Shown: positions 1 to 64,000 of the stretch, one piece after another | Layout: each line of letters opens with the position of its first letter | Numbering within the stretch: the stretch's first letter is position 1 | NCBI GenBank assembly: GCA_947497455.1 | Contig: CANMGU010000002.1 | Coordinates: 402,506-466,505 of the forward strand | Direction: 5' to 3' | DNA length: 64,000 nt | Source: an uncultured Sphingomonadaceae bacterium | Lineage (GTDB): Bacteria > Pseudomonadota > Alphaproteobacteria > Sphingomonadales > Sphingomonadaceae | Notes under the pieces: generated by a model | The model's database searches: none | What the model was told of the DNA's origin: nothing | Seen by the model: only the letters and a program-made list of their open reading frames with translations | Position numbers and translations under genes: made by a program

Positions 1-1
1 C

Positions 2-391
2 GAAATCGAACCGATTAAAGGCAAAGCCGGCTGGTTGATGCGCAATGCGCTGAACGATCAACTGTCCACTTTTGAAGGCAGTGAGGCCAGATATCGGCTG
101 ATTGTTGAGCTCGACGACAAAATTGCCGGATTCGGCGTACGGAGTAATGACCGGATCACGCGTGAACGCCGCACTTTAAGAGCGCGTTATCAATTGGTGC
201 GTCTGTCTGATAGCAAAGTCGTACTGGACGCCACCGCAGGCTCCGATGCAGGTATTGATGTTGTGTCCTCAGAATATGCCACGATCGCTGCCGAAGAAAC
301 CGCACTGGAAAACCTGTCCACCCGGGTTGCCGATCAGATTGTCAAACGGCTCTCGCTCTTTGCTCGCGAACAGGAAAGCAGCAGCAACTGA
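2..391 (+). CDS. lptE: LPS-assembly lipoprotein LptE, C-terminal part; the 5' end is cut by the window edge
   Basis: The frame is open from nt 2. The sequence (..RYRLIVELDDKIAGFGVRSNDRITRERRTLRARYQL..DAGIDVVSSEYATIAAEE..) resembles alphaproteobacterial LptE. It sits directly upstream of holA, the conserved (leuS)-lptE-holA order. Confidence 0.7.
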   Translation, partial: EIEPIKGKAGWLMRNALNDQLSTFEGSEARYRLIVELDDKIAGFGVRSNDRITRERRTLRARYQLVRLSDSKVVLDATAGSDAGIDVVSSEYATIAAEETALENLSTRVADQIVKRLSLFAREQESSSN

Positions 392-429
392 TGACAGCGG
401 CATGAAGGCAAAGCTGTGAAAGCAAGATT

Positions 430-1458
430 GTGAAAGTCAAAGACAAGGATATTGTGCAACGCTTTTACGCGGACCCCGATACGATACGGTTGGCCGTTTT
501 ATGCGGCCCTAATGCCACCCGTTGCCAGGCACTTGCCAATGAACTCGCAGCACCGCTCGCAAAGTCGGCGGAGAGGGTAGATCTGACGATAGCCGACCTG
601 ACCGAAAGCCCTGCCCGTCTGAATGATGAAGCCACATCGGCATCCTTATTTGGAGACAAGCGTTTCATCATGGTGCGCCTCAATAGCGGCGAAGCCGTTC
701 GCGCGACGGCTGCAATTGAGACTTTTCTCGAAAGCGATACCAAGGGAGATCCGGTTTTCATCGTCGCCACAGGCATGGCGGACAAGACCGCCCTGGCCAA
801 AAAAATTGCCGCGGCGCCTGATGCCCTGATTGCCACCTGCTATGAAACCACGCAGGGCGACGCGGTGGCCGCCATCACCGGCATGGCCCGAGACGAGGGC
901 GTCAAAATATCCCGTGATATGGCCGCTGCCATTGCCGCCCTGACCAGCAATGATCTTGTTCTGGCCAAGTTGGAAGTGGAGAAAATAGCGCTTTATCTGG
1001 ATGCAACACCAGACAGCCCGCAGGAAGCCGAAGCGGAACTGTTGGCCCTGCTAGGTGCAGAAAATGACGAAGAAGATCTCGGCTTGCTGATCAATGCGGC
1101 GATTGGCGGTGATACAGGAAAACTGACGCAGGAATTGGCGGCTGTCAGTCCTACCGGCTTCAGCGAAGTCGGCCTGATCCGGCTGATGCTGCGCCATCTG
1201 ACCAAGCTCGCGGAATTGCGCACCAAGGTTGATCACGGATCCAATATCAGCAAATTGGTTAATCATCCCAGTGTGTTCTGGAAGGATCGCGACAATTATG
1301 CGCGGCAACTGAACATTTGGTCATCGGCACATATTGCGCGGCTGATTGAACGTATTTTAGCGCTCGAAATTGCGCTCAAGAGCAGCGGCCAGCCGGAACA
1401 GGTCCTGGTAGAGCAGGAATTGCTGACCATCGCCAGAAAAGCCGCGCGTTTGCGCTAA
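430..1458 (+). CDS. holA: DNA polymerase III delta subunit
   Basis: The 342-aa ORF has typical delta-subunit length and organisation and follows lptE, the conserved position. No competing ORF is present. Confidence 0.8.
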   Translation: MKVKDKDIVQRFYADPDTIRLAVLCGPNATRCQALANELAAPLAKSAERVDLTIADLTESPARLNDEATSASLFGDKRFIMVRLNSGEAVRATAAIETFLESDTKGDPVFIVATGMADKTALAKKIAAAPDALIATCYETTQGDAVAAITGMARDEGVKISRDMAAAIAALTSNDLVLAKLEVEKIALYLDATPDSPQEAEAELLALLGAENDEEDLGLLINAAIGGDTGKLTQELAAVSPTGFSEVGLIRLMLRHLTKLAELRTKVDHGSNISKLVNHPSVFWKDRDNYARQLNIWSSAHIARLIERILALEIALKSSGQPEQVLVEQELLTIARKAARLR

Positions 1459-1463
1459 TATTG

Positions 1464-2015
1464 CTATTCGTAATCCGCAGTGATGGCGATTCTGCCGCGA
1501 AATTGGCCGCTGGCATTGCCAGTGACCCGTAATCGGCCGCCAAAGGAAAAGGTCAACCGCCCATCGCGGTCGAGTCGCGCCTGAGCCGGTAAGTCGGTAT
1601 CCAGCTTGACGAGTTCTGCAGTAGACCCGTTAGGCGCACTAAGAACAATTCTTTCAGGCAACCCCACTCGAACCAGTCGGCCCGGTTCGCCCGTTAGACG
1701 GCCCTGTCCATGTAGCGATAGTCCTCCAAGGTCGGTTATAGCACCGCTAACCCTACGCTGTCCGGATTGCGGATCCAATTCCACTTCTCCGCCTGCGCGA
1801 TTAAGCAAGGCGAGTCGCGAGAAATCAAGATTTGCGATGATCTGGATGTTCAGCGGTGTTTCGGTCCCTGTGTTGCCAGCTGCTGCCGAATCCTTCGGTT
1901 CGGATGCGCATAAGCGACACTGGGCTGCTGCGCTGCCAGGCTGAACAACCATCCAACCCAGGAAAAGCACCAGAATCCAGAAAACCGGTTTCAATTTTTC
2001 ATTTACCGTCACCAC
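1464..2015 (-). CDS. Secreted DUF4402-like protein, an orphan paralog of the fibre subunit at 26397
   Basis: It has an N-terminal hydrophobic signal (VFWILVLFLGWMVVQPGSAAA). The body follows a similar pattern to the 26397 ORF (LDFSRL.., GRLRVTGNASGQFRGRIAITADYE compared with GAYVGTFTVTVDYP). Confidence 0.6.
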   Translation of the reverse strand: MVTVNEKLKPVFWILVLFLGWMVVQPGSAAAQCRLCASEPKDSAAAGNTGTETPLNIQIIANLDFSRLALLNRAGGEVELDPQSGQRRVSGAITDLGGLSLHGQGRLTGEPGRLVRVGLPERIVLSAPNGSTAELVKLDTDLPAQARLDRDGRLTFSFGGRLRVTGNASGQFRGRIAITADYE

Positions 2016-2207
2016 AAACGCATTTTAAGGTAAAGACCTGAAAAAATGGTTAATTTTCTATGATCGCACGCCGATGCGCAGCAGAGGTCAGCCTTTCTTA
2101 CACGCCCTTGGCTACGATATTATGCGCCTGGCGAATTGACCGTGAACATAGTTATCTTAGGCCAGGGGCAGCTTGACGCCAGTCGTTTTCCTCCCCATTT
2201 TAGGGAT

Positions 2208-2606
2208 ATGGAAAAAATCATACTGAGCGCTGAGGAATGGCGCGATAAACTCACTCCGGAACAATATCATGTCCTGCGTGAAGCCGGAACCGAACGGGCC
2301 TTCACCGGCAAACTCAATGCTGAAAAGCGCGATGGTGAATTCTTCTGCGCGGGATGTGGCAGCAAATTATTCGATGCGACAACCAAGTTTGACAGCGGTT
2401 GTGGCTGGCCGAGCTTTACCGAGCCCTCAGAATCTGATGCGGTTACCGAAATTGAAGATCTCAGCCACGGCATGCGCCGGATTGAAGTCCGCTGTACCAG
2501 CTGTGACGGGCATTTAGGCCATGTTTTTCCTGATGGTCCGGCAGAAAACGGACTGCGCTATTGCATGAACAGCGCAGCGCTCGATTTTGAGCCAAAAGAG
2601 ACCTAA
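2208..2606 (+). CDS. msrB: Peptide-methionine (R)-S-oxide reductase MsrB
   Basis: It carries two CxxC zinc motifs (CAGCGSKLF, CTSCDGHLGHVF) and the catalytic RYCMNS motif. I chose the ATG at 2208 (MEKIIL..) because the 2136 start adds a non-conserved extension. Confidence 0.9.
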   Translation: MEKIILSAEEWRDKLTPEQYHVLREAGTERAFTGKLNAEKRDGEFFCAGCGSKLFDATTKFDSGCGWPSFTEPSESDAVTEIEDLSHGMRRIEVRCTSCDGHLGHVFPDGPAENGLRYCMNSAALDFEPKET

Positions 2607-2717
2607 AACGCCGTTCGCAGACTTTTCACAGATTTTACTGTCCGTCATCGTTCAGCATGCAGTAAGACGGTAACACGCTAAGAACGCACATAGTGGGCGT
2701 ATAGTGAATGGGATAAT

Positions 2718-4820
2718 ATGGCGCGGGGCAAAAAACGCAAAACACAATCGGGACCAATTCGCAAATGGTTCTCGCGGATAGTAAAAACCGGGCTCGTTGT
2801 CGGCCTGCTCGGCTTCATCGCGTTGGTGGTTGCTGTCATGGTCATTCGATCCTCTCTGCCAGGATTTGAAGACCTGAAATCATCGCCCAACGGCCAGATG
2901 ATCCGCGTCCTGGATGTCAACGGACGGGAACTTTTCTCCATGGGCCCGAGCTACGGGCAATGGCTAGACTATGACGAGATACCGCAAGTCATGATCGACG
3001 CCATGGTTGCCGTGGAAGATCGGCGGTACGAAAGTCATCTGGGCGTGGATCCGATTGGTATTGCCCGATCCGTAAAGGTCCGTCTCGAACGCGGTCGCTG
3101 GGCGCAGGGCGGTTCAACAATCACGCAGCAGCTGGCCCGCAATATTTTCCTCAATAACAGCCGCACATTCGGGCGAAAAGGACGTGAGATCCTGTTGGCG
3201 CTCGCTATGGAACGGAAGTTTTCGAAGGATCAGATACTCGAACTCTATCTCAACAAGGTCTACTATGGCGGCGGGGCTTATGGAATTGACGCGGCCTCCC
3301 GGAGGTTCTTTGCCCATAGTGCCGCAGACCTGAATCTGGCTGAGGCAGCAATTATTGCAGGATTGGTCAAAGCTCCGTCGCGTTATTCGCCGACCGCTGA
3401 TGCACAAGCCGCGATCGACCGGGCAACCGTTGTGCTGCGCGTCATGCAGGATGCCGGCGCGATAACGGCTGCACAAGCCGCTGAGACCAAACCAACAGCC
3501 GTCGAACTGGCACCAGAGCCACGCCAGAACAGTGTGCGCTATTTTACCGATTGGGCTCTGCCGCAATTGGACCTGTTAATCGATGAAACGATTGAACCGA
3601 TTGAAGTCTGGACAACCCTGGACCTCGGTATGCAGCGTGCTGCGACCAACGCAATCCAAACCGGCGCACCTGCCGGAACACAAGGTGCTTTGGTGGCAAT
3701 CGACCGCGATGGTGCCGTTCGGGCCATGGTTGGTGGGACCGACTATGTGACGTCCAACTATAACCGCGCAACCCAGGCCGTGCGGCAGCCAGGATCTGCC
3801 TGGAAGCTGTTTGTCTATTTGGCCGCTCTGGAGGCCGGTTATACTCCCAATGATATTGTCACCGATGAACCTATTAAAATCGGCAACTGGACCCCGCGCA
3901 ATAGCGGTGGCCGCTATGCTGGTGACATCAGTGTGCGCTCAGCGTTCGCTTATTCAAAGAATACGGTCGCAGCGGCCATTGGCAATGATATTGGAACTTC
4001 AACCATCGCCAACATGGCCCGCCGGTTCGGGGTTACAACTCCCATTGATACCAACCCATCGATGGTGCTTGGTACGTCGGATGTTCGATTGCTGGATATG
4101 ACCCGAGCCTTTGCATCGGTAAATGCAAAAGGGATCGCGATCACGCCCTATGCGATCACCAAGGTCAGTACGATGAAAGGTGACGTGCTTTACCAGAGCA
4201 AATTTGATGGTAGCCGTGTGCTGGTCGATCCTTGGGTTGCAGCCGGTATCACCGATCTGATGCAGACTGCCGTCAATGCTGGTACTGGTCGCGCGGCGCA
4301 AATCGGACGCCCTGTCGCTGGTAAAACCGGAACAACAAGCAGCAACAAAGATGGTTGGTTTCTAGGGTTTTCCAGCGGCCTGACCACCGGTGTCTGGATG
4401 GGACGGGATGATGCCAAGCCAGTGCGTGGCCTGCAAGGCGGCCGGGCTCCAGCAGCAGCTTTTGCGGCGTTTATGAAAGTCGCGGTCGCTAAGCGGAAGG
4501 TCGAGAAATTCGATACCGAACTGATCTTGCCTGACTGGCAATTAGAGCCGGATGAAGAAGAGCTATATGGTGCACCCGAAGACGGCATATATGTCGACGA
4601 AAATGGTATGCCGATAGAGACTGGTCAGGGGCTCGAATATGATTTGGAAGGTGGGCAGGCCGAGGATGGTCCACCACAGCTGGATCAGGATTGGATCGAC
4701 TCCGTTCTGGGTCGCGACGAAGATGAAGCCGAACAGTCTGAACAGAGAGAAGATGACAACCCGCCCGCTGACCGGCCCAATGAACCGGTTTCGATCTTAC
4801 CTGAACCTGCAGAAGATTAG
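2718..4820 (+). CDS. Class A penicillin-binding protein (bifunctional glycosyltransferase/transpeptidase, PBP1A type) with an acidic C-terminal tail
   Basis: There is an N-terminal TM anchor. GT51 motifs are present (EDRRYESH, GGSTITQQLARN, RKGREI). The transpeptidase motifs are SAWK (SxxK), SKN and KTGT. Confidence 0.9.
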   Translation: MARGKKRKTQSGPIRKWFSRIVKTGLVVGLLGFIALVVAVMVIRSSLPGFEDLKSSPNGQMIRVLDVNGRELFSMGPSYGQWLDYDEIPQVMIDAMVAVEDRRYESHLGVDPIGIARSVKVRLERGRWAQGGSTITQQLARNIFLNNSRTFGRKGREILLALAMERKFSKDQILELYLNKVYYGGGAYGIDAASRRFFAHSAADLNLAEAAIIAGLVKAPSRYSPTADAQAAIDRATVVLRVMQDAGAITAAQAAETKPTAVELAPEPRQNSVRYFTDWALPQLDLLIDETIEPIEVWTTLDLGMQRAATNAIQTGAPAGTQGALVAIDRDGAVRAMVGGTDYVTSNYNRATQAVRQPGSAWKLFVYLAALEAGYTPNDIVTDEPIKIGNWTPRNSGGRYAGDISVRSAFAYSKNTVAAAIGNDIGTSTIANMARRFGVTTPIDTNPSMVLGTSDVRLLDMTRAFASVNAKGIAITPYAITKVSTMKGDVLYQSKFDGSRVLVDPWVAAGITDLMQTAVNAGTGRAAQIGRPVAGKTGTTSSNKDGWFLGFSSGLTTGVWMGRDDAKPVRGLQGGRAPAAAFAAFMKVAVAKRKVEKFDTELILPDWQLEPDEEELYGAPEDGIYVDENGMPIETGQGLEYDLEGGQAEDGPPQLDQDWIDSVLGRDEDEAEQSEQREDDNPPADRPNEPVSILPEPAED

Positions 4821-4834
4821 CGACAGTCCGCTTG

Positions 4835-5596
4835 TTATCGAACTGGCGCTCCGATCAAGTGTAAGGCCGATCCATGCTGCTTGAGCCAGCGGTCCGCTTC
4901 TCGGCGTTCACCGTCAAAAATCTCATCGAGTAATGCGTAAAATGCCGGACTGTGATCCATATGTCGCAAATGGGCAACTTCATGGGCTACAACCGACCTG
5001 CGCACTGTCGGCGGTGCCATGACCAACCGCCAACTCAACCGAATTGCTTTGCGTCCAGAACAGCTTCCCCAGCGTCGCCGGGCGTCACCCACCGATAGAG
5101 TCGGCAATTCGGTTTCAGCCCGCTCGCAATAAAAGGCCAGATCATCGGCATAAATATCGCGAGCCTGATCTTTCATCCAACTGATAACTCTTGCTTCAAT
5201 CCGGTTCTCAGGACCACCAACGCGGATTTCGCCACCTATTCTCTTTGGCTTGCGATTAAATGCCGTTGACCATCTTATGACGTGGCTCTCACCAGCAAAG
5301 GCAATTTCAGTGCCATCGACAATCGGTACCGGTGGGAGGGCATCTGCAAAACGAGCGGCCAACCAGTCTGCTTTGGATTGCGCAAACCGCAAAGCCTGCG
5401 CGGTACTTGCATAGCGCGGCATCGTCAGGCGGACCTCGCCTTTGACTGTATCGGCAGAAACCGCAATCGAGCGCGCCTGCGTCAACTTGCGAACGCGCAA
5501 AGGATAAAACCGCCCCTCCAGCTCAATCTCCAATGCGTCCTGTTCAACAGGGGCCGGACGGGATTTAGAGCGGTTTATCGAGAATATGCTGTTCAA
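4835..5596 (-). CDS. YgjP/DUF45-type (M48-like) metal-dependent hydrolase
   Basis: It has the HExxH motif HEVAHLRHMDHS near the C-terminus, preceded by WGSCS, which is typical of the DUF45/YgjP family. The start is uncertain because it overlaps the next gene by 32 nt. Confidence 0.75.
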   Translation of the reverse strand: MNSIFSINRSKSRPAPVEQDALEIELEGRFYPLRVRKLTQARSIAVSADTVKGEVRLTMPRYASTAQALRFAQSKADWLAARFADALPPVPIVDGTEIAFAGESHVIRWSTAFNRKPKRIGGEIRVGGPENRIEARVISWMKDQARDIYADDLAFYCERAETELPTLSVGDARRRWGSCSGRKAIRLSWRLVMAPPTVRRSVVAHEVAHLRHMDHSPAFYALLDEIFDGERREADRWLKQHGSALHLIGAPVR

Positions 5597-6011
5597 TCGG
5601 CCCAGCTTCCACCTCCGTAATAACCTTGCCGCGAATTGAATTTCCGGTTTCGTGAATTGTCTCGCGATCTCCCGAAACCAGATAATGCCATTCCGGTAGA
5701 GATTGGCCCCTTGCTCGCATCTTGTACGCGCAACTATCCGGGAGCCAGGTAAATTGATCGAGCTTGCTGCGCGTCAGCCTAACACAATCGGGAACAAAAT
5801 AACGCCGCCGACGATAATCGCTGCAACGTGCGCTTTGGGTATCAAGCAGCTTGCACGCAATATTGGTCATATAGATTTGACCGTCATCTTCATCTTCAGC
5901 CTTCAGCAAGCAGCATTTGCCGCAACCGTCACACAAGGCCTCCCATTGCGCACGATCCAAACTATCGAGCGGCTTATCCCAAAATGGAATATCCTTATCT
6001 ATCGCATCCAC
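5565..6011 (-). CDS. YcgN-family cysteine-cluster protein (UPF0260)
   Basis: The 148-aa ORF has the Cys cluster CDGCGKCCLLK and further conserved Cys residues (ARCSDY, PDCVRL), typical of YcgN. Confidence 0.8.
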   Translation of the reverse strand: MDAIDKDIPFWDKPLDSLDRAQWEALCDGCGKCCLLKAEDEDDGQIYMTNIACKLLDTQSARCSDYRRRRYFVPDCVRLTRSKLDQFTWLPDSCAYKMRARGQSLPEWHYLVSGDRETIHETGNSIRGKVITEVEAGPIEQHILDKPL

Positions 6012-6616
6012 CGCTGAATCTCATCTGCGATTTGCTGCGGCGTGCCATCATAAGGCAGCAAGGCCACCGGCTCGCCATCCGGACCGAAAAAATAACCTTG
6101 GCGGCTATGGTCAATGAGATACTCGGTTGATCCCGGCACATCCCGCTTGTCGTAGATGATGAGATATTTTTTTGCGACATCAGCAATTTCTTCTGCAGTT
6201 CCGGTAAGGCCTATCAGACGGGGATGAAAAGCGGCCACATATTGTTTGAGCTGCTCGGGTCCATCCCGTTCGGGATCAATTGAAATGAAAATAGGTTGGA
6301 TCTTTTCGGCCAGACTCGGATCGTTTTTCTCCGCGAGGGCCAACCCCTGCATCAATGCCAGCAGATCCACAGGACAGACATCAGGGCAATAAGTGAAGCC
6401 AAAGTAAATGATTCGATACTGGCCGGCAAAGTCACTGTCCGACACTTTCTCCCCATCCTGATTGGTCAGCGTAAAGCTGCCACCAATATCAGCACCCGTA
6501 AGCGGCGCTTCGGTTTCAACATTGGTTTGAGAAGCCGGGTTGCAGGCGGCAAGAAGCGACATTAGAAGCGTAGCGGAAAAAACAGATAGAAATTTGTTCA
6601 TCATGCGGCCAGACAT
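5999..6616 (-). CDS. SCO1/SenC-family copper chaperone, probable lipoprotein
   Basis: It has a lipobox-like signal (LLMSLLAAC), a thioredoxin-fold CxxxC motif (YCPDVCP) and a downstream conserved His (IDHS). Confidence 0.85.
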   Translation of the reverse strand: MSGRMMNKFLSVFSATLLMSLLAACNPASQTNVETEAPLTGADIGGSFTLTNQDGEKVSDSDFAGQYRIIYFGFTYCPDVCPVDLLALMQGLALAEKNDPSLAEKIQPIFISIDPERDGPEQLKQYVAAFHPRLIGLTGTAEEIADVAKKYLIIYDKRDVPGSTEYLIDHSRQGYFFGPDGEPVALLPYDGTPQQIADEIQRWMR

Positions 6617-6687
6617 GGTCTGCTAATGATGAATATTCAACCGGTAATTGATGGATTCTATAGCGATATGCCGATAGAGGCCATAAA

Positions 6688-7365
6688 ATGTATATAGGGT
6701 ACAATATTATGGTTCGGGGCAGGCTTCCATTTACACGGATCAATAGAAAGAGCAGCAGCATCCGCTTTTTTACAGCCATTCTCATGGTATTTGCGCTTAG
6801 TATGCCAGGCATAGCCAGCGCCCAGTTTTCCAGTAGCTACAATTTCCTGAAAGCAGTTAAAGACCGTGATGGAACAGAGGCGACCAAGTTCCTCAATCAA
6901 CCCGGCACGGTGATCGTCAATACCAGGGATGTGACCAGTGGCGAGACCGCTTTGCATATTGTTGTCGCCCGGCGCGATGCGACCTGGACAAATTTTTTGT
7001 TACAAAAGGGTGCAAATCCCAATCTGCGCGACAAGCAAGGCACAACTCCGCTGATGCTTGCAACACAATTGCGTTTTGTCGAAGGTGCCAGGATATTGCT
7101 GGCTAAGAAAGCGAATGTAAACCAGACTAATAACCGCGGCGAAACCGCCTTGATCAGGGCAGTGCAGTTGCGCGATTCCGAAATGACCCGCTTGTTGCTG
7201 AAAAATGGTGCGGATCCGGACCGGACCGATACACTGGCAGGGCTTTCCGCTCGCGATTATGCGACTCGTGATCGTCGGGCCGCTTCTGTTCTGAATGAAA
7301 TTGAAAAGGCAGATAGCCAGAAAAAACCCGAATCCAGCGGCCGTTTTTTTGGTCCCGAGGGCTAA
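6688..7365 (+). CDS. Secreted ankyrin-repeat protein
   Basis: A signal-like segment (LMVFALSMPGIASA) is followed by repeated ANK consensus units (GETALHIVV.., G.TPLMLA.., GETALIRAV..LLLKNGADP). The exact start is uncertain. Confidence 0.8.
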   Translation: MYIGYNIMVRGRLPFTRINRKSSSIRFFTAILMVFALSMPGIASAQFSSSYNFLKAVKDRDGTEATKFLNQPGTVIVNTRDVTSGETALHIVVARRDATWTNFLLQKGANPNLRDKQGTTPLMLATQLRFVEGARILLAKKANVNQTNNRGETALIRAVQLRDSEMTRLLLKNGADPDRTDTLAGLSARDYATRDRRAASVLNEIEKADSQKKPESSGRFFGPEG

Positions 7366-7381
7366 GGCCGACCGGCACTAT

Positions 7382-7924
7382 TCAGTAATATTCCCGGGCC
7401 TCCGGATCGATCCAGCCATGAACCACCGATAGCCGTTGCATCGAGCGACGCGCCAGCCGCATTGTCTCGGTCTTTCGCCGTGCAGGCGCCAGCGCATGAG
7501 TGGCTGCAGAGCGGACCATTTCCGCGTCATAAGCATCCGCAATGATCAATCCGGCGCGTTCGGGCATGAAGTCCGGCCGGTCAAGCGGTGATGCATCAAA
7601 ATCATTCGGCAATGCCCAGTAGAAGCGGTCGCAATAATCGAGATATTCGGTCCACTTGTTATCACCTAGCAAATCACCGCGTGCGACCTTGATTTCGACA
7701 ATCACAATCTGTCCTTTGGCATCAACACCCATCAGATCTGCGCGCCGTTTATTGGGCAGGCTGACCTCGGAAAGGACCATGATATCGTGGCGCGAAAACA
7801 GGCGGGCAACGCCGCGCGCCACCGCTGCTGCTCCGGTCAGAGGGGATTGATGGTCCTCGATCGCATCCGGTTTAGGAGACAGCGGGACAGCGGATAAGGG
7901 CGAATCGCTATGTTCTATCATCAT
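7382..7924 (-). CDS. mmcB: MmcB-family DNA repair protein (PD-(D/E)xK-like nuclease fold)
   Basis: The core ..RRADLMGVDAKGQIVIVEIKVARGDLLGD.KWTEYLDYCDRFYWALP.. resembles the MmcB family. An SOS box lies 13 nt upstream. Confidence 0.65.
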   Translation of the reverse strand: MMIEHSDSPLSAVPLSPKPDAIEDHQSPLTGAAAVARGVARLFSRHDIMVLSEVSLPNKRRADLMGVDAKGQIVIVEIKVARGDLLGDNKWTEYLDYCDRFYWALPNDFDASPLDRPDFMPERAGLIIADAYDAEMVRSAATHALAPARRKTETMRLARRSMQRLSVVHGWIDPEAREYY

Positions 7925-7936
7925 TACGAATATCTA

Positions 7937-7951
7937 GAACATAAATAGAAC
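7937..7951 (-). promoter_or_regulatory. Alphaproteobacterial LexA (SOS) box, GTTC-N7-GTTC on the minus strand
   Basis: The plus strand reads GAACATAAATAGAAC, which is GTTCTATTTATGTTC on the strand of mmcB. It ends 13 nt upstream of the mmcB ATG. Confidence 0.6.
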
Positions 7952-8090
7952 AAAATAAAGATACTTATCTTTTCCGGCCAGATTTAGCAGTGCTCCGGTA
8001 TCTTAGTAACAGGTTGTTGGCGAAGGTGTTTTGAGGCCATGAACCAGGGCATTTCTAAAATTTATCCAAATCTCACAACTGGCGGCAGCC

Positions 8091-8121
8091 AAAAAAAAGG
8101 CCCCCTAGTGGGAGCCTTTTT
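8091..8121. terminator. Bidirectional rho-independent terminator downstream of the SleB-like gene
   Basis: The sequence is A8-GGCCCCC-TAGT-GGGAGCC-T5: a 7-bp GC stem with one mismatch, flanked by an A-run and a T-run. Confidence 0.6.
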
Positions 8122-8155
8122 CACATTATATTTTGTTGATCACATTGAATCGGAA

Positions 8156-8851
8156 TCAGCGATAGAAAATGTGATTGTCAATCGTCGCCATCCGCTTCAA
8201 CCGCCAGCCGGGTGATACGTAACGCGCATGGAAGAATAAGGCGCCTTCCACCGGGCTTTTCCAGCCGTCATTCACCGCGATTTTTGCAATCGCTACCGCG
8301 TTGCGCCAATGGCGATGGCCTTTATCGATACGCGGCATTTTTCCATTGCGAATAAAAGAAAATTGTTTGCGCTGATAGACAACACCGCAAAGGCTGTCGG
8401 GGAAGCGCGATGAGGCTGCGCGGGCCATGACAACACGCGCAACCGCCAATTGACCAGCAAGAGTTTCACCCTTGGATTCAAAATAGACGGTTCCGGCAAG
8501 ACATTGCATTTCCTTGCTCAATGAACCTTCGATCGACTGCTGGTCGACCAGCTGGCGCAGAGAACTGGCATTTACATTGTTATACTCGGCAGCGGCAGCT
8601 TGCTGTTCGTTAGCAAGCCGGTCTGCTTCGATAACTTCCTCGGGGATTGTCGAAACAACTTCTTGCTGTTCCCCAAAAATTACGGGAGCTGATTCATCAG
8701 CGGTTTCCAGCATGTCCGGATCAACGACGATCTCGGTTTCTGGAGTATCATCGGTCGCTTCCAATGCGAATGATACATCGGTCACCGCAAGTGCCGCGGC
8801 CGTAGAAAATGCAAGCGAAAGCACGCTCGCAGCTTTAAATATTTTGCTCAT
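8156..8851 (-). CDS. SleB-family cell wall hydrolase, secreted
   Basis: A signal peptide (SVLSLAFSTAAALA) and an acidic linker precede a C-terminal Hydrolase_2-like region (CLAGTVYFESKGE..GQLAVARVVMAR.., QFSF, ALFFHA). Confidence 0.8.
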   Translation of the reverse strand: MSKIFKAASVLSLAFSTAAALAVTDVSFALEATDDTPETEIVVDPDMLETADESAPVIFGEQQEVVSTIPEEVIEADRLANEQQAAAAEYNNVNASSLRQLVDQQSIEGSLSKEMQCLAGTVYFESKGETLAGQLAVARVVMARAASSRFPDSLCGVVYQRKQFSFIRNGKMPRIDKGHRHWRNAVAIAKIAVNDGWKSPVEGALFFHARYVSPGWRLKRMATIDNHIFYR

Positions 8852-9042
8852 ATACCTGTTATTTTATGCGGCGAGTCCAGTACGGATCAAATCCATGAAA
8901 ATAAGCCTAAAAACCAACCAACAGCTTATCCCTGTTCCCTCCGTCTGCATGTTTATTCCGCGCCCATATGGACAATCCCTCGGAACAACCTTTGCTTCAA
9001 AGTTGGTCGCGAAATAGTGTGCAGTGCAACAAAGTCAAGAAA

Positions 9043-9378
9043 TCAGGTCATTTCAGCGATGAGCCGTTCCGCATCCGGGATGTCCAGTTCAATTAACCAT
9101 AGATCCGGATCAAAACCGCTCCGCCGTTTCAGATATCCGTCTAATTCTTGTTTTTTTTCAGTGTCTTGCGGCCATATAACTTGCCAGGTCGAGGGGCCGT
9201 CAAGACTGGGCATCTTCTCCAAAAGCCGCGGATCTTTACCCTTTTCAACGCATAAAATAAGGATCGCGCCGGAGATCCGATCCCCTTTTTGCAGGACAGC
9301 TCCAAAACCACCATTCTGATTCACTTTGCGCAGCAATGACTGCACCGTCATTTCCGCAGACAGGCGCGGTTCGATCAT
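9043..9378 (-). CDS. DUF1491-family protein
   Basis: The 111-aa ORF has an N-terminus (RLSAEMTVQSLLRKVNQNGGFGAVLQKGD..GAILIL) that resembles the alphaproteobacterial DUF1491 family. This rests on memory of the family only. Confidence 0.55.
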   Translation of the reverse strand: MIEPRLSAEMTVQSLLRKVNQNGGFGAVLQKGDRISGAILILCVEKGKDPRLLEKMPSLDGPSTWQVIWPQDTEKKQELDGYLKRRSGFDPDLWLIELDIPDAERLIAEMT

Positions 9379-9380
9379 AT

Positions 9381-9860
9381 CTACTGCTTATATCCGGGTA
9401 ACGAAGCTAATGGGATGTGCGATCGCATGAATGTGCCGGTCCCGCGGGCAATTTCCTCGCCATCTTGGTCAATAAGCCGTGAATCCGCCACGAAAACCCG
9501 TCTTTTTCCGCTCACCCATCGCCCTTCGGCCGTTACCGTGCTGGATTTTAGCGGTCGGGTGAACAATACATTAAACGCTGTGGTCAACAAGAAACGGTCA
9601 GAAACCAAACTATTGGCTGCATAAAATGCGGCATCATCGAGCATTTTGAAATAGCTGGTACCATGTACCGCCCCTGCCGCATGATAATGCCGTTCATCTA
9701 CATCAAAGGTGATGCGGGCAATTCCGCGCTCGGTTATCTCGAGATCGGACGTGAATAGCTGATTGATCGGGGCTGCCTTGTAGAGCCGTTCCAAAGCTCG
9801 AAAATGTTCATGGGACCCGTTTGGTTCCAGCGCTGAATCATTCTCCCCAGCCATTATCAA
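9381..9860 (-). CDS. PaaI-family hotdog-fold thioesterase
   Basis: The 159-aa ORF has a pattern (..GAVHGTSYFKMLDDAAFYAA..) typical of PaaI/4HBT thioesterases. It overlaps ptsN by 4 nt. Confidence 0.7.
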   Translation of the reverse strand: MIMAGENDSALEPNGSHEHFRALERLYKAAPINQLFTSDLEITERGIARITFDVDERHYHAAGAVHGTSYFKMLDDAAFYAANSLVSDRFLLTTAFNVLFTRPLKSSTVTAEGRWVSGKRRVFVADSRLIDQDGEEIARGTGTFMRSHIPLASLPGYKQ

Positions 9861-10324
9861 GCCGCTTGCTGGTCCTGCTGTCCGGTAAGCAACACAAAAA
9901 GCGCATCCTCGGAAGCGGCACCGCGTAATTTCGTCAAGGTTGCTTCATCGCGCAAGAAGCGCGAGATTTCAGCCAGTGCTTTCAAATGATCAGCGCTGCC
10001 CTGGTCGGGTGACAGCAGACCAAAGACCAGATCTACGTCCTGACCGTCATGTGCATCAAAACTGATCGGCTGTGCCAGACGGATGAACAGTCCAACACAC
10101 TCGTCCAACTCTTTGATTCTGGCATGCGGAATCGCGACCGATCCACCAAAGCCCGTAGATCCAAGCGATTCACGGTCCTGAAGGCGCTGAAGCACCAGAT
10201 CGCCATCCAGGCCGTAAGACTGGGCTGCTTTTTTTGCCAGAGTCGCAAAAACTTCTTGCTTGGACATCGCGGTTGCACTGGCTGCTACGGCTGCGGAGTC
10301 AATATGAACTGACAAATATTCCAT
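9857..10324 (-). CDS. ptsN: PTS(Ntr) EIIA-type nitrogen regulatory protein PtsN
   Basis: It has the EIIA(Ntr) signature with the phosphorylatable His (GGSVAIPHARI) and lies downstream of hpf, the conserved position. Confidence 0.85.
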   Translation of the reverse strand: MEYLSVHIDSAAVAASATAMSKQEVFATLAKKAAQSYGLDGDLVLQRLQDRESLGSTGFGGSVAIPHARIKELDECVGLFIRLAQPISFDAHDGQDVDLVFGLLSPDQGSADHLKALAEISRFLRDEATLTKLRGAASEDALFVLLTGQQDQQAA

Positions 10325-10468
10325 TTTATCCTCAAAGGCCTATGGGCCTGCACTGTTACTACGCAAAGCATCTTAGCGGGCTTATCGCTTTCACCAGATG
10401 CTGCTGATCACAATCAATTTGCCGCCAAAAAATCTGGCGATTCGGGGGATTCAAAAGCGAAAAAGGCG

Positions 10469-11041
10469 CTATTTCTGCGGTTCGACCCAGCCGATAGTGC
10501 CATCCGAGCGGCGGTAAACCATATTATGCGATCCAGTTCCAGCATTTTTAAACAATAGTGCGCTGGTGTTGCGCAAATCCATCATCATCACCGCATCCGA
10601 GACGCTTGCTTCTGGAATATCGGTACTGGTTTCAGCAATAATGGCAGGGGCTTCGGAATTTGTTTCTACTTCAATCTCGTCATCACCGGCGTCGAAGACG
10701 CGATATGCGGCTTCTTCCTGTTTTGCGGCATATTGAGCCTGAACATGATGATCGTTCAACCGGCGCATATAGCGTCGCAGCTGTTTTTCGATCTTGTCGG
10801 CCGCTTGTTCGAAGGCCTGATGGGCATCACCCGCTCGCGCCTCTGATTTCAGCATCAAGCCTGTCATGATGTGCGATACAATGTCGCATTGAAAGTGGTT
10901 ATGGGGCGCCTTGCCAAATGTAGCCTGCGCGGAAATCGCCTTGGGGAAATATTTGTCGGCTATCGCATTCATTCGATCGTCAACATGGCCTTGGAGCGCA
11001 TCGCCGGTGTCCACCTGATGTCCTGAAACACGAATTTCCAT
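10469..11041 (-). CDS. hpf: Ribosome hibernation promoting factor (long HPF)
   Basis: It has an N-terminal sigma54-modulation/S30EA domain (MEIRVSGHQVDTGDALQ..) and a C-terminal dimerisation domain (..VMMMDL....LFKN..TG..NMVYRRSDGTIGWVEP). Confidence 0.9.
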   Translation of the reverse strand: MEIRVSGHQVDTGDALQGHVDDRMNAIADKYFPKAISAQATFGKAPHNHFQCDIVSHIMTGLMLKSEARAGDAHQAFEQAADKIEKQLRRYMRRLNDHHVQAQYAAKQEEAAYRVFDAGDDEIEVETNSEAPAIIAETSTDIPEASVSDAVMMMDLRNTSALLFKNAGTGSHNMVYRRSDGTIGWVEPQK

Positions 11042-11107
11042 ATTCTTTCTCCATTATGGTTGCGCAATATCTTTATGCTTATTCTGCTGGACCTCTGAAT
11101 TGGTCTG

Positions 11108-11806
11108 TCAATTATCGGCCCAGAGCGGATCTTTTATCCCTTCCATGAACGTCGCGTGCCTTGCCAGTTCTTCGGCGCTTGCACTATGCGGGCGTGGCGC
11201 AATAAATTGCCGGCGTAGTGCGGCTTCCTTTTGGCCAGGTTGCCGGACTGCAGTATCGGACGATGCTTTATCATCAGCCAGACTGAGACCGATCTGCCGC
11301 CCGCCAGTCAACTCTATATATAACTGTGTCAGCAATTCCGCATCAAGCAAAGCGCCATGTTTGACGCGGTGACTGCGATCAATGCCGTAACGGCTGCAAA
11401 GCGCATCAAGAGACAATTTGGCCCCGGGATGTTTAACCTTAGCAATGGCCAAAGTGTCGACCATACGAAATTGCGAGATCGGTTTTTTGCCACACAGGAC
11501 CAGTTCAGCATTAAGGAAGTTAAAGTCAAACTGCGCATTATGCGCGACGAGCTTGGCTTCGCCGAGAAACTCGAGAAGTTCTTCAGCACCATCGGCAAAG
11601 AGCTTTTTATCAGACAGAAATATGTCGGAAAGGCCGTGAACTTCCTCTGCTGCCTTCGGCATCGAGCGCTGCGGATTATAATAGCAGTGAAAACTCTCGC
11701 CGGTTTCGACCCGGTCGATCATTTCAATACAGCCTATTTCAACCATCCGGTCGCCACTTTGCGGGTCGAATCCGGTGGTTTCTGTGTCGAAAATTATTTC
11801 CCGCAT
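11108..11806 (-). CDS. dnaQ: DNA polymerase III epsilon subunit (3'-5' exonuclease)
   Basis: The three exonuclease motifs are present: Exo I FDTETTGF, Exo II VAHNAQFDFNFL and Exo III HGALLDAELL. Confidence 0.9.
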   Translation of the reverse strand: MREIIFDTETTGFDPQSGDRMVEIGCIEMIDRVETGESFHCYYNPQRSMPKAAEEVHGLSDIFLSDKKLFADGAEELLEFLGEAKLVAHNAQFDFNFLNAELVLCGKKPISQFRMVDTLAIAKVKHPGAKLSLDALCSRYGIDRSHRVKHGALLDAELLTQLYIELTGGRQIGLSLADDKASSDTAVRQPGQKEAALRRQFIAPRPHSASAEELARHATFMEGIKDPLWADN

Positions 11807-11833
11807 ATTACCAATATCGGACTCAAATTCCGG

Positions 11834-12433
11834 TTACGCAAGTGATGCTTTCAATTTTTCTATAGTATTTCGAACCTGTATCCGCGTTTCGTCCAATGGC
11901 TGCGATGTATTGATCACAAAATCGGCGCGTTTGCGCTTTTCTTCATCCGGCATTTGCAAGGACTTAATCTTATCAAACTTGTCCGGCGTCATCCCTGGAC
12001 GGCGCAAAACCCGATCGCGCTGATCCTCTTCGGTTGCCGACACGACGATCACCTGATCCACCCCGTCAGCACCGGATTTTTCGAACAAAAGCGGAATGTC
12101 GAAGAGAATCATCGGAACATTCCTGTTCTGCGCGAGAAATTCCATTCGCATCGCACCGACAGCAGGGTGAATCAACTCTTCCAGCTGTTTTAACGCCTCA
12201 GGATTGCCAAGCACAGCGGAACCAAGTTTCTGCCGATCCACCCCTTTCTCGTTGGTCGTCCCCGGAAACAGCGCTTCAATTTCTCCGACCAGCGCACCGC
12301 CCGGTCCCTGCAAAATGTGAACAGCCGCATCGGCATCAAATACCGGAACACCGTCATCGGCAAACATCTCCGCAACCGTTGACTTGCCCATGCCAATGGA
12401 TCCCGTCAGCCCGATGATCATCGGACCGGTCAT
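11834..12433 (-). CDS. coaE: Dephospho-CoA kinase
   Basis: It has the P-loop GLTGSIGMGKST and sits in the conserved alphaproteobacterial aroE-coaE-dnaQ order. Confidence 0.9.
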   Translation of the reverse strand: MTGPMIIGLTGSIGMGKSTVAEMFADDGVPVFDADAAVHILQGPGGALVGEIEALFPGTTNEKGVDRQKLGSAVLGNPEALKQLEELIHPAVGAMRMEFLAQNRNVPMILFDIPLLFEKSGADGVDQVIVVSATEEDQRDRVLRRPGMTPDKFDKIKSLQMPDEEKRKRADFVINTSQPLDETRIQVRNTIEKLKASLA

Positions 12434-13248
12434 GCGAGGAGCAGCTTTCTCAATTTGTCGTCATGTTCAAGCGGGGGGGGCTTGCCGAAGAATATTTCAA
12501 AGGCGACTGCGGCCTGGCCGATCAACATCGCCAAACCATCAATCGTATCAAGATTGCGCGCTGTAGCCTTTTGCAACAATTTCGTTTTGATCGGCACATA
12601 GACAAGGTCATAGACAATCGCATCATCGGGCAGGGGGTCAAGATTGACGACAAGCTCATCCTGCCCCTTCATACCCAATGCACTGGCATTTACCAGCAGT
12701 CGCGCCGGTGGTAGGGCAGATCCATGCTCCAGGGCTTGTCCTTGAAGGCCAAAGCGGGCAAGCAGAGCGGACGCCTTGAGGACATTGCGGTTGATAATGG
12801 TAACGGTACCCACTTCGATGCGCGACAAGGCGAACAAAACCGCCTGCGCTGCTCCACCGGCGCCGATGACAATAACATCCTGACCCGCAAGCGGGATATC
12901 GGCAATTGGCGCAAAAAAGCCGCCAGCATCGGTATTGGTACCAAAAAGATCACCGTTTTCGGTCCGCGCTATGGTGTTCATCGCGCCGATTGATGCGCGC
13001 ACCCCGCCCGGGTCCGATACATGCTCCATCACCGCGAGTTTATGAGGAATGGTGACATTGCACCCCCGCCATTCAGTGTCTTTCCGGCGCGCAGCAATAT
13101 AATCTGCCAGTTCCTCCGGTTTCACGTGGAACATGCGATAATCCGCCTTGATCCCAAGTTTTTCGAGCCAGAATTTATGTATTATCGGCGATTTGCTTTG
13201 GGCAATCGGATCACCAATCACTTCAGCATAAGGGAGGTTGTCGGTCAT
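12430..13248 (-). CDS. aroE: Shikimate dehydrogenase
   Basis: AroE motifs are present (IAQSKSP.IH, NVTIPHK, NTD, GAGGAA). It overlaps both neighbours by 4 nt. Confidence 0.9.
   Translation of the reverse strand: MTDNLPYAEVIGDPIAQSKSPIIHKFWLEKLGIKADYRMFHVKPEELADYIAARRKDTEWRGCNVTIPHKLAVMEHVSDPGGVRASIGAMNTIARTENGDLFGTNTDAGGFFAPIADIPLAGQDVIVIGAGGAAQAVLFALSRIEVGTVTIINRNVLKASALLARFGLQGQALEHGSALPPARLLVNASALGMKGQDELVVNLDPLPDDAIVYDLVYVPIKTKLLQKATARNLDTIDGLAMLIGQAAVAFEIFFGKPPPLEHDDKLRKLLLA
13118..13133. promoter_or_regulatory. parS-like site inside aroE
   Basis: GGTTTCACGTGGAACA has the reverse complement TGTTCCACGTGAAACC. That matches 15 of 16 positions of TGTTNCACGTGAAACA. Confidence 0.45.
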
Positions 13249-13862
13249 GACGGCATAACACCCCGGACCCGCAAATAGTCAAGCAAATGGATCAGTGGCA
13301 AACCCATAATCGTAAACTGGCTTCCTTTGATATCCGAGAAAAGCTGTGCTCCCCGGCCTTCAATTTCATAGCAGCCGACACAATGACGGATATTATCCCA
13401 TTCGGCTTCGATATAGGCTTCGATATAGGCTTCGCTCAGTGGTCGCATGGTCAAAGTCGCTATGTCGATATGGCGCCAGACCGGTGATCCCTGGTCAGCG
13501 ATCACAGCGGCGCTAAACAATTTGTGCTTCTTACCAGAGAGCCGCCGCAAATGCGCTTTGGCTTCTTGACGATCGATTGGCTTGTCGAGCATCGCGCCAT
13601 CTTCGAGAGCCAATATCTGATCCCCGCCAAGAACCAGCGCCGGACCAATGCGGCGGGACAAGCGAACCGCTTTTGCCTCCGCCAACGCATCGGCCAGGTT
13701 GCGCGCTGTTACGCCATCAGCACGCAACCCCTCTTTCAACGCCTCTTCGTCGACATTGGGCGCGAAAGATTCGATAATCACACCCGCTGCCTCCAGCATA
13801 GCGCGCCGAGCCTTGCTCTTGGATGCCAGTATGATCATCGGTTCAGCCGGAGCATCACTCAT
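13245..13862 (-). CDS. maf: Maf-family nucleoside triphosphate pyrophosphatase (septum formation protein)
   Basis: It has a Maf-like N-terminus (IILASKSKARRAML) and family-typical length. I chose the ATG at 13862; alternative starts are at 13895 and 13838. Confidence 0.85.
   Translation of the reverse strand: MSDAPAEPMIILASKSKARRAMLEAAGVIIESFAPNVDEEALKEGLRADGVTARNLADALAEAKAVRLSRRIGPALVLGGDQILALEDGAMLDKPIDRQEAKAHLRRLSGKKHKLFSAAVIADQGSPVWRHIDIATLTMRPLSEAYIEAYIEAEWDNIRHCVGCYEIEGRGAQLFSDIKGSQFTIMGLPLIHLLDYLRVRGVMPS
13404..13434. repeat. In-frame 12-bp tandem repeat (about 2.6 copies) inside maf
   Basis: GGCTTCGATATA occurs twice, followed by a partial copy GGCTTCG. This encodes EAYIEAYIEA in Maf. 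Confidence 0.9.
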
Positions 13863-14688
13863 CGACAACGTCCTGGTTTTCGGTATGGCGCTCATTGTAG
13901 AAGTTGATGATTGCCGCAGCGGATTCCTCGATCGAACGCCGAGTCACATCGATTGTGGGCCACCCATTATCGGCGAACATCCGGCGGGCATATTGGGTTT
14001 CGGCTTTCACCTTTTCCTCATCGACATAGTCGGTTTCTGGCGCCTGATTGAGAGACAAAAGCCGATTACGACGCACTTGCACCAATCGGCTTGCTCCAGC
14101 GACAAGTCCGACAACCAGCGGATTTTTCAAATGGAAAAGCGCATCAGGAGGGGGTGATTCCGGAACAATCGGAATATTCGCTGTCTTGTAACCGCGATTG
14201 GCCAGATAGATCGATGTCGGTGTTTTGGAGGTCCGGGAAACACCGGCCAGAACTATATCCGCCTCTTCCCAGTTTTCCCATCCGATGCCGTCATCATGGG
14301 CGATGGTGAACTGGATCGCCTCGACCCGGGCGAAATAGGCGGCATCCAATATATGTTGGCGACCGGGCCGCGCTTTGGCTTCCTGACCCAGCATGTTGGA
14401 AAGTGCGTCGGTTACCGTATCGAGCGCAGGCACAACCGGCAGCCCCAAATGCCGGCATTCCCGCTCCAGTCTCCCGCGTATGTCATTGTTAACCAAAGTA
14501 AAAATCACCAGGCCCGGATTGTTGGCGACCTCTACCAATATGCGATTCAAATGGGTTTCCGACCGCACCATCGGCCAGAAATGCTTGATAATTTCCACAC
14601 CATCAAATTGCGCCAGCGCCGCTTTTGCGATATTCTCGAGCGTCTCGCCGGTGGAGTCCGATAGCATGTGCAAATGAAGTCTGTTCAT
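13855..14688 (-). CDS. PpsR-like pyruvate,phosphate dikinase regulatory kinase/pyrophosphorylase (DUF299)
   Basis: It has the P-loop GVSRTSKTPTSIYLANRG and family-typical length. It occupies the conserved position next to the alphaproteobacterial origin. Confidence 0.85.
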   Translation of the reverse strand: MNRLHLHMLSDSTGETLENIAKAALAQFDGVEIIKHFWPMVRSETHLNRILVEVANNPGLVIFTLVNNDIRGRLERECRHLGLPVVPALDTVTDALSNMLGQEAKARPGRQHILDAAYFARVEAIQFTIAHDDGIGWENWEEADIVLAGVSRTSKTPTSIYLANRGYKTANIPIVPESPPPDALFHLKNPLVVGLVAGASRLVQVRRNRLLSLNQAPETDYVDEEKVKAETQYARRMFADNGWPTIDVTRRSIEESAAAIINFYNERHTENQDVVDE

Positions 14689-14710
14689 GCCCGCAACCCT
14701 GTGATTTCAT

Positions 14711-14719
14711 TGTGGATAA
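14711..14719 (-). promoter_or_regulatory. DnaA box (perfect TTATCCACA on the minus strand)
   Basis: The plus strand reads TGTGGATAA. Confidence 0.7.
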
Positions 14720-14778
14720 AGCAAGGGATGAATGCGGGATTTTTAGACCTCCGGAATTCATCCCCATCATCCGGATTT

Positions 14779-14787
14779 CTATCCACA
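14779..14787 (+). promoter_or_regulatory. DnaA box with one mismatch (CTATCCACA)
   Basis: It matches 8 of 9 positions of TTATCCACA. Confidence 0.55.
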
Positions 14788-14808
14788 AGCGATCAAGTTT
14801 TGATAATT

Positions 14809-14817
14809 TGATCCACA
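14809..14817 (+). promoter_or_regulatory. DnaA box with one mismatch (TGATCCACA)
   Basis: It matches 8 of 9 positions of the consensus. With the next box, 3 nt away, it forms an inverted pair. Confidence 0.6.
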
Positions 14818-14820
14818 GAT

Positions 14821-14829
14821 TGTGGATAA
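14821..14829 (-). promoter_or_regulatory. DnaA box (perfect TTATCCACA on the minus strand)
   Basis: The plus strand reads TGTGGATAA. Confidence 0.7.
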
Positions 14830-14946
14830 CGGGAATGAAATTCGGGAATCGGTAAAATTTTCGTTAACAGCCGACTGTCAATCTGTTTGTAATCTCGGTA
14901 GAGCAACGTTACCGCCTCTTTCCACGCTCTATCATCATCAACAAGA

Positions 14947-14988
14947 TTCTATAAATATACTATATTATTATTATATGGGATGACCCTT
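14947..14988. other. AT-rich block, candidate DNA unwinding element
   Basis: TTCTATAAATATACTATATTATTATTATATGGGA.. is by far the most AT-rich stretch of the gap. It lies directly upstream of hemE. Confidence 0.45.
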
Positions 14989-14993
14989 ATCTA

Positions 14994-16028
14994 ATGTCTG
15001 ACGGCACCGACTCTCCGAAAACGCTCCTCAACACTCTGCTCGGCAAGAAACAGGCCCAAACACCGGTCTGGCTGATGCGTCAGGCTGGACGCTATTTGCC
15101 TGAATATCGTGCGTTACGTGCGCAAAAAGGCGGTTTTCTGGAACTTTGTTATGATGCCGAAGCCGCCGCTGAAGTCACGATTCAGCCGATTCAGCGTTTT
15201 GGTTTTGACGGCGCGATACTGTTTTCCGACATATTGATCGTACCGCATGCCATGGGTCAGAAACTCTGGTTTGAGACGGGGGAAGGACCTCGGCTGGCCC
15301 CTAGGTTGGTCGACGCAGCTTTATCGTCTCTGGAGGCCGCTCCGGAGCATTTTGAGGCTATTTATGCCACCGTGCGAGGCGTGGCAGAGCAGCTGGACGA
15401 TAAAACTACCTTCATGGGCTTTGCTGGCAGTCCCTGGACCGTGGCGACCTATATGGTGCATGGGCAAGGCAGCAAGGATCAGGGTGTTGCCCGGCGCTAT
15501 GCCTATCAGAACGAAGCGGCTTTCTCCGAACTGATTGATGCGATTATCGAAAACACGGTCGAATATCTGCTGGGTCAAGTCGCAGCAGGCGTCGACGCGG
15601 TGCAGCTTTTTGACAGCTGGGCGGGATCGCTTTCTCCTGCGCAATTTGAGAAATGGGTGATCGCGCCCAATGCGGAAATCATATCCCGGCTGAAAGCCGT
15701 CCATCCGGATCTGCCGATTATCGGGTTTCCCAAAGGGGCCGGAGCAAAACTGGCCGCTTATGCTAATGAAACCGGGGCCAATGCGATTGGTCTCGATGAA
15801 ACTGTAGATCCTGTCTGGGCGCATGAAACCCTGCCCGCCGATTTACCGCTGCAAGGCAATCTCGACCCTCTCGCTTTGATAGCAGGCGGCGAAGCGCTGG
15901 AACAATCGGTCAAAAATATCCTTCAGATCTTTGAAGACCGCCCGCATATTTTCAACCTGGGTCATGGCATTTTGCCCGACACGCCCATTGAACATGTTGA
16001 AAAGCTGCTTACACTTGTTCGGCAATGA
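14994..16028 (+). CDS. hemE: Uroporphyrinogen decarboxylase
   Basis: It has the signature PVWLMRQAGRYLPEY and a 344-aa length. Confidence 0.95.
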   Translation: MSDGTDSPKTLLNTLLGKKQAQTPVWLMRQAGRYLPEYRALRAQKGGFLELCYDAEAAAEVTIQPIQRFGFDGAILFSDILIVPHAMGQKLWFETGEGPRLAPRLVDAALSSLEAAPEHFEAIYATVRGVAEQLDDKTTFMGFAGSPWTVATYMVHGQGSKDQGVARRYAYQNEAAFSELIDAIIENTVEYLLGQVAAGVDAVQLFDSWAGSLSPAQFEKWVIAPNAEIISRLKAVHPDLPIIGFPKGAGAKLAAYANETGANAIGLDETVDPVWAHETLPADLPLQGNLDPLALIAGGEALEQSVKNILQIFEDRPHIFNLGHGILPDTPIEHVEKLLTLVRQ

Positions 16029-16468
16029 ATGAATATCTGACCATGCTCTATCTCTGGTTAAAATCCGCGCATATCATTTTTGTTATCTTCTGGATGGCCG
16101 GCTTGTTCATGATGCCTCGCTTTTTTGTCTATCATCAGGAATCTGCGGTGGGATCAGAAGAGGATTCCAAATGGATTGAGCGCGAAGGCAAGCTGCGCAA
16201 GATCATCCTCAATCCGTCGCTGATCATCACCTGGGTTTTGGGTCTGTTGCTCGCTTATAACATCGATGCATTCAGCCAGGGCTGGTTCCACGGGAAATTA
16301 CTTATTGTCCTGCTGCTCTCCGGCTATCATGGGTGGATGATGGGCTATGCAAAAAAGCTGGCGCGTGGCGAACGGACCATGACGGATAAAAAGCTGCGGC
16401 TGGTGAACGAAGTGCCTGGCATTACCGCTGCCGTGATTGTGATTTTGGTGATTGTGAAACCGTTCTGA
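16025..16468 (+). CDS. hemJ: Protoporphyrinogen IX oxidase HemJ (UPF0093/CopD-like membrane protein)
   Basis: It has a HemJ-like N-terminus (LWLKSAHIIFVIFWMAGLFMMPRFFVYH) and four TM segments. Its ATGA start overlaps the hemE stop. Confidence 0.85.
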   Translation: MNEYLTMLYLWLKSAHIIFVIFWMAGLFMMPRFFVYHQESAVGSEEDSKWIEREGKLRKIILNPSLIITWVLGLLLAYNIDAFSQGWFHGKLLIVLLLSGYHGWMMGYAKKLARGERTMTDKKLRLVNEVPGITAAVIVILVIVKPF

Positions 16469-16633
16469 TCGGGTCTGTCCGTTTTGGTCCCAGCTTTTGT
16501 TGACAGCCACAGGGCAAAGGCGTAATTGACGCCCAAAGCCCGTCCGGGCGACCTTTCATGTGAAAATTTGACGGCGCACACGCTGCACACATGCAAATAT
16601 GAATAACTTCCTATACTATCTGGATAAATCTCC

Positions 16634-17890
16634 ATGCATTTAAAAGAATTAAAAGAAAAATCGCCTGCTGGTCTCGTCTCAATGGCGGAAGAACTGGGCG
16701 TTGAAAGCGCATCGACTTTGCGCAAACAGGACCTGATGTTCGCGATTCTTAAAGAACTCGCGGATCAGGACGAACTGATCATGGGTCTAGGCACAATTGA
16801 GGTGCTGCCCGACGGATTTGGATTTTTGCGTTCACCGGACGCCAATTATCTCGCCGGTCCTGACGATATTTATGTTTCACCCAACCAGGTTCGTAAATTC
16901 GGACTGCGCACCGGCGACACGGTTGAAGGCGAAATTCGCGCGCCACGGGATGGCGAACGTTATTTTGCGCTGACCAAGCTGACGGCAATCAACTTTGATG
17001 AGCCCGATGCGGTCCGTCACCGGGTCAATTTTGACAATCTCACGCCGCTCTATCCGGATGAGAAGCTGACCCTGGATAGTCTCGACCCCACGGTCAAAGA
17101 CAAGTCAGCGCGCGTTATCGACATTATCTCGCCGCAAGGTAAAGGCCAGCGTGCCTTGATCGTGGCGCCGCCGCGGACCGGTAAAACCGTATTGCTGCAG
17201 AATATTGCCAAGGCGATTACCGACAATCATCCGGAAGTCTATCTGCTCGTTCTGCTGATCGACGAACGGCCGGAAGAGGTGACCGATATGCAGCGCTCGG
17301 TGAAGGGCGAAGTGATAAGCTCCACTTTTGACGAGCCGGCAACACGCCACGTGCAAGTTGCTGAAATGGTTATTGAAAAAGCCAAACGCCTGGTCGAGCA
17401 CAAGCATGATGTTGTCATCCTGCTCGACTCTATTACCCGTTTGGGCCGTGCCTATAATACGGTGGTGCCGAGCTCTGGTAAGGTTCTGACCGGTGGTGTT
17501 GATGCCAATGCCCTGCAGCGTCCGAAACGCTTTTTCGGTGCCGCGCGTAATATTGAGGAAGGCGGTTCGCTTTCCATCATCGCAACCGCGCTGATCGATA
17601 CCGGTAGCCGGATGGACGAGGTTATCTTTGAAGAATTCAAAGGAACTGGTAACTCCGAAATTGTGCTGGATCGCAAAGTTGCCGACAAGCGGATCTTCCC
17701 GGCACTGGATGTTGGCAAATCCGGTACACGTAAGGAAGAATTGCTGGTCGAAGATGACAAGCTCAAGAAAATGTGGGTGCTGCGCCGCATCCTCATGCAA
17801 ATGGGTACGATCGACGCGATGGAATTCCTGCTCGACAAGATGAAGGACAGCAAAGCGAACGACGATTTCTTCGATAGTATGAATCAGTAG
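16634..17890 (+). CDS. rho: Transcription termination factor Rho
   Basis: It has a Rho N-terminal and RNA-binding domain (GFGFLR) and the Walker A motif [11 protein letters not shown]. The length is 418 aa. Confidence 0.95.
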
Positions 17891-17908
17891 GTTTGCGGAA
17901 CGACCGCG

Positions 17909-18205
17909 ATGATTATTGAACAGGCTTTGTTGCAGGTAAAACCGCGTCAATCCAACCAGTTTGTTGAAGCCATGCAACAGGCAAAACCGCTCATCGCTGC
18001 GCAGCCAGGCTTTCAATCCATAGACGTTCGTCCGTCTGTCGATCGGCCGGATCAGTTTCTCTTGCTGGTGGGATGGGAAAGTGTTGAAGCGCACCGCGAC
18101 GGATTCCGCAAATCACCGGAATATGCCCAATGGCGCGCCTTGCTTCACGACTTTTATGATCCTATGCCCAGTGTAACATATTTCGGGGAAACGATTTTTT
18201 CATGA
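17909..18205 (+). CDS. Antibiotic biosynthesis monooxygenase (ABM/Dabb-fold) family protein
   Basis: The 98-aa ORF has the ABM pattern (..F...M......I...PGF.S......D.PDQFLLLVGWESVEAH...F..S). Confidence 0.7.
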   Translation: MIIEQALLQVKPRQSNQFVEAMQQAKPLIAAQPGFQSIDVRPSVDRPDQFLLLVGWESVEAHRDGFRKSPEYAQWRALLHDFYDPMPSVTYFGETIFS

Positions 18206-18930
18206 TTGATCTGCTGACGATTTTGGCTGCTGCGGTGCCGAGTGGTTTGGGTTCACCTGCGGAAATCTGGGCTGCAATTGTCCATGATTTTTCCAACATG
18301 GGGTCGCCGGAAGCTTTGGCTGCCTTTGGCCAAGTCATTCTTATCGATCTTGTTTTTGCCGCCGATAACGCGATTGTTGTCGGTGCACTGGCGGGCGGAT
18401 TGCCTGCGGATCAGCGCCGCAAAGTCATCATGCTCGGCATTGGTGCAGCGCTTGTCTTGCGGATAATTTTTGCGCTGATTGTTGTGCAATTGTTGCAAAT
18501 TGTCGGTCTTGTTTTTGCAGGTGGATTGCTTCTGCTCTGGGTCGCCTGGAATTTTTATCGCGAGATTTTCCATGAAGGAGAATCGCCAGGTTCGCCAGAG
18601 ATCGCGGGTGACGAACATAGCGGTGTGAAGGCGCAGAGAAGTTTTTGGGCCGCGGCCTGGGCTGTTATGGCCGCTGATGTATCGATGAGCCTCGACAATG
18701 TCCTCGGCGTCGCCGGAGCCGCGCGCGAACATCCCGGCATTTTGGTCGTCGGTTTGTTGCTGTCGGTCGCTCTGATGGGTCTCGCAGCGAATATCATCGC
18801 CAAATATATCGAGCGCTATAAGTGGATAGCCTATCTCGGTCTGGCGGTGATCATCTATGTCGCTGGAAAAATGATCTATTCCGGTCTGGTTGGTGATGAG
18901 CAAACGATCGGAATCTTGACTCTTTTCTGA
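18202..18930 (+). CDS. TerC/YjbE-family integral membrane protein
   Basis: It has multiple TM segments and the duplicated motifs LVFAADNAIVVG and MSLDNVLGVAG. Confidence 0.8.
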   Translation: MIDLLTILAAAVPSGLGSPAEIWAAIVHDFSNMGSPEALAAFGQVILIDLVFAADNAIVVGALAGGLPADQRRKVIMLGIGAALVLRIIFALIVVQLLQIVGLVFAGGLLLLWVAWNFYREIFHEGESPGSPEIAGDEHSGVKAQRSFWAAAWAVMAADVSMSLDNVLGVAGAAREHPGILVVGLLLSVALMGLAANIIAKYIERYKWIAYLGLAVIIYVAGKMIYSGLVGDEQTIGILTLF

Positions 18931-18948
18931 TTTGGAAAACTTCCGAAA

Positions 18949-19356
18949 TCAGGCTGATTTTTTCATTTTTTCCAGCATTTTACCCATTTCATCCCAGACT
19001 TTGTTGATCGCCTGCAATGGCCGGACCATGACTTTGAAATCCTGAATCTTGCCGTCGTCATTCCAGCTGATGATATCGACACCATTGACCTGAATATCGT
19101 CCAGTTCGAGCTGAAACTCCAGCATCGCCATATTGGCTCCATCGTCGACTATCTCTCGCACATACCGGAAACTGTCATTGCCAAGCACGCTGTCAGCCGC
19201 CGTCAGATAGGCCATGACAATTGGCTTGCCGGCCTGTGGTGTGTGCACAACAGGGGAGTGGAATACCGCATCGTCAGCGAGCTGTGCGCTAAGTGCAGCC
19301 ACGCTCTTGTCGGCCATACGCGCATGCCATGCTTTTAGGTTATCCCGTGTACTCAT
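18949..19356 (-). CDS. NTF2/SnoaL-like fold protein
   Basis: The 135-aa ORF has a SnoaL-like pattern (LADDAVFHSPV.., ..DIISWNDDGKIQDFKVMVRP). It overlaps the upstream dienelactone hydrolase gene by 4 nt. Confidence 0.6.
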   Translation of the reverse strand: MSTRDNLKAWHARMADKSVAALSAQLADDAVFHSPVVHTPQAGKPIVMAYLTAADSVLGNDSFRYVREIVDDGANMAMLEFQLELDDIQVNGVDIISWNDDGKIQDFKVMVRPLQAINKVWDEMGKMLEKMKKSA

Positions 19357-20051
19357 CCCAAATGCTCCTTAAAAAATTCTGTTGTCCGACTGTCTGCCAA
19401 TGTTGCCGCTGCTTCATCGCGGCGTGCGCCAAATTCAGCAGCAAAGCCGTGATCCAGCCCTTGATAGTCATGCAAGGTGACTCGGGGATGATCATCCAGT
19501 CCCTCGTGCATCGCAGCTTGGGCATCGGCGGGTACAAAACCATCGGCTGTCGGGATATGCAGCATGACCTCATGCGCAATCGCATGGCTCTCGCGCAATA
19601 GACCATCAATACCGACGCCATAATAGCCGACAGAGGCATTAATATCGGTTCGCGCTGCGGTCATGAAGGCCAATCTACCACCAAGACAATAACCAACGCA
19701 GCCCACTTTTCCGCCATTTACAGCGTCGCGAGCGAAGTGAATCGCGGCTTCGATATCTCTGATGCCCTGATCCTGATCAAATTTACCCATCAGATCGAGG
19801 GCAACCTGAAATTCTTCCTCAACATCGGCGTCCAGATCGGTAGCTTCGTTGACCCGCCAGAACAGGTCTGGCGCAATGGCCATATAACCGGCCTTGGCCC
19901 AGCTATCGCATTTCGCCTTGATACCCTTATTCACGCCGAAAATTTCCTGAATCACAACGATCGCAGCGGTTGCGATTCCTTCCGGAGCAGCAACATAACA
20001 AGGAAATTCTCCATCTCCGCTCAACGTCTTAATCGGCTTCATCTCACCCAT
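19353..20051 (-). CDS. Dienelactone hydrolase family protein
   Basis: It has the DLH pattern (VVIQEIFGVN..I), the nucleophile motif GYCLGG and a C-terminal HGF. Confidence 0.85.
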   Translation of the reverse strand: MGEMKPIKTLSGDGEFPCYVAAPEGIATAAIVVIQEIFGVNKGIKAKCDSWAKAGYMAIAPDLFWRVNEATDLDADVEEEFQVALDLMGKFDQDQGIRDIEAAIHFARDAVNGGKVGCVGYCLGGRLAFMTAARTDINASVGYYGVGIDGLLRESHAIAHEVMLHIPTADGFVPADAQAAMHEGLDDHPRVTLHDYQGLDHGFAAEFGARRDEAAATLADSRTTEFFKEHLG

Positions 20052-20187
20052 TTTTTGCGCTCCTTTGCATCATGACTTGATTAATGGTGCACAATATCCC
20101 CATATCCTGTTGTGGCAAGGTGGAAGATCATCTGTTGCGGTGAGGGAGGGAACTTCGCTTCAACCACAAGGATAAGAGGAAGCATTT

Positions 20188-20457
20188 ATGAAAGTAACCG
20201 TAGAACTGGATTGTACACCGGAAGAAGCGCGGAAACTGATGGGTTTACCGGATGTGGGCAAACTCAACGAAACCTATGTGAAAGAATTGTCCAAATTTCT
20301 CCAGGGCGCGAGCTCGGTTGAGCAGCTTCAGAATTTCACCAAGATCATTACTCCCATGGGTGAGGCGGGCATCAAGATGTTTTCCTCCTTTCTGGGCGGC
20401 GCCATGGGGGGCGGATCGAATGGCGGAAAATCATCTTCTAGCAAGAAAAAAGATTAG
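20188..20457 (+). CDS. Small conserved hypothetical protein with a Gly/Ser/Lys-rich tail
   Basis: The 89-aa ORF has a good RBS (AGGAAGC upstream of the ATG). Its N-terminus is MKVTVELDCTPEEARKLMGLPDV and its tail is GGAMGGGSNGGKSSSSKKKD. Confidence 0.5.
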   Translation: MKVTVELDCTPEEARKLMGLPDVGKLNETYVKELSKFLQGASSVEQLQNFTKIITPMGEAGIKMFSSFLGGAMGGGSNGGKSSSSKKKD

Positions 20458-20476
20458 ATATCAAATAGATAGATAA

Positions 20477-21772
20477 ATGTCAGCGGTTGACACCATCTTT
20501 GCTCTGTCCAGTGGGCAACCGCCGGCAGCTATCGGTATCATCCGAATTAGCGGTGAAAAGGCTGCGGACGCCTTACGCGCTTTGAGCGGTTTCGTGCCGA
20601 GTGTACGGCGGGCCAGCCTCGCAAAACTGATGGATCCGGCAAGCGGAGACTTGCTCGATACGGCTTTGATATTGTGGTTTCCGGGACCCAATAGTGCGAG
20701 CGGTGAAGACCTAGCCGAAATCCATTGCCATGGCGGCCGTGCGGTTGTTCGCGCGCTGGAGGCTGCGCTTGAAAAAATGGACGGTTTGCGCCGAGCGGAA
20801 CCTGGTGAATTTACCCGCCGGGCATTCACCCATGGCCGAATGGATCTGGCGGAAGCAGAAGGATTGTCCGATCTGCTCTTTGCCGAGACGGAGTTGCAGC
20901 GGCGTTCGGCGATACAGGCAGCAGGCGGAGCGCTTTCGAAAAAGGTGGAGACTTGGCAGAATGGCATCTTGCGCCTTTCTGCGATGGTCGAAGCAGAGCT
21001 CGATTTTTCCGATGAAGATGATGTGACGCCGGCGCAGCTTGACGTGGTGCAGTCCGCGTCGCGGGATTTGGCTCAAGAGATGCGCGCCATGCTGGATCGT
21101 CCGCGCGCCGAGAAATTGCGTGAGGGGGTGAGGGTCGTTTTGGGTGGCCCGCCGAATAGCGGCAAATCAACTTTGCTCAATGCGCTGGTCGAAAGAGAGG
21201 CAGCGATAGTCTCTCCCATTGCAGGAACAACGCGGGATGTGATCGAGGTGCCCATCGCTATCAAAGGCATACCGTTTCTGTTCATTGATACGGCCGGCGT
21301 TCGTGACGAAGGTGCTGAAGAAATAGAACAGATAGGAATCGATCGGGCCCATCAGCAATTCGATATGGCGGATTTGATATTGTGGCTTGGCCCGGAAGGG
21401 CAGGGCCCGAAGATGTCCAACCTAGTCGAAATAGCATCGCGCCAGGATCATCCGGAATATCAAACCAAGTCTGCCGATGTGCTGAGCGTGTCTCCGCTGA
21501 TCGGTGCCGGCATGGATGAACTTGTAAAGCTGCTCGTGGGTCGCGCGAAAGACATCGTACCGCATGGGGATGAGATCAGCGTCAATAAGCGGCAGGCAGA
21601 TCATCTTGCGGAAGCACAGGCAAATCTTGACCAGATATCGCAGGTGCAGGACTATCTGATTATCGCCGAACAATTGCGATTGGCCCGCGCCGCTCTTGAT
21701 GCACTGACCGGGCGGGCGAGTACCGAGGATATGCTCGACAGCCTTTTTGGCAAATTCTGCATCGGAAAATAG
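20477..21772 (+). CDS. mnmE: tRNA modification GTPase MnmE
   Basis: It has an N-terminal DTIFALSSG motif, the G1 motif [16 protein letters not shown], and the C-terminal CIGK. Confidence 0.95.
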
Positions 21773-21774
21773 AC

Positions 21775-21790
21775 TGTTTCACGTGGAACA
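21775..21790. promoter_or_regulatory. parS site in the mnmE-mnmG spacer
   Basis: TGTTTCACGTGGAACA has the reverse complement TGTTCCACGTGAAACA. That fits TGTTNCACGTGAAACA at all specified positions. Confidence 0.7.
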
Positions 21791-21858
21791 TGCTTTGGCC
21801 TCAATCCAGTGAGCGAGATCATTTTGACCTGAAACCAGCCTTCCGCTATGGGCGCAGC

Positions 21859-23724
21859 ATGAATCGCGAATTTGATCTGATCGTCGTGGGAGGCGGGCAT
21901 GCAGGCTGTGAAGCCGCCGCCGCGGCCGCGCGCATGGGCGTGCGTACGGCATTGGTCAGTTTTACCAAGGACAGCATCGGCGCGATGTCCTGCAATCCGG
22001 CCATTGGTGGCCTGGGCAAGGGCCATCTCGTGCGGGAAGTGGATGCTTTTGACGGGTTGATCGGCCGCGCCGCCGATGCCGCGGCAATCCACTATCGTAT
22101 GTTGAATCTGTCCAAGGGTGCAGCGGTGCAGGGCCCTCGGGTTCAGGCAGATCGCAAGCTCTACAAAGCAGCGATACACCGGATGCTGGATGCGCAGGAT
22201 AATCTGTCGATTGTGGAAGGCGAGGTTGCGTCGCTGATCTTCGACGGTCAGACGGTTAGCGGGATTTGTTTGGCAGATCAAAGCGAGATCACAGCAACCG
22301 CTGTTATACTGGCGACTGGGACCTTTCTGAACGGAAAACTGTTCCGCGGCGAAGAAACCGTTGCTGGTGGACGAACGGGCGAGGCGAGTGCGGTTTCGCT
22401 GGGCCAACAGATTCGCGATGCCGACCTACCCATTGCAAGACTAAAAACCGGAACCCCGCCGCGATTGGATGGCAGAACGATTGATTGGGCCGCATTGCCC
22501 GAGCAACCATCGGATGATGATAGCTGGACAATGTCTCCGCTTTCCTCGCGGAGAGACGTGCCGCAAATATTCTGCGCAGTGAGCCGGACGAGTGCCGCAA
22601 CGCATGACATTATTCGCGATAATCTCGATCGCTCGCCTTTATTCAGCGGCGCCATTGATGCGCAGGGGCCGCGCTATTGCCCATCTATTGAAGACAAGAT
22701 TCATCGCTTTGCCGACCGGGATTCTCATCAAGTTTTTCTGGAGCCAGAAGGTCTGGATACAAATTTGGTCTACCCTAATGGTATCAGCACTTCTCTATCT
22801 GCTGATGTCCAGGAAGCCTTTGTCCGTACGATGGATGGCCTTTCGAACGCCGAGATATTAGTGCCCGGCTATGCGGTGGAATATGATCATATTGACCCGC
22901 GCGCCTTGGATCGATCGCTGAAGGTTCGCGCACTTGAAGGGCTTTATTGTGCTGGCCAGATTAACGGCACCACCGGATATGAAGAAGCCGCAGCACAGGG
23001 ACTGATCGCGGGTATCGGAGCGGCTTGTGCGATTCAGGACAAGGATACGCCGCAACTGGATCGCGGAACCAGCTATATGGCCGTGATGATCGATGACCTC
23101 GTCCTGCAAGGTGTTACTGAACCGTATCGCATGCTTACTGCACGGGCAGAATATCGGCTGCGTTTGCGGGCGGATAATGCGACAACACGTTTGAGCCCTG
23201 TTGCCGAGACTCTTGGTTGCCTTGGTACCGAACGGCAAAGCTGGTTCAATGCACGGCAATCACAACGCGCTGCGCTCATGACGGAACTGGAAGCCGTGCA
23301 CGGATGCGAAGCGATTGCAGATCAGGGGATTGAAGTCCGACGCGACGGAACTAAGCAATCCTTGTTTGACTGGCTGCGTTTTCCAAACATATCCATAGAT
23401 GCTCTGGGTGCACTGGGAATATCTGTTGATGATAGCGATGCGGTCCTGTTGGCAGAGATTGAAGAAGATGCGCGTTATGCGCCCTATTTGCAGCGGCAGG
23501 AATCGGAACTCAAAGACTTGCGAGCCAATGAGCAGATTCCTCTGGGTGATGATCTTGACTATGCAGAGATAGCGGGTTTGTCCAATGAGATGGTCGAGCG
23601 TCTGAACGGAGCAAGGCCCGAGACTCTAGCGGCAGCTTCACGGGTTCGGGGCATCACACCGGCAGCACTGGCAGCAATTCTGGTGCATGCGCGTCGCCGG
23701 GATGCGAAGAATCTAGCGGCATGA
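21859..23724 (+). CDS. mnmG: tRNA uridine-5-carboxymethylaminomethyl synthesis enzyme MnmG (GidA)
   Basis: It has the FAD motif [16 protein letters not shown] chose the ATG at 21859 (MNREFD..) because the longer ORF start would run across the parS site. Confidence 0.95.
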
Positions 23725-23731
23725 TGAGAAT

Positions 23732-24349
23732 ATGACGGAACAAGAAGCGCAGGATTGGTTGCGCGCAAATTTCCATGTTTCACGTGAAACATGGGAAAGG
23801 CTCGAGGGGTTTCTGGCGTTGCTGGCCGCTGAAATGCAGCATCAGAATCTGATTTCAAAATCCAGTGCCGACCATATGTGGGACCGCCATGTCGTCGACA
23901 GTGCACAACTGCTGTTGCATGCGCCGCGAGGAGAGGGCGACAAGATCTGGATGGACCTTGGCACCGGTGCTGGCTTTCCCGGGATCATCATAGCGATATT
24001 GGGCGACTATAAGATCCAGATGGTTGAATCCCGATCTCGACGGATCGCGTTTCTGGAATCTGTCGTGACAGAGCTGGGCCTTACCGAAAAAGCCTTGGTA
24101 TTTGGAGACCGTTTAGAGAATGTAGAGAGCCACCCTGTCGATGTTATCAGCGCAAGGGCATTTGCACCGTTGCAAAAACTGTTGTCACTTTCTCACCGGT
24201 TTTCCACAGAAAAGACGGTTTGGCTCTTACCTAAAGGCAAAAATGCGGTAAGGGAGTTAAAAGGCCTATCGCCAAAACGGCAAAAAATGTTCCACGTGGA
24301 ACAAAGTTTGACGGACCCGGAAGCGGGAATATTGGTAGGATTGGGCTGA
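23732..24349 (+). CDS. rsmG: 16S rRNA (guanine527-N7)-methyltransferase RsmG (GidB)
   Basis: It has the SAM motif DLGTGAGFPG and sits in the conserved mnmG-rsmG-parAB order. Confidence 0.9.
   Translation: MTEQEAQDWLRANFHVSRETWERLEGFLALLAAEMQHQNLISKSSADHMWDRHVVDSAQLLLHAPRGEGDKIWMDLGTGAGFPGIIIAILGDYKIQMVESRSRRIAFLESVVTELGLTEKALVFGDRLENVESHPVDVISARAFAPLQKLLSLSHRFSTEKTVWLLPKGKNAVRELKGLSPKRQKMFHVEQSLTDPEAGILVGLG
23776..23791. promoter_or_regulatory. parS site, perfect palindrome, inside rsmG
   Basis: The sequence is TGTTTCACGTGAAACA. Confidence 0.75.
24288..24303. promoter_or_regulatory. parS-like site at the 3' end of rsmG
   Basis: TGTTCCACGTGGAACA is a perfect 16-bp palindrome. It has one deviation per strand from TGTTNCACGTGAAACA. 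Confidence 0.6.
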
Positions 24350-24391
24350 AAACGTTATTTTATATCAGCTTAGCGAAGGGTTCTGCGTAAA

Positions 24392-25174
24392 ATGGTCCGG
24401 ATAGCGATAGCAAATCAAAAAGGCGGCGTCGGCAAAACGACTACAGCTATAAATATGGCTACCGCTCTTGCTGCGAGTGGATGGAAAGTGTTGCTGATCG
24501 ATCTTGATCCGCAGGGCAACGCCTCAACGGGGCTTGGGTTAAACCAGGCAGAGCGCACGCATAGCAGCTATGACCTGCTGATTTCAGACACACCATTGGC
24601 TGATTGCGTGATCAACACACCAGTACCTGGGCTTGATATCGTACCGGCTGTCGTGGATCTTTCTGGTGCAGAAGTCGAACTGGTTGAGTTTGAAGAGCGC
24701 ACCCATCGCTTGAAAAAGGCGCTGGATGCCGGGGATGATGGTCAATGGGATATCTGCCTGATTGACTGTCCACCCTCATTGGGTCTGTTGACACTGAACG
24801 CAATGGTTGCGGTGGAATCTCTATTGGTGCCGCTGCAATGCGAGTTTTTTGCCCTCGAAGGACTGAGTCAGCTTTTACAAACGGTCGAGCGTATCCGGGC
24901 GCGATTCAATCGCGCCTTGTCGGTCATGGGTGTTGTGCTGACCATGTATGATCGCCGCAACAAACTGACAGAACAGGTGTCTGATGATGTTCGGGCCTGT
25001 CTTGGCAATGTCGTTTTTGAAACCGTAATCCCCAGAAATGTAAGGCTTTCAGAGGCACCCAGCCATGGTCTACCAGCGTTGATCTACGATCATCGTTGCA
25101 GTGGATCGGAGGCCTATATCAATTTGGCCCGGGAATTGATTTCCCGGCTGCCAGAACGGAAGGTGGCAGCGTGA
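24392..25174 (+). CDS. parA: Chromosome partitioning ATPase ParA
   Basis: It has the deviant Walker A motif NQKGGVGKTTT and a 260-aa length. Confidence 0.95.
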   Translation: MVRIAIANQKGGVGKTTTAINMATALAASGWKVLLIDLDPQGNASTGLGLNQAERTHSSYDLLISDTPLADCVINTPVPGLDIVPAVVDLSGAEVELVEFEERTHRLKKALDAGDDGQWDICLIDCPPSLGLLTLNAMVAVESLLVPLQCEFFALEGLSQLLQTVERIRARFNRALSVMGVVLTMYDRRNKLTEQVSDDVRACLGNVVFETVIPRNVRLSEAPSHGLPALIYDHRCSGSEAYINLARELISRLPERKVAA

Positions 25175-26133
25175 TGGCAAAAGAAGAGGAAACGCCATTG
25201 CCCAAAAAAGCGGCGATCAAGAAAGCCACTGGCTTGGGCAGGGGTCTCAACTCACTATTTGGTGAGATTCAGCGAGAAGAACCGCTCATCCAGGCGCCGG
25301 AAGCCGAGATAGATGATGAGGCGCCTGAAGCCCGTACAGATGGGCTGCGCTCAATAGCTATTTCCGATGTCCGTCCGAACCCGGATCAGCCGCGCCAGAC
25401 TTTTGATAATGAAGCGCTGGATGAGCTGGCAGACAGCATGAAGCTCCGCGGTGTGATTCAACCGATTGTGGTTCGCCCCCACGGCAAGAATTTTCAGATT
25501 GTTGCCGGTGAACGTCGCTGGCGCGCTGCGCAACGGGCACGATTGCATCGTATTCCAGCGATTGTTCGTAGCCTGAATGATGCGGAAACGCTTGAGATTG
25601 CTATTGTCGAGAATGTTCAGCGCCGTGATCTGAACGCAGTTGAAGAAGCCGAAGCCTATGTAAAGCTGAAAGACGATTTCGGACATAGCCAGGCGAAACT
25701 GGCGGAACTTGTTGGTAAATCGCGCAGCCATATTGCGAATCTTATGCGCCTTTTGGAGCTACCCGAGTCGGTTCGAACCCTCGTGGGTGAAGAAAAGCTG
25801 ACAATGGGTCATGCCCGAGCGCTTATTAATGCACCTGAATCAGCTGAGTTGGCCAAACAAGTGGTCAAACAGGGGCTTTCTGTTCGCGATACGGAGAAGC
25901 TAGTGCGCAAAGCATTAGGAGGTCCCCGCCGCAAGAGCAGGTTGCCGATTGCGGGTGAGAGTGAAAGCGACGCCGATATTCGCGCGGTCGAAAGCCATTT
26001 GGGTGATTTGCTCGGCCTGAAGGTTAAGATCCAATCGAAGGGCCAGACCGGTTCTGGTTCGATGACGATTGACTATAGCAATCTGGATCAGCTTGACCTG
26101 ATTTGTCAGCGTCTTACCGGCGAACATATATAA
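25174..26133 (+). CDS. parB: Chromosome partitioning protein ParB
   Basis: It has the ParB box GERRWRAA plus HTH and C-terminal dimerisation regions. The ATG at 25174 overlaps the parA stop (GTGATGG). Confidence 0.95.
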   Translation: MAKEEETPLPKKAAIKKATGLGRGLNSLFGEIQREEPLIQAPEAEIDDEAPEARTDGLRSIAISDVRPNPDQPRQTFDNEALDELADSMKLRGVIQPIVVRPHGKNFQIVAGERRWRAAQRARLHRIPAIVRSLNDAETLEIAIVENVQRRDLNAVEEAEAYVKLKDDFGHSQAKLAELVGKSRSHIANLMRLLELPESVRTLVGEEKLTMGHARALINAPESAELAKQVVKQGLSVRDTEKLVRKALGGPRRKSRLPIAGESESDADIRAVESHLGDLLGLKVKIQSKGQTGSGSMTIDYSNLDQLDLICQRLTGEHI

Positions 26134-26396
26134 ATTGTTCGGGATTCTGACGCATTTCATCGCCGGATGACCGAAATCGAATTATTTCATTTTGTAACAA
26201 CCCTGCATAAAATCTATATTTTACAGAAGGTTAGAGCGTTCACAATGCTTTAACCATGACTGGCAGCAAAGCCTTATCCTTTGTCGTCGATAAGCAATCT
26301 CGAATGTTGGCGTATAGCGACATCTAACCAGTGGGTTTGGTCAGATGCACCGTAGGCGCCCTTTCGTATAGTAGTGAAATATAGGGACCAGAAAAT

Positions 26397-26897
26397 ATGT
26401 CTAAGTTTATCAAAGCCGCTGTGGCTTCTTCCGTACTTGCCGCTTCAGTAATGGGTGCAAACGCTGCTCACGCTGCAACTGCAACCGCTGACGCACGTGC
26501 AAATATCCTCGAAGAACTGACCGTAACCAAAGATGCCGGTACGGATCTTGATTTCGGTACGATCGTTACAACCGGAACGGCTGAAACCGTAACTGTTGGT
26601 ACAGACGGTGTTCGCGCCGCTTGTGTAAGCGTTGTTTGTTCAGGTGCTTCTGATGCAGCGGACTTCTCGGTAACCGGTTCTGCTTCTGAAGCAGTTACAC
26701 TGACCGTACCTGGTTCAGTTACCTTGACCGGCCCTGGTGGCGCAATCATGAACGCCAACCTGAATTCATCCGCGCTTACCGCGTTGGACGCTTCGGGTAA
26801 CGGTGCATTCTCAGTAGGTGGCGCGCTTGACGTTGCTGCTACTCAGGCTGATGGCGCTTATGTCGGTACCTTCACGGTAACCGTTGACTATCCTTGA
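26397..26897 (+). CDS. Secreted DUF4402-type putative fibre (pilin-like) subunit
   Basis: A signal peptide (AASVMGANAAHA) precedes a Thr/Gly/Val/Ala-rich beta-type sequence. It has LDFGTIV, two Cys residues (ACVSVVCSG), and ends GAYVGTFTVTVDYP. A chaperone and an usher-like gene follow it. Confidence 0.7.
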   Translation: MSKFIKAAVASSVLAASVMGANAAHAATATADARANILEELTVTKDAGTDLDFGTIVTTGTAETVTVGTDGVRAACVSVVCSGASDAADFSVTGSASEAVTLTVPGSVTLTGPGGAIMNANLNSSALTALDASGNGAFSVGGALDVAATQADGAYVGTFTVTVDYP

Positions 26898-26944
26898 TTT
26901 TTTCACCGTCCTGTTCGCAGGGCAGTGTTTGCTGAGATATCAGA

Positions 26945-26983
26945 AGCCCGTCCGCGACCTTGGTTGCGGGCGGGTTCTTTATT
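26945..26983 (+). terminator. Stem-loop with a U-rich tail after the subunit gene, a putative partial terminator/attenuator
   Basis: CCCGTCCGC, a 10-nt loop and GCGGGCGGG form a 9-bp stem with one G-U pair. TTCTTTATT follows. It lies in the 238-bp gap between the subunit and chaperone genes. Confidence 0.5.
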
Positions 26984-27135
26984 GTGTCGACCACGTTCCA
27001 TGCGAGAGAACATCTTGGGTGCATATAATTGATGTGGTTAGCGCTTTGGTAACCCTCTTTCGGCATAGTGATGGATGTGGGGATATGTGCGGGAAACCGC
27101 CTATCCGGATCACCAGAGTTAAACCGGAGAAAAAG

Positions 27136-27978
27136 ATGACGATCAGGGGTCTGAGACGACTGAGTAAAACATGTGTTGGTTTGGGATTGGCTGCTGCTGC
27201 CCTTGTCCTCCCACAAATGCCAGCACAGGCTGCAGGAGATCTACTGGTTGCTCCCACGCGAATCATCCTCGATGGTCAACGCGGTACAGAGATTATTCTG
27301 AATAATATCGGTGCGGAAACAGCTACTTACCGGATATCTATGGAGCTTCGCCGGATGACGGCAGAAGGCCGACTTACAGATGTGAGCGCTGAAGAAGCCA
27401 ATGAGCTTGAGCGCGCAGCGAAAGAGATGATCCGTTATGCGCCGCGTCGCGTGACTTTGCCACCGAATCAGCCCCAAGCGATCCGTCTTGGTGTTAGGGC
27501 GCCGAAAGACTTGCCGGACGGCGAATATCGTGTGCATCTTCTGTTCCGGGCCGTTCCCAAAGCGAGATCAGTTGTCGATCAAGTACAGCAAGAAGATGGC
27601 TTCTCCATAGCACTAACCCCAATATATGGTGTAACCATTCCGGTTATCATTCGCCAAGGCGAATTGAAGGCTACTGCCGCTATCGCCAATGCGCGTATCG
27701 AGCAGGGCGAAGAAGGTCCTGCATTTGTCTTTGACCTCAGTCGCACTGGAAATCGTTCCACTTATGGCGAAATCCGGGTGAAGAAGCAGGGCCAGGATGA
27801 GCCGTTGTTGATGGTCCGTGGTGTTGCCGTCTATCCGGAAATAAACCAACGGAAAGTATCGCTTCAGGTACCAGCCGAAGTGGTTGCCCAGTTGAAGGGG
27901 CCGCTTTCCATAGAATATTACGAACCGAGAAATATTGGCGGTGGACTAATCACCAAGACCGATTTGGTTCTCAGATAG
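27136..27978 (+). CDS. PapD-like periplasmic fimbrial chaperone
   Basis: The ATG at 27136 has a GGAGA RBS. A signal peptide (GLGLAAAALVLPQMPAQAAG) is followed by LLVAPTRIILDGQRGTEIILNNIGAETATYRISM and VTLPPNQPQAIRLGV. These match the conserved N-domain pattern of pilus chaperones. Confidence 0.75.
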   Translation: MTIRGLRRLSKTCVGLGLAAAALVLPQMPAQAAGDLLVAPTRIILDGQRGTEIILNNIGAETATYRISMELRRMTAEGRLTDVSAEEANELERAAKEMIRYAPRRVTLPPNQPQAIRLGVRAPKDLPDGEYRVHLLFRAVPKARSVVDQVQQEDGFSIALTPIYGVTIPVIIRQGELKATAAIANARIEQGEEGPAFVFDLSRTGNRSTYGEIRVKKQGQDEPLLMVRGVAVYPEINQRKVSLQVPAEVVAQLKGPLSIEYYEPRNIGGGLITKTDLVLR

Positions 27979-28032
27979 TCTAGGTATTACAATATTTTAG
28001 GCTGACGTCAGTCCGTTATGCAGCCGAAATAA

Positions 28033-37597: not shown

Positions 37598-38740
37598 TCA
37601 CTCTTCGAGGTTTGCGGAGAGCCTTTCATAGGCGGCAATAAAGTCTTCCTTGAAGCCTTGGACGACTTGCGCGGTCGACATGGGTTGGTTCATCAGGCCA
37701 ACGCCCTGTCCGACCCAATAGGTCGCGAGATCCTTTGCCCCCTGGTTATCGCCTTGGCTCAATTTGTCGATAGAGCGGAGCGGTGGTTCGGCCACTAATG
37801 ATTGCAAAGGCATGGGTAGCGGAGTAGGCGATTCTTCCGCTTCCCAGGCATCGGTCCAGGGCGATCGCAATTGTCGCGATGGCTTACCAGTGCGGGACCG
37901 TGCCCGCACTGTATCGCGGGATGTCGCGCCGAGCATTTTTTCTTTTACCACCGGATTGGTTTCTGCCTCTGCGGTGGTCAGCCAGACCGACCCGCACCAT
38001 ACACCGCTTGCTCCCATCGCCATGGCGGCGGCCATCTGGGATCCGGTGGCGATACCGCCAGCAGCCAGCACCGGTGTATCGTCACCGATATCACGCAACG
38101 CGTTACACACTTCCGGAATCAAAACCATTGTCGCAACATCGCCGGTATGCCCTCCAGCTTCCCCGCCAACGGCAATCAGGATGTCCACACCCGCGGCGAC
38201 TTGGCTCATCGCATGTTCCTTGGTGCCGATAAGAGCGGCCACAGGGACACCATGTTCCCGGCCCATATCGGTCATGACCTGTGGCGGTATGCCCAGCGCA
38301 TTGGCGATGAGTTTGATTGGATGCCGAAAGGCAACCTCCAGCAACGCCCCAGCATTGCCGCCGCGCAAATTGTCCGCGCCTACGGCATGTTCCCGGCGCA
38401 ACTCTTCCAGGTCGCCTGGATCGACGCCATGACGGGCCATTATGTCCTTGGAAAATTGCTTATGTTCGTCGGGAATCATCGCCAGCGTGGTGTCGACATC
38501 GATCTGCTCGCCTTTGCCTTCGACCTTATTGGGGACAATGATATCTAGGCCATAAGGCTTGCCATCGACATGATCGTCAATCCAGCTCAATTCCTCTTCC
38601 AGCGTTTCGGGCGTGCAGTTGACGCCGCCAAAAACCCCCATGCCGCCCGCTCTCGAAACCGCAGCGACAACGTCGCGGCAATGGCTGAACGCAACCAGTG
38701 GAAATTCGATTCCCAGCATATCGCAAATGGGGTTTTTCAT
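37598..38740 (-). CDS. Nitronate monooxygenase (NMO/2-nitropropane dioxygenase-like) FMN-dependent oxidoreductase
   Basis: The N-terminus LGIEFPLVAFSH..D...AVSRAGGMGVFG and the AAGGIATG FMN-binding segment are typical of PF03060-type proteins. Its start shares 1 nt with the upstream stop (TAATG). Confidence 0.8.
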   Translation of the reverse strand: MKNPICDMLGIEFPLVAFSHCRDVVAAVSRAGGMGVFGGVNCTPETLEEELSWIDDHVDGKPYGLDIIVPNKVEGKGEQIDVDTTLAMIPDEHKQFSKDIMARHGVDPGDLEELRREHAVGADNLRGGNAGALLEVAFRHPIKLIANALGIPPQVMTDMGREHGVPVAALIGTKEHAMSQVAAGVDILIAVGGEAGGHTGDVATMVLIPEVCNALRDIGDDTPVLAAGGIATGSQMAAAMAMGASGVWCGSVWLTTAEAETNPVVKEKMLGATSRDTVRARSRTGKPSRQLRSPWTDAWEAEESPTPLPMPLQSLVAEPPLRSIDKLSQGDNQGAKDLATYWVGQGVGLMNQPMSTAQVVQGFKEDFIAAYERLSANLEE

Positions 38741-40752
38741 TACGCGTCGTCCTCTTCACCCGCCTCATCAGCAGCAATTTCCATGATCAGGTCATCGGCC
38801 GCAATCTGGTTTCCGGCGGCAGCGGCGACAGTTTCTACGGTGCCGTCAATCTCAGCCAAAATCTCATGCTGCATCTTCATCGCTTCCAAAACCGCCAGCT
38901 TGTCGCCCTTTGCCACAGCCGCGCCTTGCTCGACGAGTATCTCAAGTAATAGTCCGTGCATCGGGGCTACCACGGTACCGCCGCCCGCCATATCTTCCAT
39001 GGCGCTGAGCCCGGTCATGTCGGTGACCGATAGCGAGCGGTTCGGCAAGGCAAGATGCAAGTGGCGACCATCGGCATGGAAAATCGCCTCGACCGTTCGA
39101 CCATCCACGCGCAGTTTCGCAGTTTCTCCTGTGATCGAGAGCAGTTCCACCTGCGCTTTCTGTCCTGCGCCTTCTACGTGGTAAAGGCCGGGCTGGCGGA
39201 CATGGACGTGAATGACGCCATCAGTCTCGGTCGCCTCAGCCAGCTTCGCATATTGGGTAACGGTCGTCAGATCTGCCGAGCTTGACCAATCTAGCATTTC
39301 CGGATTGACATTAAGTGCTAGTTTATGGGCAGCATGTTGGCGTAATTTATGTTGCAATACCGCAGCAATCGCAAAAGTGGTGAAGCTATGCGAACCCAGA
39401 TCGACACCTTCTTCGCCATAATTTTCAGCGATGAAAGCGGTGGTCGCCTGTCCATCGATAAAATCCCGCCTGCCGAGCGCGTCAATCAGGAAGTCACGAT
39501 TGGTTTTTGGACCGAACAGAGCGGTTTCGGCCAGTGCCCCGACCATCTGCCGCCGCGCATCTTCACGGGTCGCGCCATAGGTGATAATCTTCGCGACCAT
39601 ACTGTCATAAAAGGGCGAAACCTCGCCACCCGTGGCAATGCCGCTATCAACACGGGCATGGGCGGAAGGATGCCATAGGTCGATATGACCGGTGCTGGGC
39701 AGGAAATCATCAACTGGGTCTTCCGCGTAGAGTCGTACTTCCATTGCGTGACCGGTTAAAGTGATATCCTCTTGGCTGAGCCCCAATTTGTCGCCTTGCG
39801 CAACTTTGAGTTGCAGTGCGACGAGATCAAGGCCGGTAATTTCTTCGGTCACCGGATGCTCGACTTGCAGGCGCGTATTCATCTCGAGGAAATAGAAGCT
39901 ACCGGATTGATCGAGAAGGAACTCCACCGTGCCAGCGCCGCGATATTCGACCGCGCGGGCAGCCTCTACTGCTGCGGCACCCATTTCGGCGCGCAGCTCT
40001 TCGGTCATGACCGGGCAGGGCGCTTCTTCGATTACCTTCTGATGGCGCCGCTGAACCGAACAATCGCGCTCGCCGAGATGGATCGTAGTGCCATGGCTGT
40101 CGGCAAAAACCTGAATCTCGACATGGCGGGGTTTGATGATCGCTTTTTCAAGGATCAGCTCGCCGTTTCCAAAGGCGTTTTCTGCCTCTGATCGCGCGAG
40201 TTTGATCGCATTGGAAACCTCATCCTGATCATGGACCAGGCGCATGCCACGGCCACCGCCACCCGCGGCAGCCTTGACCATCAAGGGCACACCGATTTTT
40301 GCGGCTTCTGCGATCAAGGTCGTGTCGGATTGATCGTCATCCTGATAGCCAGGGACGCAAGGGACACCGGCCTCAATCATCGCGCGCTTCGAACGCGCCT
40401 TGTCACCCATCACATCAATGGCCTTCTCAGGCGGTCCAACAAAGATGATATTGGCATCAGCGCAGGCTTGCGAGAAAGCAGCATTTTCAGACAAAAAACC
40501 ATAGCCGGGATGTATGGCATCGGCGCCGCTATCTTTCGCGGCTTCAATAATCTTGTCGATTAGCAGATAAGATTCGTTGACCGGCGCAGGTCCGATATGC
40601 ACCGCGTCATCCGCCATGCGGACATGGGGGGCGTCGGCATCGGCGTCGGAATAGACGGCAACGGTTCTGATGCCCTGCGCCTTGGCCGTGCGCATGACTC
40701 GGCAGGCAATTTCACCGCGATTGGCAACAAGGAGTGTGGATATTTGTGTCAT
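38740..40752 (-). CDS. atuF: Biotin-dependent acyl-CoA carboxylase alpha subunit (biotin carboxylase plus BCCP), AtuF/geranyl-CoA carboxylase-like
   Basis: It has a biotin carboxylase N-terminus (LLVANRGEIACRVMRTA), an ATP-grasp domain and the C-terminal biotinylation motif EAMKM. It shares an operon with an AtuA homolog. Confidence 0.8.
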   Translation of the reverse strand: MTQISTLLVANRGEIACRVMRTAKAQGIRTVAVYSDADADAPHVRMADDAVHIGPAPVNESYLLIDKIIEAAKDSGADAIHPGYGFLSENAAFSQACADANIIFVGPPEKAIDVMGDKARSKRAMIEAGVPCVPGYQDDDQSDTTLIAEAAKIGVPLMVKAAAGGGGRGMRLVHDQDEVSNAIKLARSEAENAFGNGELILEKAIIKPRHVEIQVFADSHGTTIHLGERDCSVQRRHQKVIEEAPCPVMTEELRAEMGAAAVEAARAVEYRGAGTVEFLLDQSGSFYFLEMNTRLQVEHPVTEEITGLDLVALQLKVAQGDKLGLSQEDITLTGHAMEVRLYAEDPVDDFLPSTGHIDLWHPSAHARVDSGIATGGEVSPFYDSMVAKIITYGATREDARRQMVGALAETALFGPKTNRDFLIDALGRRDFIDGQATTAFIAENYGEEGVDLGSHSFTTFAIAAVLQHKLRQHAAHKLALNVNPEMLDWSSSADLTTVTQYAKLAEATETDGVIHVHVRQPGLYHVEGAGQKAQVELLSITGETAKLRVDGRTVEAIFHADGRHLHLALPNRSLSVTDMTGLSAMEDMAGGGTVVAPMHGLLLEILVEQGAAVAKGDKLAVLEAMKMQHEILAEIDGTVETVAAAAGNQIAADDLIMEIAADEAGEEDDA

Positions 40753-40762
40753 CTCTGGTTCC

Positions 40763-41575
40763 TTATTCCGGCTTCACGACCCAATTGGGTTTGCGCTTTT
40801 CAAAGAAGGAAGCAACGCCCTCTTTGGCTTCGTCGCTGACCATGCGGTCGGCAAAATTTTCGGCAGCGAGGCGGATGACCTCATTGCGGGGCTTGCCAGC
40901 AATCTGACCAAGCAGTTCTTTGGTCGCCGCCACGGCGCCCGGCGCAGCACCAAGCACCTGTTTGCGCAACTGCATCTCTATGGCTTCCAACCCCGGCACA
41001 TCATCCGCAATGAAATCGGCAAAACCCAGTTCATGCGCTTGCCTGCCGTCAAAGCGCGCAGCGGTCAGCATCAACCGGCGCCCGGTCGCGTAGCCCAGCT
41101 TTTGAACAACAAAGGGTGATATCTGCGCTGGGGTTACCCCGATTGCAGTTTCGGTCATTGCAAAGCGTGCACCGGATTCGCAGATGACCACATCCGCACA
41201 GCAAGACAGGCCAAAGCCGCCCGCCATCGCTGCGCCTTCGATCAGGACGATCACCACTTGCGGTGCGGTGTTGACAAGGTCGAATATTTCCGCCGCACCC
41301 ATCGACATGGTTATGGTAGCGTTGCGGTCACCACTCGCCTGAAAATTTTCTTTGAAATTCTTCAAATCTGCACCAGCGCAGAACACTCCGCCACGACCCC
41401 GCAGAGTGATACCGCGGACCGTCCGGTCATCACGAACGCCTTTTAAAGCAGAGGCTAATTCTGCCACCAAGGCGTCACTCAGGGCATTGCGATTACCTGG
41501 CTGGTTGAACCAGATGGTGAGCCAACCCTGTTTGAGGTCGAGCTCGAGTGTCTCGGTTTTAGGAAGATTGGTCAT
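40763..41575 (-). CDS. atuE: Enoyl-CoA hydratase/isomerase family protein (AtuE-like)
   Basis: It has a crotonase fold (..GGVFCAGADL.., ..EGAAMAGGFGL). It lies between the carboxylase subunits, as atuE does. Confidence 0.75.
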   Translation of the reverse strand: MTNLPKTETLELDLKQGWLTIWFNQPGNRNALSDALVAELASALKGVRDDRTVRGITLRGRGGVFCAGADLKNFKENFQASGDRNATITMSMGAAEIFDLVNTAPQVVIVLIEGAAMAGGFGLSCCADVVICESGARFAMTETAIGVTPAQISPFVVQKLGYATGRRLMLTAARFDGRQAHELGFADFIADDVPGLEAIEMQLRKQVLGAAPGAVAATKELLGQIAGKPRNEVIRLAAENFADRMVSDEAKEGVASFFEKRKPNWVVKPE

Positions 41576-43200
41576 ATCCGTGCCACTCCGAAAGCATTGG
41601 GGTGCAGCGTGCGGTTCTTGGCCTCGAAAATCGTTTCCAGAGCAAAGCCGAGCACCTTGCGCGTGTCACGCGGATCAATCACGCCGTTATCGAGAACGCG
41701 ACCAGAGGTGAAGAAAGCGCTTTCCTGTGCTTCGAAAATATCCCTGATACGCTGGTTCTGTTTGGCAATAGCTTCTTCGTCGGGTTCTACGCCTTTGCGC
41801 TGTGCCTGCACTTTTGCGACATGACTCATTGTGTTCGCCGCGGAAGCCCCGGCCATCACACCGGTTTTGGCATTGGGCCACGAGAATAGAAAATCCGGTT
41901 CAAAGGCAACGCCGCTCATGCCGTAATTGCCGGCACCAAAGCTGGCACCAATATAGAGGGATAGCTTCGGCACGCGCACATTGGACACGGCCTGGATCAT
42001 CTTGCTGCCCAGTTTGATCATGCCCTTATGTTCGGATTCCGTTCCGACAATATAGCCCGTGGTGTTGTTCAAGAAGATGATCGGCAGTTCGGACTGGTCA
42101 CAAAGCTGGAAGAAGTGCGTTGCCTTTGCCGCAGCTTCAGGGTCGAAAGGACCATTATTGCCGATCAGGCCGACGGCATGGCCCATGATGCTTGCCTGCA
42201 TACAAACGGTGCCGGGACCATAGCGGCTTTTGAATTCCTCAAAGTCAGATCCATCAACAATCCGCGCCGCGACTTCGCGGACGTCATAGGGGATGGTGTA
42301 ATCGGTCGGCACGATGCCAGCGATTTCATCGATGTCATAAACTGGTTCTGCATAGTCATTCTGCCGGATCGGTGCGGTATTCTTGTTCCAGTCAATCCGC
42401 CCCATGGTATCGCGGGCAATCTCGATGCCATGAGCATCATCATCCGCGAGATATTCGACGGTCCCGGTGGTGCTGGCATGCATTTCCGTGCCACCGAGTT
42501 CGCGATCATCCGCCACTTCGCCGGTCGCCGCATGGACCAAGGCCGCGCCGCCCAATGCTGCCATGCCATTATCGCGGACTCCGATGACATAGTCGGACAT
42601 GCCGGGCATATAAGCGCCGCCCGCGGTTGACGGGCCGTGCAGTACAACCATGGTCGGGATTCCTGCGGCGCTCAACCAGGCGAGATTGCGGAACAGCATT
42701 CCGCCATGCGCCCACAGCTCGACCTTATATTCCATCAGGTTTGCGCCAGCGCTTTCCACCAGATGGATGAAGGGCAATTTCAGTTCCTGCGCCATTTTCT
42801 GGGCACCCTTGCTGGCGTCCCAACCGCCAGTCGTCGCGGCCCCGGCGCGAATGCCGCTATCATCGACCCAGATCATGCAGCGCACGCCTTTGACAAAGCC
42901 GATGCCGAGGATGACGCTACCACCGGGAATACTGGTGTCGGGATTATCATCTTCAACGAGATAATTGGCCATATTATAGAGCCGCAAAAATGGCATGCCC
43001 GGGTCGAGCAATCGTGTCAGCCGTTCATGGGGTGTGAGCTGGCCGCGTTTCTCAAATGTCGGGCGGCGTTTCTCAGAGGCCGCTACGGCGCGCTGTTCCA
43101 GGCTGCGCAATTGGTCGATCAGCGTCAGCATATCCTTGCGGTTCTGGACAAAGCTTTCGGAAGCTGTGGAAATTTTCGATTTAAACTGGGGCATAGTCAA
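41572..43200 (-). CDS. atuC: Acyl-CoA carboxylase carboxyltransferase (beta) subunit, AtuC/geranyl-CoA carboxylase-like
   Basis: The 542-aa ORF is a two-domain carboxyl_trans protein (..GGSVILGIGFV.G..CMIWVDD.., ..GASFGAGNYGM..). It overlaps both neighbours by 4 nt. Confidence 0.85.
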   Translation of the reverse strand: MTMPQFKSKISTASESFVQNRKDMLTLIDQLRSLEQRAVAASEKRRPTFEKRGQLTPHERLTRLLDPGMPFLRLYNMANYLVEDDNPDTSIPGGSVILGIGFVKGVRCMIWVDDSGIRAGAATTGGWDASKGAQKMAQELKLPFIHLVESAGANLMEYKVELWAHGGMLFRNLAWLSAAGIPTMVVLHGPSTAGGAYMPGMSDYVIGVRDNGMAALGGAALVHAATGEVADDRELGGTEMHASTTGTVEYLADDDAHGIEIARDTMGRIDWNKNTAPIRQNDYAEPVYDIDEIAGIVPTDYTIPYDVREVAARIVDGSDFEEFKSRYGPGTVCMQASIMGHAVGLIGNNGPFDPEAAAKATHFFQLCDQSELPIIFLNNTTGYIVGTESEHKGMIKLGSKMIQAVSNVRVPKLSLYIGASFGAGNYGMSGVAFEPDFLFSWPNAKTGVMAGASAANTMSHVAKVQAQRKGVEPDEEAIAKQNQRIRDIFEAQESAFFTSGRVLDNGVIDPRDTRKVLGFALETIFEAKNRTLHPNAFGVARI

Positions 43201-45017
43201 AGCGCCTCTGCAAGTGATTGCGGTATGGAAATAGGAGTTGCGAGCAGGATCTGGGCATAGCTTTTACCCTGCGGATCATTGCGCATGGATGCAACCCCAC
43301 CGCCGCCGAGAATGTCATGAAGCAGAAAGTTGATCGCGCCTGTGCCGGGCATGTAGAACCGCTCGACGCTATCCGGGGCTTCGGGTTCCGTAAGGAAATG
43401 AGCAAAGCGTTCGCGCACCCTATCTTCGCTGAGCGTGGCCCATATATAAGGCGCATAGCTCTTGTTGCGCGGCATGATTCCAATATTGGATTTGTCGCCC
43501 TTGTCACCGGATCGACCCCAGGCCAGGTCAATCAGTGGCACCTCTATCATTGGCGCGCCATTGTCAGCCAGGGCAGGATGGGGAGGGCGTTGGATCGTCG
43601 CCGGGTCAAAAGCTGTTCCACCGGCATCGCCAAATTCTTGCGAGTCATCCTCTATCTTTACCGAAATCGAAATTTCGGATTTCGGTAACAGTAGTGAAAA
43701 TAGCCGCACCACCGGAGTGGGCTTGGGGCGCCCGCCTGCAAATAGCGCTAGTCCCGGCGGTGTCGCGAGACCCATGCCGGTTGCTTCCTTGAGGATGAGC
43801 ATCGCCGCTTTCGGATCACGATGTTTGACGCCGATTTTCAACACCACTTCGCGCGATTCCGCGGCCTGTCCGAACGCGCCGAAATGGCTATCGTCGCCCA
43901 GTGTCTCAATTAATACGTCATCAAAATCCCCGACATTGGAGGCGCGTAATTTGGCGCGTGTCCGTTTCAGCGCATTGTCCGCGAAGCTCTCGGCCTTGCG
44001 CTTGGCATCCACCCCGATGAAGAAAAACGGTGCAACCATTTTCCAGCCATCAGAGTAAGTGGCGCAAGTCTTGTAAGTATTGGGTGCGGGATGACCGATA
44101 GAGCCGAACACTGACACGCGATTCTCGCCCAACTGCTCCAATGCCACTGCACTGAAATCGCAGACGACGTCTGGTAGTATATAGGCTTGCGGATCACCAA
44201 TTTCATAGAGCATCTGCTCACCAATTGTGCCGATATTGACGATTCCGCCAGTGTCTTCCGGCTTGGTAGCGATGAAGCTGCCGTCTACTGCAATTTCCGC
44301 AATCGGATAGCCGGCATTGTCCATGCTTTCCGCGATGCTTTCCCAATCCGTGAAGTTGCCTCCGGTTGCTTGTGGTCCGCATTCCAAAATATGGCCGGCA
44401 AGGCTGGCCCCCGCCAGTTGGTCCAGATCATCGCGGCTCCAACCAAATTCGTGGATGCAGGCGCCGAGCGTCACGGCGCTATCAACGCATCGCCCAGTGA
44501 TCACTATGTCTGCTCCCTGATCGAGAGCAGCGGCAATCGGAAACGCGCCGAGATAAGCATTGATGCTGGCGATATTTTCTGGGTCAGGAAATTGCGCTCC
44601 AGAAAACATTTCATGGGCATCTGCAAATTCCGCCGCGCGGGATGTGAGGTCATCGCCGGTGACAACTGCCACATTCAGATCAAGCCCGGCCTCTGCAATC
44701 ACTGCGCGTACCGCTGTTGCACAAGCGAGCGGATTGGTACCGCCGGCATTGGAGATCAGCTTGACGCCCTGTTTCGCAATGGCGCCAATATGCGGTTTGA
44801 TCACTGCAGAGACGAAATCGGTTGCATAGCCGAGATTGGGATTTTTCGCCCGCGCCCGCGCCATGATCGACATGGTAATTTCCGCGAGATAATCGAAGAC
44901 GATATAATCAAGACCGCTGCCATTCTCCGCCGCTTTCAAAAGTTGCGGCACCGCCATATCGGACTCGCCCCAGAAACCACTGGCTCCGCCAATCCGGATG
45001 ATCTTGTCATTTGACAC
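43197..45017 (-). CDS. atuA: Acyclic terpene utilisation protein AtuA family (DUF1446 fused to a DUF4387-like C-terminal region)
   Basis: It has the N-terminus IRIGGASGFWGESDMAVPQLL....LDYIVFDYLAEITMSI and a C-terminal region with AWGRSGDKGDKSNIG. The length is 606 aa. Confidence 0.8.
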   Translation of the reverse strand: MSNDKIIRIGGASGFWGESDMAVPQLLKAAENGSGLDYIVFDYLAEITMSIMARARAKNPNLGYATDFVSAVIKPHIGAIAKQGVKLISNAGGTNPLACATAVRAVIAEAGLDLNVAVVTGDDLTSRAAEFADAHEMFSGAQFPDPENIASINAYLGAFPIAAALDQGADIVITGRCVDSAVTLGACIHEFGWSRDDLDQLAGASLAGHILECGPQATGGNFTDWESIAESMDNAGYPIAEIAVDGSFIATKPEDTGGIVNIGTIGEQMLYEIGDPQAYILPDVVCDFSAVALEQLGENRVSVFGSIGHPAPNTYKTCATYSDGWKMVAPFFFIGVDAKRKAESFADNALKRTRAKLRASNVGDFDDVLIETLGDDSHFGAFGQAAESREVVLKIGVKHRDPKAAMLILKEATGMGLATPPGLALFAGGRPKPTPVVRLFSLLLPKSEISISVKIEDDSQEFGDAGGTAFDPATIQRPPHPALADNGAPMIEVPLIDLAWGRSGDKGDKSNIGIMPRNKSYAPYIWATLSEDRVRERFAHFLTEPEAPDSVERFYMPGTGAINFLLHDILGGGGVASMRNDPQGKSYAQILLATPISIPQSLAEAL

Positions 45018-45085
45018 ATCGAGTCTCCTATGGTTATTTGAATAGCATTCGGCATTTTCGAGTCAAGCTCAATAAGGAACAGGTT

Positions 45086-45817
45086 TTGGCCACCAAAGCA
45101 GTCAATCCGGAGACACAGCGTGCCAAGCTGGAGCGCAAGGAGCGCGCTATTCTGGAAGCCGCGCGTGGCGTCTTTGTTGAGCATGGCTTTGATGGCGCAC
45201 GCATGTCCGAAATTGCCCGCCGCGCCAGCATCGGCGAAGGCACGATTTACAGCTATTATGAATCCAAAGCGGAATTGATGCTGACGGTGCTGCAGCAATT
45301 CTGGGATGGCCTGACATTGGAGGCGGAAGCTGTCATGGCGTCTAGCCAAGTGGATGGATTTTTTGAACGATTACAGGCACTTGCCCAATATCATCTGAGT
45401 ACGGTGATCGAGAATGCGGACTTTATCAACCTGACCTTTGCCCTGCGCCGCAACAATAGCGAAGTCAGCGTGTCACGGGATCATTTGCGCCATTATGTTG
45501 CGGTGTTTGATCAGCTGTTTCGGCGCGGACAGGATCGCGGGGAACTTCGGCGCGACGCTGTGCTCTGGCAGGCGCGTGATATATTTTACGGCACGCTGGA
45601 ATATAGCGCGCGGTCGATTGAAATGACGATGGATACAGACCGCACGGAGCGGCAGCAGGGACCGGTTGTGGATGAGATGATATCTCTGTTCCGCAGCCAT
45701 TATGCGGCGGCACATGATGCGGTTGAAACCGACAGGGCGACGCTGGATAGCCTGTCGTCGAAACTGGATCAGCTTTCCGAACAATTTGACGCGCTTTCCA
45801 GACGGCTACCCCAATAA
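45086..45817 (+). CDS. TetR-family transcriptional regulator (AtuR-like), divergent from the atuA operon
   Basis: It has a TetR HTH (ILEAARGVFVEHGFDGARMSEIARRASIGEGTIYSYYESK). I propose a TTG start at 45086 preceded by AAGGA; the 45011 ORF start would overlap atuA. Confidence 0.8.
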   Translation: MATKAVNPETQRAKLERKERAILEAARGVFVEHGFDGARMSEIARRASIGEGTIYSYYESKAELMLTVLQQFWDGLTLEAEAVMASSQVDGFFERLQALAQYHLSTVIENADFINLTFALRRNNSEVSVSRDHLRHYVAVFDQLFRRGQDRGELRRDAVLWQARDIFYGTLEYSARSIEMTMDTDRTERQQGPVVDEMISLFRSHYAAAHDAVETDRATLDSLSSKLDQLSEQFDALSRRLPQ

Positions 45818-45827
45818 ACGGCCCAAT

Positions 45828-45861
45828 AAAAAAAGGGCCCCCGAAGGAGCCCTTTCATTTT
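45828..45861. terminator. Bidirectional rho-independent terminator between the TetR gene and the convergent fadB-like gene
   Basis: The sequence is A7-GGGCCCC-CGAA-GGAGCCC-TTTCATTTT: an 8-bp stem with one mismatch, flanked by an A-run and a T-rich run. Confidence 0.6.
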
Positions 45862-45876
45862 CGTTTGTAAGCTGGC

Positions 45877-48066
45877 TTATGCCGCTTTGTAAAAGCTCTC
45901 ACCCGCATCCGCTTTTTCACGGAAGCTCATGGGCGGCTTGAACCGTTCGCCATATTTCTGTGCCAGCATATCGGCGGTGCGCACGAAATTATCGACGCCG
46001 ATCGTGTCGATATGGCTCATCGGCCCGCCGGTCCATGGCGCAAAGCCCCAGCCAAAGATCGCACCGAGATCTGCAGACTGCGGATCAGAGACAACGCCTT
46101 CGTCGAAACATTGCGCGGTGGCAATCAGCTGAATATACATCAACCGCTGTTTGACTTCCTCAACCGTTGGCTGGTCTTCGGCGAGCGGGAAATGCTCTTT
46201 CAGGCCGGGCCATAGTTTCTTGGAACCATCATCGGCATATTCATAGAATCCGCCACCAAAACGACGTCCGCGACGGTCAATCTTCTTGACCATCAGTTCC
46301 ATCAAATCCTCAGTCCCGCTTGGAACATAGGCGTCACCCATTTCCTCCTTGGTTGACGTCATGATGTCGTAACCGAGTTGCAAGGTGGTTTCGTCGACAA
46401 TCGCCAGCGGACCGATGGGCATGCCCATCGATATCGCTGCATTTTCGATCAGTGCTGGATTGACGCCCTCGGCCACCATCATGGTCGCTTCATTGGCATA
46501 TGGCGGGAAGACGCGGTTGGTATAAAAACCGCGTACGTCTTTCACCACAATCGGTGTCTTGCGGATCTTGGCGTTATAGTCGAGCGCCACGGCCAGGGCC
46601 TTATCGCCGGTTTTCTCACCCGGAATGATTTCGAGCAGTGGCATTTTCTCAACCGGTGAGAAAAAGTGCATGCCGATAAACTGATCCGGGCGCTCGCTGT
46701 TTTTCGCCAGGCCCGTAATCGGAAGCGTTGAGGTGTTGGATGCGAAGACCACATCCTTACCGATTACCGCCTCTGTCTTCTTGATCACGTCTGCTTTCAC
46801 GTCAGGACGTTCAAACACCGCTTCGATGATCAGATCGACATCTTTCAGATCATCATAATTATCGGTCGGTGTGATGCGCGCCATGAATGCATCTGCTTTC
46901 TCCTGAGTCATCTTGCCGCGCTTTACGCCTTTGTCGACAATCTTCTGGCTATAGTCGATTGCCTTTTGCGCTTCTTCCATATTGCGGTCGAGGACGATGA
47001 CTTTCATCCCGCCTTTGGCCGTTACATGGGTAATACCGGAGCCCATTAGACCGGCGCCGAGGACGCCAACAGTCTTGAGTTCGCTTGCCGGGACACCTTC
47101 GGGACGCATGGCGCCTTTGTCCGCTGCCTGTTTGTTCACGAACAAGGTTCGGATCATGTTTTTCGCTTGCGGGCCGGCGAGCAGCTTGGTGAAATATTTG
47201 CTTTCCACTTTAAGCGCGGTGTCGATGGGCAGCATCGAGCCTTCATATAGACAGGACAGGATCGCCTTGACCGCTTCATAATTGCCTTTGCTCTGTTTGA
47301 GCGCCATCGCGGACGAACCGAGATAAAGAGGTACAGCGCGCGGATCCATGGATCCAGCACCGCCAGGGAACTTCCAGCCCTTCTTGTCCCAGGGAGCAGA
47401 AGCTTTCGGATTGGCTTTCACCCACGCCTTGGCTTTAGCGACAACGTCTTCGGCAGGGACGACTTCATCAACAATTTTCTGCGCGAGAGCGGCCTGTGGG
47501 TTCATTGGCTGCCCCATCATGATTGCCATACCAGCAGCTTGCAATCCTGCGAGGCGCGGCAGACGCTGGGTTCCGCCACCACCGGGCAGCAGGCCAACTT
47601 GTACCTCAGGAAGGCCGAGTTGCAGTTTCGGATTGTCGGCACAGACGCGGTAGTGGCAGGCCAGAGCAAGCTCTAGACCACCGCCGAGAGCGAGGCCATT
47701 AAGCGCGCAAGCAACCGGTTTGGCGTGGGCCTTGCCTTTCAGCAAGTCCTTGGCGCTGTTGCCGCCGGTTTCCATTTTGCGCAGGATGGCATTCAAGCCC
47801 CAGGCTTGCTCGAACGCCTCTTTCATCGTTTCGGCCTTGGAGGAACCGAGCATGTTGAGATCGGCTCCGGCGAGGAAACCGGATTTCTTGCCTGAGGTAA
47901 TCACGGCGCCTTTGATGCCATCGTTGGCAATCAACTCATCAACGAATTTCGGGAAGTCAGCCATCAGGCCTTCGTTCCAGACGTTCATCGACTGGCCTGG
48001 AAGATCGATGGTGACGAGGGCAATGCCATCGCTGTCAATATCGACGGTGAGTGTTTCGTAAGTCAT
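45877..48066 (-). CDS. Multifunctional fatty-acid oxidation protein (enoyl-CoA hydratase / 3-hydroxyacyl-CoA dehydrogenase, FadB/FadJ-like)
   Basis: The 729-aa ORF has an N-terminal crotonase domain (GFLAGADL), a central NAD-binding motif VGVLGAGLMGSGI and 3HCDH C-terminal domains. Confidence 0.9.
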   Translation of the reverse strand: MTYETLTVDIDSDGIALVTIDLPGQSMNVWNEGLMADFPKFVDELIANDGIKGAVITSGKKSGFLAGADLNMLGSSKAETMKEAFEQAWGLNAILRKMETGGNSAKDLLKGKAHAKPVACALNGLALGGGLELALACHYRVCADNPKLQLGLPEVQVGLLPGGGGTQRLPRLAGLQAAGMAIMMGQPMNPQAALAQKIVDEVVPAEDVVAKAKAWVKANPKASAPWDKKGWKFPGGAGSMDPRAVPLYLGSSAMALKQSKGNYEAVKAILSCLYEGSMLPIDTALKVESKYFTKLLAGPQAKNMIRTLFVNKQAADKGAMRPEGVPASELKTVGVLGAGLMGSGITHVTAKGGMKVIVLDRNMEEAQKAIDYSQKIVDKGVKRGKMTQEKADAFMARITPTDNYDDLKDVDLIIEAVFERPDVKADVIKKTEAVIGKDVVFASNTSTLPITGLAKNSERPDQFIGMHFFSPVEKMPLLEIIPGEKTGDKALAVALDYNAKIRKTPIVVKDVRGFYTNRVFPPYANEATMMVAEGVNPALIENAAISMGMPIGPLAIVDETTLQLGYDIMTSTKEEMGDAYVPSGTEDLMELMVKKIDRRGRRFGGGFYEYADDGSKKLWPGLKEHFPLAEDQPTVEEVKQRLMYIQLIATAQCFDEGVVSDPQSADLGAIFGWGFAPWTGGPMSHIDTIGVDNFVRTADMLAQKYGERFKPPMSFREKADAGESFYKAA

Positions 48067-48120
48067 GAATTTTGTCCTGCTAAATATGGGATTGGAGTGA
48101 TTGGTGTCGCTTGCAGCGCT

Positions 48121-49335
48121 CTAGTTCACTCGCTCAATGATGGTGGCAATGCCCATGCCGCCGCCGATACACAGCGTCGACAAAGCGGTCTGTTTGTTGG
48201 AGCGTTCCAGCTCGTCCAGTACCGTGCCCAGGATCATCGCGCCCGTGGCGCCCAAAGGATGGCCCATGGCAATCGCGCCGCCATTCACATTGATATCGCT
48301 ATGATCGACATTCATCGCTTCCATGAAGCGCAGGACAACGGCTGCGAAAGCTTCGTTCAATTCCCACACGTCAATGTCGCTGGCATCCATGCCCGCGCGC
48401 TTGAGCGCTTTCTGGGCGGCAAATTCTGGGCCGGTTAACATGATGGTTGGCTCTGATCCGATCGAAGCCATGGAGACAATCCGGGCCCGCGGTTTCAGGC
48501 CGTATTTCGTGCCTGCCTCTTCATTACCAATCAGCACGGCTGCTGCACCGTCAACAATACCGGAGCTGTTCCCGGCATGGTGGACATGGTTCATTTTCTC
48601 GACATCGGGATGTTTGAGAATCGCGACATCGTTAAAGCCAGGCATCTGCTCACCCATCATCTGGAAAGCAGGATTGAGCGAACCCAATGACTGCATGTCG
48701 GTTTCGGGACGCATGAGCTCGTCACGGTCGAGCACGGTTTCACCAATCACATCTTTGATCGGAAGGATGGATTTTTCGAACCGCTTTTCTTCCCAGCTTT
48801 TGCCGGCACGTTTCTGGCTCTCGACCGCATAGGCGTCGACATCATCGCGGCTATAGCCATATTTGGTGGCGATCAGATCGGCGGAAATGCCTTGCGGCAC
48901 GAAATATTCCTGAAAAACCAAGGTCGGGTCAGCCATGCCGCCCAGACCATCGCTGCCCATTGGGATGCGGGACATGGACTCAACGCCGCCGCCAACGGCC
49001 AGATCAGCTTCGCCGGATTTAATCTTGCCGGCCGCAATATTCACCGCTTCCAGACCGGAACCGCAGAAACGGTTGACCTGAATCGCGGATGTGGTGTCAG
49101 CATAACCGGCTTTGAGGGCCGCCATACGGCTAATCACGGCACCTTGTTCACCGACGGGGGAGACACAGCCATAAGCAATATCTTCGACTTCATGACCATC
49201 CAGTTCGTTACGGTCGTTCACCGAAGCGAGCACTTGAGATGCGAGATCAAGAGCGGTGATTTCGTGCAAGCTGCCGTCGCTGCGGCCTTTCCCACGCGGG
49301 CTGCGCACAGCGTCATAAATATAGGCTTCGGTCAT
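48121..49335 (-). CDS. Acetyl-CoA C-acyltransferase (thiolase)
   Basis: It has the active-site Cys motif [11 protein letters not shown], a GHPLGATG-type C-terminal motif and CIGGGMG. Confidence 0.95.
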
Positions 49336-49367
49336 GCGTTATTCCTTATTTTGAAAAAATCTGAACT

Positions 49368-49385
49368 ATTAACTGCATAGTTAAT
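49368..49385. promoter_or_regulatory. Inverted repeat ATTAACT-N4-AGTTAAT upstream of the thiolase/fadB operon, a candidate operator
   Basis: It has perfect 7-bp arms and begins 33 nt upstream of the thiolase ATG. The function is inferred only. Confidence 0.3.
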
Positions 49386-49409
49386 GCTGCGCTGCAGCAC
49401 AGTCAAGCA

Positions 49410-49421
49410 GTTTACGTAAAC
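49410..49421. promoter_or_regulatory. Perfect 12-bp palindrome GTTTACGTAAAC in the same intergenic region, a candidate operator
   Basis: The palindrome is seen directly in the sequence. The function is inferred only. Confidence 0.3.
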
Positions 49422-49508
49422 GTCAATCGAGGAAAGGGGGCGACTCGCCTTGCTTTTCTTCTGCTGCTGGTCAGTCTAGTCCAGCCTTTAGCCGATTCAA
49501 GTCAAACC

Positions 49509-50669
49509 CTATTCAAGGATGCTTTGATATTTCTGGCTGAAGACATCGCGGCCAACGATATAGCGCATGATTTCTGAGCTACCGGCGTAGATTCTGCTCA
49601 TCCGTGCATCGGTGAAGATCCGGCTGATTTCATATTCCTTCATATAGCCCGCGCCGCCGTGTAGCTGCAATCCAAGGTCAGCCATTTCCCATTCAATTTC
49701 ACTGCCAAGCATCTTGCCCTTTGCGGCGATATTGGCATTGAGACCGCCTTGATTGTGCACTTCTACACAGTGGTCGATATAGACCTGCAGCATATCGATC
49801 TTGGCATCCATTTCGGCCATTTTAAACTGCGTGTTCTGCATGTCGCTCAGCTTTTTACCGAATACGTCGCGCTCCATCACAAACTCACGCGTAACATCAA
49901 AGGCCCGGCGCGCAGAAGCGCCGTAGCCGACCATGCCGATCAACCGCTCTTCTGCCAGGCCCTCCATCAGATGGATAAAGCCCTTGCCCGGTGTTCCGAG
50001 TTGGTTCTCTTTTGGTATTTTGACATTGTTGAAGAACAGCTCGGCCGTATCCTGCGCATGCAGTCCGATTTTCTCTAGATTCTGGCCACGCTCAAACCCT
50101 TCCATACCACGCTCGACGATAAGCAATACCATCGCATGTTTGTCATCCACGCCTGCGATTTTGGCGGCAACAATCACCACATCCGCGTTGATACCGTTGG
50201 AGATATAGGTCTTGGAGCCGTTCAACTCCCAATGATCGCCATTGTCCGTTGCGGTTGTCTTCATTCCCGAGAGGTCACTGCCTGCGCCAGGTTCAGTCAT
50301 CGCTACCGCCAATATGGTATCACCGCTGACGCATTTGGGCAGGAATCGCTCGCGCTGTTCTTCGTTGCCGATATTCTTGAAATACGGCCCGACCAGACGG
50401 CTATGCAGTGTGTTATACCACTCGGCGCAGCCCGCCCTAGTGGTTTCCTCAATAATGATCTGCTCATAGCGGAAATCATCATCGCCCATGCCGCCATATT
50501 TTTCATCCGGCCAGATCATCAGGAAGCCCTGATCACCCGCTTTCTTGAATATTTCGCGATCAACAATGCCGGCCTCACGGAATTCATCCATCCGTGGTGC
50601 AACTTCATCGGCCAGAAAGCGGCGATAGGCATCACGGAACATATGCTGTTCTTCGGTAAACTTACGCAT
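49509..50669 (-). CDS. Acyl-CoA dehydrogenase
   Basis: The 386-aa ORF has typical ACAD three-domain organisation (..AMTEPGAGSD.., ..QLHGGAGYM.EY...R...DAR...IY.G..EI). Confidence 0.9.
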   Translation of the reverse strand: MRKFTEEQHMFRDAYRRFLADEVAPRMDEFREAGIVDREIFKKAGDQGFLMIWPDEKYGGMGDDDFRYEQIIIEETTRAGCAEWYNTLHSRLVGPYFKNIGNEEQRERFLPKCVSGDTILAVAMTEPGAGSDLSGMKTTATDNGDHWELNGSKTYISNGINADVVIVAAKIAGVDDKHAMVLLIVERGMEGFERGQNLEKIGLHAQDTAELFFNNVKIPKENQLGTPGKGFIHLMEGLAEERLIGMVGYGASARRAFDVTREFVMERDVFGKKLSDMQNTQFKMAEMDAKIDMLQVYIDHCVEVHNQGGLNANIAAKGKMLGSEIEWEMADLGLQLHGGAGYMKEYEISRIFTDARMSRIYAGSSEIMRYIVGRDVFSQKYQSILE

Positions 50670-50851
50670 GGGAGAAATCCTTCGAAATTATCTGATAAGC
50701 GCTAATATGATCGTCAAGCGCGATATCGAATCGCCTTTAACCGGTCAATTAAAACATGGCTTTCACCAGTGCCACAACCTGTTCTTTTGACCATGATCTC
50801 CCGCCATAGTTGACCGTTGCAATTATTTGAAAAGACTTGTTAAGAGTGTCC

Positions 50852-51427
50852 ATGGCGAAAAATGAAGACAAACCCTTTATCCTGGGCCTTGGCGGCACGA
50901 CCAATCCGCATAGCTCGACCGAACAGGCTTTGGCGATCGCACTCAAGACGGCGTCAGATGCCGGTGCCGAGACGAAGCTCTTCGGATCAGCCAAACTTTG
51001 TGCCTTGCCACATTATCGCTCCGATCCGGCCGGATTGAACGAGACCGGCAAGGCGCTTGTTGAGGCTGTCCGGCGCGCTGACGGGATCATATTGGCTAGC
51101 CCCGGCTACCATGGTACCATTTCTGGTCTGGTCAAAAATGCTGTCGACTATATTGAGGAAACGGCAGGCGATGCGCGCGTTTATCTGGATGGCTTGCCGG
51201 TTGGATTAATCGTCACAGCCTATGGTTGGCAAGCAACCGGTTCAACACTGGCAGCAATGCGATCGATAGTGCACGCGCTGCGCGGTTGGCCAACGCCGTT
51301 GGGTGTAGGAATCAACGCATCGGGCGGGATTTTTAAGGACGGCGTCTGTGCAGATGAAGCGGTTAATGAGCAACTCCGTCTCGTCGCCCAACAGGTCATG
51401 CGGGGTTCTCACCGGCGACAATATTGA
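50852..51427 (+). CDS. NADPH-dependent FMN reductase family protein
   Basis: It has the flavodoxin-like pattern ILGLGGTTNPHSS..., and ILASPGYHGTISGLVKNAVDY. I chose the ATG at 50852. Confidence 0.8.
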   Translation: MAKNEDKPFILGLGGTTNPHSSTEQALAIALKTASDAGAETKLFGSAKLCALPHYRSDPAGLNETGKALVEAVRRADGIILASPGYHGTISGLVKNAVDYIEETAGDARVYLDGLPVGLIVTAYGWQATGSTLAAMRSIVHALRGWPTPLGVGINASGGIFKDGVCADEAVNEQLRLVAQQVMRGSHRRQY

Positions 51428-51435
51428 TCCCACGA

Positions 51436-52452
51436 TTATTCAGGCGGCAAATTGCCATAAAAGTCACGATACCAACGGACAAACCGTTTTAGCCCATCTT
51501 CCAGCATGACTTCCGGCTCATAACCGGTCAACGCATGTAGTTTCGACACATCGGCATAAGTTGCGGTGACGTCTCCGGGCTGCATCGGGCGCATGATTTT
51601 CTCCGCTCTCATGCCCAGCGCCTGCTCGAGCGCCTCTATCATGTCCATAAGACCAACCGGTCGGCTGTCTCCGATGTTTAATACGCGGTGTTCGCCAGCG
51701 GCGGGGGGATTGTCCAACGACCCTAATATACCGTCGACAATGTCATCAATATAGGTGAAATCCCGGGCCATTTTACCCTCGCCGTAAACTTCAATAGGCT
51801 CGCCCGCGAGGATCTTTTTCGTGAAACCGAAATAGGCCATGTCCGGCCGGCCCCAAGGCCCATAAACCGTGAAAAACCGCAGTCCTGTTTGGGGAAAACC
51901 GTAAAGCTTTGCATAGGATGCGCTCATCAATTCACACGAGCGTTTGGTGGCGGCATAGAGCGATACCGGATCAACAGCAGGCTCCTCCTCGACAAATCCT
52001 TCGCCGCCCATCGGCTTGTCACCATAGACGGAACTGGACGATGCGTAGACCAAATGTTTAAAATCGGGCGCATGACGGCTGGCTTCCAGCAAGCTCAAAT
52101 GCCCTTCCAGATTGGATTTCTGATAAGCAAACGGATTGTCGATGCTATAACGCACGCCAGCCTGCGCCGCGAGATGGATGATACGCTGCACGCCATTGCC
52201 CTGGACCAATTTGCTTACACCATCGGTATCGGAGACATCGAGCTCTACGAATTCAAACCGCTCCAATGCGATTAAATTTGCCAGACGCGCAGCTTTCAGC
52301 CGGGGATCATAATAGTCATTCAGATTATCAATGCCGATCACACTCTCACCGCGCTCGATCAGCCTGCGAGAAACCGCATGGCCAATGAAACCTGCAGCAC
52401 CAGTAACCAATATGGTGTCAGACCGAGGTGATTGATCATCCATTTGGTTCAT
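51436..52452 (-). CDS. NAD-dependent epimerase/dehydratase (UDP-glucuronate 4-epimerase-like)
   Basis: It has the Rossmann motif VTGAAGFIG, the pattern GIDNLNDYYDP.LK and the catalytic YAATKRS (YxxxK). Confidence 0.85.
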   Translation of the reverse strand: MNQMDDQSPRSDTILVTGAAGFIGHAVSRRLIERGESVIGIDNLNDYYDPRLKAARLANLIALERFEFVELDVSDTDGVSKLVQGNGVQRIIHLAAQAGVRYSIDNPFAYQKSNLEGHLSLLEASRHAPDFKHLVYASSSSVYGDKPMGGEGFVEEEPAVDPVSLYAATKRSCELMSASYAKLYGFPQTGLRFFTVYGPWGRPDMAYFGFTKKILAGEPIEVYGEGKMARDFTYIDDIVDGILGSLDNPPAAGEHRVLNIGDSRPVGLMDMIEALEQALGMRAEKIMRPMQPGDVTATYADVSKLHALTGYEPEVMLEDGLKRFVRWYRDFYGNLPPE

Positions 52453-52534
52453 AGTATCGTTCCTCGGTCACGTGAGAGCATCGTTTGGCGCAGTAACAGC
52501 ATAAAACCAAGATTTCCAATCGGCTGGTTTCGGC

Positions 52535-53578
52535 TCAGCCCGTTTTTCTGTCAAATGCCAAAACATAATCGTCAATATGCTGGAGTGATTGTTCGACCAT
52601 ATTTTCACTAAGAAATGACCCGCGAAAGCTGTTTTTCGCCAATGTGATGATATCGTCTTTATCAAGATCCAAAGCTGCAGCGGTGGCTTCGTAATTATCG
52701 TTTAGATAGCCTCCAAAATAGGAAGGATCATCAGAATTCATGGTTGCACAGAGACCAAGTTCGAGCATTTTTTTCAATGGATGATCTTCCAGCCTGTTGA
52801 CCACGCAAAGAGAGAGGTTGGACAAGGGGCAGACCGTCAAGGCCATCTGACTGTCCCGCAGTTTTTTGATCAACCCATCGTCCTCTAACGACCGGTTACC
52901 ATGATCCATCCGATCTATTTTCAGCAGGTCGAGCGCCTCCCAGATATATTCCGGTGGCCCTTCTTCTCCCGCATGAGCGACAGTTTTGAGGCCCAGCATT
53001 TTCGCTTTTGCAAAGACTTTCGAAAATTTGGATGGCGGGTGACCCAATTCTGAAGAATCGAGACCAACGCCAGATATTCTGTCGAGATAAGGCGTTGCTT
53101 CTTCAAGCGTAGCAAATGCGTCCTCCTCGCTCAAATGGCGAAGGAAGCACATGATCAACTTCGATGTGATGCCCAGATCGGCCTCAGCATCACTCATTGC
53201 CAGCAATATCCCGTCGATCGCGGTTGAAAAAGCTATTCCGCGCTCGGTATGCCCCTGCGGATCAAAAAATATCTCTGCGTGAATAGCATTGTCGGCGTGG
53301 ATTCGTTTGAAATAGGCCATGGTCAGGTCGTAGAAATCCTGCTCGGTGCGCAGGACATTCATCCCCTGATAATAGATATCCAGAAAATCTTGCAGATTGG
53401 AGAAAGCATAAGCTTTTCGAACCTCTTCCGCGGAAGCAAAGGGAATATCAATTCCGTTACGTTGGGCCATTGCGAACATCATTTCGGGCTCAAGTGAGCC
53501 CTCAATATGCAAATGCAATTCGGCCTTGGGAATTTTTGCTATAAAAGCCTGGCGCTGTTCCGGGGATGAAAAGGACAT
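52535..53578 (-). CDS. Adenosine/adenine deaminase family protein (adenine-deaminase-like subgroup)
   Basis: It has the metal-binding motifs KAELHLHIEGSLEPE, HAGE and SDDP(S). Confidence 0.85.
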   Translation of the reverse strand: MSFSSPEQRQAFIAKIPKAELHLHIEGSLEPEMMFAMAQRNGIDIPFASAEEVRKAYAFSNLQDFLDIYYQGMNVLRTEQDFYDLTMAYFKRIHADNAIHAEIFFDPQGHTERGIAFSTAIDGILLAMSDAEADLGITSKLIMCFLRHLSEEDAFATLEEATPYLDRISGVGLDSSELGHPPSKFSKVFAKAKMLGLKTVAHAGEEGPPEYIWEALDLLKIDRMDHGNRSLEDDGLIKKLRDSQMALTVCPLSNLSLCVVNRLEDHPLKKMLELGLCATMNSDDPSYFGGYLNDNYEATAAALDLDKDDIITLAKNSFRGSFLSENMVEQSLQHIDDYVLAFDRKTG

Positions 53579-53580
53579 AT

Positions 53581-54192
53581 CTAGCTCTTTATGATGATGG
53601 GATTGGGGATTTCTTCTTCATCAAAAATGATCGAAGCATCGGATTTATTGGCGCAAATTTCGTCTTTGGTCAGCCCGTCCAGCTCATGTGGGAAAATGAG
53701 CCAGTCTTCGGTTTCGTGAATGAAGAAATCGGGTTGCAAGGCGGTCTTATTGCGCGATGGCTTGCTGTAAACAGTGGCAACACGCACATCTTTGGGCATA
53801 TTATGACGGCATCTCTCACCAAGTTCCTTAAGGAAAGCTTCGATGCTTCGGCCGCTGTCAAACACATCATCCACAATCAGCAAATTATCTTCGGGATTGA
53901 GCGTATCTACCAGATAGCCGAGCGCAAAAACCCGCACGGACCGTTCCTGTTTATCAATCCCGGAATAAGAGGATGTTCTAATCGCGATATGGTCAGTCGA
54001 GACACCGTGAAATTCCAATATTTCCTGCACCGCAATGCCAACCGGTGCGCCGCCGCGCCAGATTCCGACTATATGTGTCGGAGAAAAATCGCTCTTCAAT
54101 ATCTGCATGCCCAATCGAAAGCTGTCCGACAATAAGGCGTCGGCGGTGATGTAGGTTTTTATGATAGGTGTTTCTGGGGTCATATTGGTCAT
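53581..54192 (-). CDS. Purine-type phosphoribosyltransferase
   Basis: It has the PRPP-binding motif LLIVDDVFDSGRS and lies next to the deaminase, which fits purine salvage. Confidence 0.8.
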   Translation of the reverse strand: MTNMTPETPIIKTYITADALLSDSFRLGMQILKSDFSPTHIVGIWRGGAPVGIAVQEILEFHGVSTDHIAIRTSSYSGIDKQERSVRVFALGYLVDTLNPEDNLLIVDDVFDSGRSIEAFLKELGERCRHNMPKDVRVATVYSKPSRNKTALQPDFFIHETEDWLIFPHELDGLTKDEICANKSDASIIFDEEEIPNPIIIKS

Positions 54193-54320
54193 ATTCTCCG
54201 GCAGCCTTGGACAACGCCACCGCGAATAATCCCTAGGATATTATCGCACTAGCATTATGCAGGGAGATAAGTAGCCGCTGTTTCGAACATGTTAAACCCA
54301 TATTTCCCGGAGAGCCAAAA

Positions 54321-54953
54321 ATGACATTGATCGTCCACCATCTCAACAATAGCAGGTCCCAGCGGATATTGTGGCTGCTTGAAGAAATTGGCCGACCCTA
54401 TGAGATTCGCCATCATCAACGCGATGCTGTTACCAATCAGGCACCGCCGAGCCTGACCGCTCTGCATCCTCTTGGCAAGTCGCCGATGATTGAGGATGAT
54501 GGACGGATGATCATCGAATCCGGCGCTATCGTCGAGCATATCTGCGCGCATCATGGAGGTGACTTATATGTGCCAGAGCGCGGGACGGACGATTACACCC
54601 GCCATCTTGAGCTTATACATTTTGCCGAGGGGTCAGCGATGACACCGATTTTGCTCAACCTTTATGTTGGACGGCTGGAAGAAGCTGGCGCACCGCTGAT
54701 GCCGCGGATTAATGAACAGCTGACCAGCCATTTCGACTTTATGGAAAACGAGCTCAGTTCGTCCGGCCATTTTATCGGCGATAAACTGAGTGCCGCCGAT
54801 TTCATGCTGAGCTTTCCCGCCGAGGTGGCGATTGCACAAGGTCGTGCGAAAACGCATCCGAAGCTGGCCGCTTTTGTTAAGTGGCTGCAGGCCCGTCCGG
54901 CCTATCAGCGAGGCCTTGAAAAAGGCGGAGAGTATAGTTTCGTCGCCGGATAG
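54321..54953 (+). CDS. Glutathione S-transferase family protein
   Basis: It has an N-terminal thioredoxin-like domain (..NSRSQRILWLLEE.., HPLGKSPMIED) and an alpha-helical C-terminal domain. Confidence 0.85.
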   Translation: MTLIVHHLNNSRSQRILWLLEEIGRPYEIRHHQRDAVTNQAPPSLTALHPLGKSPMIEDDGRMIIESGAIVEHICAHHGGDLYVPERGTDDYTRHLELIHFAEGSAMTPILLNLYVGRLEEAGAPLMPRINEQLTSHFDFMENELSSSGHFIGDKLSAADFMLSFPAEVAIAQGRAKTHPKLAAFVKWLQARPAYQRGLEKGGEYSFVAG

Positions 54954-55004
54954 CATTCGCAAGTCTTTGTATCTTTAACCCATAGCTATCCCAGGACAGT
55001 GTGG

Positions 55005-55817
55005 TCAGAGATTGAAGACCCGGCTGGCATTACCAAATAGAAAGGCGTCCTCCTGTTCCGGCGTTAGGTCTAGCTGATCCAAATGATGCAGACATTGCTG
55101 CGGAGACAACATAGGCCAGTTTGTTCCAAACATCACCCGCTTGGATCCGATTCCCTTCATGTAGTTCACAAAGTCGGCTGGAAGGCGGTGCACGGCATAT
55201 GCTGATGTGTCGACATGGAAATTGGGAAATTTGATGGTTAGGGAAATCAGTTCGTCAATCCACGGAAATCCCACATGGCCGGCCACAACAACGAGTTCTG
55301 GAAAGTCCAGCAGGACATCTTCGAGATAAGGAATGGGGCGACCCGTTTCCGAGCGCAGCAGAGGTCCGGTATGCCCGATCTGCGTACAAAACGGAACGCC
55401 AAGATCAACACAGGCAGCATAGACAGGATAATAGCGGCGATCGTTCGGCGGTAGGTCCCACAGCCAGGGAACTACACGCACGCCGACAAATTTTTCGCCA
55501 TCCACCCATTTGCGTATCTCCCGGACGGCTTGCATCGGATTGCTGAGGTCGACGGTTGCTAGCCCGCGAAATCGGTCTGGCGCGCTGTCGATTTGAGCGT
55601 TCACTTCTTCATTGCTGATCAGCGACCCTTGCGGACCATGCCAGGCCGACAGCAGCGAAATATCAACAGCTTCTGCATCCATCGCCTGCAAAGTTGATTG
55701 AGTGGTCGGTATCAACGGGTCTCCCGATCGGCCCGTCCATCTCAGCAAGGTTTCTAGCCAGGGGGCTTTGGCCATGCGCTCTGTTGTCATCTGGGACCAG
55801 ACATCTATCGCGCCCAT
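55005..55817 (-). CDS. Amidohydrolase_2 (COG2159, ACMSD/LigI-like) family protein with atypical metal-ligand positions
   Basis: It has TIM-barrel hydrolase-like patterns (GHVGFPW, FGTNWP). The N-terminal motif reads IDVWSQ where the family normally has IDxHxH. Confidence 0.75.
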   Translation of the reverse strand: MGAIDVWSQMTTERMAKAPWLETLLRWTGRSGDPLIPTTQSTLQAMDAEAVDISLLSAWHGPQGSLISNEEVNAQIDSAPDRFRGLATVDLSNPMQAVREIRKWVDGEKFVGVRVVPWLWDLPPNDRRYYPVYAACVDLGVPFCTQIGHTGPLLRSETGRPIPYLEDVLLDFPELVVVAGHVGFPWIDELISLTIKFPNFHVDTSAYAVHRLPADFVNYMKGIGSKRVMFGTNWPMLSPQQCLHHLDQLDLTPEQEDAFLFGNASRVFNL

Positions 55818-55897
55818 TTTTAATCTCCTCTTGTAATAATACTACATATGTGTAGTAATTGCATTTCATCAGGATTGTCAATAATGAAGGACTTTGC

Positions 55898-56326
55898 ATG
55901 TCTGCGTCGGACCATCGCCTCTATTTCATGCTGCAGCGTGTTGCACATTGCTTGAAGAAAAGTGCAGACACTGCTCTTAAGCAAACGGCGGGACTGACAA
56001 CGGCGCAAGCGGCTGCGTTGTCCATCATTGCCAAGGATGGACCGGTGACGCAGCGCTTTGTGGCGAACAAGCTTTCTCAACGGGAAAGTGCCGTCATGAC
56101 TATGGCAAACCGATTATTGGCCGCTGACTATATTAGCAGAAAGCGATCGGCCTCCGACGGAAGAGCATGGGAACTGGCCGTGACGCCAAAGGGAAAGATT
56201 GCGCTCAGTGATATCCGCATTCCATTTGGCGAGATTAATGCACTGATCGATGAAAGTCTCTCGGCCGCCGAGGTCAAAGAATTGGCAGGGAGCCTTGGAA
56301 AGATAATCACCGCGCTGGACGGTTAG
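55898..56326 (+). CDS. MarR-family transcriptional regulator
   Basis: It has a winged-HTH pattern (LT.AQAAALSIIAKDGPVTQRFVANKLSQRESAVMTMANRLLAADYISRKRS..DGRAWEL.VT.KG). It is divergent from the amidohydrolase gene. Confidence 0.8.
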   Translation: MSASDHRLYFMLQRVAHCLKKSADTALKQTAGLTTAQAAALSIIAKDGPVTQRFVANKLSQRESAVMTMANRLLAADYISRKRSASDGRAWELAVTPKGKIALSDIRIPFGEINALIDESLSAAEVKELAGSLGKIITALDG

Positions 56327-56357
56327 AAAAACCCTGGAATGAAGAGAGAGAAACGCG

Positions 56358-56738
56358 ATGCCAAGCCGCAAACGAGTTGAACAATTTATACACGCCGTTG
56401 TCCATGGTGATCACGACAAGGCAATCATGGATTTTTATCATGCCGACGCTTCTATGCAAGAAAATCTGGAGCCGCCGCGCCGTGGCCGAGAAAATCTCGT
56501 AGCGCATGAGAAGCAAGCGCTTGCCAATCTTCAGGAGATGAAGACTCACCCCCCGGAAACTGTAATGGTTGATGGCGATAATGTGATGATAGTCTGGACG
56601 TTTGATGCAACGGACAAGAATGGCGTAACGCGCCGATTGCATGAGATCACGCACCAGATGTGGTCTGACAACCACATCATGCAAGAGCGCTTCGTCTATG
56701 ACAGCGCAACCGCGTGGCAGATTGTCGACAACGAATGA
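56358..56738 (+). CDS. NTF2/SnoaL-like fold protein
   Basis: The 126-aa ORF has a pattern (VEQFIHAVVHGD..A...FYH.DASMQEN......GRE.L) that resembles SnoaL-like polyketide-cyclase-fold proteins. Confidence 0.5.
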   Translation: MPSRKRVEQFIHAVVHGDHDKAIMDFYHADASMQENLEPPRRGRENLVAHEKQALANLQEMKTHPPETVMVDGDNVMIVWTFDATDKNGVTRRLHEITHQMWSDNHIMQERFVYDSATAWQIVDNE

Positions 56739-56821
56739 TCACAAAAGACAATCACAGCTTGTCTATTTGAGAAACCTTCGCCTAACGTCCTTCAAAACAG
56801 TTTGAACAGGACATTATATTC

Positions 56822-57595
56822 ATGAATCTCAAAGACAAAATCATCGTGATTACGGGCGCTGCGAGTGGCATTGGCGCAGCGATGGCGCGGCGCTTCTCAG
56901 AAGCTGGCGCGAAGCATGTCATATGTGCAGACCGGGATCTGGCCGGTGCGCAGGCGGTAGCAGCCGACATTGGCGGAACGGCAATTCAAACCGATGTTTC
57001 TTCAGAGGCTGACATTACCTCCCTGATCGAGACCGTAGAGAATGATATCGGTCCGATTGCGCTGTTTGTATCCAATGCGGGCATCATCATGGAAGGTGGT
57101 GTCGAGGTTACCGACAACGACTGGCAGAAAATATGGGATATCAACGTTCTCGCCCATATTCGTGCAGCTCGCATCATGGTTCCGAAAATGCTTGCACGCG
57201 GTGGCGGCTATATCCTGAGCACGGCATCGGCAGCGGGCCTGCTTGCCCAAATCGGTTCGGCTCCTTACTCGGTGACTAAACATGCTGCAGTCAGTTTTGC
57301 CGAGTGGCTCGCCATTACCCATGGGGACGAAGGGCTGAAAGTGTCCGTATTGTGCCCGCAGGGTGTGGCCACCGCGATGACGGCCGATATAGATACCTCA
57401 ACGGTTGCGAAAGACGGCATGCTGACAGCCGAAGCGGTTGCCCAGATCACGCTTGATGCGATTGAGGAAGAGCGCTTCTTGATCCTGCCGCATCCGCAAG
57501 TCGCTGATTATATCAAGCAAAAGGGTAGTGACCCAGAGCGTTGGATATCTGGCATGCAAAGGTGGCAAGCAATGCTGATGTCAGGGAAGGGATAG
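56822..57595 (+). CDS. Short-chain dehydrogenase/reductase (SDR)
   Basis: It has the cofactor motif ITGAASGIGAA, NAG, and the catalytic YSVTKHA. Confidence 0.85.
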   Translation: MNLKDKIIVITGAASGIGAAMARRFSEAGAKHVICADRDLAGAQAVAADIGGTAIQTDVSSEADITSLIETVENDIGPIALFVSNAGIIMEGGVEVTDNDWQKIWDINVLAHIRAARIMVPKMLARGGGYILSTASAAGLLAQIGSAPYSVTKHAAVSFAEWLAITHGDEGLKVSVLCPQGVATAMTADIDTSTVAKDGMLTAEAVAQITLDAIEEERFLILPHPQVADYIKQKGSDPERWISGMQRWQAMLMSGKG

Positions 57596-57691
57596 TCAAA
57601 AGTCCTAACAATAATGGCCTGATAAAATGGAGCGTTGGGAAGACGTTCCGGTGCGACTAGCCTCCCGCGTAAATATAGAGGAGGATTCGAA

Positions 57692-58624
57692 ATGGCATTG
57701 GTATCTGTTGTTGGCGCAACCGGGCGTCAGGGTTTGGCTCAAATCAGGCAACTGGGCGCCACTGGCCACAGAGTTCGGGCATTGTCCCGCAGCGAAACAC
57801 CCGATCTTGGTGGCAGCAATATTGCCGATGAAGCGCGAATTTTCGATCTCTATGACGAGGAAACCTGGGTACCGGCTTTTGAAGGTTCTGACGCGGTATT
57901 CTATACCCATCCGCTGCAAGCGCGAGAAGATCGGGCAACGCTGACCGGGCGGGTTGCTGCTGCGGTTCAAAAAGCGGGCGGAAAGCGTTTTATCTGGAAC
58001 ACATCGAGCTGGATCCCGGAGCGTCCGGGTGATCCATTCACCTATGGCAATAACACGATCGCGGTAAATTCGATCTTCCGGTCAGGTGTGCCCGCGACGG
58101 TTTTTGGATCAGTCCTTTTCATGGACAATCTCCTGACCAACTGGGCGCGGCCGTTCATCGTCGACGAAAGCCGCTATGTCTATCCGCATGAGGCGCATCT
58201 GGAAGCAAACTGGATTAGCCTGGATGATGTCGGCAAATGTATGGTGGCTGCGATGGACCGCCCTGATTTCGAAGGGTCATGGCTAAATATCGGTGGACCG
58301 CAGCGGATCAAACCGCCGCAGGTTGCCGAAATTTTGTCGAAAGTCTTCGGTCGCGAGATCAAATATGATCCTTGCACACCGACAGAATTTGGTGACCTTT
58401 TGGTGGGTGCCTTCGGTGATGATGTGCCGGAAGAAAACCGTGAAACCATGTCTGCCGGCATTGCTGCCTTTTATGAATATAACAACAAGGCAGAGACCAA
58501 ACCATTCTGGGTCAATACCGATTTCGTGCAGCAGCGCCTGCCTGAGGTTGAGTTTGAAACGCTCGAACAATGGGCCGCGCGGCAGGACTGGTCAGACAGT
58601 GCGCACAGACCACCCGCAGGATAA
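57692..58624 (+). CDS. NmrA-family NAD(P)-binding protein
   Basis: The ATG at 57692 has a GAGGAG RBS. It carries the motif VSVVGATGRQG and has NmrA-like length. Confidence 0.8.
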   Translation: MALVSVVGATGRQGLAQIRQLGATGHRVRALSRSETPDLGGSNIADEARIFDLYDEETWVPAFEGSDAVFYTHPLQAREDRATLTGRVAAAVQKAGGKRFIWNTSSWIPERPGDPFTYGNNTIAVNSIFRSGVPATVFGSVLFMDNLLTNWARPFIVDESRYVYPHEAHLEANWISLDDVGKCMVAAMDRPDFEGSWLNIGGPQRIKPPQVAEILSKVFGREIKYDPCTPTEFGDLLVGAFGDDVPEENRETMSAGIAAFYEYNNKAETKPFWVNTDFVQQRLPEVEFETLEQWAARQDWSDSAHRPPAG

Positions 58625-58629
58625 GGCAA

Positions 58630-59397
58630 ATGACGAAACGCTTGGAAGGCAAGGTTGCGCTCGTCACAGGCGGTGCCTCTCGTCCGGGCATTGGCGCTGC
58701 GATCGCGGAGCGGCTGGCGGAAGAAAATGCAATCATCGTGCTCAGTGACATCGATCACGCTGGTGTGGAAGAAACGGCGGCGCTGATTCGTGAACAGGGC
58801 GGTAACGCAACAGCTGTGAAACAGGACGTCACGTCACAGCGGGATTGGGAAAAGGTGACAAAGGCATTGCTTACCGAGCATGGACGGCTGGATGTGCTGG
58901 TCAACAATGCGGGCATTTTGGATGTTGCTCCGATTCATAGCGAAAATGCAATACCCGCGCTTCGTCGACAGTTTGATGTCAATGTCGAGGGCAGCTTCAT
59001 GGGAACACAGGCGGCCGTCACGGCGATGCGGCAATCCGGAGGAGGATCGATTATCAATCTGTCTTCGGTTGCCGGACTTGTTGGTTTTCGGGGTAGTGCC
59101 AGCTATGCTGCATCGAAAGGCGCCGTGAAATTGTTCAGCAAATCGGTGGCGCTAGAAGTGGCGGCTGAGAATATTCGGGTCAATACAGTACATCCGGGCA
59201 TTATCCGCACCAATATGCAAAGCGCAGGCGCGGATACAAATTCGGAAAATTACCAGGCAATAGAGTCAGCCATCCCAGCGGGCAGATTGGGCGAGCCGAG
59301 AGACATCGCCAATTGTGTGTTGTTTTTGGCATCGGATGAATCGACTTATGTGACCGGTGCTGAATTTGTGATTGATGGCGGTTACACGGCGCAGTAG
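58630..59397 (+). CDS. Short-chain dehydrogenase/reductase (SDR, FabG-like)
   Basis: It has the motifs VTGGASRPGIGAA, NNAG, and the catalytic YAASKGA and PG.I.T. Confidence 0.9.
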   Translation: MTKRLEGKVALVTGGASRPGIGAAIAERLAEENAIIVLSDIDHAGVEETAALIREQGGNATAVKQDVTSQRDWEKVTKALLTEHGRLDVLVNNAGILDVAPIHSENAIPALRRQFDVNVEGSFMGTQAAVTAMRQSGGGSIINLSSVAGLVGFRGSASYAASKGAVKLFSKSVALEVAAENIRVNTVHPGIIRTNMQSAGADTNSENYQAIESAIPAGRLGEPRDIANCVLFLASDESTYVTGAEFVIDGGYTAQ

Positions 59398-59465
59398 CGG
59401 GAAAATTTTGATATGATTGAACCTTTTGGCGCTTTGCTCCGACTATAGGAGTAAAGGTCATCAGG

Positions 59466-60029
59466 ATGTCTATGCGTTACAGCGAAACCGAGCGGATTTA
59501 TGACGAGCTGTTGCTGACCCGGATCCAGGCCGGGGACCGGCACGCGGGCGAACGATTGGCGGCAAGATGGCATCCGCGCTTGATGCGGACGGCCTATCGG
59601 CTTTTGCGCGATGAGGAACAGGCGCGTGTTGCGGTTCAGGAGGCGTGGAGCGGCATTTGCAAAGGATGGCGCGGTTTGCGCAATCCATCGCGCTTTCCGG
59701 CATGGGCTTATACAATCCTGCACCGCAAATGCGCGGATCAGATTGGCAGAAACCAGAAGTATCGGAACCGCCATGCCGTTGTTGTTGAAGATGCGGAAAT
59801 TTCCGTAGCACCGCGCGGCGAAGATAAGGTCACGATTGATCAGGCCTTTGATCGGTTAAGCGACGATCATCGAACAACCGCTCTGCTCTATTTCGGTGAA
59901 GGGCTGACCATTAAGGAAATTGCTGCGGTGACGGGTGCAGCAATCGGGACAGCAAAATCCCGCCTGTTTCACGCGCGCCGACATTTAAAGGCCGCACTAG
60001 ATGACGAACTTTATGAAGGAGAATCATGA
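59466..60029 (+). CDS. ECF-type RNA polymerase sigma-70 family factor
   Basis: It has region 2 (..RLMRTAYRLLRDEEQARVAVQEAW...) and a region 4 HTH (GLTIKEIAAVTGAAIGTAKSRLFHARRHLK). Confidence 0.85.
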   Translation: MSMRYSETERIYDELLLTRIQAGDRHAGERLAARWHPRLMRTAYRLLRDEEQARVAVQEAWSGICKGWRGLRNPSRFPAWAYTILHRKCADQIGRNQKYRNRHAVVVEDAEISVAPRGEDKVTIDQAFDRLSDDHRTTALLYFGEGLTIKEIAAVTGAAIGTAKSRLFHARRHLKAALDDELYEGES

Positions 60030-60403
60030 TGACAAAATTTGATGATAAGCTGGGCGCTACGCTGAGTGCCGAGGACAAGGCTTTCCTCCAGGATCTCGAA
60101 AATGGTCGCGGCCTTTTTGAGCAACTGGGTGCTACCTTGCAAGGGCCGATGCGCTTCTGGTCCTATTTGATCACGATCATAACATTCTTCGTTGCGATGG
60201 GCGCATTCTATGCTGGTTGGCGCGCCTTTAACGCTGTTGACACGAGAGAAATAATATTGTGGTCGGCCGGCGTTATACTTCTTTTCATGATGGTCGGTTT
60301 TTCGAAGAACTGGATTTTCCAGAGAATGAATTTGCTGTCGGTCCTAACTGAGCTGAAAGCCCTGGAATTGCGCGTCGTGCAATTGAGCGACAGGCTGAAA
60401 TAA
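60026..60403 (+). CDS. Small two-TM membrane protein, translationally coupled to the ECF sigma gene (possible anti-sigma or accessory factor)
   Basis: Its ATGA start overlaps the sigma gene stop. It has two hydrophobic segments (FWSYLITIITFFVAMGAFYAGW, IILWSAGVILLFMMVGF) and a C-terminal amphipathic helix. Confidence 0.5.
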   Translation: MMTKFDDKLGATLSAEDKAFLQDLENGRGLFEQLGATLQGPMRFWSYLITIITFFVAMGAFYAGWRAFNAVDTREIILWSAGVILLFMMVGFSKNWIFQRMNLLSVLTELKALELRVVQLSDRLK

Positions 60404-60410
60404 TCGTGGC

Positions 60411-61421
60411 TCAGGCGATCATCCGTTCAATGAACCAATAGGTTGCGATGATACCAATCGCATAGGAAGTTGCTGTCTTTGTGGGTTGGAGCCATGGCTG
60501 CTGAAAGCGGCGGATTAGTGCCAGCAGAGCGAAGGCAATCGCGACAATCAGCAATTGTCCGATTTCAACGCCAAGGTTAAAGGTCAACAACGCCATCGGA
60601 ATGTCGTCCTGCGGCAATCCGATCTCGGCCAAGGCACCGGCAAAACCAAAACCATGGAGTAGGCCGAAAAGAAAAGCGACGATCCACGGGAAGCGTTCTG
60701 AAAGACGTGGTCCATGGGTGTCATGATCCCTCTGCGCCTTGACGATCTCGACCGCGAGGAAAATAATCGACAGGGCGATGATCGCTTCAACTGGCTGAGA
60801 GGGTAGGGACATATAGCCGAGCGTAGAGCCGATTAGGGTGATGCTGTGCGCGATCGTGAAGGCGGTAACTGTTTTTGCAACGAGCCAGCCGCCTTTCAGT
60901 AAAAGGACAAGTGCCAGGACGAATAGAAGGTGGTCGAAGCCGAGTATGATATGCTCGATACCGATGACGGTATAGGTCCACGCAACGTTAGCAATTGCGT
61001 CTTTTTGTGCGATTGTTGCGACAGAGGCCTTGGGTGTCAGTCGAAGGGTTTGTGTTTCTTCGCCAATCGGTGCGATCCTCACCAGAGCATCGGTGGTGCT
61101 GAGCTCCAAGCCTTTCAATCCAACAATCTCACCTGCGATCGACCCCGTGCATTTGATGGACCGGGTGGTGATGATATTGGTTGCCGCAAATCGTTTTTCC
61201 GTTTCACCGATTTGAGTGCAATTGCCGGGCAAAATCACCTCACCCGATCGGCCCAACCGCGAGCGCTCGGATGCTTTCCACAACAGATGCCAATCGCTTT
61301 CAGATTGTTGCGTGAATTCGACATAGGCTGGACGCAGTTCATCAGCGCTGGCTGGCGAAACAGAGATTAATGTGCAGATTATGAGCGCTAGAGTAGAGAG
61401 ACAAAATTTCATGGGCGACAT
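60411..61421 (-). CDS. HupE/UreJ-family membrane protein with a roughly 140-aa N-terminal periplasmic extension
   Basis: A signal peptide is followed by an extra soluble region and then the HupE core (GIEHIILGFDHLLFVLALVLLL, multiple TM segments, LHGFGFA). Confidence 0.8.
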   Translation of the reverse strand: MSPMKFCLSTLALIICTLISVSPASADELRPAYVEFTQQSESDWHLLWKASERSRLGRSGEVILPGNCTQIGETEKRFAATNIITTRSIKCTGSIAGEIVGLKGLELSTTDALVRIAPIGEETQTLRLTPKASVATIAQKDAIANVAWTYTVIGIEHIILGFDHLLFVLALVLLLKGGWLVAKTVTAFTIAHSITLIGSTLGYMSLPSQPVEAIIALSIIFLAVEIVKAQRDHDTHGPRLSERFPWIVAFLFGLLHGFGFAGALAEIGLPQDDIPMALLTFNLGVEIGQLLIVAIAFALLALIRRFQQPWLQPTKTATSYAIGIIATYWFIERMIA

Positions 61422-61422
61422 T

Positions 61423-62244
61423 TCATCGACGCCCGGTAACTGTCACATCATATTGCTCTCGGTATCTGTTCAATGTCGCCTCTTCCTGGGTCTCTGTTTG
61501 CGCTGCGCGCCAGTCATTGGTGACGCGTTGGCGAGCGTCCTCAAGCCTGCTGGCTTTTCCGGGTATTTTGGTGGTGATCTTGACCAGGTGAAGGCCGAAG
61601 CCCGATAGGATTGGCCCTTGCCAGTTGCCGGTTTCCAAGCCGGCCAGGGAACTTGCAAATTTCTCGCCAAACTGACGCGATATATCTGCAGTTTCTGCTC
61701 TGCGCAGTTGACCGGGTAACGAAATCGGTCGTCCAGCATCCTCAGATTGAATTGTGCCCTGGTTCAGATCGCTTATCAACTGGGCGATACGCGCATCATC
61801 GCGCGTGTCTGGTTGTCCAAGATAGATTTGCTCCAGATCATAGAGCGAAGACTGCGCATATCTTTTCGGATGTTCATCCAGCCATTTTTGCAAAACCGCG
61901 TCGGTCGGTTCCTTTGCCACCATCTCTTCATTGTCGAGGAATCGCATTTTTGTGAACAGACGACGACGGATAACAGGATCGTTGCGATCGAGGCCAAGGC
62001 GCAGGGCCTCGCGATAATAAATTTCTTCCCTGATCTCCTGATCGATCAAACCATCTAGCTCGGATTCCGTTGGCGCACGGCGAAAATTTTGCACCCAGCC
62101 CGCCTTCAACCGATCGATATCGGTTTCACTGATGGTGATCTCATAGTCCGCTGGATCGCGGTTCGATCCCGTCGCCCAGAAAAATGCGAAGACCAATAAT
62201 GCCCCGCCCAGAAAATGGACTAGAGGCTCTTTCAGCAACTTCAT
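61423..62244 (-). CDS. Membrane-anchored parvulin-like peptidyl-prolyl isomerase family protein (Rotamase_2-like)
   Basis: It has an N-terminal TM segment (FLGGALLVFAFFWA), a SurA-N-like helical region (IREEIYYREALRLGLDRNDPVIRRRL) and a C-terminal WQGPILSGFGLHLVKI. Confidence 0.65.
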   Translation of the reverse strand: MKLLKEPLVHFLGGALLVFAFFWATGSNRDPADYEITISETDIDRLKAGWVQNFRRAPTESELDGLIDQEIREEIYYREALRLGLDRNDPVIRRRLFTKMRFLDNEEMVAKEPTDAVLQKWLDEHPKRYAQSSLYDLEQIYLGQPDTRDDARIAQLISDLNQGTIQSEDAGRPISLPGQLRRAETADISRQFGEKFASSLAGLETGNWQGPILSGFGLHLVKITTKIPGKASRLEDARQRVTNDWRAAQTETQEEATLNRYREQYDVTVTGRR

Positions 62245-62292
62245 CTCTGCACGATACTCCTGATGTGCCGCGCTGGTCGCGCAGCTATATGG

Positions 62293-63999
62293 TCAGCTTG
62301 TTGAAGCGCTTGGTGTATACCAGATCGGTGATGAATAGGCCCGTTCCTGCTGGATCTTGATGACATCATCCGGGAGTGTCAGGCCGAATTTCAGCGCATC
62401 ATAAACCGGCCATGTTGGTGTTGGTATTTCGAGCACACGCACATAGTAAAATGCATTTTGCTGCGCTTCGAAATCGGGATCTCGCCACCATGTTATGAGT
62501 TCCGGCGCGCCGATATTATTTTCCCAGGTACCCTTGGTGAGATCCACAGTATTGCCGACGGCGGTCAGTTTTCCGTCAGCGCTCACCGTGCGGCTATCAG
62601 GACTGCTCCAGCTGACATTGTAGATTTTCTCTTGCGATTTTCCGTCGGCATCAATCCATCCTTTGACCACCTGGATCCGATCAAGATTAGCACTTTCAGG
62701 GTCCATCAGAGCGGAAATGAGGAAGCTTGGAGACTTTCCTTCTCCACCTGTGAGATCACCTCCCATCGGAACACCCTTGGCGTAGCCGGTTTTGACCAGA
62801 TCACCGGTGTCGCCTTCGGCAAAGTCAAAACCGCCAAAGAAACGCACCTGCATACGTGGGCCAGTTGTTGCATAAACTTCGCGGCGCATCATCGCATCAA
62901 AAATCGCTTCGCGCGTGTTGCTGGTTGCCCAGACTGCGGCATAGCCACTCGACAGATAGTGCCAGCCAAACCGGCCTCTGCGTGTGCCAAGATTTTGCGG
63001 CGCCATTGCGCGGTCTTTGTTGTTGATCTCGTTGCCGCTGTGCTTGCCGTAAAAATTATTCTCGTCCGCGGTGGCCAGTGACGTATGGCTGTCGGTTGAA
63101 CCGATCATGCCAAATTTGAACGGATTAGCGCCCATTTTCTGTGTGAATTCCAGACCGCGCTTCAAGGCTTCGCGGGCATAGCTGCCGCTATAGCTTTCCG
63201 GAGGCATATCCTTGCCGCAACTCAGATTGCATTTGTCCCAACCGGCATCGCCATAATTGGCAAATTCATCGTTGGGAGAGAGGAATGGATGGCTTTCACT
63301 GTCGCCCTTAATCTGGGTGACCTCGACAATGGGCTCGCGCAGAGCACGCGTTTTAATATAGGCCTCATCGATCGGACTGCCGTCCAGCTTGTTCATCGCA
63401 AACATGCGGCCGTTAGACACATTGCTGTTATGCGGGATAGCCAGGACTTTTCCGCCCGTGCTTTTTTCATAGGCGGCCATATAGGCCCAAAGCTGTTCCG
63501 GATCGCCGGCGTCAAAGCTGGCGAAGGGGAGCATGGTGCTAGTCTTGTCGGCACCGTCACGGAACATAACGACGCGATGCAGATTATCTCCGCCAGGCAT
63601 GGGCGTATATTCAAAGCCGTGAAAAGCAGTAAACTTGCCGGGCTCGTTATACTCATCCAGCGTCTCGCCATGTTCTGTCCACAGCGATTTGATCCGATCG
63701 GCCGATTCTTCCGGGTCGAAAAGACCTTCGGGCAAAGTCCCGGCAGCCGCGCCGTCGATGAGCTCAGCCGTGACCGCCAGCGAACCTTCGTCGCTTTCGT
63801 GCATCATATCATACCACCGGAGTAAAAAATCATTGCCTAAAAGTGCAATGCGCGGCGCTTCATAAAGCGCCTTGGTCGCACCTACGGCGTCGCTGTGATC
63901 CGCGATTACCAGAAAGTCGAGAGGGCGGGAGAGCTTGGCCTTTTCGCCCTTGGTTGCGGTCACTTCCTCGCCTTTGGCGAAGCGCAACGCTGCCTCGGT
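62293..63999 (-). CDS. DUF3604-family protein, probable metal-dependent PHP-like hydrolase; the N-terminus lies beyond the window edge
   Basis: The frame is open to nt 63999. His/Asp-rich motifs are present (VIADHSDAVG, FHGFEYTP, AIPHNSNVSNG, GSTDSHTS). The size and pattern resemble DUF3604. Confidence 0.65.
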   Translation of the reverse strand, partial: TEAALRFAKGEEVTATKGEKAKLSRPLDFLVIADHSDAVGATKALYEAPRIALLGNDFLLRWYDMMHESDEGSLAVTAELIDGAAAGTLPEGLFDPEESADRIKSLWTEHGETLDEYNEPGKFTAFHGFEYTPMPGGDNLHRVVMFRDGADKTSTMLPFASFDAGDPEQLWAYMAAYEKSTGGKVLAIPHNSNVSNGRMFAMNKLDGSPIDEAYIKTRALREPIVEVTQIKGDSESHPFLSPNDEFANYGDAGWDKCNLSCGKDMPPESYSGSYAREALKRGLEFTQKMGANPFKFGMIGSTDSHTSLATADENNFYGKHSGNEINNKDRAMAPQNLGTRRGRFGWHYLSSGYAAVWATSNTREAIFDAMMRREVYATTGPRMQVRFFGGFDFAEGDTGDLVKTGYAKGVPMGGDLTGGEGKSPSFLISALMDPESANLDRIQVVKGWIDADGKSQEKIYNVSWSSPDSRTVSADGKLTAVGNTVDLTKGTWENNIGAPELITWWRDPDFEAQQNAFYYVRVLEIPTPTWPVYDALKFGLTLPDDVIKIQQERAYSSPIWYTPSASTS

Positions 64000-64000
64000 G

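Follow-up and report, generated by a model that had tools for sequence, protein, structure and literature searches.

A widespread, mobile triad of DUF3604, SurA/PrsA-like and HupE/UreJ-type genes as a candidate periplasmic folding and metal-loading unit

Three adjacent genes, encoding a DUF3604 protein, a parvulin-like protein and a HupE/UreJ-type membrane protein, are a genuine, widely conserved and horizontally mobile unit. We propose that this triad is dedicated to folding an exported PHP hydrolase in the periplasm and loading it with metal, in effect a self-contained mobile operon that would mature one metalloenzyme; we put the probability of this reading at roughly 0.45. How Sec-exported enzymes receive the correct metal outside the cytoplasm is a largely unsolved problem, to which work on TerC proteins in Bacillus has recently provided a first answer (PMC10550928). 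Compact, mobile and found in many taxa, the triad may reveal the way in which an exported enzyme obtains its metal and, by holding a candidate client, chaperone and metal channel in one operon, makes the metallation question directly testable. An earlier sequence-only reading of the locus had called the three roles undescribed for this combination, and we likewise found nothing on the combination in the literature searched.

Organization of the locus

The three genes lie on the minus strand of the window (the whole 64,000-nucleotide stretch of DNA that was analyzed), with DUF3604 first, the parvulin-like gene second and the HupE_UreJ_2 gene third:

62293..64000, minus strand: 3' 1.7 kb of the DUF3604 gene (568 codons plus stop), its 5' end cut by the window
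62245..62292, minus strand: 48-nt spacer between the DUF3604 and chaperone genes (ORF listing)
61423..62244, minus strand: predicted membrane-anchored SurA/PrsA-type chaperone with a parvulin-like domain, 273 aa (Rotamase_2, AF2, Foldseek)
61564-61845, minus strand: parvulin-like domain of the chaperone, approximately residues 134-227
60411..61421, minus strand: HupE/UreJ-type membrane protein, 336 aa (PF13795)
61344-61421, minus strand: predicted signal peptide of the HupE-like protein, residues 1-26
60975-61343, minus strand: predicted periplasmic N-domain of the HupE-like protein, residues 27-149
60414-60974, minus strand: six-helix HupE_UreJ_2 domain of the HupE-like protein, residues 150-336

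The ORF coordinates agree with the sequence-only reading, which had described three close, co-directional genes separated by 48 nt and then 1 nt, and the motifs that it singled out (ADHSD, HGFEY, PHNSN and DSHT, as well as GPILSGFGLHLVKI) are present in the translations; its description is amended here by the assignment of all three genes to the minus strand. The DUF3604 frame, which ends at 62293, runs for 568 codons up to 63999 without a stop and is still open there. Between 60000 and 64000, promoter-like and terminator-like sites were no commoner than in shuffled sequence.

Spacing varies among related loci. The gap between the DUF3604 and chaperone genes ranges from small overlaps to about 140 nt; the chaperone and HupE-like genes, 1 nt apart here (61422), share a 4-nt overlap in most related loci (64 of 73). 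Judged by this spacing, the HupE-like gene would usually be translationally coupled to the chaperone gene.

Conservation and linkage of the triad

A comparison of gene neighborhoods, one of the checks proposed with the sequence-only reading, found the triad conserved well outside its own genome. All three genes are present in 66 of 80 Sphingomonadales loci, while in 10 of the 80 DUF3604 stands without partners in cis. The triad's gene order is kept in replicons of Pseudoalteromonas, Rhodobacter, Rhizobium and Sinorhizobium, and likewise in Algoriphagus (Bacteroidota), a Thermoanaerobaculia MAG and Acinetobacter, with unrelated flanks in each. Hosts therefore span at least three phyla (Proteobacteria, Bacteroidota and Acidobacteriota), the culturable ones including Rhizobium, Sinorhizobium, Vibrio, Acinetobacter and Pseudoalteromonas. 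When the HupE-like protein was used as metagenome bait, a strict adjacency test placed the chaperone gene immediately upstream in 64 loci; in 3 further loci it lay at a larger spacing or was masked by a merge artefact, and 11 loci start too near the HupE-like gene for adjacency to be scored. With the same bait, DUF3604 was found beside the chaperone-HupE pair, either up- or downstream, in 39 of 41 informative metagenome loci.

The three proteins also vary together, their identities to the window copy being strongly correlated (Spearman 0.88-0.95, n=73). DUF3604 is the most conserved of them: it is 96% identical to its counterpart in locus L001, as against 82% and 87% for the other two. Two to three tandem DUF3604 genes accompany a single chaperone-HupE pair in L051, L058, L078, L084, L122 and L139, and several pairs with a single DUF3604 gene were never found among the loci examined; this is the pattern expected if the pair supplies accessory factors. 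Lone DUF3604 paralogues adjoin other uptake genes, namely an MFS_2 transporter or a TonB receptor, and genomes with a lone DUF3604 also hold a triad in all 3 checkable cases (L006/L040, L009/L041 and L007/L072).

The module often sits on conjugative and accessory plasmids, and its copies in S. meliloti and S. medicae are 99-100% identical. The genes that flank it change with each taxon examined, and most have no link to metals. Genes for a P-type metal ATPase and a cupredoxin lie ~6 kb from the Pseudoalteromonas triad, and on an E. coli IncC plasmid a short HupE_UreJ_2 gene adjoins rcnR-rcnA (Ni/Co efflux). Both families are large: DUF3604 comprises more than 8,000 clusters at 90% identity, and the HupE-like partner 2,281 at 50% identity (E of 1e-30 or better). 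Chaperone-HupE fusions are apparent in two cases, both of which look like sequence artefacts. CT_425 of Chlamydia trachomatis is annotated as a DUF3604 protein, and we know of no HupE homologue in that organism.

DUF3604 is a predicted periplasmic protein with a PHP-like fold

The DUF3604 translation matches PF12228 from profile position 31 to 591 of 591 (E=4e-223; 742.6 bits, cut-off 20.4). Since the match begins at position 31, only the N-terminus is missing from the window, about 65-69 residues judging from a full-length homologue (L001, P0121; 633-637 aa, 96% identical). The signal-peptide check was made on this homologue, whose N-terminus holds the HxH motif WGDTHLHT as well as a lipoprotein signal peptide (…AISGC); nearly all DUF3604 homologues have a lipobox or signal peptide. 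These features mark DUF3604 as a Sec-exported periplasmic protein, usually a lipoprotein. The earlier term "secreted" is thus better replaced by "periplasmic". Given export via Sec, folding and metal insertion must occur outside the cytoplasm.

We compared an AF2 model of DUF3604 (pLDDT 84.9, pTM 0.88) with solved structures using Foldseek. The best PDB match was 3e38 (E=1.1e-6, probability 1.00), at TM-scores of 0.27/0.45 that are low because of large insertions, and another top match was 7ug9, the PHP domain of RNase AM (E=7.6e-4); in a viral library the top match was a phage PHP-domain protein (E=1.1e-7). By sequence, DUF3604 has no Pfam PHP match and no PDB sequence or profile match, and hhalign against E. 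coli YcdX gave a probability of about 1%. DUF3604 accordingly models as a PHP-type barrel, an assignment drawn from fold matches with low TM-scores.

The PHP ligand set, as in YcdX, consists of an N-terminal HxH, a further His, Glu, His, His and a C-terminal D-x-H. Across 135 DUF3604 sequences (37-93% identity), H48, H50, D56, H100, E195, H206, H255, D368 and H370 are invariant and follow the expected PHP ligand order, the HxH, which falls outside the window, having been read in homologues. The His/Asp-rich, PHP-like motifs noticed from the sequence are thus borne out by a PHP-like fold in the model and by invariant His/Asp/Glu residues at the named motifs, and these residues could form a trinuclear metal site. 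Further Arg, Asn, Glu and Trp residues apart from the metal ligands are also invariant.

The second gene encodes a probable chaperone

The second protein has an N-terminal transmembrane helix (~residues 6-25) and matches Rotamase_2 (PF13145, E=1.3e-12) over residues 113-239. Foldseek searches with its AF2 model (pLDDT 85.1) returned SurA (9hg7, 1m5y, 2pv3), CBF2 (5ez1), PEB4 (3rfw) and PrsA (5htf, 4wo7), all at probability 1.00 with E of 1e-7 to 3e-5; there is a profile match to SurA (E=4.6e-7), and the isolated parvulin domains SurA P2, BB0108 and Pin1 match the model with a target-normalised TM of about 0.6. The predicted fold is a helical N-/C-terminal module with an inserted parvulin domain, of the SurA/PrsA type.

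Parvulins use two His, a Cys/Asp and a Ser/Thr in catalysis (H59, C113, S154 and H157 in Pin1), and certain parvulin domains, SurA P1 and the one in PpiD among them, lack catalytic activity. In the second protein the full catalytic set is absent: the first His position is occupied by Gln139, which alignment reading finds in at least 90% of a diverse set of triad chaperones, and nothing in the alignment corresponds to the SurA P2 loop that bears the acidic/Cys residue and the GGDLG motif. S214 and the second His, H219 (SGFGLH219), are retained. With Gln in place of the first catalytic His, the protein is probably a chaperone rather than an isomerase. Hence the sequence-only proposal of a membrane-anchored PPIase stands for the transmembrane anchor, the SurA-like helices and the Rotamase_2 domain, but probably not for isomerase activity.

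The third gene encodes a HupE/UreJ-type protein with an extra periplasmic domain

The third protein matches HupE_UreJ_2 (PF13795, E=7.6e-48; 162.6 bits, cut-off 24.5) over residues 150-305 and, more weakly, HupE_UreJ (32.3 bits, cut-off 23). In HupE/UreJ proteins, cleavage of the signal peptide leaves a mature N-terminus that starts with His. The mature N-terminus of the HupE-like proteins is a conserved [H/D]-E-x-R-P, in the form H-E-x-R-P in Rhizobiales, Rhodobacterales, Gammaproteobacteria, Bacteroidota and Acidobacteriota, and D-E-L-R-P in the window copy and all Sphingomonadales examined. The first transmembrane helix carries H157-I-I-L-G161-F-D163-H164 (H-x3-G-x-DH), which corresponds to the HupE/UreJ signature HPXXGXDH (PMC7689651) with its Pro not kept. 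The signature H, G, D and H are found in at least 95% of 27 diverse triad proteins and are invariant in alignment A3; H192, E212, E225, H256, N282, E286 and Q289 are conserved at ≥95%. Together, the Pfam match, the signature and the many invariant polar residues in membrane helices uphold the HupE/UreJ-type identity first read from the sequence, and the protein is predicted to be a metal channel of that type.

Hydrogenase and urease families were not detected by Pfam in 55 of 58 window ORFs (the scan set being the window's non-overlapping ORFs of at least 150 aa, with 55859-56326, 56822-57595 and 57635-58624 outside the scan), nor were such genes found near the triads in eight contexts from other taxa (L081-L088). 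The sequence-only remark that none are present accords with both surveys. An Rfam search of seven loci gave no match, and thus no B12 or metal-responsive riboswitch there; recognisable regulator sites, including those of metal-starvation type, were not found at the loci examined, and a metal-sensing regulator gene is not part of the module. The hallmarks of HupE/UreJ genes, namely hydrogenase/urease linkage, NikR and a B12 riboswitch, are thus absent across the 55 window ORFs, L081-L088 and the seven loci searched with Rfam, and the "hydrogenase/urease accessory" label inherited by this HupE_UreJ_2 branch does not fit its context.

A model for the triad and its alternatives

Our model starts from what the analysis established directly: that the genes are linked, and how widely, that export signals are present, which folds were assigned and which candidate ligands are conserved. 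DUF3604 would be exported unfolded through Sec, usually as a lipoprotein, and would fold in the periplasm into a PHP-type barrel and a C-terminal beta-sandwich, where its His/Asp/Glu ligand set would bind as many as three divalent metal ions. The product of the second gene would be a SurA/PrsA-like chaperone, tethered to the membrane and catalytically degenerate in its parvulin domain, and that of the third a metal channel with an extra periplasmic domain and a metal-ligand-like mature N-terminus (His/Asp-Glu). Made in a fixed ratio through translational coupling, these two proteins would probably sit together in the inner membrane, where we infer that they form a physical complex, bind the apo-enzyme just after export and furnish it with the right metal, which the HupE-like protein would either let through or present. 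Mature DUF3604 would then hydrolyse an anionic, probably phosphoester, substrate in the periplasm; this substrate class, like the identity of the metal and the direction of its movement, belongs to the proposal. A more specific form, which we consider less likely than not, casts the HupE-like protein and the chaperone as a metallation machine that serves this enzyme alone and works outside the cytoplasm; as a complex in the membrane, it would capture the Sec-exported apo-hydrolase and insert a metal (e.g. Ni, Co, Mn or Fe) that would otherwise lose to Zn/Cu in the open periplasm; the HupE-type channel would here be a local metal source or metallochaperone, not an importer.

Several observations count against the model. 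An importer of the HupE/UreJ type is not obviously useful to a periplasmic enzyme; no metal-responsive riboswitch or regulator site was found, and DUF3604 also occurs partnerless in cis; and the PHP assignment comes from fold matches with low TM-scores, since neither YcdX nor any solved structure matched DUF3604 by sequence or profile. The HupE/UreJ proteins that have been characterised import Ni or Co into the cytoplasm (PMC7689651), which favors an acquisition pathway in which DUF3604 cleaves a periplasmic compound (a metal-chelating phosphoester or metallophore), HupE imports the released cation and the chaperone aids assembly. The His/Asp-Glu mature N-terminus, facing the periplasm, would suit metal capture from outside; gene order is flexible, with DUF3604 up- or downstream of the pair; and the TonB receptor and MFS_2 transporter beside lone paralogues suggest that DUF3604 enzymes can serve uptake routes. 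We nonetheless consider this pathway unlikely: MFS_2 is of the organic-solute type, which suggests an organic product and not a metal ion, the metal-starvation sites looked for were not found, and the near-constant dedicated chaperone gene, translationally coupled to HupE, is left unexplained.

The rcnR-rcnA neighbor of the short HupE_UreJ_2 gene, the metal ATPase and cupredoxin genes near the Pseudoalteromonas triad, and the plasmid-borne, near-identical Sinorhizobium copies would also fit metal homeostasis or resistance, with the HupE-like protein moving surplus Ni, Co or another metal and a DUF3604 phosphatase sequestering metal by released phosphate or at its own trinuclear site. The differing, mostly non-metal flanks and the lack of a metal-sensing regulator in the module make this improbable. 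Somewhat more improbable again is that DUF3604 is not an enzyme and instead acts as a metal-scavenging lipoprotein, a substrate-binding partner that hands metal to the HupE channel. It is predicted to be exported and membrane-tethered, adjoins a metal channel and has an invariant multi-His/Asp site that could bind up to three metal ions, but its ~600-residue enzyme-like fold with many invariant residues beyond the ligands, its place as the most conserved of the three proteins, as expected of a catalyst, and the catabolic-looking contexts of its lone paralogues speak for an enzyme. Chance or local synteny can practically be dismissed, being contradicted by linkage across three phyla with unrelated flanks and by the 39 of 41 metagenome loci that keep the triad with a different member as bait.

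Comparison with known systems

The closest parallel in layout is E. coli ycdX-ycdY-ycdZ, whose logic and order the triad would share: a PHP-fold trinuclear-metal hydrolase comes first, a dedicated chaperone second and a small polytopic membrane protein third. YcdY reportedly contributes to the maturation of Zn-dependent YcdX (PMC4464133). YcdX, however, is a cytoplasmic protein of 245 aa in which neither sequence nor profile comparison detects any likeness to DUF3604, whereas the triad would act outside the cytoplasm; YcdY is a TorD/NarJ-family chaperone and not SurA-like, and YcdZ is a DUF1097 inner-membrane protein in place of HupE/UreJ. BVU_3505 of Bacteroides vulgatus (3e38), the best structural match to DUF3604, shares its two-domain architecture and is a PHP-like predicted phosphoesterase, but is 9% identical and about half the size; we know of no partner genes for it.

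With HupE/UreJ permeases the third protein shares the Pfam families, an N-terminal signal peptide, the TM1 signature and a position as an accessory gene beside the metalloenzyme it presumably serves. It differs in its extra ~120-residue periplasmic domain, the loss of the signature Pro, the Asp mature N-terminus of the window copy and the lack of a hydrogenase, urease or B12 context; and since the triad's client enzyme is periplasmic, cytoplasmic import cannot be the whole story. SurA, PrsA, PEB4, H. pylori CBF2 (HP0175) and PpiD share the predicted fold of the triad chaperone, a helical module with an inserted parvulin domain, and PrsA and PpiD are likewise membrane-tethered. These foldases are general and encoded away from their clients, whereas the triad chaperone is encoded with a single client family and, unlike them, is translationally coupled to a metal channel gene.

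If the more specific form of the model, the enzyme-specific metallation machine, is correct, no hydrolase would before have had a system dedicated to inserting its metal in the periplasm, and both DUF3604 and the HupE_UreJ_2 subfamily with the extra periplasmic N-terminal domain would gain a role. The triad would also offer a first functional handle on the large DUF3604 family and on this HupE_UreJ_2 branch. MeeF and MeeY, both of them TerC proteins, metalate Sec-exported Mn enzymes in Bacillus subtilis (PMC10550928) and resemble the role proposed here, in that a transporter-like membrane protein gives an exported enzyme its metal outside the cytoplasm; they belong to another protein family, are general, are not encoded with their clients and have no dedicated chaperone. 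A separate TerC gene is present in the window at 18202-18930.

The triad at the window end

The sequence-only reading had placed a DUF3604 gene, a PPIase gene and a HupE/UreJ-type gene in one row at the end of the window. This three-gene observation proved real: the ORFs, their intergenic gaps (1 nt and 48 nt) and their Pfam families were all recovered, every motif named was found in the translations, and the triad fills the last 3.6 kb of the window.

Features of the triad and its neighbours
59466-60029, plus strand: ECF sigma factor, overlapping the DUF6768 gene by 4 nt
60026-60403, plus strand: DUF6768 membrane protein, ending 7 nt from the HupE stop codon
60411-61421, minus strand: HupE-like ORF, 336 aa; Pfam HupE_UreJ_2, E=7.6e-48
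61423-62244, minus strand: chaperone ("PPIase") ORF, 273 aa; Pfam Rotamase_2, E=1.3e-12
ends 62293, open at the window end, minus strand: DUF3604 ORF; Pfam DUF3604, E=4e-223, profile positions 31-591 of 591

The window resembles a Parasphingorhabdus chromosome, its best related locus being L001 (96% protein identity); there, a divergently transcribed ORF lies directly upstream of DUF3604, so that the triad looks like an operon of its own. The ECF sigma-DUF6768 pair (59466-60403), whose DUF6768 member is possibly the anti-sigma partner, is convergent with the triad; as it is retained only in the closest Parasphingorhabdus loci, we rejected it as a member of the module. Hydrogenase and urease genes were not found, in line with the earlier claim: a Pfam scan taking in 55 of the 58 non-overlapping window ORFs of at least 150 aa returned no match to either.

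Conservation and spread of the triad

Conservation of the triad reaches very widely beyond this genome, into several phyla, plasmids and metagenomes. Among the best 80 Sphingomonadales genome loci, 66 carry the complete triad in the same order, 4 end at a contig edge after the second gene and 10 are lone DUF3604 paralogues. DUF3604 matches 79 plasmid or chromid records, and the full-length HupE-like protein matches 76 at >=80% coverage, largely from the same genera; at E <=1e-30 the HupE-like protein matches 2,281 representative clusters (50% identity). The chaperone, used as a protein query, retrieved only close Parasphingorhabdus relatives. The same gene order occurs on annotated replicons of Pseudoalteromonas donghaensis (L081), Rhodobacter sp. 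CZR27 (L082) and Rhizobium leguminosarum WSM1325 (L083), and in Sinorhizobium medicae (L084), where two DUF3604 genes stand in tandem. DUF3604, Rotamase_2 and HupE_UreJ_2 genes also follow one another, amid unrelated flanks, in Algoriphagus boseongensis, a Thermoanaerobaculia MAG and Acinetobacter tandoii.

The DUF3604 subfamily typified by the Pseudoalteromonas protein, with members in Vibrio, Shewanella, Paracoccus, Acinetobacter, Microbulbifer, Bacteroidota and the Thermoanaerobaculia MAG, keeps 70-85% identity across phyla, which suggests horizontal spread. A rhizobial version (L172, H161-H167), comprising two DUF3604 genes, the chaperone, HupE and an unknown 201-aa protein, is 99-100% identical between accessory or conjugative plasmids of S. 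meliloti and S. medicae, a similarity that indicates recent horizontal transfer; its 18 matching records do not include a replicon of S. meliloti 1021, the S. meliloti copies being on accessory plasmids of other strains.

As an independent test of linkage, we searched metagenome contigs with an alignment of HupE-like proteins, which yielded 80 loci. By strict adjacency, the chaperone gene directly precedes HupE in 64 of these; 3 further loci have it at larger spacing or masked by a merge artefact, and 11 start too near the HupE-like gene for its presence to be judged. DUF3604 was found in 39 of the 41 loci with informative flanks (the exceptions being L098 and L169), on the upstream side of the chaperone-HupE pair in roughly 29 and on the downstream side in about 10, and in L145 it persists as a truncated relic. 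In 64 of 73 loci the chaperone and HupE genes overlap by 4 nt, and the identities that the three proteins show to their window counterparts are correlated with one another (Spearman 0.88-0.95, n=73). We consider the three genes functionally linked beyond reasonable doubt.

Several loci depart from the basic layout. Four metagenome loci (L109, L116, L142, L168) encode DUF3604 proteins lengthened at the C-terminus by ~150-250 residues, to 742-893 aa; here too the chaperone and HupE genes lie downstream. Secreted proteins in L169 (3673-4734, 353 aa) and L109 (3832-4977, 381 aa) are homologous (23% identity, E=2e-18), bear an N-terminal CxxC motif, have no Pfam match and are encoded directly upstream of the chaperone-HupE pair; the L169 protein occupies the place of DUF3604, which may make it an alternative client or else a fourth component.

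Upstream regions

The sequence TGACGYTACGGCA is conserved ~25-30 nt upstream of a TTGCAC-N17-TATAGT-like promoter before DUF3604 (at about 7690-7790 in L001, with counterparts in L009, L012, L016, L026, L029 and L073), and is retained despite differing upstream neighbours. It was the only motif common to upstream regions in the cross-taxon comparison, at the level of Parasphingorhabdus, and may be a regulator site; it matched no known operator. Zur, Fur, NikR and Pho boxes were not recognised in the upstream regions compared across taxa; an Rfam scan of seven diverse loci returned no riboswitch or other RNA family, and promoter and terminator counts in 60000-64000 were no higher than in shuffled sequence.

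Predicted properties of the three proteins

In L001 the full-length DUF3604 protein (637 aa) opens with a signal peptide of the lipoprotein type (…AISGC), and WGDTHLHT comes next. Nearly all homologues have an N-terminal lipobox or else an ordinary signal peptide, and no twin-arginine motif was noted among their N-termini, a pattern from which export in the unfolded state is predicted. An AF2 model of a 96%-identical full-length homologue (135-sequence alignment; pLDDT 84.9, pTM 0.88) found PHP proteins as its top structural matches, namely 3e38 (E=1.1e-6) and the PHP domain of RNase AM (E=7.6e-4), and a PHP-domain protein in a viral library (E=1.1e-7); the C-terminal third, a beta-sandwich, has weak matches only. 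Residues H48, H50, D56, H100, E195, H206, H255, D368 and H370, plus many arginines, are invariant, which would fit a trinuclear PHP site and an anionic substrate. Sequence and profile searches against PDB sequences gave no match, and hhalign against the E. coli Zn phosphatase YcdX was negative, so the putative PHP-type assignment comes from fold and motifs only. Of the secreted metal-dependent hydrolase proposed earlier, the PHP-like fold and candidate ligands stand, but the protein is better described as a periplasmic lipoprotein.

The second protein does have the membrane anchor (an N-terminal transmembrane helix) and the parvulin domain ascribed to it, but is better called a chaperone than a proven isomerase. 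Its AF2 model (pLDDT 85.1) resembles SurA, H. pylori CBF2, PEB4 and PrsA, in all of which a parvulin domain is inserted into a chaperone module. SGFGLH, the C-terminal parvulin motif, is retained; however, Gln139 occupies the first catalytic His position, as in >=90% of diverse members, and nothing corresponds to the GGDLG-type loop. From this combination we read it as a dedicated chaperone that may have no isomerase activity. Two apparent chaperone-HupE fusions (proteins P0376 and P0423) were not counted as "Rosetta stone" evidence, because a frameshift and an internal deletion appear to account for their junctions; a third, in L139, is only an over-extended ORF.

The third protein is indeed of the HupE/UreJ type, with a signal peptide, a ~120-residue periplasmic domain with few conserved positions, and a six-helix HupE_UreJ_2 domain. 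Its mature N-terminus reads [His/Asp]-Glu-x-Arg-Pro, with His outside Sphingomonadales and Asp within; TM1 carries H157-x3-G-x-D163-H164, which agrees with the published HupE signature HPXXGXDH (PMC7689651) except for the Pro; and H192, E212, E225, H256, N282, E286 and Q289 are conserved at >=95%. A pathway for metal cations would fit these features. An additional, short HupE gene adjoins the triad in Pseudoalteromonas (L081, 6891-8525, minus strand; HupE_UreJ_2, then an unknown 175-aa protein and a DUF6488 protein) and in R. leguminosarum (L083, 13036-13635, minus strand; classical HupE_UreJ).

Possible roles of the module

Six loci (L051, L058, L078, L084, L122, L139) have two or more tandem DUF3604 copies per single chaperone-HupE pair, and the reverse arrangement, several pairs per one DUF3604, was never seen. 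Lone DUF3604 paralogues lie directly after an MFS_2 transporter gene, with Amidohydro_2 and TetR genes nearby (L040, L041, L050 at 6247-9716), after FA_hydroxylase and OYE-like reductase genes (L035, L053, L066) or after a TonB-dependent receptor gene (L072, 4610-9701); in all three checkable cases the genome also carries the triad. These contexts hint at periplasmic catabolic roles for the family, and together with the tandem copies suggest organic substrates for these enzymes and speak against HupE as simply the importer of their product. Overall, the arrangement suggests a single client enzyme served by two accessory membrane proteins.

We prefer a maturation model, at a probability of roughly 45%, since a Sec-exported enzyme with a trinuclear site would have to fold and take up metal in the periplasm: the translationally coupled chaperone and HupE-type protein would form a membrane station that holds the apo-enzyme and loads the correct metal. 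One of its main weaknesses is that characterised HupE proteins are importers. In a rival acquisition pathway, which we rate as distinctly less probable, the enzyme would release a cation that HupE imports. The maturation model is also weakened by the lack of a regulatory link to metals, in Rfam across seven loci and in upstream regions across taxa, and of protein-contact evidence in fusion proteins, both apparent cases being artefact-like. A role in metal homeostasis appears unlikely; on the E. coli IncC plasmid pECO-dc1b (L089, 4033-6238) a short HupE_UreJ_2 gene is divergent from rcnR-like and rcnA Ni/Co efflux genes, a context that links this branch weakly to Ni/Co. (The short gene has as neighbours a hypothetical gene and one for a "transmembrane anchor protein".) We give slightly less credence still to DUF3604 as a non-enzymatic metal-scavenging lipoprotein. 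Chance adjacency is contradicted by the conservation data and is very improbable. The earlier interpretation is partly supported, with the second protein recast as a chaperone, DUF3604 as a lipoprotein of the periplasm, and no direction assigned to the movement of metal.

In its logic, the E. coli operon ycdX-ycdY-ycdZ comes closest: it combines a PHP Zn phosphatase, a maturation chaperone and a membrane protein; that system, however, is cytoplasmic, and its chaperone and membrane families are unrelated to those of the triad. HupE/UreJ permeases, SurA/PrsA foldases and TerC-mediated metalation of exoenzymes each resemble one aspect. In line with the claim of novelty, the literature searched (DUF3604, PF12228, PF13795, HupE + peptidyl-prolyl) mentioned neither the combination nor any DUF3604 function, its only relevant item being a table entry in which C. 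trachomatis CT_425 is listed under DUF3604. Widespread but uncharacterised, the module varies the theme of "enzyme plus dedicated accessory factors" and is relevant to the unsolved problem of extracytoplasmic metal insertion.

Other features of the window

A TerC-family membrane protein is encoded at 18202-18930 (plus strand), unlinked to the triad; in Bacillus this family has been linked to the metalation of exported enzymes. The origin-proximal set hemE, rho, mnmE, gidA (mnmG), gidB, parA and parB lies at 14994-26133, so the window probably adjoins the chromosomal replication origin. A catabolic cluster at 33871-50669 (minus strand), which looks like acyclic-terpene or leucine degradation, encodes AtuA, a carboxyltransferase, enoyl-CoA hydratase, biotin carboxylase, family III CoA-transferase, acyl-CoA dehydrogenase, thiolase and a TetR regulator. 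Two DUF4402 genes lie at 1464-2015 (minus strand) and within 26397-30792 (plus strand); the second is followed by genes for a 364-aa protein without a Pfam match and a 919-aa protein with CarboxypepD_reg-like matches only, and this group may be a surface-fibre or usher-type cluster.
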